Below the pieces are notes generated by a model. That model made no database searches, was not told the origin of the DNA, and saw nothing but the letters and a program-made list of their open reading frames with translations. This document shows positions 1-64,000 of a stretch of DNA of 64,000 nt, one piece after another. The stretch is taken from positions 83,020,001 through 83,084,000 of the forward strand of contig NC_087436.1 in the NCBI RefSeq assembly GCF_036321535.1, given 5' to 3'. The position numbers and the translations under genes are program-made. This DNA is from Camelus dromedarius (taxonomy: Eukaryota). The first letter of the stretch is position 1. Every line of letters starts with the position of its first letter.

Positions 1-689
1 TTTCTAGCTCCAGCTTTAGTGCAGGAAATTTCTCTCCTACCCTTTTGGCCTTCAGCCATCTCCCAAATTATAAGTAAAAGAATGATATTTAAAGGTAACT
101 CCTTTAGACTTTATTGCAAATCTGCCACTGTCTAAAGCTATATTTGCATCTGAAGACAAAATCTGCCTAGAGGCTATTGTAAAAGCAGGGACTTAACGTC
201 CATTATTTTTGTATCCTTTGGAGCTCATCATATTCTGCTCAATTATTTCCACTGAATGAAAGACCAAATCACACAGCCCTATATTGAGCAAAGTAGCTTC
301 TTAAAGATATTATAAGCACAAACAAGAGGAAGTCACTAAACATCATGTTTAGAGAGGTCATTTGGAGAAGTTAAATTCTGGTAGGATCAGTAAACTACAT
401 ATACAAATTAGGGCATAAATACACACCACAGAAGGTTTCACTTGGGATCTGTGAAAGGCAAGGACAAGTCTTAAGGAATACTACCTAAGAACTCAATATA
501 TTAACACAGCTGGAGTTCAGAGAATATATTATTATCCCATTTCAAAGCAGGACATTCTTCCAGCCAGGAATGTCCTTCCCCACCTCTTTGCCTACAACCT
601 CAAATTCACTTGAGAACTGAAAGATTAAAAGACAGTTTCATCCCTCAGAGAGCACATGACCTAGAGGTGGGAGGTGGGGGGTCAAAAGT

Positions 690-1410
690 GGCCTCCTACA
701 GACATTTAAACAAGAAGGTCCTACTGCATAGCACGGGGAACTATATTCAATATCTTATAATAGCCCATAATGAAAAAGAATATGAAAAAGAACATGTATG
801 TATGAGGTGGGAAGCCCCATAAAAAAGACCGGCAGGACCCCCAGGCAGGGCCACTACTCTCCTGCCAGCACCATCCGGTTCCCTGGCCCAGCGGCTCTAT
901 CTTACTTTTTGCCTCTGAAATGGCTTACTTCTAGGAAAGTGGACCTTACCCCTAAAATTCTATTGGTTCCCTAAGCCAACTCCTGATTGGTCCATTTGTA
1001 GTACTTCATTTGCATGGAGCTCACTCCTGATTGGTTATTTCTCTCCCTCCTGATTGGTTCATTTCTACAAAACTTGTTCCTAATTAATCAACTTTTGTTA
1101 TACTTTATTTGCATATGATGTTGCAAAGTGTAAACTGGCAGCCTATAAAAGCCTGTGTAAACCTACAGACAGGGTCCAGAGCTTGGAGTGTTAACTCCTC
1201 TGGGCCCGCTGGCATAATAAACCTGAGTTCTCCAACTCTCCGAGTGCTGCTTGGTCTCTTGCCCAGATCCAGGTTGCTGTTACAACTGAGCTGTAACACT
1301 GAGCTATAACACATTTTTCTGCAACATGTACATATATGACTGAATCGCTCTGCTGTACAACAGAAACTAACACACTGTAAATCAACTGTACTTCGATTAA
1401 AAAAAAAAAA
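690..1410 (+). mobile_element. L1 3' UTR end (cetartiodactyl-type) with poly(A), split by the LTR at 803-1326
   Basis: Typical L1 3' text 'aaggtcctactgcatagcacggggaactatattcaatatc' resumes after the LTR as 'catatatgactgaatcgctctgctgtacaacagaaactaacacactgtaaatcaactgtacttcgattaaaaaa'. Confidence 0.85.
803..1326 (+). mobile_element. Solo LTR, ERV1 class
   Basis: TG...CA ends; perfect 4-bp TSD TGTA (799-802, 1327-1330); TATAAAA 1144-1150; AATAAA 1216-1221; interrupts an L1 3' UTR. Confidence 0.9.
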
Positions 1411-1563
1411 GAAGTGGCTTCCTAGAGGAGACTAACCAGATGATGTGAAGAGGGGAAAAGAGAAAGTTGGTCTAGTAAAGAAAAGCAAAAGTCCTTAAAC
1501 TGAAAGAGACTGTTGGGAAACACATGCAGTTTAAAATACTATAGTTTATGTTTCGGGAAGGAG

Positions 1564-2181
1564 TGAAGTGGGAGGAAAGGGGCAGGGCACAATCACTGAA
1601 GGAATGACACAGCCATCAAAGACAGGACAAGCTGGTTAGAACCTAGATGGTGGAAGATTCTACTGCCAGCAGACCTTGAGAGTCATGGCGCACCCACAGG
1701 CACCGTGACAGTTCCTAGGCTGCCTTTAAGAGGTCAAAAGTGGGCAGGGAGGATGTTTCCTGGAAATCCTTGCCCCTTCCCCAAAGCAGTTGGAATAATC
1801 CTCCCACTTGTTAGCATATGAAATTGCCGAGCCCATAAACCCTAACAACTCCGCACCTTGTGGCCGCTCTCACTCGCTCTGCCACCCTCGCTCTGTTGTG
1901 CTCACCTTCTGAGTTGGTCCGCACTCTGTCCACGGAGTATGTATTGACTTTTACTTTAAACACCCCACACCTCTCGGCTTCTCTCCCTCTCACCTTTCTG
2001 AGATGGTCTACATTCTGCATATGAAGTGTGTATCGCCTAAGCCATTTTCCCTTCTGAGGGAGACAGAATGCACTCTGTCTATAGAGTATGTATCTCTCTA
2101 AATAAAGTTATTTTCACTTTACCATGCCTTGCTCTTGAATTCTTTCCTGCACGAGGCAAGAACCTATTCTGCCCCTCAACA
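1564..2181 (+). mobile_element. MER41-like solo LTR (copy 1)
   Basis: TG...CA ends; imperfect TSD GGAG/GGGG; MER41-type blocks 'ggaataatcctcccacttgttagcatat' and 'cttgaattctttcctgcacgaggcaagaacc'; AATAAA at 2101; homologous to copies at 4305 and 22728. Confidence 0.8.
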
Positions 2182-2499
2182 GGGGCAGTAAGAAATTGAG
2201 GCTGGAGAGGTAAGCAAAAGCCATCAAAGGGTGACTGTAGGGAGCTAAGACGTGACTCTGGAAGCTCAGCAGGTCCCCTCTCAGCCCTCTCCTCACTTGT
2301 CCTAAACATCCTCATCCTTCCAGCTGAGGAGATACTGGCAAGGCCAGCTAGGGATCTATGGGGAAATCAATGACTTGTGGAAAAAAGGTATAGATGACTC
2401 CCCAAAAAGGGGAATATTTTGGTAGGTATAACATTCCTTCTAATATACTGCCAACTCTACTCATGAATCAGCCTAATCTTTGTTTCTTGTCATGTTTAT

Positions 2500-2690
2500 T
2501 GAAAACATGCCAACCAAAAACAGTGTTGTAAACAGTAAAACGCATCCTCTTTAAGTATAGTTTTTGAACTTTTGAAAATGTAGTCATACAACCACCAAAA
2601 TCAAGACAGACCATTTCCATCACCCCAAAGAAATCCCCTCCTCCCACCCCAGCCCCTGACAACCATGGATCTGTTTCCCGTCCCTTTAAT
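2500..2690 (-). mobile_element. Old L1M 3' end fragment
   Basis: 'accaccaaaatcaagacagaccatttccatcaccccaaagaaatcccc...cccctgacaaccatggatctg' resembles an antisense L1M 3' UTR. Confidence 0.65.
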
Positions 2691-2745
2691 TTTTCAATTT
2701 AGTCTCAATCTTTTTAAATAGATGGAAGTGCACATAAAGTAAATA

Positions 2746-3545
2746 CAGTTGACCCTTTGAAACTGAGCAGGATCCTGTGGGGCCCTCCTGGGTACCAAAG
2801 ACTTTCCGTGTCCCCCTCTCTGCCCCCTACATACACCTATTTCTTGTTTGTAGGAAAAGGCTTCAGCCTCCTAAACCTTCCCTGAATTCCAAAGGACAGA
2901 GTCAAACAGTTACTCTTCAGAGTGAAGGAACGCAAAACAAGGGAAAGGCAGTCAGGAAACAATAGTGCAGCAATGGGGAAGGGTCCTGATTCCTCCTCAA
3001 GGGATTTGCGTAGCAATCTGATACATATCCCCGAGTTCTACTGAAGGAACTAAGGCCCCCACCCAGGTGGAGGTTGGTAACTTCAGGCTGAGCACAAGAT
3101 TCCTGGAACACCGCCCTGGTACCTCACCACCAACCAATCAGAAGAAAGTCATACACCCTGCAGCCCTCACCCAAGATTTTGACTATAGAAACCTCCCAGA
3201 AAACCAAGAGGGAGTTCAGGTCTTTTGAGCACGAGCCACCTGTTCTTGCCTGGCCCTGCAGTAAACCTTTCTCTGCTCCAAAATCCGACTTTTCCGTTTG
3301 CTTGCCTCACCGTGCGTCCTACACATGAACTTGCATTTGGCATCACCTTGAACAACACAGGTTTGAGCTGTGCAGGTCCACTTATATGCAGAGTTCCTTT
3401 CAATAAATATATTGGAAAATTATTTTTGAGATTTGCAACAATCTGAAAAAACTTGCAAACTACATAGCCTAGAAATATAAAAAAAATTAAAGTAAGCTAT
3501 GGCATGAGTGCAGAGAATATATGTAGATGTATATATAACATATAC
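2746..3545 (+). mobile_element. Tigger1-like DNA transposon end, split by the LTR at 2758-3345
   Basis: TA followed by TIR 'cagttgaccctt' (2746-2757), which resumes after the LTR as 'gaacaacacaggtttgagctgtgcaggtccacttatatgcag'. Confidence 0.85.
2758..3345 (+). mobile_element. Solo LTR, ERV1 class
   Basis: TG...CA ends; perfect 4-bp TSD CCTT (2754-2757, 3346-3349) inside the Tigger TIR; CCAAT box and 'agtaaa' poly(A)-like signal. Confidence 0.9.
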
Positions 3546-3550
3546 AGTAT

Positions 3551-4070
3551 TGTTGAGGGACACTTGGTGGAGCCTGTGACTCCGGTTGGTAAGAAGAATT
3601 TACCAAAGGCAAAGAAAGTTCAAGAACAAAGGAAGGTTTAATAGGTTTGCTGCTACAGGCAACAGTGGGCCACACAGGCAAGAGGTGCCTGTGTGTCCAC
3701 CAGGTGTGAACGTGAAGGGTCTTTTATTGGGGAAGGGGCTGTGAACACAAAGGGATAGGGTAACAGATTTCTGATTGGCTGTAAGTGAGGTAAGGGGCTT
3801 TGGTATAAGGCGGGTAGTAGATTTATGACTCCAGTGAGATGGAGACATGGGCTGACACAGGCAAGGTAGTGGAATTTATGATTCCGATAATGAGGAGAAC
3901 AAGTCGGCCTGAGCCTCGGTGAGGCTAGTCATTTCCCAGGGCTGTTAATTCTGCTACGGCAAACACGTTAGGAAAGGGTGTACTTTGTTTTTTTCAGGGA
4001 TTGCAGGTGGACATCTGACAGCCTGGGAATGGGGGTCTCAGGGCCTCGGCAGGCACCAGTCGGCACTGCA
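3551..4070 (-). mobile_element. Probable LTR, family unassigned
   Basis: Starts TGTTG; reverse-strand ATTAAA, TATA-like 'ttttat' and CCAAT in LTR-like order; right boundary and TSD unclear. Confidence 0.45.
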
Positions 4071-4074
4071 CACA

Positions 4075-4270
4075 CCATAGGCCACGGCAAGAACTTTGGC
4101 TTTGGCTTCAAATGAGACTGGAAGGCACCAAAAAGTTCTGGGTAGAGGAAAGATAAGATCTAACAATGTTTAAAAAGATGACTCTGACTTGGGGGGGGGG
4201 GGGCACTGAGGGAGGAGCAGAGAATAGGGAGACCATGTAGAGGCTACTGTAATCATCCAACAGCCAAGAT
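4075..4270 (+). mobile_element. L2 fragment
   Basis: 'gtttaaaaagatgactctgac...gggagaccatgtagaggctactgtaatcatcca' resembles L2 3' region. Confidence 0.6.
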
Positions 4271-4304
4271 GGGGACACTGGCCTGCACACCCCTCCCAGC
4301 CTAC

Positions 4305-4853
4305 TGTCACAAGTCCCTGGGACACGCCCTGCCAAGTGAGGGTCCTTGGCTTCACACAGGAAAGAATTCAAGAGTGAGCCATAGTTGAGTAAAAGTGGAT
4401 TTATTTAGAGAGATGGAAACGGGGAGGGGGGCGGGGGAAGTTGTTAAAATAAGGTAGATACACACTCCACAGACAGAGCGCAGGCCCTCTCAAAAGCAAG
4501 AGAGAGAGCTCAAGCCCTTGAGGTGCGGTGTTGCTTGTTTTTATATGCTAACAAGTGAGAGGATTATTCCAACTACCTTGGGGAAAGGTCAGGGATTCCC
4601 AGGAGCTGGGCCACTGCTCACTCTTTTGATCTTTCATGGTTGTCTTTGGAATTGTCATGGCACCTGTGGGTGTGTCATTCACCATGCTAGTACCTTACAA
4701 TGAGTATAATGAAGCTTAAGGTCCACTGGAGGTTGAATGTCCTGCCATCTTTGGCCTCCAGATCTACTGGGAGTTGAATCTTCCACCATCTTGGTGCCAA
4801 CTGCTATGTCATTCCTTTAATGGCTGTGTCCTGCCCACTTCCTTCCTGCCTCA
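4305..4853 (-). mobile_element. MER41-like solo LTR (copy 2)
   Basis: Reverse complement starts 'tgaggcaggaaggaagtgggcaggacacag'; homologous to copies 1 and 3; near TSD CTAC/CTAT. Confidence 0.85.
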
Positions 4854-5244
4854 CTATGACAGCTGGGTATGCTTTGCCCTAAATACAATACTAGACACAA
4901 GACAAGCACTCAGAAACTGTAAGTAGAAACAGTACCTAGATTCTAAGGAAGAGTGGATTCAGATACATACTTTAGGATGCCAGTAGTACACCCTGTCTGC
5001 AGCCCTCTTCTTTATCCACAAGAAGGTAAGGCTGGGAGGGCGGGGAGGGCCCAGGACTCCAGCAGGCAGGAGGAGGCGCCTTATTCCCAGAGCAAGGTCA
5101 CAGCCGATGGAGATTTCATAATGATTCTCTGCTGTCTGACCCATTCCAAAACAACCCCATTTCCCCACCTCCCCCAACTCTGCCCAGTAAGGGAAACACA
5201 AGGGCAAGTATAACAACAGTCCAGCTTCAGGATGAAGGGAACTT

Positions 5245-5306
5245 ATTTACATTTACATTTTACATTTACACTCATTTTACACTTACATTCACACTCATTT
5301 ACATTT
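5245..5306. repeat. Degenerate (ATTTAC)n low-complexity repeat
   Basis: Seen directly: atttacatttacattttacatttacactcattttacacttacattcacactcatttacattt. Confidence 0.7.
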
Positions 5307-6960
5307 AAGAAGGATCTGATAGATGTGGACAGGGAATGTAGCCTGTCATTCCGGTAAACAGGGATCAAGCCATCAGCCACTGCAGTCAAACACCCCCCCC
5401 AACCCCCTCACCCCATGGCACATGCTGAGGGGAAATCAGGATAGAGAAAAAGCAGCAGCATTATGTGCTTTGGGTGCTGGCCCAAGATAGTTAAAATGCA
5501 TATCTAACAAACAATTTCAATGAGCCCAGATTCTTGCATCTTCCCATACCTAGAAAAGCACCGAAGTCTTAACTTGAGATGTCTGTTTCTTGTGACTAAC
5601 AGTAATCTCTGATGTTTGACTAGATTTTTTTTTTTAAAGCAAAAAATTCCTATGTATCTTGGCCTCTCCTTTACCTCTTTGGAGCAGTTCCTCAGAGCTA
5701 CCTGAGAGGCTGCCTCCCAGCTACAGTCCTCAGTAAGATCTTCAAATAAGACTTAACTTGAAACTTTCAGGTTGTGCGTTTTTCTTCAGTTGACCATTCT
5801 GGCGAACAGTAAAGGGACCCAGAGCAGACTTCTCCCCTTTGCCTGGGCTCTACGAGGACCTGGAGCCTTGGTACCAGCAGAGGCCTCTTAAGCCTGTCTG
5901 CCCTCTCAGAGAGACCAGGCAAATTTGGGTGAGTCTCTCCTGGTTCTTGGATCTCCCCTTATTGGCTGATGATCCTAAGTTTTATTTGGTGGTGGATAAA
6001 CTCCTCTCTGGAAGAGTAGGTTTTCCTTGAACTTAGTTTCAAGAAGAGTTACCTGGGTTACTCAAGATGAAATTACCCAAGATGAAAGATCCTGGGAAGA
6101 TTTTGCTCAATTGAAAGACACTGAGTGGGCTACCCCAGTTGAGAGACACTAGGAAGATTTTATTATGCATGTACAGAATTTATTCCTACAAGAACTTGCT
6201 TACCTGAGAATTAAAGGACATCTCACCCTAAAAATGACCGAATTGGGGTTCTTTTGATATGCCAAAGTTAATTTGTGTGTGTGTACGTGTGTGCATCTAG
6301 AAAAAGCCAGCTTGAGAAACCATCTTTTCAGAATTCTGACCTTAAAGGAACAAAGGCCCTTCTAGGAGAAACTTGCATTTCTCGCTGTGTGTCTTTGAGA
6401 TGTAAATATTCTACCTGATCTTCTTAGGTGCCCCCCCGCCCCGCCCCCCCCCCCCCCCGTGTCTTGAGAGCTTGGTTCCTGGAATCCAGGAAGTACGCAT
6501 ATGATGTATATCTGTCAGCCAGCCAATAATCTGGGATTCTGAGCAGTCTTTGTCTGGTTGTGCCAACTCTTGGAGAATTTTATCATAAGGGGTCCCAGCC
6601 CATAAGGGGCTCCTGTCATCTCAATCTTTGTTGCATTTGTCTATACAATGAAGGCCTTCACTTTCTTAGTATTTTAGGGAGTAAACTTTCTAGATCTTGT
6701 GAAGGCTGCATCCTCTGCATTCTGTTGTGGGGACACCTTTCTCATCTTACTGGGTTGAGTAGTCTTTAAGATACTATTCTTCAGTGGCCAGACGATAGAT
6801 CCTTTAAACTGGAGAAACTCCTGAATTGGTAAATTTTTAAAGAGCTCTCAATATAAACAGCTATTTTATCGGTACCTATGAAAAGACCAAAGTAGAAGGT
6901 AGATACAAAAAAATGAAAAAGGCTAACCTTAAGAAATCCCTTAGTTTAAAACAAACAACA

Positions 6961-8158
6961 GGAACACATAGGTAGAACACTCGTTGACATAAATCACAGC
7001 AATATTTTTTTTGAACGAGCTCCTAGAGTAATGGAAACGAAAGCAAAAATAAACAAATGGGGTCTCATTAAATTTAAAAGTTTTTGCACAGCTAAGGATA
7101 CTATCAACAAAATGAAAACACAACCTACAGAATGAGAGAAAATATTTGCAAATGATGTGACTGACAAGGGACTAATTTCCAAAATATACAAACAACTCAT
7201 ACAGCTTAATATCAAAAAAATAAGCAACCCAATCAAAAAACGGGCAGAAGAGCTAAATAGACACCTCTCCAAAGAAGACAGACAGATAGACAACAAGCAC
7301 ATCACTAATTGCTAGAGAAATGCAAATCAAAACTACAATGAGATATCACCTCACAACAGTCAGAATGGCCATTATTAAAAAGTCCATGTATGGTAAATGC
7401 TGGAGAGGGTGAGGGGAAAAGGGAACCCTCCTACACTGCTGGTGGGAATGTAAACTGGTTCAGCCACTATGGAGGACAGTACGGAGGTTCCTTAAAAAAC
7501 TAAAAATAAACTTACCATTTGATCCAGCAATCCTACTCTTGGACATATGTCTGGAGGAAAATATAATTCAAAAAGATACATGCACCCCAGTGTTCACAGC
7601 AGCACTATTTCCAATAGCTAAGACATGGAAACAACCCAAATGTCCATCAACAGATGACTGGATAAAGAACATATGGTATATGTACACAATGGAATACTAC
7701 TAAGCCATAAAAAGAATAAAATAATGCCATTTGCAGCAACATGGATGGACCTGGAGGCTGTCATTCTAAGTGAAGAAAGCCATGAAGAGAAAGAAAAATA
7801 CCATATGATATCTATCATTTATATGTGGAATCTAAAAAAAGAAAAAAAAAAGACACGAATGAACTTGTTTACAAAACAAAAACAGACTCACAGACGTAAA
7901 GAACAAACTTATGGTTACCAGGGGGTAAAGGAGATGGGAAGGGATAAACTGGGAATTCGAAATTTGTACCTCCTGGGGAATGATGGAAATGTTAGCTATC
8001 TTGATTGTGGTGATGGTTTCCACTGGTGTATACACCTATCAAAATTCATCAAGTTGTACATCTGAAATATGTGTATTTCACTGTACAGGAATCACACCAC
8101 ACTACAGGTGTTAAAAAAAGGATAAAGATGATCAATAAATAAATAAATAAAAATAAAT
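6961..8158 (+). mobile_element. 5'-truncated L1 (ORF2 C-terminus and part of 3' UTR) fused to an older L1M 3' end, with A-rich tail
   Basis: ORF2 C-terminal remnant (IMPFAATWMDLEAVILSE); junction ~7969; AATAAA-rich tail 8134-8157; TSD tttaaaacaaacaaca (6945-6960) / tttaaaaacaacaaca (~8159-8174). Confidence 0.85.
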
Positions 8159-8459
8159 TTTAAAAACAACAACAAAATTCAGTTTGGGAAGCTGCATTTG
8201 TAGTCTGTTTCCCTTCAGTGAAACTTACAGATGCTAATAAAAACAGTAGATTAACTGTTAGTTAGGTGGATTAACAGGGGAACTAGAAAAAACTGATGGG
8301 AAAGTCTAGAGACTTCTTCCCAACAAATTTTAAAGGATAAAAATCTTTAGATGGTTAAGAAATGAAATAAATAAAACAGATGTTAATGGGATTAAAACAA
8401 AGGTTTTGGATACAACACTACCTAAGTTTGGAGGGCCAAAGGGACCTCCTGTTGGTCCC

Positions 8460-11128
8460 TGTGACCGAAAAATACTGCAAGCCGTATCAGTAAACAAAGA
8501 ATGCTGAAGCCATCAAGTCATCAGCTGCTACCGCCACCCTCCAGTGAAGACAAGCCTGCAGCCCAGCCTCTGCAGCCACTCACAATGGTGCACTCTGAGG
8601 GGACTGAGAATAAGAAAGGACAGGATATTGGCCCTAGATAGCTAGATGCTTGTCAAAGGAATGAATTCAATGAGCCCAAATGTTTGCTCCCTCCCATACA
8701 TAGGAAAGCACTAAATTCTTTAACTTGACATATCCAGTATTCTTCATTTAACAAGTAATCTTTTAATGTTCCGACTACCTGGTCTTTGTTGTAAAATTCC
8801 TATATGTCCTAGCTCCTCTCCTACCTCTTCGGAGCAGTTTCTCAGAGTGATCTGAGAAGCTGTTATCCTGGCTTGAGTCCTCTGGCCGATTAAAACATAA
8901 CTCACAACTTTTAGGCTGTGCATTAACTTCAGTTGACAGTTTTGGTGACCACTAAGAAGGGAGGGACCCAGAGCAGACTTCTCTCCTTCGCCTGAACTCT
9001 ATGAGGAACTGGAGCCAGCAGTGGCCCTTTGTGCCCATCTGCCTCCTTGGGGAGTCCAGACAAATTTGGGTGAGTCTCTCCAGGTTCTCAGATCTCCCAT
9101 ATTGGTTGATGATACTGAATTTTATTTGGTGGTGTATCCAGGTACCTGGACCCCCAGTTGAAAGATACTGGGGGGAAATACCCGCCCAGTGGAGACGTGC
9201 TGGTGGGGACTGGTTGAAAGATACCAGGGACATACCCACCCTAAGGAGACGTCCCAGGTGGGGTCTAGTTGAAAGATACCAAGGTCTGGACGGAGTGGTT
9301 GGGTAAGAGGCTGGTCTAACACTTTCCTCAATTTGGCTACCTCCACTGAATTTGTCGGGATAAAAGTAAAATCTTATGAGAAGCCTTTCAACTCCAAAGA
9401 TGGGACTCTCTTCCTGGCTGACAATGGCTTGTGCTTTCTCAGGTGACTAAGAAACTTGCAGGAGTGGTGGAGGCAAATATCTCATGCCATGTAGCTGTCC
9501 CTGCAGGGAAACCCACTAGCAATTTTATTCTGACAACCCAACCTTAGAATGGGGACTAGAACTTTCAAGACAAAAGAAAAAGAAATGACAGACTGCCAAC
9601 CTCTAACTAATACCCCGGCCAAGTTCATGTACGTACAAAATTTACTTCAGCTGAGAATTAAAGAAAATCTTACCTTGAAAATAACTAGGTCAGGGCTCTT
9701 CCATTGCTTACGCAGTTAAGTTAAAAAAAAAAAGTCGGCCTGATAAAAATATTTTTCTCCGGAATTCCTACCTTACAAAAACAAAAGCCCTTTTAAGAGG
9801 AACTTGGATTTTTCTTCCTGTGTCCTTGAAATGTAAAGGTTTTCTTTCTCTGGGCGTTTTGTGTGTATGTATGTATGTATGTATGTATGTGTTTTTTTTT
9901 TTTAACGAAAACTTGGACTCTGTCATCTAGAAGGTATAAATATGATGTACATATGGTGGCCAAGCAAATAAATTGGGATTCTGAACAATCCTTTGATTGT
10001 ACCAATTCTCAGACATTTTGCCACCTTAACCTTTTGTTGCATCAGCCTGGACCGCAAAGGCCTTTTTACATTTTGGGGGAGTAAACTTTTGAATCTTATT
10101 TAGGCGGCAACCCACCCCTCCTACTTTCTTGTGGGAAAGCCTATTTGTCTTATCGTTTTAAAATCACTACTAATATATACGTATTTCACTGATGGCCAGA
10201 TGACAGATCCTTTAAATTGGAAAAACTTCTAAACTGGTAAAACTTTAGAGAGCTCTCGTTATAAACCTATAGTTTATAGGTTTTATTGGTACCTATAAAA
10301 ATCAATCAAGTTTAAAGGTGGAAAAATATATATCTAACGGTTAACCTAAGAACTTAATTTAAAAAAAAAACGGATTTGAAAAGCTGTATTTATGTTTCCC
10401 TTTTCCCCTCAATGGGTTTTAGAGATGCTATAAAAACATTAGAATAATTAATGTTAATTAGGTTGAGTACTGGAAAAAGGAATGTAGAAAATGTCTAAAG
10501 ATTTTTTTTTCTTAACAAGGGAAAAATAAGGGACTTATCCCAAATGGATAAATATTGTTCAGATGGTTATTTAAAATGGGATAAATAAAAGGGATATTTA
10601 TGGCTTAAGATAGACAAGGTTTTGATACTACACTACGTAAGGTTAAAAAGGCCAAAGGGATCACCTACTGGTCCCCAGCATTAAAGTTCAAACAAGTCTG
10701 CTCTATTTACCCTGGTTTAAAATGTATATATTTATAGGGCTGGGGAAAAAATATACACTGAGATACTTGATCAACAACTGGAGCAACAGTTAGACCAATT
10801 AATCAAATTTTAAAATCGACAAGGGCCTAAGTCCTTTGGCTCAAACTAAGGATCCCAGAGACTTTTATATAAAATTAGATAAAATGGACAAGAGATTAAA
10901 AAAAAAAAAAGGCTTCTAGGACTCCTTCTGGTTTTCTTCAGATAACAAGTGATCTTTTAATGTTCCAACTACCTGGTCTTTGTTGTAAAACTCCAATACA
11001 TCCTAGCTTCTCCCTTACCCTCTTTGGAGCAGTTTCTCAGAGCCATCTGAGAGGCTGTCATCCCGGTTTGAGTCCTTCCGTTGAATAAAACTCTCAACTT
11101 TTAGGCTGTGCATTTATTTCAGTTGACA
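8460..11128 (+). mobile_element. Inner ERV1 provirus remnant: 5' LTR 8460-8938, leader/internal, partial 3' LTR ~10971-11128
   Basis: Both LTRs end 'cttttaggctgtgcatt...ttcagttgaca'; PBS-like 'ttggtgaccac...aaggga' follows the 5' LTR; flanks gtccc / gtcct. Confidence 0.85.
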
Positions 11129-13719
11129 GTCCTCAACACTGAAGAGCCCTAAACAAGTGCACTCTGTTTATTCCAGTTTAAAATACATATATTTAAAAGG
11201 CTGCTAAAAAATTACACTGAGATACCTGACCAGCGATTGCTTGGGGCAACAGTTAGGCCAATTAATTAAGTTCAAAGATTGACGAAAGATCCTGAGTCCC
11301 TTGGCTCAATTCCTCACTGGACACCCCAAAGCCATTTATACAAAAATAGATAAAATGGTCAGGGGATAAAAAGAAAGGTTTCTGGGACTCCTTGTAAGAC
11401 CAAGACTGGCTGATGGGGTCCTAATGGAGGATAAAGTTAAAGGTTAAGAGTTGATAGAATTGAAATGAATGTTTATAAAAATTGATATATTTGAACTGGC
11501 TTTCTATAAGGTGGTTACATCTCTTTTGCCTAATCATACTATGTGACAAACAACAGGTCTCACTGGGGAACACTTCCCCTTGCCTGGTATAAGACAGGGC
11601 ATATAAATATGTTCCTCAGGCAATACTGATTAAACATACTAAAAAAATCCATAGGGTTATCTGCGTCCATACACAATATGAAATAAAACTCAGTGCTAGT
11701 ATTCAGGGGCTAATATAAAAGCAATAATGGAGAATTTTTGCCCCTAGGGTAAATTGCTCTGGGTTTAATTTGTACACTCTGAAAGAGGGCCTTTATTGAA
11801 TACCTTGAGCAAACTTTTGAAGGCGTGATAAATTGAACCCTTAAGTTTTAGAACATAGAACTCTTGATTTTCCATGTAGTTGGAAGTCTACTTACTGATA
11901 AAAAAAAATCGAATTAAAGAAAATGTAGCTGGGAAAATCAATCTTTTATTATCACTTAGGCAGCAGACCAGTTCTCTGGGGAATTTAAAAGCAACTGTCT
12001 TTGTCTTGCAAATCTCTACAAATCAGGTATGTAAATACAGCCCACAAGGACCTGAGACTGAGCTGAATTAGCTCAATCAGGTAGAACCTGAAGACCCCCA
12101 CCTCCACCCCCCAAAAAAGGGAAAAGAGCCTTTTTAAACTCAAACAGCTAGAAAGACTCCCTCAACAAATCTAATTCACAGCTTCCTTAAGGATTTATCA
12201 AGAACAAATACAAATCTTAAAAGTCTTTTCCACAAATAGAGAAAAGCTTTCGTCATCTGAGCAAATAAATTTAACTTGTTCCAGTTGTTATTTATGAACT
12301 AGTAAGTTTATAATGTAATAACCGATTGATGACTAAGTTTTGAAATGAAGCTATGAGATCTGTAGCTATGTTTGTTTTTATGTCTTTCATGGATAATCTA
12401 AACATAATTGCAATTTAATAGATATAAATGAGGTAAGAGCTTTTAGGTAAATTATTTAAGAATAATTATGTTTTATGCTGTGTCTACTTAAAAATGGTTT
12501 CTCCAGATTTTTGGTGACTTAAAACGTTAGAGTTTTGCTAAGTTAAGTGAAATGATGAAAATTTATTCAATGTATAGATCACTCCCAAATAAAATGAGAT
12601 ACTGAAACATTTATTACTCAAGAAAGGCTTCCTTTTACAGAGAAACTTTTTAGGTGTATTAACAAAAATGTTTGATATCGCAATAAAAAATTTTCTATAA
12701 AAAAGTCTGTGTTTTAGAAATAAACAGTATTTGTGATTTTGCCAATCTACAGAATAATACTGTGAAAGTTTATAATAATTGCTGACTTCTTAGTTTTCAC
12801 TAGAAATTAAGGGTTTCAAAAGAATTTTGATTAATACATGTATTTGAGACAACTAAAACTCGTAAGGAAAATATCTTTCTATGAAAGGAAAAAGGGTATA
12901 AGAAATGGAAATACATTTCATTAAGGGAAATGAAAGTAATTTTGTCCTGGAGACAAAGAAAGAAAGGAAAAGCATAGGACAAAATCTGAAAATAAGAAGA
13001 AAGTTACAGAAGGTCTGTGGAAATGAAACCCTGAGGAAAGCGTTCTGTATATCATCAGGGCTGGCTAAGATTAAAATAAAGTTTAACTGAGTAAATACAC
13101 CTCAATATTAAAAGTAAGCTAGCATGACTAACATAAATGCAAATCTGAAATTTAACTGAATCTTTTTATCACTGTGAACTCAATCAACAGGCACTAAAAT
13201 TATAACTAAAATAGAGGGGAAATGTCCAAATTTTCTGGATATTCAGGAGTCCTCTTAGCACACAAAAAAACAAGAGAAATGAAGATCTTGCCTAAAACCC
13301 TTTCTTTCAGAATGAGAAAGATTTGCCCCAGGATGGGGTGGATGGAGGTGGGGAGTAGGGGACTGGGACCTCATAATTTATACATCTGAAAGATATGACC
13401 CACACATAGCTCCCCTTCAACCATCAGTCAGGACATAGTTTAAATAAAATAAGCTAAAAAAAATTCCTACTTTCTTATCAGAGCCTGAATAAATAAAAAT
13501 TAATGTATTCATTCTGTTTCTTATGTAAGCACTTACAGATCATCATTTGAGAAAAACTGGGAACTTTTAAAATTCTAAACCCTGTCAATTTCATTTCTTT
13601 CCCATAAGAGGCTGAACCTAAATTGGCAACTACAACTGGGGCCTCTAGAGTGTTTGAAATTAAAGGCATTACTGATTTTGGAGAGATGCATTTACTAGGT
13701 CACAAATCTATTGAACTTA

Positions 13720-14792
13720 AAAAGCTCAAAGAAACTCCAGCAACATACCTAGTACCCAGATCTTGGTTTCTTGTAACAGTCTCCAAAAAAGGGAACCAAA
13801 GTGTCTTGAAGAAATGGCTGATTCCATGGCTGGGGCATGAAAAATATAAAAATGAGCCTGGAGCTTTTGTGATGCCAGAAAGTAAGGAAATGCCTTTTTT
13901 AAAAAATGGAGTAGGGAGGTGGTCTGTCAAAAGGGCACAGGAGCCAAGCTGGAAGAAGAGCTCCCAGTGGCCAAAGGTGGGACAATTTGAGCAGCAAACT
14001 AAATGATGATGTATTGGATTACAATGCATATAATAAAATAAATATTGATGAGTGTGTACTGATAAAAATAGTTGAATAAATAAATGGTGAAAGAACATCT
14101 GTTCCTTACAGAAGCATTCTCATTAATAAACATAGAAGAAATGAGAAAACCAATTTTAAAATCATGATTAGAACAACACAGTTTCATGTACATCCAGTTC
14201 TACCAATGGATGCTAAAACTAGTGATTAAAAATTTAAGGAAAAACAGGGTATTTACATAGTCCAAGTTTCTCTCCCAAGATATCTACTAAATACAAAGGG
14301 AAAAATAGTAACTTTACAAGGGGGACCTGGCAAACAGCACTTCATGAAGGTTTACATCAGTAATAAGACATCATGGACCCCTGATATGATGCACTGGAAT
14401 TACTTATAGTATCTCTTCCCAAAATACATAACTTCAATCTAAGCATGAGAAAACACTGAGTACTAATTGCAGGACATTCTACAAAATAACTGACCAGCAC
14501 TCTTCACAAGTGTCCAGGTCAGAAAAAACAACAGAAGGTTGAGGAGCTGCCACAGATTGGAAGAAATTAAGGATATACAACAATCAAATGCAGTTTGCGC
14601 TCCTAGGCTGCATTCTGAACAAAAAGAATAGTGAAAAGCTGAGGAAATCCAAATAGTCTATAGTTAATAGCATTTACCAATGTTAATCCATTAGTTTCAA
14701 CAATTAGTTACATAAGATGTCAGAGGAACTCTCTGAACCATTTTTTTTTGCAACATTTCAGTCTAAAATTATTTCAAAATAAAAAATTAAAA
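13720..14792 (+). mobile_element. Ancient L1MC-like (L1MC4/5-type) 3' region
   Basis: 'cctagtacccagatcttggtttc', 'gaaatggctgattcc', 'gggacaatttgagca', ending 'gtctaaaattatttcaaaataaaaaatt'. Confidence 0.75.
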
Positions 14793-15837
14793 TAATGAAA
14801 TAACCTCAGTATTTCCCAATGCTTCTAATGCAAGTGTAATATTAGACTTAAAATATCATCTTTATTCTTTAAAACTTCAAGACCTATACCACATAGCCAC
14901 AGCTAAATGTATTTTGAAATACATTGACACTTCAAAGGTATCTTTTCCTTGTTTCTCTAACATATTTTAAATTAGCTGAAATTCAAATGATAGGAGAGCT
15001 GTGATATCTAAAAACCAAGTGTAGGGGCTATCCTTATCACACTGACAGGGAAGAAAGCAGGAAGTTTACATTTTGTAAACTGCTCTCCAGGAGCAATTTG
15101 CACCTCTTCCTTGTTTAGGTGGCAATTATGAAGGGAGAGGAGAATAGCAATTTGATTTCTGTTGAAAAATTAAAACCTCTTGAATTTTTCTCCAGATTGG
15201 GTGGCATTCTAGGAGGCAAGATAGAACACACCCATCTAACTGGGAGAGAGTGAAGGTATATATCTAAGCATGAAATCAGAACACAGTGAGTGGTTTGTAG
15301 CTCCAGGAAAGAGCAAAGTAGAAAGGATGGATCTATACTGGAGCAACTGGAATGAGTCAACTGGCCATTGGTTGCTAGTTACATCTGGGAGTAAATCTCA
15401 CTGCATATGTCAAATGGACTCTACTCATACCTTAGATTCCAGATAGAAGCAGTGAACAGTTTAGTATGATAATACTATTACTATTAAGCTTTAGGTATGG
15501 CTGAAATGATACCCTTCGATTTTTAACTAAAATTAGCTTACTAGTTCATGGTTTCTGAAGCACATGTTTTATTTGAGGTAACCATCATATGAGGTATCCT
15601 GGGAAGACATCTAACCCATGTTATGAAACAGGAGAAATGGATCAGAAAGATTATTAATCAAAGTAGATGGCAAGTTTGCAGAAACCTTCACTGATGGATC
15701 AGGTAAGAATATGAAGTGTTCTCAGCATACCTGACACTCTGTACTACTGTTCTGGCACTTTCAACTAGCCCAGATTCCACTTCTGGACTCAAATACAATC
15801 AGACCCCACCCATTCAAACTCATACATTCTCTGGTCC

Positions 15838-15935
15838 TGTGAAGAAACTGTAGTCCAGAGAGATGAGGAGACTTCATCAAAAGTAGAAAATGAAGAAATG
15901 GCACAGTTTATAGAAGCACGTTAGGTCTGGGCCTC
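15838..15935 (-). mobile_element. MIR fragment
   Basis: 'gaagaaactgtagtccagagagatgaggagactt' resembles the MIR core. Confidence 0.45.
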
Positions 15936-16032
15936 CCTCTCCCTGTCAACTCACACACTCTTTCCATGGCCCTGTGAGCTGCTTTGTGAACATGTAAGGA
16001 AAATGTGAAACAAATGACCAGGCTAGATCCAA

Positions 16033-16150
16033 AAAAGAAAAGAAAAGAAAAGAAAAGAAAAGAAAAGAAAAGAAAAGAAAAGAAAAGCAAAGCAAAGCAA
16101 AGCAAAGCAAAGCAAAGCAAAGCAAAGCAAAGCAAAGCAAAGCAAAGCAA
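16033..16150 (+). repeat. Compound pentanucleotide microsatellite (AAAAG)11(CAAAG)12
   Basis: Counted directly: AAAAG 16033-16087, CAAAG 16088-16147. Confidence 0.97.
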
Positions 16151-17149
16151 GGATTGGTGAACTCCAATTACAGTTCAATATGGTTTTTTTGTTCCAGCTA
16201 TAAATGACCCTGAGACCTCTCAGCCTCCTCTATAAATACCAAACTCCTAAACCTCCCTGGAAGGTTTAGTGCGAGCATAAACTGAGAACAGATGTAAAAA
16301 CTACCTGCACACAGCAAGCACTCACCAGTTAATGGCTACCTCCTTTATTACTCTGAGGACCGGATGATCTTGTATTAACACATTCCAAACTAACACGGGG
16401 TGATTGAGGAAAAGGGGTAAAATGAAACGCTTCCTTCTCCCTTTCTAACTATTCTGTTGTCCCTCTAACTTTTCTACCCATCCTGTTCCCTAGGGTCCGG
16501 TCAGGGTGGAGCCAGGGTCAGGCTGTGCAGAATAGGAAGAGAAGAGGCAGAACTCCTGTGTAAAAGTATCTGATGAAGTTTGGATACCGTTCCAGCAGTC
16601 TTTCCTCTTTCCTTGTAAGACACTCAGCTCAAGTGTCTTCAGGGGGCGATCACAGCGGTTCTTGTTTTCTGGAGACTTCCATTTTTACACTTCTGGGAAA
16701 AACTCAATGCCTATGAAATGACACAGAAATACCTAATGCTACCTGGGCCTATGCACTAATTTCCAGCCAACTCCTCTTCCAAAGACTAACGGGTCTTTTC
16801 AGTTGCCAGTCCAAAGGGACTGAGCTAGGGATCAGCATTTTCAACAAGGTTTCTGACCTTGCCAAGATTTCATTCCACTCCTCCTGCTGAAAACAAAACT
16901 TCTTATTTGAAATCAGGATGGGGGCAGCATTTTTGCTTAACCCACACCCACCCACCTCAGTTTAAACTACAGTACACTAATTTTCAATGCAATGATTCTC
17001 TGAATATTTTCTTTATTTCTATAAACAAGCTAACTCTGTGGGTCAAAAATTAGATATCCACTTTCTTAACAGTCTCCTAGTGAGGTAGAATATCTGCTTC
17101 CAAAAAACCAGAGGGGGTGGGGGGACTATGCTGAGAAGGGGGAGTGAGT

Positions 17150-17275
17150 GTTAATAGGTTTTTAGGGGAGAGGATGATGAAAACATGATGACTGCACAAA
17201 CTGTACACTTTAAATAGGTGTGAACTGTATGACATGTGAATTATATTTCACAAAGCTGTTGTTGGGGAAAAAAAA
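17150..17275 (+). mobile_element. Old L1M 3' terminal fragment
   Basis: 'ctgtacactttaaataggtgtgaactgtatgacatgtgaattatatttcacaaagctgtt'. Confidence 0.6.
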
Positions 17276-19139
17276 TGAGGCCAAAATCATCTAGACAATT
17301 TATCATTATTGGTTCACATCGTGGAGTGAAGTGGGAACTGATTTTTTAAAGGATAAACTTGTACTTCCTGTAGACCCATATATCCTACATCCTATATCCT
17401 ATAGAGAGGATGGCCACTCAGATTCTTTAATTTGCACTAAAAGATCACAACCCTAACCTATAATCTCAGTAATAAACCTTCCCACTTGAAATAGACTTCA
17501 ACAGCTGCCAAACTTCTATCAAAAATGCTTGAGAGAAATACAGAGTATCTGAAGGACAGGTCTACCTATCCCTCTAAAAAAATCTAGATTCCCAAACAAG
17601 CCCTAAGTAGTCAAACAGCAGCATGTGTGACCATAGGGGCTTAGCATCCAACAGGTGTTTCTTATAACACTTACCGTAAGGAAAATCACAACTAGTGCAT
17701 GTAGTCCTAGAAAACACAGTGGTGCATGTACTATGGGATGAGCCCAAAGGATGCTCTCCCACTGCCATTTTTCAGTCTCCTTTGCATCCTTCTGTGACAC
17801 AAAACATCTCCCTCAGAAGTAGATGCCGGGAAAAAATCTTCTCCAAGGAGCTCGTATATTTCCTGCCTTTATCCTCATTGAATTGTATGACTGATCAGTC
17901 CCTTTTTGTTTTGGCCTCCAGGTTGTAACTTTAATTTCCTGTCCACAACTATTCTAATCTGCTCCCCTAAACTGCTCCCCTATTCTTGGTGTATTTTATT
18001 TTCCATTTGTAATACTTATGTTTGCCTCAAATGCTTTATGAGTGCTTAATAAAAATAAATGCAGAAATCCATTTTGGCTGTAAGTGTATTTTAATATCAT
18101 TTTGATGCAAAAGAATGTGTTTTCTAAGGAAGCTCTTGCTGAGTGCCAGGGTCTGGAATAAAGACCAATAAACATTTGTTACTATGAAGTTTTTTTTTCT
18201 TTTTTCTTTTCTGAAGTATGGAGTGAGCTTTTATATTTCTATTAGGCAAGAAAAATAAAACGTAAGCAATAATACAGGTTTTTTAAAACTGCCAGATTTG
18301 CAATATAGTTTTTTCAGTCATGTATTTTCCTGTATTGTTCTAACGTCTTCAGAATTATTTTTATTAAGTATTGTAATAAGCTGGTTAAATTTTTCAAGTT
18401 ATTAAAAGTCAACTATCCACAGAAAAATTACAAAAGACAGCTCAACAACTCTTTAGCAAACCATCTAAAGTTATGGACAAACTTTACGTCCTGGGGGAAG
18501 AAAAAGACATAGAATATGTTGGTTAATCCCTTTAAAGTAACAAATTTCTCTCTCATCTTGTAGTAACTTCCATACTCAATAAGGTTTTATCCATCCCATA
18601 CCAACTCTAGTTTCATACATTTGGAGAAAGGTAAAAGTTTTACCAGTGGGCTCTTAACACACACTACCAGACACGGAATTGGTTGCACCAAGACATTGTT
18701 TTCTGGAAAAAAAAGTCTAAATTTTCAGTCTATTTCATACTTTCAAATGAAAAGTATGGGGACTGGGAAGAAATAATTAAAACCTAAACATCTCATTTGT
18801 ACAATTTCTGTTTTCTACCAAATGTTCACGCAATACCTACGAACCTTTCGTGCCACACACATCTCAAACGGCTTTCACAGTTTACTCACTCAGCTTAGTA
18901 GCGGTTCAGTTTAACCAGGGGCTTCAATCTCAGGAGCTGCTACGCTCAGAGGCGAAGTACGAACAATCATTTATATAAACTCTGAGATGAGTCAGCGGGA
19001 CCTTCCAAACATACCCTACGGAAGCAGCTCCTACTTAACAAAGACATCAAGCATCTGCACTGTGCTTTCTAAATAGTGGAGAGCTTTTCCAAAAACTCCC
19101 TGCTTCCTTTCCAGGCTGCCCCCTTCCAGCGTCTCCCCA

Positions 19140-19660
19140 GACTCTGTCGCACGGCCGAGGACTCCCTCTTCCGTCTCGCGCGCTCTGGACTCAGTCTGGA
19201 ACGGCGCAGGGCTCAGGACACAAACCGCGCCGGCAGCAAAACCGGGCCGGGGTCGGCCTTCCGCTACAGATGTTCACAGCCCGGCGGGCAGCCCACCCAC
19301 CGCGCCCGCGCGCTCCCGGCGAGCCCCAACTCACAGGCGCAGCGGCGGGTCTGGGAAGGCGCTGGCCCCGAGTTATCTTCACGGCCACGGGCGGCGGGCG
19401 GCCAGCCAAGCGGTCCGGGCAGCGAGCGGCGAGCGCCAACAACACCGACGCCGGCTTCACCTTGCACGCTTCGGGCTCCGGGAGTGGAGGGCGCAGGGAG
19501 GCGGCCCCTCCTCCGCGCCGCGGCTCCCTCGGGGTCGGTGCCCGCGCGCCAGCGGAAGGCGTGGCGCCGCCTGCCCGGCAGAGATAAGCGAGCGGACCCA
19601 GCCAGACGCTGGACCTGTCACCCGCCCGCGGGGCCCGAGTCACGACGATGACTATCCTGG
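19140..19660. promoter_or_regulatory. CpG island / promoter
   Basis: The only very GC-rich, CpG-dense, repeat-free stretch in an AT-rich, CpG-depleted window; GC-box-like, ETS-like (CGGAAG) and GATA motifs. Confidence 0.92.
19335..19480 (-). other. Putative non-coding first exon of an unidentified minus-strand gene
   Basis: Minus-strand donor CGCCT|GTGAGT (actcac at 19329-19334) inside the CpG island; 5' end only estimated. Confidence 0.5.
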
Positions 19661-20759
19661 AGCATGCAAGGACAAAGCAGAAAACTCCTGTCTCTAGGGT
19701 TTGTAGGAGACGGACAGTGGCGATTAGTCCAGGGAACCACTAAACTGATAAATACCCGCGCTGACCTAGATGGATTTGGTCAAAACCGGTGTCCCACACC
19801 CCTAAGCACCAGAGGACATTGACACCGATTTTTTTTTCTGTCATGCACGTTGTCCACCCCAGAGCAAGTAGGCGGTCTCTATTGAATGAGCTTCTGAGAG
19901 ATCTGGTGCGAGCGGCCCAGGGCCAATAAAATCAGGAACCGAATCTAAGGGTGGGGGGAAGGGGAAACCAAAACATTTTGAATGAAAATATTACAATAAA
20001 CAGTTTAAATGTGTTCTTTACACTCCTGTAATAAATACTTATGTTCAGTACACTGATCGTGTGGAAAAGCTAGAAAGTGATTGTGCAGATTCAGGAAAAG
20101 GGTTCCAAATCTCATCCTAATACTTTCATTGCCATCAAATTCTGTTTGAAAAATTCAGATTAAAGTAGGCATTTCATAAATGTATTGTATTGTAAAGAAA
20201 TGAGTTATTTCAACGTATAAGGTAGCATTTTATTTTGGGCTAATTATTTTCAAATGTCCTGCTCCCTCTTTTATTGTTTGGTTATTTGAGGTAGTAATAG
20301 AATATTAGGGAGGGAGAGGACCTTACTAATTTTACAGTTGAGTCACCTAGTTCAAAGGAGACCATTTAGCACAAGGACAAAACTTAGTAGGATAAGCGGG
20401 TGACTCAGTTTCTCAGACCCCACCCTCTGCTCTCCACCTCATCACCTCTCTGAACTGCCCAGTATTTATAGAGCTGGGTTATTGGGACTCCACTGAATGT
20501 GTGTGTTTTTTGTTTTTTTGTTTTTGCCTTTAACCCTTTATTTTACTTTACTTTGTTGTTTTTTCCCTGAATGTGTTCTTAATCTGGCACTTTTACTTTT
20601 TCAATTAACTAAACTTTTTTTTATCTCTCTCTCATTACATACCAAGCAAGAAAAAAATTAAAATCGCCTGTAACCCATCAGCCACATACCATCTGCTTTT
20701 AGTCTTTTTCTATGCACACATATTTCCTCAAAAAACAAAAATGGGCTTACATACAAAGT

Positions 20760-21000
20760 ACAAGGATGAAAGTCATCATCTCTGGAGTCAGATAGCCTAT
20801 GTTTGAATCCTGGTTCTCCCCAACCCTGGAGACTTGAACTTGAACTAGTTAGTTTGTCTTTAGGTGGTTACTGGTAATCAGGGGAAACAATCTCTCAGGG
20901 TAGAAAAGATGAAATAAGATAATGTGTGTTAAGTACTGAAGTGTGTGTAAAGAAGTCATTATCACTGGTTAGCAGTCAATAGATTGGTAGCTATTATTAT
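20760..21000 (+). mobile_element. MIR
   Basis: 'tctggagtcagatagcctatgtttgaatcctggttc...gatgaaataagataatgtgtgttaagtac...tagctattatt'. Confidence 0.75.
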
Positions 21001-21009
21001 TTTCTAAAA

Positions 21010-21500
21010 CCGCTATATTGCAAACATGGCTCCCTATGATTCAGTATCTTTTTACAATTTTATATTTAATGGCTGCATGGTATTCAGTCGTTTGTTATGT
21101 GCCGTAATTTAACCAATCTTTCTGTTATTCACAAAACACCCTTGGAGCTGTTATTGCACATACCCAAATAAATTCCAGACCAGGAATCCTGAGGCAAAAG
21201 GTATGCTCATTTTAAAAACTTTAATACACATAACTAATTTCCCACAAAAACTTTCTGCCAAATTCAACCTCCTAACAATTTAAAAGATTGCCTGTTCCCC
21301 TAAATTCTGACAAATATTGGATAAGATAATAATTTTAATTTTTTTAATTTGATAGGGAACAAATGGCACATCAGTGTTTTAGTTTATAGTTCTCTGACTT
21401 AGCAAGAGTGAGCTTTTTTTAATGTTTCATGATCATTTGTGGTTTAATTGTAAATTTTCCATGTAAGGCTTTTCCCCAACTCTTTCTATTAATTTCTTAG
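21010..21500 (-). mobile_element. Degraded L1ME-like fragment
   Basis: 'ttaatggctgcatggtattc', 'gaggcaaaaggtatgctcattttaaaa', 'aaatggcacatcagtgttttagttt'. Confidence 0.55.
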
Positions 21501-22727
21501 ATGGCAGAATAATAAACAGAGTGTGGATCTCTGATGATATCACTGATCTGCTGGACTATCTCCAGGCTGGTTGAAGTCACTGTCATGTTTTATGTGCCTT
21601 GCAATCAATTATCAAAATTAGGATTTCTTTAGGATCTTAAACAAAAGCCTTGGGGCCATCTAGGGTCCACACCCTTGATACACACACTAGAGATCTTAAA
21701 TGGGCACTGGAAGGGGTGAGGTGTCACCATGTGCTTTTGTAGGCAGTGCACATGGACATAACTAGACAAATCAAAAAGATGCCTTCAGGTAAAGGGAGCC
21801 AACAGACTCACTCATGAAATCACTTGAGCCTCATTTTTGAAAACTCCAAAAATAACTAGGAGACTTTGGGGGTGGGGGGTGGGAGATGTAATTCTCCTTT
21901 CCCAGAACCATACTAGTGAGGGGCTTGCTTGTATGGTTTTCACAGGGGTATCAGTCCTTGATGAAATGTCAGCAACAGATGGTTACAAATTTGTTTAGTG
22001 TTAATAAAGGATATGATTTATTATACAGAATGGCAACCAAAGCAAAATCAAAAACAATCTTCTTATTAAAGGAACAAACTTCCTGAGCCTGTAACTCCAA
22101 CAATCAGGCAACCTACTATCAAAGCTCTCCTATGGACCTAAGAGAAACTCTCTTCATCCTTCTCATAGGATTTTTGATATCCTCCAAGCCTCTCCCAGAT
22201 GCCCTGAGTTCTCTATTTGCCTGCCTGGCCACCAAGTGCCAGGTAAGGACCGGTAAGGACCCAGTCTGTTCCCTGGCCAATTTCCCCCTGGCAAGTCCAG
22301 GTTTCAGGGCAGGGTTTATTATAGGCCTGGAGGCATTTGGATTATGTATGTAATATCTATATTGGATCCCAGTATACTTATTTTCACTACCACTCCAAGT
22401 TGAAGCAAATAAAAAGCAGTGCAAGAGACTGTATGCACCATGATCTCCCACAGCTCTGCTTACAGCTACCAGGGGCCTTTGATCAGCGCAGTGAGAGACT
22501 GGTCAGTGGTAATGGCCTGAGCCATTATGAGCACTGACGAGTAAATGAAGGAATGGAAACAGAGTACAGACAATTCTTACCAAAGGTCTCCAGGAAGGAG
22601 TATACCTAAAGGCTATCTTGGGGTTCAGAGAAAATATTTCTTATTTGGTTTAAATTAGACAGGCCAGAATATGTGTGCATGCCAAGAGGACAAGCCATAA
22701 GAAAGGAAAGTGGTTACCTGGTATAAT

Positions 22728-23368
22728 TGAGACAGAAGTGAAGGGAGCAGGGCACAGTTATTCAAGGAATGACAGCAATTAACACCAAAATGGTAGAAGA
22801 TTCAACTCCCACTAGGCCTTGAAGATTGAGATGGCTGGAGGTTTGACTTCTAGTAGACCTTGAGCTTCATTATATACTCATCTTAACATATTAGCATGAT
22901 AAATACCATGCCTACAGGCACCATGACAGTCACAAGGCTAGCCACGAAAGGTCAAAGAGTGGGCCGTGGCCCAGTTCCTGGGAATCCCCGCCCCTTTCCC
23001 AAGGGTAGTTGGAATAGTCTTCCCATTTGTAGGCATGTGAAGCTACTGAGCCCATAAAAACTGGCAACACCACGCCTCGTGGCCGCCTCATCTCTTTGGA
23101 GATGGCCCGCACTCTGTCTATGGAGTGTGTACCTACTTTTACTTTAACCTGAGCACCCAACCCCCACACCTCATGGCCTTTCTCTTGCCTTACACTCTAT
23201 GTGGTATGTATCTCTCTAAATAAATCTACCTTTACTCAACTGTGGCTCGCTCTTGAATCCTTTCCTGTGCGAAGCCAAGGACCCATATCTGGCAGGGCAC
23301 ATCCCAGGGGCTTCACTGAGACCTGGGACACAGCCCTCATTATGCCCCACATCTGTTTTTCCTGCACC
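22728..23368 (+). mobile_element. MER41-like solo LTR (copy 3)
   Basis: Starts 'tgagacagaagtgaaggg'; contains 'ctctgtctatggagt', AATAAA and 'cttgaatcctttcctgtgcgaagccaaggaccc'; homologous to copies 1 and 2. Confidence 0.85.
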
Positions 23369-23829
23369 TAAATTGGTAGAGGAAAAGTTTTTCCTCTAAC
23401 TCTAATAAGGGACCTAGAGAGAAAGACATTGCATGGCAACACCAAGGACCCCTAAGATTGGATTCTATAAATGTGATGGCATCAAAGCCACAAATGGGCA
23501 TGGTTTTCCCAAACACAAAGAAGTGACGATAGAGAAGGTCAGAAGGATGAATAAATTCTAGGATGTGGTTTTGCTGGGTAGGTAAAGCAATAGAAAAATG
23601 GAGCAAGAGATAAGTAGGTGAAGTGATTCACCACAGGAAAGTGAAGCCAGGAAGAGACAGGTAGAAGGGGGGCTTAAGAGGGGTCAGTCACTTGGAGGCT
23701 GAAAAGCTGAAACAGGAGCATGAAGTTACTGAACAAGAAACTGGCATTTAATATTGGCATTCCAGGTTTTGACAAGGTCCCATGGTTTGAATGTGACAGT
23801 AGGATCATGGAAATGGAAAGAAGGTATAT

Positions 23830-24440
23830 TTGTCTTCTATTGCTGAGTGAAAACTTACCATCAATTTAGCATCTTAAAACAATACTGATTTCTTTTTTTT
23901 TTTTCTATTTAAGTATAGTCAGTTTACAATGTTGTATCAAACTCATTTCTTATTTCACAATTCTGGAGGTCAGGAATCTAGGTGGGCTAGGCTCTGCTCT
24001 GGGTATCACGGCGCCAAATCAAAGTATCAGCCAGTTGGGCTCTTATCTGAAGGCTCTTATCTGAAGAATCTGCTTCCAAGGACACGTTGTTAGCAGAATC
24101 CAGTTCCTTGCAGTTTTAGGACTGAGGTCTTTGCAGTTTAGGATTGAGGCTGATGGCCAACCAGCTCCTGAAGGCTGCCCACATTCCTTCTCTGGGATTC
24201 CTTCAAAGCAGGTCCTTCTCAAACTTCAAATCTCTCCGACTTCCCCTTCCTCTGTTCAAAGTGTGATTACATCAGGTTCATCTCAATAATCTCACTATTT
24301 TGGAGTGAACTCATTTGGGACTTTCATTACAACTGTAAAGTTCCTCAAAGCAGTACCTAGACTAGTGTTTGGTTAAATAATCAGTGGATGAACTGAAATC
24401 TTGGGCTCTGAGGAACAAGGGGATGTTTAGAATCTGAATG
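23830..24440 (-). mobile_element. MLT1-type MaLR LTR containing a ~50-bp L1 3' tip (23893-23940)
   Basis: 'atttcacaattctggaggtcaggaatc', 'gttagcagaatccagttccttgcag'; the insert is poly-T plus 'aagtatagtcagtttacaatgttgt', flanked by actgatttct / actcatttct. Confidence 0.75.
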
Positions 24441-24967
24441 TTAAGTTGAGAAGATCAAAGAACACAGAAGGATAGGGTGATGGGTTGATCATCTACATAA
24501 ACACAGACTCTGCCAAGGCAGTGACCACCTTGGAGAGAAGAGAGATACTGAAAACCAGCTGTCAGAGTCTTTTATAGATACAGAGAAAAGAAGAGAAGCT
24601 GGCATTAATACAGAGAGAGACAGATAATGTGTGTATGTGTGCGTGTGTGTCTGTGGCAGGGGTGGTGGAGGTGGTTGAGGCCAGATGTGGAGCCAGACCA
24701 CCTTGATTCATATAATTTTCTTTCTATAGCAGGCAAGACACCAAATAAAGAATTCGTTTGGTTATAAAGTTCACAGAGGCGGTCAAGCTCTAAAAAACGA
24801 CATAGCAGGGGAAGAATGTATATAATTAGGTACTGATAATTATTCTGCAGACTCATTAAGTGGGGCAGAGGATGTAACATTTGTCCCTGCAAAACAGACT
24901 GCAAAGTTAAATGTTGAGTCTACCAAACTAAATGTCACACATCCATAAAGTCTTTTGTTTGAGTAAA

Positions 24968-25390
24968 CTTTTTAATTGAGGTATAATACAGAAAATCTAA
25001 GTAAACTGCCTGATGTATATTTACAAAATAAACACATTTGTATATCTGTCACCCAGATCAAATATATATATAAATATATGTGTGTGTATGTATGTGTGTT
25101 TGTTCTATGTCAACTATATCTCAATAAAAACAAACAAGACAGAAAAAAAACCAGACAAAACTCATGTATAGTGATAGAAGTCAGAAGAGTAGTGACCTTT
25201 GGAAGGGACAATGACAGGGGTGGAGCATAAGGGAGACTTCTGGGATACTGACAATAAACAAATATATGTAGGTCTGGGTGGCAGATATACGGGTGTGTTC
25301 ACTTTGTAAATATCCATCAAATTGTTTACTTAGATCTTCTTTACTTTTTCCATATGTATGTTATACTGCAATCTATAAGTTACTTAAACA
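24968..25390. mobile_element. Old L1M 3' fragments in both orientations
   Basis: 'ttttaattgaggtataat' (minus); 'gatagaagtcagaagagtagtgacctttgg...gtgttcactttgtaaatatccatcaa' (plus). Confidence 0.6.
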
Positions 25391-25569
25391 AAGGACTTTA
25401 TGGACATGTGTTACATGGAAAAGAAAGATAGGAAGATGCTAGATTAAAACAAGTTGATTAAGTAGGTTTCATCATTGCAAAACATGTATACAACATTTGT
25501 TCATGGACCCTCTCCACCAAGAAGCAGCTCAAAGCCTGTATTCTTGGTAACATACTAACAGAAATGTGA

Positions 25570-26050
25570 GAAAACCTTCTAGGGTCAAATTGTGGAGGAC
25601 TCAAAGGCCAAATCAAGGTGTTTAGACATACCCTGAGAGTGAGAAATCACTGAAAGGTTAGTGTTGGGATGACATTATCAAAGTTGTGTTTTAGAGAGAT
25701 TAATTTGTTCACGTAAAGAATGGATGGGGGGATGTAGGAAATCTCAAAATGAAAATAATGAAGACTGAACTAGAGCAATGGTGGAAAAAATTTGTGAGGG
25801 AAGGGACATGAAGGAAACATGGTAAAGGAAGAATTTACAGTCTTGGTAATGGATAGAACATTGAACGTGAGAGACAAAGAAGCCAGAGCGGACTTTAAGA
25901 TCTGAAAACTGAGAAGCTGAACACCTTGTGGTGTCATTAATGGGAATTATGTTGCTAGAAAGTATGTCTTTTACCTCCCGTGTATTTCCTTAATGTTGCC
26001 TCGCTCAGGGCCTTGAACACAACAGACTCTCGATAAATATTTATCGACCA
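25570..26050. mobile_element. L2 fragments
   Basis: 'gagaaatcactgaaagg...aaagttgtgttttagagagattaatt'; L2 tail-like 'cagggccttgaacacaacagactctcgataaatatttatcga'. Confidence 0.55.
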
Positions 26051-26694
26051 AGTAATAAAAGTGAGTTTACCTTATTTAATTCCGGGGCTTATCCACCCTT
26101 ACATGAATCTGCTATGTTGTAAAAATGGAAGAGGGCTTCACTTCTTTCATAAGATACATTACTGACTACTATTAACATTTTATTGCCTGTAGAGATAAGA
26201 GTTCATTTGTGGGGTCAGCTGAAGCTAAAGTGTAATGAGCATTAAATGACACATGATTCTTTATATAATGCCTTAGAATTGCCTCATCTGGCTGTCACGC
26301 TCTATATTATAATAGATGATGTCAACAAAGCCAAAAACTTATAGCTACACCCTCAGTTACATTTTAGTCTTCCCTATGTCATTGCTCATATCAGACCAAG
26401 AAACACACATTAATTATTCTATGTGTAACAAAGCTGTAAGCCAATGTAGATGTACCCAACATTCCTCTCACCTCTATAGTTTTTGTTATTTGACCCTTTG
26501 GTGCCTCAATTTCCTACCTCAAATTAAGGGTGATAATATCTATGTCACAAGGTTGAATAAAGATAAAAATTAATTACTGTATATTTGGAAAACATAATTT
26601 TTATCCAAAGCTAATAATAACGGCGAATATTTCTTGAGTATTTGCTACTTGCCAGGCAGTGTTCTAAGTGCCTTTATGTCCCTTCCCTCACACT

Positions 26695-26825
26695 CTACTA
26701 CTGGAAGTCCAATCTCCTGCCATCCTGGGTCTCAAGGCCTACTGGGAGTTGAATTTTCTGCCACTTTGGTGTTAATTGCTGTGTCATCCCTTTAATTATG
26801 TCCTGCCCCTTTCCTTCCTGTCTCA
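26695..26825 (-). mobile_element. MER41-like LTR 5' fragment (copy 4)
   Basis: Matches 4720-4853: 'ctactgggagttgaat...gtcctgccccttccttcctgtctca'. Confidence 0.8.
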
Positions 26826-27245
26826 AAGGGAGCTCAAACTACATGAAGCTGGGGACTGGAGCCAGACTCTCTGAAATCCAGGGCAGGGATGGGGCTGCCC
26901 CCTTATAAAAGGGTGGAGGTAGTGGGAGACAGTGCTGCCCCACTCTGCGTAGGGATGTGTGGCTGTGTGGTGTGGATGGCCATGCTGAGGCAGAGACACA
27001 GCACATGGGCCGTGAAGCTCCTCCAGCCCATTGTGCCTCCCTGGTGCCCCTAGAGGCTTCTGGGCTTCCTTGAAGGTGGGCAGTGGACGAGAGCCCCTGG
27101 AGTGGACCTCTGGCTGTGAAGTACCTGGTCTCACCTGCTGCCTCTGGAACAGTCTCTAACATTGCTGGATAACCCTGCATTTCCACTGCTCTCTGCTCAA
27201 TAACACGGCTTCCCAAATTAGATTGTTTCTAACAAAAGTGTGACA
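26826..27245 (+). mobile_element. Possible ancient LTR, family unassigned
   Basis: GC-rich block with TATAAAA near 26904, AATAAC, and a terminal 'gtgtgaca'. Confidence 0.35.
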
Positions 27246-27519
27246 TTCAAGCTACAATCCTGGGCATGCCCAACTTCAGCCATTTGTAAGACTGATAATG
27301 AAATAAACCATGTTAATTGTAAAATTTTTTTAATTAAAAAAATAAAAGTGCTGCTAAGTTTTGGTGAGGGATGCAGCCAACGGGCTGCTCCATTTGTAGG
27401 AAACAGGAAGACACACATACAGTCTGACAGGCCTTCTTCCTGCTCCACCATGCCTCTTAATCCTCCTTACATATTCCCACAGCTTTATCTCCCTATGGCT
27501 AGACCTTGGATAGTTTCCT

Positions 27520-28460
27520 CAGACACATACATCTTCTGGGTCACTCATTCTCTACACAATTATATTAATCTTTCATTTAACCTTCTATCCATTTGAATTC
27601 TTAATTTCAGTAAGTTTTTTTTTATTTGTAAAAGTAGTATTTTGTTCTTCAAATTGGCCTCATGAGAGTCTCTTATTCTCACTCCTGTTTTCAATGCCCA
27701 TTTTTACATCTGAAAATATTTCAAGTAGAATTATTTTTTAAATTTTGATAATTAGTTATAAAACCTAAGCTCTCTGTGGTTCTGATTCTGTTATCTCTGA
27801 CTTGCTTGATTTCTGTTTTATAATTTTTTACTGTAAGTTTCTTGTTGGTTGTCTCTGCGAATTCTTTAAGGCCTGGCTGAGGGTATGCTCCCCTGGGAAA
27901 GTCTGTTTTTGCTTCTCCTAGATACCTGGGAATATTACCTATCCTGATACCCTTTAAATTATAGGCTTGTGTTTTTGGATCATGCAAAGAATGTGGACTG
28001 GGTCCCAAACTACATGAGATCTGGCCAGTGGCTACAAGTTCTCAGGGGAGGCTTTTTCTTAACTCCTTTTTTTAAATGTCCATTCATAGCCCAGCCCAAG
28101 ACAGAAATGTGTTCTTATGGTCCACCTTGGCAGGGTGGGTTTCCTTTCAAGTTCACCCTTCCTGAGGGTGCTTCTCTCCTGGGTCCAGGCATTACGCTTC
28201 CATTTTATGTGACTTCAGGCTTTGTCCCTGTCCCCTTTGTGCAGTGCAGTTCAGCGTCTCAATAAAGATGACTGTAGGCCTCAGGGTTTCCGGCTTTAAA
28301 ACTTAAGTTTTCCTGCCTAGCCTCTACTCCATTCGGATCTTAGTGGACTCATCAATCATTTAAGAGTGGTTTTAATATTTTATCAAGCATATTTAGATAT
28401 TATGTAGCTGGGTAGTTTCAGGGTCTCTAATGTTGCAATACTGATGAAAACAGAAGTCCT
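27520..28460 (-). mobile_element. Ancient L1M/HAL1-like 5' and ORF1-region fragment
   Basis: T-rich antisense L1 signature 'tcatttaacccttctatccatttgaattcttaatttcagt', 'gctctctgtggttctgattctgtt'. Confidence 0.5.
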
Positions 28461-29764
28461 CAAATACGCCTGTCATTTTCTTCACTTTCTCTTGTTATTA
28501 TGGGAATTTCCAAACATAAGCAGAAAGAACAGTATGAAGAACACCTCTGTGCTGATCAGTGAGTGGCCAATCTTTGTTTCACTGATACTCCCCTTTTATC
28601 CCCCTTGCCCACAGATCACTTTGAAACAAATTTCAGAGAGCAAATAATTTTACTCACAAATATTTTTATATGTATTTCATAAATATTTTCTATGTCCAAA
28701 GATATAGATTCTATCTTGATAATTAATTTTCATATTTATCTCATATGTCATCTTTCACAAACTATCAATTTAAGCTGTTTACTTCCTTTTTATGGGACAC
28801 TTATAATAAGTAAATCAAAGAGTACTCTACAAAGTTTAAACTAAATTTAATTTTAAATGTCACACCTTCCCTAATAATGAAATATACTTATCCTATACCT
28901 AATTTCCTTGGAGTCACAGTATTTCTCTATGGGCCTCATCGTCTGTGCCAAGTGACGGCAAATATCCTTGACCATGAAAGAAATCAGAACAGATAACCTC
29001 TATGAACACTCGGTAGAAAAAAAAACCACTTAACAATAAACTCCAGCTAATTAACAGAGAGAAAAATAAAGAACTGTAGGAAGAAGTAAGTAAAAAGATT
29101 GGCAATATGCATTAATACATTTATATAGAAAATAATACTGTGGAAATTATGTTTATAAACATAATGTAAATATTATAAACATAAAAAATTACAAATAATA
29201 AAAACTAAGGCAGGTGTTGAAAGGAGGTAGAAAGAAATGTGAGTCATTCTCATCTTTCATAGCAGGAAACCAATTGACACCTTTTAAATGGAAACTAACA
29301 CCCATGTGGGCAACCTCCACATATTTATTATGGCCTCAAATTAAATCAGAGAGGTTTATTTTTGCCAAACATGAAGCACAAATGTGAATTATTATTATTA
29401 TCCACTTTTTAAGAATTTCTGCACAGTCTCAATCATTTGAAATGAGAAGTATTATTCTTATGGGAAAAAAAAAGAGAGAAATTTTAAGTAAGTGACATTC
29501 CCAAAGTGTTAATTAGCCAATTTAACTTTCTATGTTAAGGATAGTGGTCAGAAAAGATACCCTACTAGATGATGTTTTTGTCTCCCATCTCTGAAAATAT
29601 GCTGTAAACATCACACAAAAACTTTTTTTCAATTTCGTAGTGGTTTCAAGTAAGGGCAATACATGCCTCCCCAAAGAGGATGTTTGAAAATGTCTGAGGG
29701 TTGCTGTTGGCACGCAGTGGTCATAGCGAAGGAGGGGAAGCACACCGTAAAAGAAGCAACAGTG

Positions 29765-31520
29765 CCGTATCAAAGAAATCATTGCAAATCCATTGTCATG
29801 CTGCTTTCTCCCTACATTTCTTTCTAAGACTTTCATAATTTTACCTCTCAGGTTTAGGCCTTTTATCCATTTTGAGTTAGTTTTCTGTCTATGGTGTAAA
29901 TAAAGGTTTCTAAAATCATTCTTTTACATGTAAGTATACAGTTTTCCCAACACCAACATGTTTTTTATGTTTTAAAAAATTTTATTTCTTTAAATTTAAA
30001 TATAGTTGATATACAACATTATGTTAGTTTCAGGTGTACTACATAGTGATTTGACATTTGCATACATTATGAAATGATCACCACAATAAGCCTAGTAACC
30101 ATCTGTCCCCATACAAAGTAACTACAATATTATTGACCATACTCCTTATGTGTATACTACATCCCTGTGGCTTATTTATTTTGTAACTGGAGGTTTGTAA
30201 CCTCTTAATCCCCTTCACCTATTTCTACCCCTGCCTCTGCCAACCACTCCTTTGTTCTCTATGAGTACTTTTTCATTGTTTTGTTTGTTTTATTTTTTTA
30301 GATTCCACATGTAAGAGAGATATACAGTATTTGTCTATCTCTGTCTGATTTATTTCATTTAGCATAATACCCTCTCAATTCATTGATGTTGTTGCAAATG
30401 ACAAGATTTCTTTTTTTGTGGCTGAGTAATAGTTCCCTGTATATATATATTCCACATCTTCTTTATCCAATCATCTATCGATGAACACTTAGGTTGCTTC
30501 CATATCTTCGCTACTGTAAATAATGCCGCTGTGAACATTGGTGTGCATACATCTTTTCAGATTAGTGTTTTTATTTTCTTCAGGTAAATACCTATAAGTG
30601 GAATTACTGAATCCTCTGGTAATTCTATTTTTAATTTTTGAGGAACTTCCATATTGTTTTCCATAGCGCCCACATTAATTTACATTGACACTAACAGTGC
30701 ACAAGGGTTCCCTTTCCTCCACAGCCTCGTCAATACTTATTACTTGTCTTTTTGATGATAGCCATTCTGACAGATAGTATCTCATTGTGATTTTGATTTA
30801 CATTCCTCATCTGTTGGCCATATGTACGTCTTTTTTTTTTTTAAAGTCTATTCGGTTCTCTGCCCATTTTTTAATCAAGGTTTTCATTTTGTTGAGATTT
30901 TGTTATGCAAAAGCTTTTTAGTTTGATGTGGTCTCATTTGTTTATTTTTACTTTTGTCTCCCAAGCCTGAGGAGACAGATCCAAAAAAATATCGTTAAGA
31001 CTGATGTCAAAGGGTATATCGTCTATTTTCTTCTAGGAGTTTCATGGTTTCAGGTCTTAAATTTAAACTCTTTAATCTATTTTGAGTTTATTTTTGTATG
31101 TGGGATGAGTAAGGAGTCCAGATTAATTCTTTTGCATGTAGCTGTCCAGTTTTCCCAACACCAGTTATTGAAGAGACTGTCTTTTCTTCATTGTATATTC
31201 TTGACCCCTTTAATATAGATTAAAAGTGACTATATTTATTTCTGGGTTTATTTCTGGGCTCTCTATTCTTTTCCACTAATCCATGTGTTTGTTTTCTAGC
31301 CAGTACCATGCTGATTTGATTATTATAGCTTTACAGTATAGTTTGAAAGCAGGGACCCAATATCATTTCTTGAAAAGACTGTCCTTTTCCCATTGAATGA
31401 TCTTGGTACTTTTTCTGAAAATCAATTGACCATATATACAAGTGTTTATTCCTGGGATCTGTAGTCCATTTCCATTGGTCTATATGTTGATTCTTATGCT
31501 AGTACTGCAATATTTTGGGT
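29765..31520 (-). mobile_element. Nested L1s: older ORF2 fragment interrupted by a younger L1 3' portion (~29960-31355)
   Basis: Host 'cagttttcccaacacca' resumes as 'cccaatatcatttcttgaaaagactgtcc'; the insert has a poly-T head, 3' UTR and ORF2 C-terminus. Confidence 0.8.
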
Positions 31521-31604
31521 TTTTTTTTAATTATAAAATGATTTATTTTATTTGGTCCTTTTAGACATTAAGGAAGTAATAGTACATAGATAGTTCCTAT
31601 ATAT

Positions 31605-32680
31605 TTTTAAAAACATTTTTCTTGAAGTATAGTCAACTTACAATATTATATTAGTTTCAGATGTTTGACATGGTAATTTGATATTTTTAGAGATTATGCT
31701 CCATACAAAGTTATTATAAAATACTGATGATATTCCCTGTGCTGTACATTACATCCTTGTACTTTATTTATTTTATACCCAGTAGTTTGCACCTCTTAGT
31801 CACTTTCACCTATTTGCCCCTCCCTCCACTCCTCTCCCTATGATTGATCATTATATAATGTCCATCTTTGTCTCCTGTTACTATTTTTGGCTTGAAGTCT
31901 ATTTTGACTGATGTGAGAATGACTACATCTGCTTTCTTTTGGCCGCCATTTGCTTGTAGGGTCATCTTCCAACATTTCACTCTGAGCCTATGTTTGTCTT
32001 TAGAGCTGAGATGAGTCTCATAGAGGCAGCATATATTTGGGTCTCATTCTTTCATCCATCTAGCCACTCTATGTCTTTTGATTGGTGAATTCATTCCATT
32101 TATATTTAGGGTGATTATTGATATATGAGCACTTATTACTGCCATTTTATCTTTTGTTTTCTGCTTGCTCTATATCTCCATTGTTTCTTTTTCCTTGTTT
32201 TTGTCTGCCATTTTACTTTGGTGGCCTTCAGTGATATTTTTCTCAGTTTCCTATTTTTTTTAATGTTTTGTGTCTCTGCTCCAGATTTTTGTTTTGTAGT
32301 TACCATGAGTTTTGTATAAAATGTCTCATAGATAAAAGGATCCTTTTCAGCTGATAGCATCTTACCTTCATTTGCCTATACAGATTCCATCTTTTTCTTC
32401 TTCCCCTTTTATGTTTTTGTTATCACAAATTATCCTTTTTTATGTTGTGAGTTCATCACCAAATTAAGTAGCTATAGTTATTTTTAATGCTTTTTTCCCC
32501 CTTAACCTTTACACTATAGTAAGTGTTAACAACCTACTCTGATACAGAGTTACAATTTTCTGATTTTGTCTATTTATCACCTTACCCAAAGTTTCATGTA
32601 CCTTTGCCTTTTCAGGTAGAAGTGCTCCTTTTAACATTTGTTGTAAGGCAGGTCTAGTGGTGATAAACTTAGCTTTTGGC
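31605..32680 (-). mobile_element. L1 pieces: 3' UTR tip joined to ORF2 endonuclease / inter-ORF / ORF1 end
   Basis: Reverse complement is homologous to 59100-59900 of the long L1 (e.g. 'tagtctcatagaggcagcatata'). Confidence 0.8.
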
Positions 32681-32771
32681 TTCATGGTATTATTTTTATA
32701 TTAAACCATATAACTACTTACAAAATATGTTAGAGTACTTAGCCCTTAATTTTATACCTGCTTACTTATAT

Positions 32772-33390
32772 CATAATGAGATACCAGTTTACACCACTAG
32801 AATGGCTATAATCAAAAAGACACAATAACAAGTGTTGGTACGAGAATTTGAAGAAACTGGAGTCCTCACACATTGCTGGTGGGAATGTAAAGTGGTGCAA
32901 TTACTTTGGAAAACTAGTGTGGCAGTTTCTTTAAAAGTTAAACATAAATCAACCATACCTTAATATAAATAAAGAATGAATGAATGAATAAATAAATAAA
33001 AGTTAAACATAAATTTACCATATGACTCAAGAAATTCAGTCCCAGGAATCTAACAGAAATAATAACAGATATCCACACAAAGGCCTGTACGCAAATGTGG
33101 TATTATCCATAATAACGAAAACTTAGCAACAGCATGAATGTGCATCAACTGGGTGAGTAGATAAACAAAGATGGGTATATCCATACAGCTCAACAATACT
33201 GTTCAGCAATAAATACTAATAATTCATGCTATAAGATGGGCAAACTTCAAAAATATGCTAAGCAAAAGAAGCAGGACAGAAAGACTGTAAGATTCAACTT
33301 AATGATGTGCCCAGAGAAAGCAAAGCTACAGAGTCAGAAAGTAGTTTAGTGCTTGAGGTAGGAAAGAGGAATGAATGCAAATAGGCAAGA
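32772..33390 (+). mobile_element. Old L1M ORF2 end / 3' UTR
   Basis: 'aatgagataccagtttacaccactagaatggctataatcaaaaagac', 'cattgctggtgggaatgtaaagtggtgca'. Confidence 0.8.
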
Positions 33391-33399
33391 AGAATATTT

Positions 33400-34520
33400 T
33401 CTTAACACAACTCTTCCTATAGTGATTCAGCAGTTATCAGTTACAATATTTTGTGTAATTGGCTCAAAAGAGCCCAGCTGTATACTTGAATCAGTCCATA
33501 GTCCAATTAGAGATTTGTTTCCATACCCAACATAAATTTTTGACTATGCCAGTGGGGAGGAGGTTCCAGGAACCATGTTGACTTGTGCTCCACTGTCCCT
33601 AAGGACTGACAGGTTTGACAACTTTAAGTGCAATCAAGTTCCCAACACACTTTGACCAGTGCATAAATCCTCCAGTTCCAGTTAGAAAAGGAGGAGCCTT
33701 AACCCTTGTCCTAGGCTGGCTTCTCCTTGAAATGAGAAAGGCTAGGTAGGAGATGATGCTGAATGTATTAGGTAAACAACAGTCCAAACTGCACAGATCT
33801 CAGCAAGGGGACTTTGGTTCTCTTGGTCCTTCTCCTGTTTCAGCAAAAGGGGCAGCCATGGGGAACTGTGTGATCGCTCCTAGCTCTCCTGCACAACTAG
33901 CAGGGCGACCTCATTTGCTAGTCAAGGAAGAAGCCTCTCTAGTCTCATTGGACTTTTGCCCAAACCCATCCTTTGTATCACTTCCCTCCAACTTATGTAG
34001 AAACAGTACATTTCACTGTAATTGACTGTCCCTTGTCATCACTTTATCAGTGAGGTCTGCTCCTCTTCCCTAGGGTCTGTTCCATACCTGCTTAGTCCAC
34101 CAGAGAAGTCTCACCTGTATTTTTTCAAAAGAACATCGTCACCTTATCAGATCCAGAAAAAAAAAGGGCATTTTAAACCCCATGGAGTCAATCTGTCAAA
34201 AGCAGGTGGGGAAAAGTCCTGTGTAGTGTTCACAGCAGTTTTGTGGGAGCTGCAAATGTTCTCTCAGAAACAAAGAAAGTGTGTGAAAGACAGCAGCTCT
34301 TTGACTATATACTGTGTAGTGAACCCACTTACATAATTTCAAGTATTGTATCCAGCAAGTGTGCCCTCAATTTTGTTGGGAATTTTATGTCTCCCTTCTG
34401 GTAGGCATCCAAGGCCACAGAAAAAGTCATCTGCAACTTGCCAATCAACAAGATATCATTATACAGTGAAAACTCTAGACAGCAGAAGAATTGTCCTCTG
34501 ACACCCTACGAACATTCCAA
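33400..34520 (-). pseudogene. Decayed class III (ERVL-like) endogenous retrovirus protease, with probable upstream gag remnant
   Basis: My translation of one minus frame: LSVLRDSGAQVNMVPGTSSPLA*SKIYVGYGNKSLIGLWTDSSIQLGSFEPITQNIVTDNC*ITIGRVVLR, i.e. a retropepsin D-S-G (33589-33597) plus an 'IG..L' C-terminal motif; gag assignment is weaker. Confidence 0.65.
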
Positions 34521-34799
34521 TTCAAAACATAACACACTTCAATACCAATTATGTACTATGATATCGTACATAAAATGAGTCAGCTCACAGGCCCCTCAAG
34601 GACAAAATCACTTAATTTTTATCATTCATTACAAGTTCTACAGCTATATTCAGAGACTCTACAGAAACAGAGATCTCAGGTATTTTTAAACAGGCATTAA
34701 CACACCAGCCTCCTGACCATCTACTCTTCTCAGCTGGAAGGCCAGGAAATAAGAGGGAGGAGGTGCAGGTGTTCCAATCCACCCACTAAGCATAGGTCT

Positions 34800-34938
34800 G
34801 CTGTGAGCTTTTTGAGGTGATAGAAAGGTTCTAAAATTGGATCAGTAATGCTTACACTGCTCTATAAATTTTCTAAAATTCACTGAATTGTACACTTAAA
34901 ATGTATGGTATCTAAATGTCAATAAAGCAGTTTTTAAA
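34800..34938 (+). mobile_element. Old L1M 3' tip
   Basis: 'gaggtgatagaaaggttctaaaattgg...cactgaattgtacacttaaaa...tcaataaagc'. Confidence 0.7.
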
Positions 34939-35639
34939 AATTACAATAGTTCATTTTAAATATATATATGTATTTATTTATTTATTTAAAACATTAAAGA
35001 AATTGTATAAAAACATACTTACTACTGTGCCCTCTCATGTACTATCTACCAAATTGAAAGCCTATGTGTTGACTTGTGTCATTTGTATACGTATCTCAGA
35101 GTAAATCTTCTCCTGTCATCTGTTTAATAAGAGAAAATCATAAAATTGTAAGATGAACAAAGCAATACAAAAACCTGAAATCATCTCCAATTACTAGTCT
35201 GTTAATCAGATTTTTCTCAATACAGTACAACCAAATGCAGAAATTAAATTCATTCCAGAGGGTTTTTGCAACTGTAATAAACCCTTTCCACAACACTTTT
35301 CTGTTCTTCAAAAATAGTAGTTTTATTGATTCACTTCCTAACAATTAAATGTATAAATTTTAACATATAAATAATAAATATATTTTTAATACATTGGATT
35401 TGTTATTTACTTTTAATTTTAAAAAATGTTTCTGTTTTAAAACAGGAAAAAAAAAAAACAACTCTCTTGGGCCACAGGTGGTACAAAAAGATCAAGCTTA
35501 ACTATATTTTTACAGTTTTTCAGTTTAAAAGAATTTATTTAGTTTATTATTGCTCTCAAGGCTCCCACAAAGGTAGATGAGATTTTATTTAGACAGCAAA
35601 GGTTTAACTTTGTAAAACATTTTTAAAAATCAGGTGTTC

Positions 35640-35945
35640 CATTTCCTCCTTTACCCCACATTTCATAGAAACATAGAGTGCTCTTTCCCACTTCCTTTTT
35701 CCCTGTTGGCTGGAAATCCAAGTGTGACTGGCATTCCTGTGGCTATCTTGGACAGCGAGATGACTGGGAATAGAAGCCATGTATGACAAAGCAACAACAT
35801 AGAAAGAATGAGAGTTCTTGAAACCATGGAATTGTTATACTACCTCTGCAATGCCTACCTCTGGATTTCCTGAACATGAGAGATAAACATCTACATTGTT
35901 TTATATCACTATCTTACCACTGAACGTAATTCTAATGAGTATACT
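35640..35945 (+). mobile_element. MLT1J/K-like MaLR LTR fragment
   Basis: 'gcctacctctggatttcctgaacatgagagataaacatctacattgtttt'. Confidence 0.55.
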
Positions 35946-35949
35946 GAGA

Positions 35950-36240
35950 TCAGAGTAATGGTACCGAGGGAGCCGTAGACCCAAAGCTCTGAGATTGGAA
36001 GTGCTTGGAATCTTCAAGGCACAGCAAGGTAAATTGGCTAAGGTATCAGTAACGGGAGGGAGAATGGAAGGAGATGGGGTGAGCACTAATGGGGAGGCAG
36101 ATGGTGTAGGGCCTGGTGGCTCATTGATTGGTACTTTGAGCTTTTATTTAGACGTAGAAAGCCAATGGAGGTTTTGAGAAGAAAACTGACTTGACTTGAT
36201 TTATATTTGAAAAGAATTTCTTTGTAGAGAACAGACTGAT
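35950..36240 (+). mobile_element. L2 fragment
   Basis: 'gtgcttggaatcttcaaggcacagcaagg...aagccaatggaggttttgag'. Confidence 0.6.
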
Positions 36241-36327
36241 GCTAATGTCTAAAAATCCTCACAGTGGGTACATAATTATTTATTACAATATTCTCTATAT
36301 TTATTTTATATGTTTAAAACACTCTAG

Positions 36328-36779
36328 TGTTGACCTTAGAAATAAGTCAGTTATTTCATTGGCAAAAATGGGTTTATCTGGGGAATAGCAGAGAATTACA
36401 ATTCAGGACAAGCAAGCCATGGCAAAAACCATAGGCAAGTCCAACGAGCAAAGGAGAGGAACATTATTTTATACAGAAAACAGGAGTAGTCAGGAGAGGT
36501 TCTTTTGAATGAGTCCTTTGGAGAAAAGTCAGAGTTTGGGGTGATGGTGGTTTCTCGTTGGCTGAGTTGCTAGGGTAGTGGATTTCTTATAGGCCATGCA
36601 ATGTATACCTTTTCCTGCTGGAGCCTGTAACTGATGATTCTTTTCTGTTGATGATTCTTCTTTTGGGCTCTGTAACTGACAATTCTTCCTGTAGTAGATG
36701 TGGGGTTGTACTGCACCAGGGCTCCCCACTCTGGCCTCCCAACTTCATTTAGTGAGGTTTCACTTTATTAATTTTTACA
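36328..36779 (-). mobile_element. Solo LTR (tentatively MER89-like)
   Basis: TG...CA ends; near TSD CTAG/ATAG; reverse complement starts 'tgtaaaaattaataaagtgaaacctcactaaatgaagttgggaggccag'. Confidence 0.7.
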
Positions 36780-36974
36780 ATAGGTTATAAAATTTCATGG
36801 GTAAATTTTCACAATTACCTTTATTAACTGGCCAAAGCTAAAGCTGAATCATCTGTAACTAGCTTACAGTAACCTATCAGAAAAACGAATATGTTAACAC
36901 AAAGGATTTGGTCCAGATAAAAACTAAAGAACAGTCCAAGAATTGTTGAGAGTCCATTTGGTGGATGGTGGGCT

Positions 36975-37162
36975 CAGAGAAGACTGCACTTGAATCCTGC
37001 ATCTGGGTTTTACTAACTGTGTGATGATCTTGACTAAATCATTTAACCTTCCTAATCTACCAAAGTGTAGTCATCTTTGTCTCTGAAGATTCTGTGAGGA
37101 TTAAGGGCTTAGCACAGTTCCTGGCACAGAAGAATCACCCCATAAATGGTGTCTTTATTATT
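36975..37162 (+). mobile_element. MIR
   Basis: 'ttgaatcctgcatctgggttttactaactgtgtgat...gtgaggattaagggcttagcacagttcctggcacaga'. Confidence 0.75.
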
Positions 37163-37566
37163 ACCAGTCACAATTATGAGAGTTTGAGGATATTAACTAC
37201 ACTTTTAACACTGGATCTGGGCAACATGAAACTTCCCGTCCCTAAAGAGTTTTTTCTCTGTTCTGGGTTGAAACAGCTCACACAAGCATTTTCCATTACT
37301 TGGATGAAAATGCTCTCAAATATATACTCTGATACCTGGAAGTGCCTGTTTAGGTGACTTGAGTAACTCAGTCATGAAAAGGAATGTCCTGTAACAAAAT
37401 CAATTAATTATCATTCTGATTCATACCTCAGTTTCTTGACTTCAATTATCATGAATCACCAACTAGAAGCCCAACAGCACAAGTACACTGAAAAGACCAA
37501 GTGATCAGGCCCACAAAAGCGAGGCCAGCCTCTTAACACTGTTGATCTTGCCTCATGACTGTTTAC

Positions 37567-40500
37567 TGTGGGGGCCCAGGGTAAGCTACCCCAAAATATG
37601 CCTCAATGGCAAAGTGATTATTTTGAATTAAAGTTATCTGGAAGACAGCTTGTAGGAAAAAAATGATATTGACTTCTTATTACAGAAGACTAAAGATGAC
37701 CGTGCTACACTGAAAAATTTCCCTTTGAGAAAATGTATGTTTCTAAAAATTATGAAATTTGCTAATCTAAAGAATGTTAATGTAACAGACAGTTCATAAT
37801 GGATTACTTCTTAGTTTTCACTAGAAATCAAGGTTTCTAAGGGCTAAAAATTCTAATTAACATATGCAATTAAAGCTACTAAAATAACAGGGAAAACATC
37901 TCTGTATACATGGAAAAATTAGATACGTGTTTTGGGGTGAAAGGCTTGAGGTATGGAAATACATTTTGAAAGAAATTAAAGTGATTTTATTCTAAAACAA
38001 AGCTGATTATTTCTAAATGGGAAAGAAAACAGGGGCAAACTAAAATGGACATAGGTTTATAAAAAAAGGAATCTTTGGAATTTTTTGCATGGTTAGGACT
38101 AAGACTGGAATGAATTTAATTAAGTAAATAAATTTTAATACCAAAAGTCAGCTGGTACAAAATTAAAATTTGGGTTTTTTCTGTTAAAAAGGACAACTTT
38201 TTTTTAAATCATTGGTCTGATTTTAATGAGAAATTATAAACAAAGATTTTCTCTACCTTTAATGTAGTCTGTCTAGAAAAACAAAGATCCTATATTTTGT
38301 CTTAATCATCTCTCTGATTACTTAGCAAAAAAAGAAAAGGGAAAGAAAACAAAACAAAAACCTGAGTCTTTTCAGTATTAAAAGAGCTAAGTCCTTTTAT
38401 AATTTTTTAACTTTCTGTATTTGCCTGCAAAATCTTTGTCATGGATAACTAAGTATTATTTCACAGTGATCTATGATCCTACTTGACCAAGTGTTTTAAA
38501 ACCCTTTTGATATTTTTGACAAACTTACCAAATATCATAATTCTAAATGAAGTCTCTTCTCATAAAAGAGAGATTTAAACTAATTAGGTTTATTTGGTAT
38601 GTTAAATTATATGGGAAGCACTGTCAAATGATGATATAACCTTCCTAGGTTATATTGTATGGGTAAAAGTTATTAATATAAATGCTCTAAAAATTAAATG
38701 GAATTCCTAAAGTTTGGACATATCCCAATGTCATGTTATCAGTCATAATTCTAGTTATCATCTTAAAATGTGTGTCACAAAGATAACCAAATTTCCTTGT
38801 CAATTCCACCATACTGAATGAGGTCTTTAATAATGAACATTTTTATCATTTACCAACAGTTATTGTTTTACTCAGATGCTTTTACAAAAGCTTCCTGCAA
38901 ATGTGTTTCATCTTCAGAGAAATTCATAGAAAGGAAGCTAACAAGTACTCTAGAATACAAGTTTCTGGGGACTTTCAAGTCATACCACTGAATTAGATAA
39001 GAATTTACAGAATGGAGAAACTGATAACTTCATAAAATTTCTAACAAAAGATCAAGCAAAATAAGAATTACATAAGACTAAATGAAATGAGGAAGATGGT
39101 TATAATTTTTTATGACTTTAAGATTAGAACCAACAATGGATTTTTTAATGTTTAGTGTCTCCAAATTTCAGGAAAAGTTTTTCTCTTTTCTCTCAAGCTA
39201 ATTCTGATTAAGAACAATTTGGTAAATTATACCTTTATAAGGAGAATTGAAACATTTATCTTTTCCTCCCTGCCTCATCCCTCCAGAATTCAGAAACTCT
39301 CAGTGAATATTCTTCTTTTCTTGGCAATATAGTTATTTGCATATGTTCAATAAGAATTTGTTCTCCTTATAAGAGGACACAATTGGAAGCACTGATTGTA
39401 TTACTAAAGTTTTGACTAGAGTAACATATTTGAGAGAGAGCATACATAGATATGACCAGACAGCTTTGACTTTATGGACCAATAAAGCCCCTTGGAAAAC
39501 CAGCCTGGTACCTTGCTTACCCAGTTCCCAGTGCCTTACCAAGTGAGTAAGGAAGGTCACTTCCTAGCAAGCCCAGCAACCTCAGAATATTTTAGGGACC
39601 TCAAGAAGAGAGGAATTCACTCAAATCTATAGGTATCGCAGGCCAATTTTGATGACAAATGTTTGACTTGGCTCCTCAGCCTCAAGAGGCTATTAAAAGT
39701 TCAATCTGGAAATTCATTATAAAAAGTTCCAGCGAAGTAGATTTAAAAGAGCCTGTGCGGCCAAGAGCTATTCTTGCTGTACTTATGTAAATAACCAGGC
39801 CAAGTTGATTGAATCTAGACTCATTCTGCCAACAAATTAGTCTTAATTTGGCTACCTTTGGTAAAAATGAGGGTGATTTTAGACAAAAATCTGTTTCAGT
39901 AGAAACTATAATACACACTTGTGGATATTAGATTCTAGGGCTATTAATTTTCTTTGAGGTTTTGTATTTTCTGAAAACTGGACTGGATGCTGAATTTTTC
40001 TAGTTTCCTCCAATATCTGACTACAACCCTCCAAGCTAACATTTCTAATTTTCTCCCACTCATTTATCTTGGAATCATTGAGAACTAAAACTGCCCTTTT
40101 TCCTGAAGTCCTACATATTGAAGCTGGATGTCTTAATATAAACTTTGGAAAAACACCACATAGCTCATGTTTAGACAATCTTCCTCATGCCTCTTGCTAT
40201 ATGGGCCACTCAGAATGTTTACCTGAACATCTGATGACAACATCAAAGACGTTCAAACCACAAAAGATGCTCCAGCTGTGAAATTTAGAAATTTCAGCTG
40301 ACCAGCCTCAGAACTCAAAAACTGATCTATAATTTGCCCTAATTATTAACTATTGCTTTTCTGTTGTCTCCATAGAAATGCCTCTTATTAAATACCTGTC
40401 TGCACCAGAGGCCTAACTTTGAGAGCCCAACTGCATCACCACCTCCTGAAATGAGTCTACCTGAATTGATGTATCATCAAGATTAAGAGACTTGTTCATT

Positions 40501-41057
40501 GAAATGGAACAGCTCAATTTTTAATATGCGAAATTTCAAGGGAAGTTTCAGGGGAGGGAACTTTTGGGACCCAGGACAGGCCACTCCAAAATATGCTTCA
40601 ATGGAATTTCGGTTATTTTAAATTAAAGTTACTTGAGAAAAAGCTGGTGAAAAAAAATTTTTTTTAATCGCTCTGAGTCTCTCTTTCCCTATGAGAGTGG
40701 GAAATAAATCCCCCATGTGCAGGTACCCTCCCTACACCAGGAGGGTAGAAAGCATCCTTAACAACAAAGTTAGGGAATTCAAGGCTAAGAAAACTGTATA
40801 AATAGAACTTTACCTTCTTTAGTCTGCTACCCCAAACACAGCTCCTTTGTTTTGTTAAATCTTCACAAATAACTGTTTCTTTGTTTAAAAATGATATATA
40901 AACAGCCTGCTTTGGTTGCTTCAGGGGTCCCATTGCTATGAGACCTCTGTGCATGCAAATTAAATTTTTTCCTGTTAACCTTTCTTGTATCAATTCAATT
41001 ATTAGACCAATCAAAAGAACTCAAGAGGGATAAGGGGAAACTTTCCCTTCCCCAACC
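37567..41057 (+). mobile_element. Non-coding ERV1 provirus remnant (MER34-like): truncated 5' LTR, internal region, PPT, 3' LTR ~40562-41057
   Basis: LTR start repeated ('ccccaaaatatgcctcaatggc...attattttgaattaaagtta' and 'ctccaaaatatgcttcaatgg...ttattttaaattaaagtta'); polypurine tract 'aggggagggaa' precedes the 3' LTR; no ORF. Confidence 0.8.
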
Positions 41058-42457
41058 CTACCAAGTATCAATTATTGCTGCTTGAGCATCAATTAGTCAT
41101 TTCACAACCAATTCAGCCATAGAAACAAACAAAAAAATGTGTTTGCCATCACTGTTACAGGACAGAAATTGGCATTTAAAACCACTCAGGCAGACTCCCT
41201 AATTTCAGTCAGACACGTAAGGACCTTGGAAGCCGCCACTCTTTCCTAGCAACAAATAAAACAGCTGAATACATTGAAAATCAATAGCTTTTCTTAGATC
41301 TGTCAGAGAATTAATGACATGTGGTAAACTACTTCTCCTAAAATTGGACAGATACAGAAATCACAACTTGATGGAGAAGAAACCCACAAACAAAAACCTC
41401 TGTGGGAGCCAGGGCCAGGGTAGGAGAATCTGAACAGGAACTGACGAATTGCCAGAGGCTCAGAGCAGACAAGTTTGTGAATTAATTCCAAAGGGGCTCC
41501 TCTCTTTTGTGAGTTTTACCTCCTGGAATTCTGCCATGTTCTCACAGGACAGATCAGACAAAAATCCCCTTGGGCTTCCTGCAGGAAAAGTAACCATTTT
41601 GAAACACATCAGAACATTTTGTTCTTAAGAAAGCCCTCAAGAGAAACTCTTTCACCAGAGCCTAAATGACAGAAAAAGGAACTACCCAACTCCAGCCCGC
41701 TCCAGGAATCCTGTCTTATCTAAGTAAGGTTTAGGGCACAGGATTGGGGGTGGAGAGAAACTGAGACGCACTTGCAAAGTTCACAGCCCAGAGCACAGGC
41801 TCACTTTTAAGGAATGAGATGTAATCATAAGACTATATAGAATGCTTCCCCTCTCCTCACACCTTACCGCTTCTTCACTAATGGCCTATTTATCAGAGTT
41901 CTTTTTACCTAGGACATAATGTCTGGCTTTCAGCAAAAAATTACGAGGCATTCAAATAGACAAAAATAAAAAAAAACAGTTTGAAGAGACAGAGCAAGAA
42001 TCAGAACCAGCCTCAGATATGGCAGGGATGTTGGAATTATCAGATCATGAATTAAAACAACTATGATTAATATGCTGAGGGCTGTAATGGAAAGGGTAGA
42101 CAATATTCAAGAACAGATGGGCAATGTAAGCAGAGATGGAAATTCTAAGAATCAATAAGACATGCTAGAGAACAAAAACACTAGAATAGAAATAAAGAAA
42201 GTCTTTCATAGGCTTATTAGTAGATTGAACACAACTGAGGAAGAATCTCTGAGCCTGAGGATACGTCAATAGAAACTGAAAGTAAAGAGAAAAGACTGGG
42301 AAAAAAGGGAACAGAATATCAAAGAACTGTGGTACAACTACAAAAGGTGTAACATACACATAATGGGAGGATCAAAAGAGGGAAAGAAACAAAAGCAATA
42401 TTTGAAGCAATAATGACTGAGAACTTCCTCCATATTAAGATAAGACAGCATACTACA

Positions 42458-42834
42458 TTCCTTAGTAAGCTTGGGCTGCTGTAACACACTATTATAGACT
42501 GGATGACTTAAACAATAATTATTTATTTTTCAGAGTTCTGAAGGCAGAGGCTGAGAAGTACAAGATCAAGGTGCCAGCACATTCAGTTCCAGGGAGGACC
42601 TGTGTCTTGGTTTGTAGATGGACATCTTCTTGCTGTATCTTCCCGTGGCAGACAGCAAAGAGAAAGAGAGTAAGTTCTCATGGCTCTTTTTATAAGAACA
42701 CTAATCCCACTCATGAAGGTTGCACCCTCATGAGTTAATTACTTCTCAAAGACCCTACCTCTTAATACCATCACACATGGGTTAGGACTTCAACATCTGA
42801 ATTTGGGGGGGACACAAACATTTGGTCCATAACA
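42458..42834 (-). mobile_element. MLT1A-like MaLR LTR inserted in L1 ORF1
   Basis: 'gggctgctgtaaca...caagatcaaggtgccagca...ttataagaacactaatccca...gggggacacaaacatttggtccataaca'. Confidence 0.9.
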
Positions 42835-44511
42835 TCACAAAACACAGGAAGCTCAGAGAACACCAAGCAGGATAAATGCCAAATAAACTACACCTAGGCA
42901 TATCACATTCAAACTGCAGAAAATCAAAGGTAAAGAACAATTCTTGAAAGAAGTCATAGGAAAAAAAGTATCTTACCTATAGAGGAGCAAAAAGTTACAT
43001 CCCACTGCTCCTCAGAAACTATGCAAGCAAGAAGAAAGTGGAAATATTTAAAATGTTGAGAGGAAAAAACCCACCAACCTATAATTCTGTACCCTCCAAA
43101 GAATTATCCTTCAAAAGTGAAGAAGAAATAAAGACTTTCTCAGATGCACACTAAGGGAATTTGTTGCCAGTATATCAGCCTTGCAAGAAATGTTCAAAGA
43201 AGTTCTTTAGAGAGAAGGAAATTGATATAGGTCAGAAACTTGGATGAATATAAATTAAAAAAAAGAACATTAAAGAAGGAATAAATAAAAGTAAATAAAA
43301 CTTTCATCTTTCTTACTCTTAATTAATCTAACAAAGAACAATTTGTTCAAAATAATAATAACAATAATGTATTCAATTTGGTAATGTGGATATATATGCT
43401 TATGCATATTTATATGTAAGTGACTGAATGACAACAATGATACAAAGGAAGTTGGGGGGTGGAAATCAGGAATATTTTGTTATTATGAGGTACTTACACA
43501 ACCCAAGAAATGATATGGTGTTATTTGAAAGTGAACTTGGGTTACCTGTATATTCAATGTATACTGCAAAGGTATGTTACAAATTTGAGGAAAATCACTA
43601 AAAAAAGTTTTCAAAAAGTTAAAAAATTGATATGCTAAGAAATGAGAGAAAATTGAATCATGTAAATGCTCATTTAAGACCACAAATGGCAGAAGAAGAA
43701 TGGGAGACAAAAACAGGAACAAAGAATAAGGGTAATGAATAGAAAACAATAACAAACATGGTAGATATTAATCAAAATATATTAATAATCACTTTAAACA
43801 TCAATGATATAAATACAACTAAAAGAAATAATCAAAGTGGATCAAAAAACAAGATTCAACTACCTGTTATCGTAAGAACCCTCTTTAACTATAAAGACAC
43901 ATATATATTAAAAATAAAGAAAGAAAGATATACCATTCTAACATTAGTCAAAAGAAAATAGGAGTACCTATGTTAATTTCAGACAGAGTTGACTTCAAAG
44001 CAAGGAAAATTATCACGGATAAAAAGGTGCATCCCATAATGATAAAGGAGTCAATTCTCCAAGAAGATAAAACAATTTTTAACATGTATATACCCAACAA
44101 CAGAGCATCAAAACATGTGAGGCAAAGCTGATAGAACTGCAAGGAGAAATAGATAAATCCACAGTAATAGTTCAAGACTTTAACACCCTTCTGTCAGAAA
44201 TAAACATATCCAGCAGGTAAAAATTAAGTAAAATCATAGCTAAGCTCAACAGCACCATCAATCAACTGGATATAATTGGCATCTATAGACTACTTCCTCC
44301 AGTAACAGCAGATCATACATTCTTCTCAAGCTCACATGGAACATTCACCAAGACAGATCACATTCTAAGTCATAAAACATACTTTAAAAAATTTAAAAGA
44401 ATATAAATCACACAATGTCTCTGCTCAGACCACAATGGATTTAAAAGAAAATCAATAACTGGAAAGACAGCTGGAAAAATCCCCAAATATTTAAAATTTA
44501 AACAACACTCT

Positions 44512-44843
44512 TTTATTTTATCTTATTTATTTTAATTAAAATATAGCTGACATACAATATTATGTTAGTTTCAGGTGTACTACTTAGTGATTTGATATTT
44601 GCATACATTATGAAATGATCACCATGATTTAAGTCTAGTAACCATCTGTCCCCACACAGTTATTACAATATTATCGACCATATTTCTTATGTTGTATATT
44701 ATATCCCTATGGTTTGTTTATTTTATAATTGGAAGTATGTACCTCTTAATCCACTTCACATATTTCTTACCCCTCAGTACCCTCTCTTCTGACAACCATC
44801 CATCTGTTCTCTGTATCTATGAGTCTGTTTTTCTTCTGTTTTC
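44512..44843 (-). mobile_element. Younger L1 3' UTR tip inserted in the old L1
   Basis: Same 3' UTR type as 29990-30290; TSD-like tttaaacaacactc / tttaacaatacac. Confidence 0.8.
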
Positions 44844-45264
44844 TTTTAACAATACACTTAACATATGGGTAAGGGAGAAATCTAAAGAGAAATTAAACAG
44901 ATGAACTAAATGAAAAAGAAAATACAACTTATCAAAATTTGTGTGATGCAGCAAAAGCAGTGCTTAGAGGAGAATTTATAGCAGTAAATGAATATATTAG
45001 CAAGGAATTAAGATCTAAAATCAATCATCTGCCCTTCAACCTTAGGAAACTAGAAAAAGGAAATAAAATTAAATACAAAGTAAGCAGAGGAAAAGAAATA
45101 ATAACATTCGAGGAGAAATAATAAAATTGAAAACAAGAAATCAATAGAGAAAGACAATGAAGGACCAAGCCACATACTGGAAGAAAATATCTACAAAAGA
45201 CATATCGGATACATGACTGTTATCCAAAATATCCAAAGAACTCTTAAAACTCAACACTAAGAGG

Positions 45265-45873
45265 ACAAATAGCCCAATTAAAAATTGGGCCAAAGACCTG
45301 AACAGATACCTTACCAAAGAAGATATACAGATGACAGATAAGCATATGAAAAGATACTCCACATTACATGTCATTATGGAATTGCACATTTAAACAACAA
45401 TGAGATACCACTACACACCTATTAGAAAGCCCAAACTCTAAAACACTGACAATATCAAATGTTGTCCAGGAAAGTTCATTTTTTGCTGGTGGGAATTCAA
45501 GTTGTTTCAGCCGCTTTGGAAGACAGTTTCACAATTTCTTACAAAACTAAACATACGCGTCCCATGAGATCTAGTGATCATGTTCCTCTGTATTTACCCA
45601 GTGAGTTGAAAACTTAAGTCCTCACCGAAACCTGAACACAGATGTTTATAGCAGATGAATATAACTATATATTCATAGTTGCCAAAGCTTGGAAGCAACC
45701 AAGGTGTCTTTCAGTAAGTGAATGGATAAATAAACAATTCCCCCATTCTAGACAATGGAATATTATTCAGTGCTAAAAAGAAATGAGCTATCAAGCCATG
45801 AAAAGACTTGGAGGAACCTTAAATGCATCTTCCTAAGTGCAAGAAGCCAGTCTGGAAAGACTGCATATTGTAT
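45265..45873 (+). repeat. Inverted repeat, left identical core (609 bp)
   Basis: Reverse complement of 50839-51447 with no mismatch found by eye; first mismatches at 45264 and 45874. Confidence 0.93.
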
Positions 45874-46399
45874 GATTCCAACTACATGACATGCAGACAG
45901 TAAGAAGTCAATGGCTGCCAGGTGGAATGGGAAAGGGAGGTATGTGGAGCCAAGGAGATGTTTACAGCAGGGAAAGTCTTCTCTACAATACTGCAGTGCT
46001 GGATACATTTGTCAAAATCCAGAGATCCATAGAATGTATAACACCAAAAATAAACCCTAATGTAAACTGTGGACTTGGGGTGATAATGACGTGCCAATGT
46101 AAGTTCATCGATTATAAGAAATGTTCTACTCTGGAGCACTATGTTGATAGCAGGGGAGGCTGTGCTTATAGAGGAGAGAGGGTATGTGGGAACGCTGTGC
46201 TCTGTTCAATTTTCTGTGAATCTAAAACTGCTCCAAAAAATATAGTCTATTTAAAAGAAAAAAGAAAACATATGAGCATTTAATGGAGATACGTGTACAT
46301 GTAAACAATAACACCTAAACCTGTGTGACAGAAATTATTCACCTAGAATGTCAGGCTTTTTAAAAATCTCAGTTCTACTACATAGAACAAACTACATAG

Positions 46400-46558
46400 T
46401 TTGTCACCTTGGCCAAGTTCCTGTTTCCTCATCTGTCACAAAAGGGATCCCTATCTCCTAGATGCTGGGAGACAAGATGAATTAAACCACGTGAAGTGTT
46501 TAGAAAAGTGTCTGGCAGTTATTAAGTACACACTATATGTTAGCTATTATTAATATTA
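46400..46558 (+). mobile_element. MIR
   Basis: 'gtcaccttggccaagttcctgtttcctcatctgt...aagtgtttagaaaagtgtctggca...gttagctattatt'. Confidence 0.8.
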
Positions 46559-47769
46559 CAAGAGAAAAATGAACACATTTTGTAAAATGTATCATGCCAG
46601 GAGATGGCATGGCTGTCCGTACTGTTCAGTTCATTTTAGGTTATGGATTAGTTGGCCCCATTTGGCAGAGCAAGAGAGCTCCATTTTACTTTATTTGTTC
46701 TGTTGCCTACAAATAAAGGGTGTAGTTGAAAGTGTTTTGAAGGAATAAAGGATTTTGGTTGCTTCTGGTGAAAGGAGATTGGTTATTCTCTCCATCAGAG
46801 AATGATTTATTGCATTGTTTTGGAGGCACTGGCTGTGGGGATTAGGATGCTAAGAGGAGTATTTGATTTCATAATTTTAGGAGTAGTGAGTTCTGCGTGG
46901 AAACAGACTTTAAATCCAGGTCTTAAGCTGCTACAATATTTGTCAGTTAAGTACAAAATATGTTTGCGATCCCATAGAACAGGAAGGCCAGGCTGGCCTG
47001 AACAATGCTACCTAGTTTCTTAAGAGTACTGCCAATTCTTTCTTTTGGCTTTGCTTTCTTAAAGCTGCTTCCTCTTTGGCCAAAAGCTCTTCATCCTTTC
47101 CTGAAGCACGTCTACCAGTAGGGACACTGGTAGGAAATAGCCAAAAAAATCCCTTTAGTTTTATTTTCTTCTATTTCCACTGGCAGAAAACTTGACAGCC
47201 TGTCTTCTTTACTGAAACACAATCACCAAAGCTATTTGTGTCTTGGGCTCTTCTCTACAGAATGTTTGCAAAGTCTTCCAAAGACCCCAGCAGATTGCAA
47301 TATACCAGCTCATCACTGTGCACATTATCCTGCTACATATGGGGTGCTTGACTCTCTCTTGGTTTATTTGGTAAAACTAAGATTCTAACCTTAAAATACA
47401 TAAGCATTAAATCCCTTGGGTATGTGTTTCAATTACATTTTGAGTTGCAAAAATTCTTTTCTCTTGGAAAAGTAGGGGTCTAAATTTTCGTTTAACACTA
47501 CCTAATTTACACACCGATTCTCACTTGATGTAAAGAAGAAAATGAAAACATAAATAACTTCGTGCTAAAAAAGTACTCTCCTCCTTCACTTTCACAAAGG
47601 TGCTCTTAGCTTTCCTTTGGTTGTGGTGACCAGTCCAACCACATATTCTTTTAAAATGTTTAAGAGATGCATGTCTTTCTATAACCTCTGACCTTATGTT
47701 AATTTCAGCCCCTTACTGCTTTATGTCTGGGCTGTCTTCTAACTACTGTATTCTCTACCAACAACGCTC

Positions 47770-48420
47770 ACTTCTTTAATCCAATCTAAACCATCCTACA
47801 CCTTGTTGTGGGATAATCTTTATTCTAGAACCACCAAACTCTTTGATCGTATTACTGCCTATTGAAAAATCATTCTTTCCCCTCTCAAGAGAGTCAAGTC
47901 CAAATCCTGAGCCAGAGAAACACGACCATCACAACCTGGGTGCTAAGAGGTCTGTCCCCACTCTTGTTTTGTAAACAGCTAGGCTGCAGTGCTAGAGGGT
48001 CAACGTGCATCTCACAGTCACTTCTCCTATTTTCTCACTTCCATCCCTTTGTGTGCACTCTTGCTTCTCAGGCCTTTCCCTACTCTTCATTTTCAAATCT
48101 AATACAGTTTTCAAGGCCAGGACTTTTTAAGCCCAGCTTCTCCATGAAACCTTCTCCTCTGTAGCCCACAGTGGCCTTCCACTCGGAGCTCTTAACACTT
48201 ACTCTCCCTTCCATTCACTTGGCAGCTTACCACCTACTACCTCTTACATGCCTTCAAAACCACTGCCTCCTATTGTCATTTAACTTTGGGATGTTTACAT
48301 CTTATTCCCTCATCTAAATCATTAGCTCTTCCATTCATTCATTAGTATTTACTGGCTTTACTAAGTGCTGGGTACTATGATAGCTATGGGGAGAAAGCCC
48401 CTGTTTTCTCCTTATACCAC
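47770..48420. mobile_element. L2 fragments
   Basis: 'aagtccaaatcctgagcc', 'cttctccatgaaaccttctc', 'cattcattcattagtatttactgg...gtgctgggtact'. Confidence 0.55.
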
Positions 48421-49158
48421 AGTTCTAAAAGCGGAAATTTTTTAATGCGTGACAGGTAGGTTTCAGGCATAATGCTCTAGCAGAAGCTCCTGCCACATTC
48501 TTCATCATCCAGTGGGGAAATCTGTCAAGGGCATTATAGAATATCAAAAGGATAATTTTTATTAACTTTTCCTGGATCTTTAACACTACAGAGTTAACAG
48601 TTATCACCTGTTTAGTTGGACTCCCTACCTACTGATGCTTTTACAAAAAACGTATTTTAGTATCACCATTAGAAGCAGATTCTATGAGATGGTGTAATGT
48701 GGTTAATTATCAAGTGATATAAACAGGGGTGGATCCTAGGTTACTTCCTTTTATCTGAAATCTTAGTGATGCGGGACTGTAGTTGATTTGAACAAATACC
48801 CTTCTTTCACTGAGACTAGGAGGACAAGCAATCTGTCACGGGCTGATGAGATATACTAAATTTGACCTTTATTGATCCTCTCAAGGGACTTTTCAGGGGG
48901 TGAAAAGCCTATTTAAAAGTTTACTTGGGTTTTAGAAATTAGTATTTGGTGATCAAAGTTATAAATTCAAGACTCTAGTCTTTTTTAAGTCTATAATTCA
49001 GTTTACCAATGCTATTGCCCTATTTATATGTCTAGTAAATTTTATGATTCAATTCTAAGAGATCTTTCAATAGTGTTTGGTTTAATCTATAAACTTAGTG
49101 AATTTAACACTCCCAAACACTTAAAACTGTATGTAGAAGAAAACTTCAATTTCTTTAG

Positions 49159-49710
49159 TGTGTTGGGAACCCCCAGACTATGCCCATCTTCAGAGATTCA
49201 CTGGAAGAATTTACAGTACTCAATGTATAGGTCTAGTCAGAGCTAAGATTTATTATAGCAACATAGCAAGGATACACAGGTAGATCATAAGGGAAAGACA
49301 AAGGGAGAGTCTAGAGGACTCTATCTGCAAGCTGCCTTATGCTCTCTTCTTCTCACAAGGGGTCACACAGAACACGCTCTTCCCCCAGCAATGAAAACTC
49401 CACATGTGTGCAATATTTTGGCCCAGGGAGACCACTAAAGGCTTAGAGCCCAAGGTTTTTACTGGGAGCTGGGTATGTAGGCATGCTCTGCTGAGCATGT
49501 ACCAAAATTCCAGACTCTCAGAAGGTGAGCAGGCATTCAGCATAAACTGTTTGCACAGTCTAGACAAAGTGAACCACCCTTAACAGTTAACTGTTGAGTG
49601 GGAACACTCTGTGACTCAATCTCCCAGATGCCAACTAAGGGCCAATCTTGAGAGCAGGCCTTTCTAAGGACAGAAGCCTCAGGCCTCCTGTGTTCACTCT
49701 TTTCTGCATA
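49159..49710 (-). mobile_element. MER68/MER77/MER21-group ERVL LTR
   Basis: Reverse complement starts 'tatgcagaaaagagtgaacacaggaggcctgaggcttctgtccttagaaaggcctgct', the recalled start of this group. Confidence 0.8.
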
Positions 49711-50429
49711 CTTAAGTACTCCTATTTTCTAATTTAACAAACTAAGCCTCCCCAATTGCTCAAATAACCCATATGAAGGAAATGATTGAAATTATAAATA
49801 CGGTCAACCCTAATTCTTTAAATGTCCTGTTATTTTTCTACAGACTTAGTAAGATTTCAACTTTAAATCAAAAGCCTAAATCACTTATTTAATTGCACAT
49901 CTGAAACTGGACTGAAAAAATTTCTGTGATTAATCCCAATTCTTCCTAGAATGAAAGATGCTTTAACACTAAGGAAACTATGCCACGCCTAGCACTGTTG
50001 GCAGTTATCTTAGCTGGTGACGAGGTAGCATGACCTAGAACTGGAGACTTCTGCAGAGGCTGATTTCTTGCCCTGACCTTGAATTGTGGTTAACTGGGTA
50101 ACTTCAAAATGAGTTATTGTGATATCTCTGCATTTAGGTTATATATTAGCTAATTCATCTGATTGCTGACTGAAGTCTGCAGTTCACCCTAGGTGAACCC
50201 ACTGATAGGATGCTTTTTGTTTTTGTTTTTCTTTAATTGCAGGAGAGGGACCTTAATGTAATTGTCATTTTGGTCTAAATTTAAAGCTTTTGAACTTAAT
50301 GAAATTCTTCATTCTTTCATATCCGTGCCATCTTTTAGGCTCACACTTTTTTAAGAATATTTATTAGAATAATGGATATGCATTTATAGTTTTACTTTTA
50401 TGGTCGCAGCTTTCAATGTAATTTTTCCC

Positions 50430-53345
50430 CTTGTTTTTTTTAAATAAATTTTTAAAGAGCAATTTTAGGTTCACAGCAAAATTGAGGGGAAGGCAGAGAT
50501 TTTCCATACATCCTCTGCTCACTACCCCAGACAAATTCTTCTCCATTATCAGTACACCCGACCAGAGTGGTGCACTTGTTATAATCAGTGAACTTACATT
50601 AACACATCATGATCACCCCAAGTCCACAGTTTACATTAGGGTTTATTCTTGGTGTTGTACATTCTATGGATCTCTGGATTTTGACAAATGTATTCAGCAC
50701 TGCAGTATCATAGAGAAGACTTTCTCTGCCCTAAACATCTCCTGTGTTCCACATTCCTCCGTTTCCCATTCCACCTGCTACCCATTGACTTCTGTCGGCA
50801 TGGTTTTGCCTTTTCCTCAACATCCTGTAGTTGGAATTATACAATATGCAGTCTTTCCAGACTGGCTTCTTGCACTTAGGAAGATGCATTTAAGGTTCCT
50901 CCAAGTCTTTTCATGGCTTGATAGCTCATTTCTTTTTAGCACTGAATAATATTCCATTGTCTAGAATGGGGGAATTGTTTATTTATCCATTCACTTACTG
51001 AAAGACACCTTGGTTGCTTCCAAGCTTTGGCAACTATGAATATATAGTTATATTCATCTGCTATAAACATCTGTGTTCAGGTTTCGGTGAGGACTTAAGT
51101 TTTCAACTCACTGGGTAAATACAGAGGAACATGATCACTAGATCTCATGGGACGCGTATGTTTAGTTTTGTAAGAAATTGTGAAACTGTCTTCCAAAGCG
51201 GCTGAAACAACTTGAATTCCCACCAGCAAAAAATGAACTTTCCTGGACAACATTTGATATTGTCAGTGTTTTAGAGTTTGGGCTTTCTAATAGGTGTGTA
51301 GTGGTATCTCATTGTTGTTTAAATGTGCAATTCCATAATGACATGTAATGTGGAGTATCTTTTCATATGCTTATCTGTCATCTGTATATCTTCTTTGGTA
51401 AGGTATCTGTTCAGGTCTTTGGCCCAATTTTTAATTGGGCTATTTGTTCTCTTAGTGTTGAGTTTTCAGAGTTCTTTGCATCCTCTGGGTAACAGTCACG
51501 TATCAGATACGTCTTTTGTAGATATTTTCTCCCAGTATGTGGCTTGTCTCCTTATTCCGTTGACATTGTCTTTCACAGACTAGAAGTTTTCAATTTTAAT
51601 CAAGTCTAGCTTATAATGATTTCTTTCATGGATCCTCCCTTTGGTTTTGTAGCTAAAAAGTTATCGCCATGTCCAAGATCACCTAGACTTCCTCCTACAT
51701 TATCTTGGAGTTTTACAGTTTTGCACTTTCCATTTAGGTCTATGACCCACTTCGAATTAATTTTGTGAAGGGAGTTCAGATTTGTGCTTAGATTCTCTCT
51801 CTCTCTTTTTTTTTTTTTTTTTTTTTGCATGTAGCTGTCCATTTGTTCCAGCACCATTTGTTGAAAACTATCTTTATTCCACTGTATTGCCTTTGCTCCC
51901 ATGTCAAAGATTAGTGGACTATATTTATGTGGGTCTTTTTCCAAGCTCTCTATTCTGTTCCATGTTCTATTTGCCTGTTCTTTCACCAATCTCATACTGT
52001 CTTGAGTACTGTAGCTTTTAGGAAGTCTTGAAGTCAGGTTATCTCAGTCCTCCAACTCTGTACCTCTCCTTCAATAATATGTTGGCTCTACAAGGTCTCT
52101 TGCCTCTCCATATAAACTTTAGATTAGTTGGTCAATATCCATAAAATAACTTCCTGGATTTTTTTTTAATAAGGATTGCATTGAATCTATAGATCAAGCT
52201 GGGAAGAACTGACATCTTGACAACATTGAATCTTCTTATTCATGAACATGAAGTATCTCTGCATTTATTTACTCTTAGATTTCTTTCATCAGAGTCTTAT
52301 AGCTTTCATCATATAGATCTTGTTCATATTTTGTTAGATTTATACCTAAGTATTTCACTTTCGGGGATGTAATGTAAATGGTATTGTGTTTTTAATTTCA
52401 AGTTCCACTTGTTCATTGCTAGTATACAGGAAGAGGTTGACTTTTGAATATTACCCTTGTACCCTGCAAACCTGATATATCATTTAATTAGTTCCAGGAG
52501 TTTTTGTTGTTGTTATTGCTGTTGTTGCTTGATTTCCTACATAGACAATCATGTCATCTGCAACCAAAAACAGTTTTATTTCTTTTTTCCCAAGTTGCAT
52601 AATTTTTATATCTTTTTCTTGCCTTACTGCATTGCTAAAAGTTTCAGTGTGATATTGAAAAGTAGTGTTGAGATAGAGTATCCTTGCCTTGTTCCTAATC
52701 TTAATGGGAAAGCGTCCAGTCTCTCACTATTAAGTATGATATTGGCCGTAGGCTTTTTGTAGATGATCTTTATCAAGAGGAGGGAGTTCTCCTCTGTTCC
52801 TGGTTTGATGAGAGTTTTTATCATGAATGGGTATTGTATTTTATCAAATGCTTTCTAGCAACTATTGATACAATCGTGTGATTTTTCTTCTTTATTCTGT
52901 GGATGTGATGGATTACAATAATTTATTTCAAATGTTGAACCAGCGTTGCATACCTGAAATATATGCCATGTTGTGTACAATTTTTGGTGTATAATCTCAC
53001 ATAGTAAATAATTCTTTTCATACACTGTTGGATTCAATTTGCTAATTTTTTTTTGAGGATTTTGTATCTATGTCACAAGAGATATTGGTCTGTAGTTTGT
53101 TCCCTTTCCTTGTAATGTCTTTATCCAGTTTTGGTGTTAGGATAATGCTCACAAAGTGAGTTAGGAAATATTCCCTTGACTTCTACCTTCTGAAAGACAC
53201 TGTAGAGAATTGGTAGAAATTTTCCTTAAATGTTTGGTGGAATTTCCCAGTGAACTCATCTGGGTTTGGTGTTTCTGTCTGGGAAGGTTATTAATTATTG
53301 ATTCAAACACTTTAAGATATAGGTCTATTCAAATTGTCTATTAGA
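50430..53345 (-). mobile_element. Ancient L1MC1/2-like element: ORF2 RT and C-terminal region plus 3' UTR
   Basis: Antisense L1MC 3' end 'gagcaattttaggttcacagcaaaattgag'; RT remnant [26 protein letters not shown] (52624-52824). Confidence 0.9.
50839..51447 (-). repeat. Inverted repeat, right identical core (609 bp)
   Basis: Reverse complement of 45265-45873; the ORF track independently shows shared peptides (MCNSIMTCNVEYLFICLSV..., GIIQYAVFPDWLLALRK...) at both arms on opposite strands. Confidence 0.93.
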
Positions 53346-54221
53346 TTTTTTTTTAAAGAAGACACTTTTATTTCTTTGAGTAGTATGAATATGTAGTCTT
53401 GCTATCTACTTGCTATCAGGAGGAAATCTTAATATCAATTATACTAAAATTAAAATTGTTATCTAGATATCTAAAAATCTAATTAATTAATTTGTGCCTA
53501 GTGACTGAATAATACAGATGTAGTGACTAATTATGGTTAATATGTAGACATTTTAATTTTAAATGTATTCATATGTATTCATTTTGCTGTTCCTTCAGTT
53601 TTAAGTTCACTAGGAAGCTACAATGTTTTAAACTATAAGTTAAAATAGAGCTGTTTTAACTCTCTGATTTTAAAGAGCTATTTCCATGGTCCTAGCAGTT
53701 AACACAGCCGGCTTCGGAAAAAAAATTGCCAGGTTAAAAATCTCCTAGGATGTGCTCTTTGGCTTTTCTGGTAGGTCTTGAATATAGCCACAGGCACACT
53801 AACTAATCTCAAGCTGATGCAACTAGTTACAAAACCATGACAGCTGGCTTAGAATACATCCGAAACATGTTGATGTTTTTCAGAAATACTCTTAAGAAAC
53901 ACAGACAGACACAAACAAGATTCTGATTCAGTAGATAAGAAGCCAGGAATCTAAACTCCAAACAAACATTACAAGGTGGTCCTGACTCTGATGCAAGTAG
54001 ACTGCACCACACTCAGAAACAATGCGTTTGAGGTTAGACAAGGTAGATTTGATCAATTTGTTTTCCCCCTCTTTTAATATGCTAAAATGGACCCAAAACT
54101 TATCCATAAGGAGATACCTGGCTTTGCCTTGTAAAGCCTGGTTACCTTAACATCCATAAAAGGACTTCAACATTAAATGGTGAAGATCTATGGCCTACAT
54201 AGAGAGAACTTAAATTTCCTC

Positions 54222-54796
54222 CTTTTTTTAAATTTAATTTTTTTTTAGTGAAGTACAGTCAGTTGTAATGTGTCACTTTCTGGTGTACAGCACAATGTCC
54301 CAGTCATGCATATACATACATATATTCATTTTCATTACAGGTTATTACAAGATATTGAACATAGTTCCCTTTGCTATACAGTAGAAAAATTTTTTTTCAG
54401 ATCTGCTTTTATATATAGTGGCTAACATTTGTAAATCTCAAACTCCCAAATTTATCCCTTCCCACTCCCTTTCCCTGGAAACCATAAGATTATTTACTAT
54501 GTCTGCAAGTCTGTTTCTGTTTTGTAGATGAGTTCATCACGTCCTTTTTTTTCTTTCTTTTTTTTTTTTTTTTTTAAGATTCCACCTATGAGTGATATAG
54601 TATGGTATTTTTCTTTCTCTTTCTGGCTTACTTCATTTAGAATGATGATCTCTAGGTCCATCCACTTTGCTGCAAATGGCATTATTTTATTCTTTTTTAT
54701 GGCTGAGTAGTATTCCATTGTATAAATATACCACAACTTCTTTATTCAGTCATCTGTCAATGGACATTTAGGTTGCTTCCATGTCTTGTCTATTGT
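54222..54796 (-). mobile_element. Young 5'-truncated L1 (ORF2 end and complete 3' UTR)
   Basis: Perfect 12-bp TSD TTAAATTTCCTC (54210-54221, 54797-54808); poly-T head; ORF2 C-terminal peptide MWYIYTMEYYSAIKKNKIMPFAAKWMDLE. Confidence 0.95.
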
Positions 54797-55889
54797 TTAA
54801 ATTTCCTCTTAACTGGAATGAGTGAAGAGGAAAAAAATCTGTCGATCAGCAAAAAGTAGAAGTGGGAAGGAGAAATAATGCAGCAGGTCATGCTTTAATT
54901 TGTACAGAAACGCCAACTGTTATGGTGCTGTAAATGAGTCAGATTCATTTAAGCTTAGTTACCGTGCCTATGGCCAGATCAAAAGACCCAAAAAATTTCC
55001 CAAAGCATTCACCAGTGTGAAATGAAAATGCATCTGTTGGGACCAGCAATTCTTAAAGTCGAGCCTTTCCAAAGGCATCCTCTAGAGTAGAAACCATTAA
55101 TGAATGATTGTATTTGATGACTGATGCCAGGTGTTTTGCAGTGATTTTACATAAATTCTAACTATCTTAAGAGGGAAGAAATGCCCCCAAAACATTTTAT
55201 TTCATTTCCATTATAACTCACTGTTAACTGGGTTGTCTTCTTGATATTCTATGGAAATTATACTCCAGATTAAAGACTGTCTTAATTTAACAAGGTGAAG
55301 CCACTGTTCTGAAAAGGAGTACAACTGGTTCTTACAGTCCTTGCCCTAGTCCTCATTTATTCTTTGTGCCCATATGCCCACATACCACTGAACAGTAATC
55401 CATTTCAGAATTCTGAGAAGCCAACCTCACCACTTACGTTTCTTGGGCCATGTACCTTTGGCTATTGGTGTAACTCTGAAATTTCTCTAAGAAGCATCCC
55501 CTTTGGGGTACAAATGAAGATACAAGAATGGTGATTATTTTAACTTCACTGATTGGTGCCTCTACCTCCATGACACAGAACCTCCAGCTTCCAGATGTTT
55601 TCTGGGATCACATTCTGACACAAATCTACAATCATTCTACTGTGGCCCCTTCAACCTCTGATGTCCAGGAAGCACTTGATGATAGTGCCACCTTACTGCA
55701 GCTGACTTACACAAAAACATTGACATTCCCTGGTAGAGGTGCTGGTCTTCCACAGCTCCATAATGTGAACGCAATTCAAAGCTGTCTGAAGGAGGCTCCA
55801 TGCTCTTTAGTTTCTCCTGTGCCAGAATGTTCTCTGTGGCCCAGAGAGTGGAGAGAGAGATCACACCTTGCTTGTTACCCCAACCGAAC

Positions 55890-56025
55890 TGTTTTTATTT
55901 ACAACCCTTCTGACAGCAAATATGTGGGAGTTTTTCCTCACAACAATCAATTCTCCACCTGACTCAGGTCCCAACACCAAATGAGGGTCCTACAACTCAG
56001 TTCAATTCTGACACTAACTACTCAG
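55890..56025 (-). mobile_element. MER21-like LTR fragment
   Basis: 'cttctgacagcaaatatgtgggagtttttcctcacaacaatcaattctcc...gtcctacaactcagttcaattctgacactaacta'. Confidence 0.55.
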
Positions 56026-56609
56026 AAGATATGCAGAAAACAACTGTGGGGATTTAGAAAACAGTTTAGACTACTTTCAAATGACCAATATACTTTGGGG
56101 AATAGAGCATTTCTCTCACTAGAAGATACAGTCAAACTAGGATTGCACTGAAGGGAAAAATAAGACAGGCAATAAATATAATTAGGGAAGTGGGGTGGGG
56201 GGGAAAGTCTTTCTTGATCTTCTCGTCAAGATAAAGGCAAGTTGAGTCATTTTTCTCTTTCTAATCTGTTTGTGTGTCCCAAGTATTTGTAGTGATTTTG
56301 GGGAATGAGAGCCTTCAGTGTAGAGCTGGCTCATAATTAAACTGGCTGCGCTCATATTGTGCAGGGCAGGGTGTGAGCCATGTCCCAGTTTGCATACGAA
56401 AGTCCCAGTTTACATGTATTGCTCCAAATAACTATTCATTGTGCCCCCTCTGGCTCTCAAAAGTAAACATGGTTGCCCTAGCTTTAGATGAAAAATAAAA
56501 ATAATTCCTTGTTAGGCTTCAGTGCCCCTTGTAATTAAAGCATGAAAAGTCATTACAGAAACAAAAGAGTTTTCCTTGAGGTTACAACAGGAAATTTCAC
56601 ATGCTGGTA

Positions 56610-57487
56610 TTGCTTATTCTGAGAGGAGAAACCACTGCAAAGTGTGAATACCCCAAAGTGGATCATCTACTAACTTCCCCCCAAATCTCAACTGCTATCT
56701 TTGGACTCCAGGACCCTCTTCCCCTATTTATCAGTACCTGGTACACTGTCACTCTCTCTAACACTACTCCTGTCTTATGTCTTGGTTAATTCAGTATACA
56801 CATAGGTGATTTTTCCAGCATGCTGGCCTCTGCCTACCTTGAACTGCTCTCCTCCAATGTTTGTGTTCTCCACCCTGCCTCAGCTATGCACTCCCAGGTC
56901 ACGCCACAGACACTGTCATAAGCAATTTCATTTTATCTGCCTTGCTCTTTGACCACCATATCCCATGTCCCACCTGGCTTCTTCTAGTAACCTAACTCCA
57001 ACAAAACTCTGACCCCCACAAGGACCTGCAATCATTAACTTTACTAATATATCACTGTGTCTCATTCCATACTGGTCTCTTTAATCTTTATAAGCGCCTG
57101 AAATTCCATGATCATTCACTACGATAATATCCTCGCAAAGGCCCTGAACTCTATTGTTCCTCTTTTGCATTTTCGCTTGCTTGGCAAAACCAGAATCTCT
57201 AGTTAAATTCAAATCTCTCCCACTCTGTGCCTATATCCCTGCAGCTAAATGTGGGTGGAGAAAAACACCTAAGAATAATGATTTATCTGGCTTTAAATTT
57301 ATGATCATGAATCTTAACGCTGGGACTCTGAATGGTACCCAGCAACTCAAACTATATTTCCCTAGCCCATTCACCTTTCCATTTTCCTGTTTCAACATGT
57401 CGTGATTTCTTTTCTCTTCTGTACCCTCTCCCATAGTCATTCTCAGCTGATAACCCTATTTCCTACCTTACTAAGAAAACTAAAGCA
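56610..57487 (-). mobile_element. L2 ORF region, continuing at 63866-64000 beyond the L1
   Basis: 'cttggcaaaaccagaatc...gcagctaaatgtgggtggagaaaaacac...tttaaatttatgatca', and 'tcctaccttactaagaaaac...aatcaaaagagacttc' across the L1. Confidence 0.75.
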
Positions 57488-60400
57488 GGAGTGACATGAG
57501 AAACATGGCAGAGGGAAAAACTACCTTTGTCTCTCCCCTTTCAATATACAATCAGTAAAATATCCACAACTCAAAGGTGCCTCTGCCCAACACAACAGGA
57601 CACCAGAGAATTCCACGTGTCTGCACATCTAAGGGTGAATGGACGGAACACACAGAGGAAGCAGAACTGAGGCAACAGCAGTCTGTGTCTGCAATCCCTG
57701 TCATCTGACAGTGGCAGCATAGCCCATAGCTTCAGAGGACCTGGTAGTAGGAGAGGAAGCGGCACACGTGACTCTGGCCTCCCAGTCAAACCAGCGCCCA
57801 CAGCCACAGGTAGCTAGGCAGCAGCGGGAGTGGGGCCTGGGACCCTGTTCCTCCAGCTGCTGACATGCCCAAGACCCCACCCTTACCCCCCATCTGCAGT
57901 AGCAGAGCCCCCAAACCTTACAATACCAGACATGGTAGAGGTGCCTGCATGACCCCAGCTCCCCCTGCACTGTTTCCCTCCCCACACTACAAAGCCTGTG
58001 TCTCAGAGGATCCTGGATGCAAGGAAAGAGCCCACCATCCCAGTGACAACAGCAACTCTGGCAGAAGCAAGGCAGCAACCACCCTAGAGAAACAAGAAGT
58101 GGCAGTGAAGGCACAGAGGCACACCTCATGTAGATGGGGTGGAGGTTAGAAAGTGTAGAGCCTCAAATATAACCAGAGGCAGCTCAAGTGAGAGTAACCA
58201 CAAACTTGTGTGATACCACCACCTACTGGAAGACAAAAGAAAGGAACCTAACAGCTAACCTGTCGTTTAATTTCAAATGCAGCAGCAGAGGGATAACTCA
58301 TCAAGCAACATGAAGAACTGCAGTAACACTGTACCACAAAAAGAAAGTGACAATTCTCCAGAAATCAAACTTAAAATTACAGAATATTGTGATCTAACTG
58401 ACAGAGAATTCAAAATCACTATCATGAAGAAACTCAGAGAGATACAAGAAAACTCAGAAAGGCAGTTTAATGAGCTTGAAAACAAAACTAATGAACAGGA
58501 GTACTTTACCAAAGTAACGGACATCCTTAAAAAGAACCAAACAAATTCTGAAGAACACCATAAACGAGAGGAAGAATGTATTGGAAAGCACTAGAAATAG
58601 AGCAGACCACGTGGAAGAGATTTAGTGAGCACAAAGATAGAAATCTGGAAACAACACAAGCAGAAGAGGGAAGAGAAATAAGATGTAAAAATATAAGGAA
58701 GTCCTATGAGAGAGATTTGACTCTTTTAGGAAAGGCAGCATTAGGATGAAGGAGGGAAAAGGGAGCAGAGAGATTAAAGAAAGTCCACAAAGTCCAAAAG
58801 CTAAGAGAACACCTAATTAGCCCAACTGAAAAGGCCTTCTCCAAGACACATTATATGAAAACTGCCAAAAGGCAATGACAAAAAAAGAATTTAAAAGGTA
58901 ACCAGGGAAAAAAGGACAGTAAATTACAAAGGAACCCCCAATTAGGCTATCAGCAGATTCCTCAGCCTAAACCCTACGGGCCAGGAGGGAGTGCAGTGAC
59001 ATTCTCAGACACTGAAAGATAAAAACTGTCAGTCAAGAATAGTTCATCCAGCAGTTATCCTTCAGATATGAAGGAGAAATAATTTCCCAGACAAACAAAA
59101 GCTGAGGGAGTTCATCACCACTGGACCTGCCTTACAAGAAATGAAAGGAGCTTTTCTACCAGAAACAAAATGGTCAAAATACACAAAACTTTAAGCAAGG
59201 TGATAAATAGACAGAACCAGAAAACTGTAATTCTTTATCAGAATAGGTTTTTAAACACTTTATTACAGTATAAAAATTAAAGATCTAAAAAAAGAAAGCA
59301 GAAAAATAACTACAGTTATCTCAGTATGGTAACAAACACAATACAAAAAAGATAATTTGAGACAACAAAAACACAAAAGTAAGTGAAGACAAAATGTTAT
59401 CAGCAAAAAAAAGGAATCTAACAGGAATCTCTTTATCAATGAGATGTTTTATACAAATCCCAGGGTAACCACAAAACATAAACACAGAGCAGAGACACAA
59501 AACATAAAAAAAGGAAACTGAGAAAAATACCATTAAAAAACCACCAAACAAAAGTAGCATGCAGAAACACAAGGAAAAAGAAACAATGGAGATACAGAGT
59601 GGCCAGATAACAAAAGATTAAATGACAATACTAAGTTCCCATCTATCAATAATCACCCTAAATGTAAATGGACTGAATTCACCAATCAAAAGACACAGAA
59701 TGCTGGATGGATTAAAAAACAAGCCTCAAGTATATGCTGCCTCCAGGAGACACACCTCAGGTCTAAAGACAGGCTAAAGGTGAAGGGATGGAAGATGATA
59801 CTCCAAGCAAAAAGCAGCCCAAAGAAAACAGGCATAACCACACTCATCTCAAAAAAACTAGACTTCAAGCCAAAAAAGTTAACAAGAGACAATATAAAGG
59901 AGACAATTAATCAAGAAGTCATAATAGTGATCATTATATACGTACCTAACATAGGAGCACAAAAATATATTAAATAATTATTAACAGACCTAAAGGGAGA
60001 AACCGACAACAACATGATTAAAAGTAGGGGACTTTAACACCCCACTTACATCAGTGGACAGGTCATCCAAACAGCAAGTCAACAAGGAAACAGCAGCCTT
60101 AAATGAAAATTTAGGCCAGATGTATTTGACAGACTTGTACAGAATATTCCATCAAAATGTAGTGGAATACACATTCATCCCAAGTGCACATGGACTGTTC
60201 TCAAAAACAGCACACACTGGGACACAAAATAAGTCTCAATAAATTCAAGAATATTAAAATTATATCAAGTATCTTTTCTGATCCCAGTGGAATGAAACTA
60301 GAAATCAACTACAAGAAGAAAGCTGGAAAAATCACAAATATTTGGTGACTGAGCAACATACTACTGAACAATTACTGGCTCAACAAAGGAATCAAAGGAG

Positions 60401-61384
60401 AAATAAAAAATTACCTAAAGACAAATAAAAATGAAAATATGACATACCAAAATCTATGGGATATGGCAAAAGTGGTGCTAAGAGGGAAGTTTACAGCAGG
60501 ACAGATCTACCTCAAGAAACAAGAAAAATTTCAAACAAACCATCTAAACTCACAGGTAAAGAAACTAGAAAATGAAGAACAAATGAAGTCCAAAGTAGCA
60601 GAAAAAAGGAAATAATAAAGCTCAGAGCAGACATAAATGAACTAGATACTAAAAAGACAATTAAAAAATCAATGAAACTAAGAGCTGGTTCTTTGAAAAG
60701 ATAAACAAAATTGACAAACCATTATCTGGACTCACTAAGAAAAAAAGAGAGAAGGTTCTGATAAATAAAATCAAAAGTAAAAAAGGGAGAAATGACAACA
60801 ACACCAGAGAAATACAAAGAGTTATAAGAGAATATTATGAATAGCCACACACCAACATATTGAACACCCTAGAAGCGGAAATGGAACAAATTCTTAGAAT
60901 CATATTACTTTCCCAGACTGAATCAGGAAGAAATAGAAAATCTGAGCAGACCGATCACTAGTACAGAGATTGAAACAATGATCAAAAACCTCCCCAAAAT
61001 GGAAGTCCAGGACCAGGTGGCTTCATGGGTGAATTTTACTAAACATTCAAAGAGATTTAATACCTATCTTTCTCAAACTATTCCTAAAAATTGAAGAGAA
61101 GGGAACACTGTTTATGAGGCCATCACCTCGATACCAAAACCAAAGACAACAGAAAAAAGAAAATTAAAAGCTAGTATCTCTGATAAACATAGATGCAACA
61201 ATCTTCAACAAAACATCAGTAAACCAAATTCAACACTATATCAAAAGGATCATACACCATGAGCAAGTGGGATTTATTCCAGGGACTCAAAGATGGTTCA
61301 GCATTTGCAAGTAAATCAGTGTGATATACCACATTAACAAAATGAAGGGTAAAAACCAAATGACTATCTCAAAGATGCTGAAAA

Positions 61385-61414
61385 AGCTTTTGACAGCTTT
61401 TGACAGCTTTTGAC
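61385..61414 (+). repeat. Perfect triplication of AGCTTTTGAC inside L1 RT
   Basis: Three exact 10-bp units seen directly. Confidence 0.9.
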
Positions 61415-63259
61415 AAGATTCAGTATCTATTTATGATTTTAAAAACTCTCAATAAAATTGATATAGAAGGGACATACCTCAACATAATAAAGACCATATG
61501 TGACAAACCCATAGCTAACATCATATTCAATGGTGAAAACTTGAAAGTTATCCTTCTAATACCAGAAACAAGATATGAATGCCCACTCCCACTACTTTTA
61601 CTCAACATAGTATTGGAAGCCACAGCCAGAGCAATTAGGCAAGAAAAAGAAATAAAAGGCATTCAGTTTGGAAAGGAAGAAGTATAACTGTGACTATTTG
61701 CAGATAACATAATTATTTTATATATATAAGACCCTAAAAACACAAAAAACTATTAGAAATAATAAATGCAATAAAGTTACAGGATACAAAATCAATATAC
61801 AGAAATCTGTTGCACTTCTACACACTAACAAGCTAACAGAAAGAGAAATTAAGAAAACAATCCCATTTACAATTGCAACAAAAAGAATAAAATACTTTGG
61901 AATAAACTTAACCAAGGAGGTAAAAGACCTATACACTGAAAACTCTAAGACACTTTTGAAAGAAATTGAAGAAGACTCAAATAAATGGAAAGATATTCTG
62001 TGATCATTAATTGGAAGGATTAACACAGTCAAAATATCCTTATTACCTAAAGCAAACTACAGAGTCAATGCAATCCCTATCAAAATCCAAAGGACATTTT
62101 TCACAGAAATAGAATTTAAAAATTATAAAATGTATATGGAACCACAAAAAAAACCCTAAACAGCCAAAGCAATCCTGAGAAAAAAGAACAAAGCTAGATG
62201 TATCACACTCCCTGAGCTCAAACTATACTACAAAGCCATAGTAATCAAAACAGCATGATATTGGGAAAAAAACAGATACACATATCAAAAGAACAGAATT
62301 AGGAGCCCAGAAATAAACACATATATGGACAATTAATTTATGACAAACGATTAAAGAAAATACAATGAAGAAAAGATAATCTCTTCAATAAACGGTGTTC
62401 TGAAAACTGGACAGCCACATGCAAAAAAATGAAACTAGACCACTATCTCACACCATACATAAAAATTAACTCAAAATGGATTGAAGACTTGAATGTAAGA
62501 CCTGAAACCATAAAACGTCTAGAAGAAAGCACAGACAGTATGCTCTTTGACATTAGTCTTAGCAATATTTTTCTAGATTTATCTCCTCAGGCAAGGGAAA
62601 CAAAAGCAAAAATAAACAAATGGGATTATACGGTAGTTTTATAAAAAAAGCTTCCACAGAGCAAAGGAAACTTTTAATAAAATGAAAAGATAACCTACAA
62701 ATGGGAGAAGATATTTACAAATGATATATATCCTAAAGGATTAATATCAAAATTATATTAAGAATTCATATAATTCAACAACAACAAAACTTGATTAAAA
62801 ATGGGCAAAGGAGCTGAACAGACATTTTTCCAAAGAAGACATACACATGGCCAACAGGCAAATGAAAAGATGTTTAAAGTCACTAATTATTAGGGAAATG
62901 CAAATCAAACACAATGAGCTATCACCTCACACCTATCAAAATGGCTATTACTAAAAAGACAACAAATAACAAGTTTTAGTAAGGATATGGAGAAAAGGGA
63001 ACCCTTATACACCGTAGGTGGGAATGTAAACTGGTGCAGTCACTATGGAATACAATATGGAGATTCCTCAAAAAATTAAGAATAGTACTACGATAGGATC
63101 CAGCTATCCCATTTCTGTGTATTTATGCAAAGAATATGAAAACAGTAACCTGAAAAGATATCTGCACCCCCAGTCATAGCAGCATTATTTACAATAGCCA
63201 AGATATGGAAACAACTAAAGTGCCCGTTAACAGACAAACAGATAAAGAAGATACAGTGT

Positions 63260-63260
<1 letters not shown>

Positions 63261-63316
<56 letters not shown>
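63261..63316 (+). repeat. (TATC)14 microsatellite
   Basis: Counted directly. Confidence 0.97.
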
Positions 63317-63685
63317 CATCAATCAATATGCAATGGAATACTACTGGGCCATAAAAAAGATGGATCTTGCCATCTGCAACAACATGTATGTACCTAGAGA
63401 GTCTTATGCTCAGTAAAATAAGTCAGATGGAGAAAGACAAACACCATATGATTTCCCTCACATGTGGAAGATAAAAAAACTAATAAACAAAAACAAGATC
63501 AATGAACAAACAAACCAAAACAAACCCATAGATACAGAGAACAGAGCAGTGGTTACCAGAGGGGAAAGGGTGGGAGTGGAGGGTCAAGTGGGTAAACGGG
63601 ATGAACTGTATGGTGATGGATAGAAACTGGATTTTTGGTGGTGAGCACATTGCAGTGTATACAGAAGAAGAAATATGATATTGTA

Positions 63686-63789
63686 GGGGGAAGGTAATAG
63701 CTCGGTGGTAGAGAGCATGCTTAGCATGCATGAGGTCCTGGGTTCAATCCCCAGTATCTCCATTAATAAAATTTAAAAAAAAAAGACAG
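63686..63789 (+). mobile_element. tRNA-derived SINE, camelid Vic-1-like
   Basis: A-box TAGCTCGGTGG, B-box GGTTCAATCC, A-rich tail; 17-bp TSD with 2 mismatches (63669-63685, 63790-63806) in the L1 3' UTR. Confidence 0.88.
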
Positions 63790-64000
63790 AGAAATATAAT
63801 GTTGTACACATGAAACTTATGTTATAAATCAATGTAAACTAAATTTTAAAAAGAAAACTGAAACAATCAAAAGAGACTTCTTGATTCCCTCCACCATATC
63901 TGCCCACCCACCAGCATACTCTGCCCTTCCTCCTATTACCCTGGCCTAGATGAACTTTTCACGTTCCTGTCTAAGGCCTAAGGCATCATCTCCACTTTGC

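What the first reader, a model, noticed from the sequence alone, without database searches (positions are those of the whole stretch)
45165..51546. Ancient L1 pair turned into a perfect 609-bp inverted repeat: ongoing gene conversion and a candidate invertible ~5-kb segment
Seen: 45265-45873 and 50839-51447 are exact reverse complements by eye, 4965 bp apart. Identity drops outside the core, with scattered mismatches at 45165-45264, a left-only deletion near 45890, a second high-identity patch at ~46005-46085, and clearly diverged 3' tips. Both arms share lesions relative to the L1 consensus as I recall it: a hairpin insertion ATGAATATA-ACTA-TATATTCAT (45655-45676) and a deletion at 'tgttgtccaggaaagttc'. 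Known: L1MC-type elements predate the eutherian radiation, so independent copies should be heavily diverged. Homogenised inverted repeats mediate recurrent inversions (e.g. FLNA-EMD on the mammalian X). Inference: layered conversion tracts of different ages, and the spacer may flip and be polymorphic, ~26 kb upstream of the CpG-island promoter.
Basis: partly seen in the sequence, partly recalled or inferred. Interest (0 to 1): 0.85.

Follow-up and report, generated by a model that had tools for sequence, protein, structure and literature searches.

The report
Gene-converted inverted pair of ancient L1s
Two long-dead, oppositely oriented L1 retrotransposon copies 5 kb apart in this mammalian genome share an exactly identical 609-base core inside 89% and 72% identical flanks, most likely because one copy was overwritten from the other on at least two occasions, a known process that could, but is not shown to, flip the DNA between them.

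Summary
45265-45873 and 50839-51447 are exact reverse complements, 4,965 bp apart. They sit inside two tail-to-tail L1 3' ends with stepped identity: 89% outer flank, 100% core, 89% inner flank, 72% tips. The core is a decayed L1 (stops in all frames, two indels absent from other L1 copies in the window), so it was copied from one old copy and is not two young insertions. Best reading: episodic non-allelic gene conversion, one round about 30-60 My ago and one under about 2 My ago (rough clock). Steady 'ongoing' conversion is not favoured: my steady-rate simulations rarely gave this pattern, though rare-event settings did little better. The second patch is borderline. Inversion, polymorphism and conservation in other species are untested, because no reads, genome or orthologue could be obtained. 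An assembly artefact is not excluded (about 12%). Conversion and inversion between nearby inverted transposon copies are well described. What is less usual is that these copies are of an old mammal-wide type. Verdict: new member of a known kind, modest interest.

The parts
45265..45873 (+). Left identical core, 609 bp: end of L1 ORF2 and start of the 3' UTR, decayed
   Evidence: 0 mismatches to the right core; stops in all three forward frames; 57-67% identical to four other L1 copies in the window over 45380-45800
50839..51447 (-). Right identical core, exact reverse complement of the left core
45149..45264 (+). Left outer flank (89% stratum); begins at the junction where the left L1 jumps about 2 kb of ORF2, at an 11-nt match to the right copy
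   Evidence: 11 substitutions in 99 over 45166-45264, plus gaps of 10 and 1 nt; junction shown
51448..51574 (-). Right outer flank (89% stratum)
45874..46118 (+). Left inner flank (89% stratum), lacking 20 nt at 45890; holds the borderline high-identity patch 46003-46084
   Evidence: 26 substitutions in 241; patch test
50578..50838 (-). Right inner flank (89% stratum)
46119..46264 (+). Left L1 3' tip with A-rich tail, 72% to the right tip; taken as the unconverted baseline of two independent insertions (inferred)
   Evidence: 38 substitutions in 137, p=1e-5 against the flanks; tail shown
50430..50577 (-). Right L1 3' tip with A-rich tail
46265..50429 (.). Spacer, 4,165 bp, single-copy within the window; the part that a crossover between the cores would invert (with the inner flanks and tips, 4,965 bp)
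   Evidence: no other match in the window; no Rfam family in 41000-58000; longest stop-to-stop frame 105 aa, frames not searched further
45655..45676 (+). 9-bp-stem, 4-nt-loop hairpin containing a 12-nt insertion; mirrored at 51036-51057
   Evidence: insertion against 3 of 3 other L1 copies; folds as DNA, z -3.8 for a 66-nt window chosen around it
41200..45148 (+). 5' part of the left L1 (ORF1 and start of ORF2), interrupted by a younger L1 3' piece at about 44510-44850; 5' boundary approximate, by eye
   Evidence: matches to the window's own L1 at 57480-63830: 43104-43192, 44317-44492, 44876-45161; 44520-44774 is 86% to 29979-30232
51575..53342 (-). Rest of the right L1 (ORF2), 5'-truncated, with no counterpart in the left copy
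   Evidence: 65% to 60932-62429 over 51820-53342; no continuation found in 53345-57480

Best explanation
Two decayed L1 3' ends face each other tail to tail across 4.2 kb and share an exact 609-bp core inside 89% flanks and 72% tips, most likely because two independent ancient insertions were later homogenised by at least two episodes of non-allelic gene conversion. Shown: the geometry, the three identity levels and the decayed state of the core. Inferred mechanism: a break in one copy is repaired using the inverted neighbour on the same chromosome as template. An older tract of about 960 bp (45149 to about 46110) reset divergence roughly 30-60 My ago, and a recent tract of about 610 bp reset the core less than about 2 My ago, after camels and llamas split. 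If such a repair resolved as a crossover, the 4,965 bp between the cores would invert; whether that has happened is untested. No function is implied: it is most likely a neutral by-product of repair.
For: Four-segment fit with equal divergence on both sides of the core (11/99 and 26/241) and a distinct, older tip (38/137). The core has stops in all frames and two indels absent from other L1 copies, so identity cannot come from two young insertions. Each arm continues into its own longer L1 context and has its own tail. Clock at 1.4e-9 per site per year (7e-9 per 5-year generation, PMC7331169): core at most 1.75 My, flanks 42 My (29-58), tips about 120 My; 609 clean bases after 16.3 My have probability 8e-13 (split date from PMC12337305). 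Literature passages: conversion between transposon copies is raised within 10 kb (PMC6598467); most tract estimates are 50 to several hundred bp (PMC3924818); tracts are rarely over 1 kb (PMC3961182).
Against: No reads, orthologue or second haplotype were seen, so conversion is inferred from one assembled sequence. A 609-bp tract started in an 89%-identical pair is an unlikely event, since recombination needs about 200 bp of identity in yeast (PMC3924818). In my uniform-conversion simulations the observed pattern arose in at most 3 of 3,000 runs in any of 63 settings, rare-event settings included, so it is rare per locus and explained only as something picked out of a genome-wide scan. The tips are only 137 aligned bases, and the clock rate is a borrowed assumption.
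Confidence: 0.6

Rival explanations
1. Continuous concerted evolution with recurrent flipping: the core has been kept identical by frequent conversion and crossover for tens of millions of years, and the spacer is polymorphic in orientation today.
For: Human analogues of this size exist. L1-flanked inversions have a median of 5.6 kb and 21 of 22 pairs are over 90% identical (10.1101/2021.12.20.472354). Recombination-mediated human inversions have repeats from 654 bp and most share SNPs between orientations (10.1101/501981). HsInv0209's likely breakpoint is a 782-bp, 99.9% patch in 94% repeats (PMC3961182). A steadily maintained core avoids the need for a new tract in diverged DNA, and the 20-nt gap 16 bp from the inner edge could act as a barrier (inference).
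Against: Identity-dependent steady conversion gave a 550-700-bp clean run with diverged flanks on both sides in 1 of 2,880 runs (toy model without indel barriers). The core edges are abrupt and both flanks have the same divergence. Recurrent human inversions are enriched for longer repeats, and 609 bp is at the bottom of the known range. No orientation data.
Confidence: 0.15
2. Assembly artefact: the real arms are about 89% identical throughout, and gap filling or polishing copied one arm's sequence over the other.
For: Abrupt edges, exactly zero differences, and rarity under both simulated biological models. The assembly method is unknown, and no reads could be checked (one search listed none).
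Against: No N in 64 kb. Reads from 89%-identical arms are normally told apart (general knowledge). Earlier unchecked notes describe resolved 54-kb tandem units and large duplications on the same piece, which hints at a long-read assembly. The 89% layer needs a biological copying event anyway.
Confidence: 0.12
3. The 89% layer is an old inverted duplication: about 960 bp of the right L1 was pasted by template switching into the left L1, replacing about 2 kb of ORF2, and one later conversion made the core.
For: The 89% layer starts exactly at the left L1's internal junction, at an 11-nt match followed by a 10-nt gap.
Against: The inner end runs in register into the left copy's own diverged 3' tip, as in conversion of an existing homologue. 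Homology must start at the junction under any model, because the left copy lacks the sequence before it.
Confidence: 0.1

Closest known systems
Human inversions flanked by inverted L1 pairs (22 cases in 10.1101/2021.12.20.472354; HsInv0341, L1PA3, and HsInv0347, THE1C, in PMC3961182; L1-mediated human-chimpanzee inversions in PMC2603318)
   Same: Inverted transposon copies a few kb apart with over 90% identity; here 5 kb between the cores against a median inversion of 5.6 kb.
   Different: Those are shown inversions, and PMC2603318 ties them mostly to young L1PA copies that are similar because they are young. Here the copies are old (72% at the tips), the identity is secondary and covers only 609 bp, and no inversion is shown.
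Non-allelic gene conversion between transposon copies (review PMC6598467; tract lengths PMC3924818)
   Same: A run of identity far beyond the age of the elements, between copies less than 10 kb apart, with a tract of several hundred bp.
   Different: The passages seen concern mainly Alu, LTR and yeast elements. Here there are two nested tracts of very different age in one old L1 pair, inferred from a single sequence without the cross-species test.
FLNA-EMD inverted repeat and primate X palindromes (PMC8327919; Caceres 2007 seen only as cited)
   Same: Inverted arms that are more alike than their age predicts, around a spacer that could flip.
   Different: Those arms are 8-140 kb (11.3 kb for FLNA-EMD), X-linked and around protein-coding genes, with arm identity shown to be higher within than between species. 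Here the arms are about 1.1 kb, no gene was recognised, earlier unchecked notes place the window on an autosome-like piece, and the species test is missing.
HsInv0209 (KRTAP5-10/11 inverted duplications, PMC3961182)
   Same: A near-perfect patch of similar size (782 bp, 99.9%) inside less similar inverted repeats (94%).
   Different: There the repeats are 7-kb gene-bearing duplications and the inversion is validated.

Membership tests
Non-allelic gene conversion between paralogous repeats | Run of identity much longer than the surrounding divergence allows | tested here: met
   609 of 609 against 37 of 340 mismatches in the flanks, p=3e-31
Non-allelic gene conversion between paralogous repeats | Homology older than the tract and continuing in register on both sides | tested here: met
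   89% flanks and 72% tips on the same alignment
Non-allelic gene conversion between paralogous repeats | Paralogues closer within a species than orthologues between species | not testable with these tools
   No genome held, no runs listed, no match in metagenome contigs, no look-alike windows
Non-allelic gene conversion between paralogous repeats | Identity present in raw reads, not only in the assembly | not tested
   The one run search, limited to PacBio libraries, listed none, so no reads were laid
Repeat-mediated (NAHR) polymorphic or recurrent inversion | Inverted repeats of at least 200 bp and over 90% identity at both ends | tested here: met
   609 bp at 100%; criteria
Repeat-mediated (NAHR) polymorphic or recurrent inversion | Both orientations of the spacer observed among haplotypes or species | not testable with these tools
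   No second haplotype or species; the target-site-duplication test of present orientation was inconclusive
Repeat-mediated (NAHR) polymorphic or recurrent inversion | Recurrence (SNPs shared between orientations) | not testable with these tools
   Needs population haplotypes
L1 (LINE-1) fossil | Collinear similarity to L1 ORF2 and an A-rich 3' tail | tested here: met
   65-71% to the window's own long L1-like element over ORF2; tails. Naming that element L1 is recalled; Pfam found nothing in 4 of 4 short core frames
L1MC subfamily | Best match of the 3' end to an L1MC consensus | not testable with these tools
   No repeat library; the label is recalled. The 72% tip identity fits an old subfamily; L1MC is called Eutheria-wide in PMC9252281
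FLNA-EMD-type or X-palindrome-type conserved inverted repeat | Arms of 8 kb or more | tested here: not met
   Arms about 1.1 kb against 8-140 kb
FLNA-EMD-type or X-palindrome-type conserved inverted repeat | Protein-coding genes in arms or spacer | tested here: inconclusive
   No long frame and no Rfam match; small exons are not excluded

The most novel reading that the evidence does not exclude
A self-renewing flip-flop made from two mammal-wide L1 fossils: about 1-kb arms on an autosome that have re-homogenised each other for 40 My or more, independently in camels and llamas and perhaps in other mammals, keeping a 5-kb segment invertible and polymorphic, a miniature gene-free counterpart of FLNA-EMD.
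Probability: 0.15. Interest if true: 0.6.

Novelty: new member of a known kind. Interest (0 to 1): 0.32.

Why it matters
If real, it is a clean example of old repeats being reset to full identity long after they should have become too different to recombine. Such pairs are latent inversion sites that scans based on repeat age would miss, and they distort repeat dating. The nested layers give a direct test, with existing camelid assemblies, of episodic against continuous conversion. The process is known and no effect on a gene is shown, so the value is as a case study.

Tried and rejected
Reads: one run search with 46300-54150, limited to PacBio libraries, listed none; this is no evidence either way, and no reads were laid. 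No whole genome is held. A 33-nt core pattern had 0 exact matches in metagenome contigs. Earlier findings: nothing near, by core sequence or among relatives. Two young insertions: rejected, the core is decayed. One recent duplication: rejected, three identity levels and separate tails. Target-site duplications to tell which tail belongs to the left L1: best 10 of 12 and 13 of 19 for the left tail, reached by 8-17% of random windows over the three lengths tried; right tail 16-36%; inconclusive. GC-biased conversion: core GC 36.5% against 34-42% in the flanks and 31-34% in the unpaired L1 parts, CpG o/e 0.2, flank differences 17 against 13 weak/strong; no clear signal. Which arm is the donor: outer flank against two outgroups 63 vs 59 and 62 vs 61 matches of 89, not informative. 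Simulations did not separate episodic from steady conversion; all settings gave the pattern in under 1% of runs. Gene identity: frames at the CpG island and at 53345-56100 gave no Pfam hit above a cut-off in 9 of 9 frames tried and no PDB hit for one. Rfam: none in 41000-58000. Literature searches for this locus or for camelid inversions and for homogenised old L1 pairs showed no description of it in the listings; as the locus is unnamed this is weak. Caceres 2007 was not held.
Full report
Observation. A self-comparison of the window gives one outstanding pair, 45166-46264 against 51546-50430, 89.7% over 1,125 columns. Within it, 45265-45873 and 50839-51447 are exact reverse complements, 609 bp with 4,965 bp between them. 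Outside this pair and simple repeats the longest exact repeat in 64 kb is 31 bp. A change-point fit prefers four segments: outer flank 89% (11 substitutions in 99), core 100%, inner flank 89% (26 in 241, with a 20-nt gap in the left arm and a 4-nt gap in the right) and tips 72% (38 in 137). The two flanks are alike (p=1.0) and differ from the tips (p=1e-5), and the clean core has probability 3e-31 at flank divergence.

Anatomy. Measured against the long L1-like element at 57480-63830, the left copy (+) has a 5' part ending at the position equal to 60676 and then jumps to about 62660, a loss of about 2 kb of ORF2, at an 11-nt match to the right copy. The right copy (-) runs from 53342 (equal to 60932) to its tail at 50430, and no continuation was found beyond it. 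The two 3' ends face inward across a 4,165-bp spacer that is single-copy in the window, with no Rfam match and no frame over 105 aa. The core has stops in all three frames, is 57-67% identical to four other L1 copies in the window, lacks 15-17 nt present in 4 of 4 of them, and carries a 12-nt hairpin-forming insertion absent from 3 of 3 that reach it. The identical sequence is therefore a copy of one already decayed element. The names L1 and L1MC are recalled, not tested against a library; Pfam found nothing in 4 of 4 short core frames.

Origin of the window. Earlier unchecked notes on the same piece call it camelid or dromedary and place PPP3CA, RAP1GDS1, GUCY1A1 and the casein cluster 13-78 Mb before it, with DMD on another piece. 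That suggests an autosome. I did not verify this. The gene of the CpG island at about 19100-19650 and its direction were not identified, so the 'upstream of a promoter' link is only a distance of about 26 kb.

Timing. With 1.4e-9 per site per year (7e-9 per 5-year generation, from a methods passage of PMC7331169, which elsewhere writes the same figure per year), the core was last equalised under 1.75 My ago (95% bound), the flanks about 42 My ago (29-58) and the tips about 120 My ago. With 2.2e-9, a bracket of my own, the figures are 1.1, 27 and 79 My. The camel-llama split is about 16.3 My (PMC12337305), and a clean core after that long has probability 8e-13, so the last copying is younger than the split.

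Mechanism. Shown: geometry, three identity levels, decayed core. Inferred: two independent old insertions, then at least two rounds of non-allelic gene conversion by break repair off the inverted neighbour, about 960 bp long ago and about 610 bp recently. A crossover outcome would invert the 4,965 bp between the cores; this is untested. I simulated two toy models. With conversion tracts placed uniformly, the observed pattern came up in at most 3 of 3,000 runs in each of 63 settings. With conversion that needs local identity, it came up in 1 of 2,880 runs over 24 settings. So steady conversion does not readily leave 11% flanks on both sides, but rare events seldom give a recent tract either. 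The pattern is rare per locus under both, the models ignore indel barriers, and they do not decide the matter. That rarity also keeps an assembly artefact alive (about 12%), tempered by the absence of N and by hints of a long-read assembly in earlier notes.

What could not be tested. No genome is held, the one run search listed none under a PacBio filter, a core pattern had no match in metagenome contigs, and no look-alike window exists in the scan index. Reality in reads, orientation, polymorphism and cross-species concerted evolution are all open. A search for target-site duplications was inconclusive, and no clear GC bias was seen.

Comparison with what is known. Inverted L1 pairs flank 22 human balanced inversions (median 5.6 kb; 21 of 22 pairs over 90% identical) (10.1101/2021.12.20.472354, passages). 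Recombination-mediated human inversions have repeats from 654 bp up and are mostly recurrent (10.1101/501981, passages; PMC3961182, passages and section 6). Human-chimpanzee retrotransposon inversions involve mostly young L1PA copies, old L1M copies less (PMC2603318, passages). Conversion between transposon copies is raised within 10 kb (PMC6598467, passages), with tracts of tens to hundreds of bp (PMC3924818, passages). FLNA-EMD and X palindromes have arms of 8 kb and more with genes (PMC8327919, passages; Caceres 2007 not held). L1MC is described as Eutheria-wide (PMC9252281, passages); PMC1914374 (passages) and section 11 of PMC12337305 gave no usable number. I opened no supplements; inversion tables there may list old-L1 cases like this one. 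Listings showed no description of this locus, which is weak evidence as it is unnamed. Earlier notes of this scan report similar homogenised repeats in this and another genome; these are unchecked and suggest that the pattern is not rare.

Verdict. Real in the assembly, most likely episodic gene conversion between two ancient L1 copies (0.6). Rivals: continuous conversion with flipping (0.15), artefact (0.12), old inverted duplication plus one conversion (0.1). New member of a known kind; interest 0.32, rising to about 0.6 if long-lived recurrent flipping were shown.

Noticed in passing
window 45149-45161 and 53342: The left L1's 5' part ends at the position equal to 60676 of the window's long L1 and the right L1 begins at 60932, only 256 nt further on. 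They could be two halves of one full-length L1 split by an ancient 8-kb inversion, or this is coincidence; the target-site test was inconclusive.
   Followed up: partly
window 53345-55900: About 1.9 kb of non-L1 sequence, split by a younger L1 piece at about 54210-54800, with a poly(A) signal and A-run on the minus strand at about 53350-53375; looks like an old retrocopy or dead transposon. The Atlas gave a weak piggyBac-transposase lead (PF13843 in 19-26% of members, recognition below threshold); no Pfam hit above cut-off or PDB hit.
   Followed up: partly
window 45655-45676: The hairpin insertion looks like a local template-switch (quasi-palindrome) mutation that arose before the last copying.
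   Followed up: partly
window 19100-19650: CpG island with a splice-donor-like site on the minus strand near 19330 and no ATG in the long minus-strand frames: possibly a non-coding first exon of a gene running leftward; not identified.
   Followed up: partly
window 800-13100 and 22700-23350: Dense cluster of LTR-like repeats, several related at 70-88% in both orientations; none shows a long exact run.
   Followed up: no
window 57480-63830: Near full-length decayed L1-like element with an internal TATC array and a short SINE-like insert at about 63690-63780 that resembles a camelid SINE (recalled).
   Followed up: no
window 24932-25416: Short inverted pair, about 72-82% over 70-150 bp with a 215-bp gap: a second, old and unhomogenised inverted repeat in the window.
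   Followed up: no
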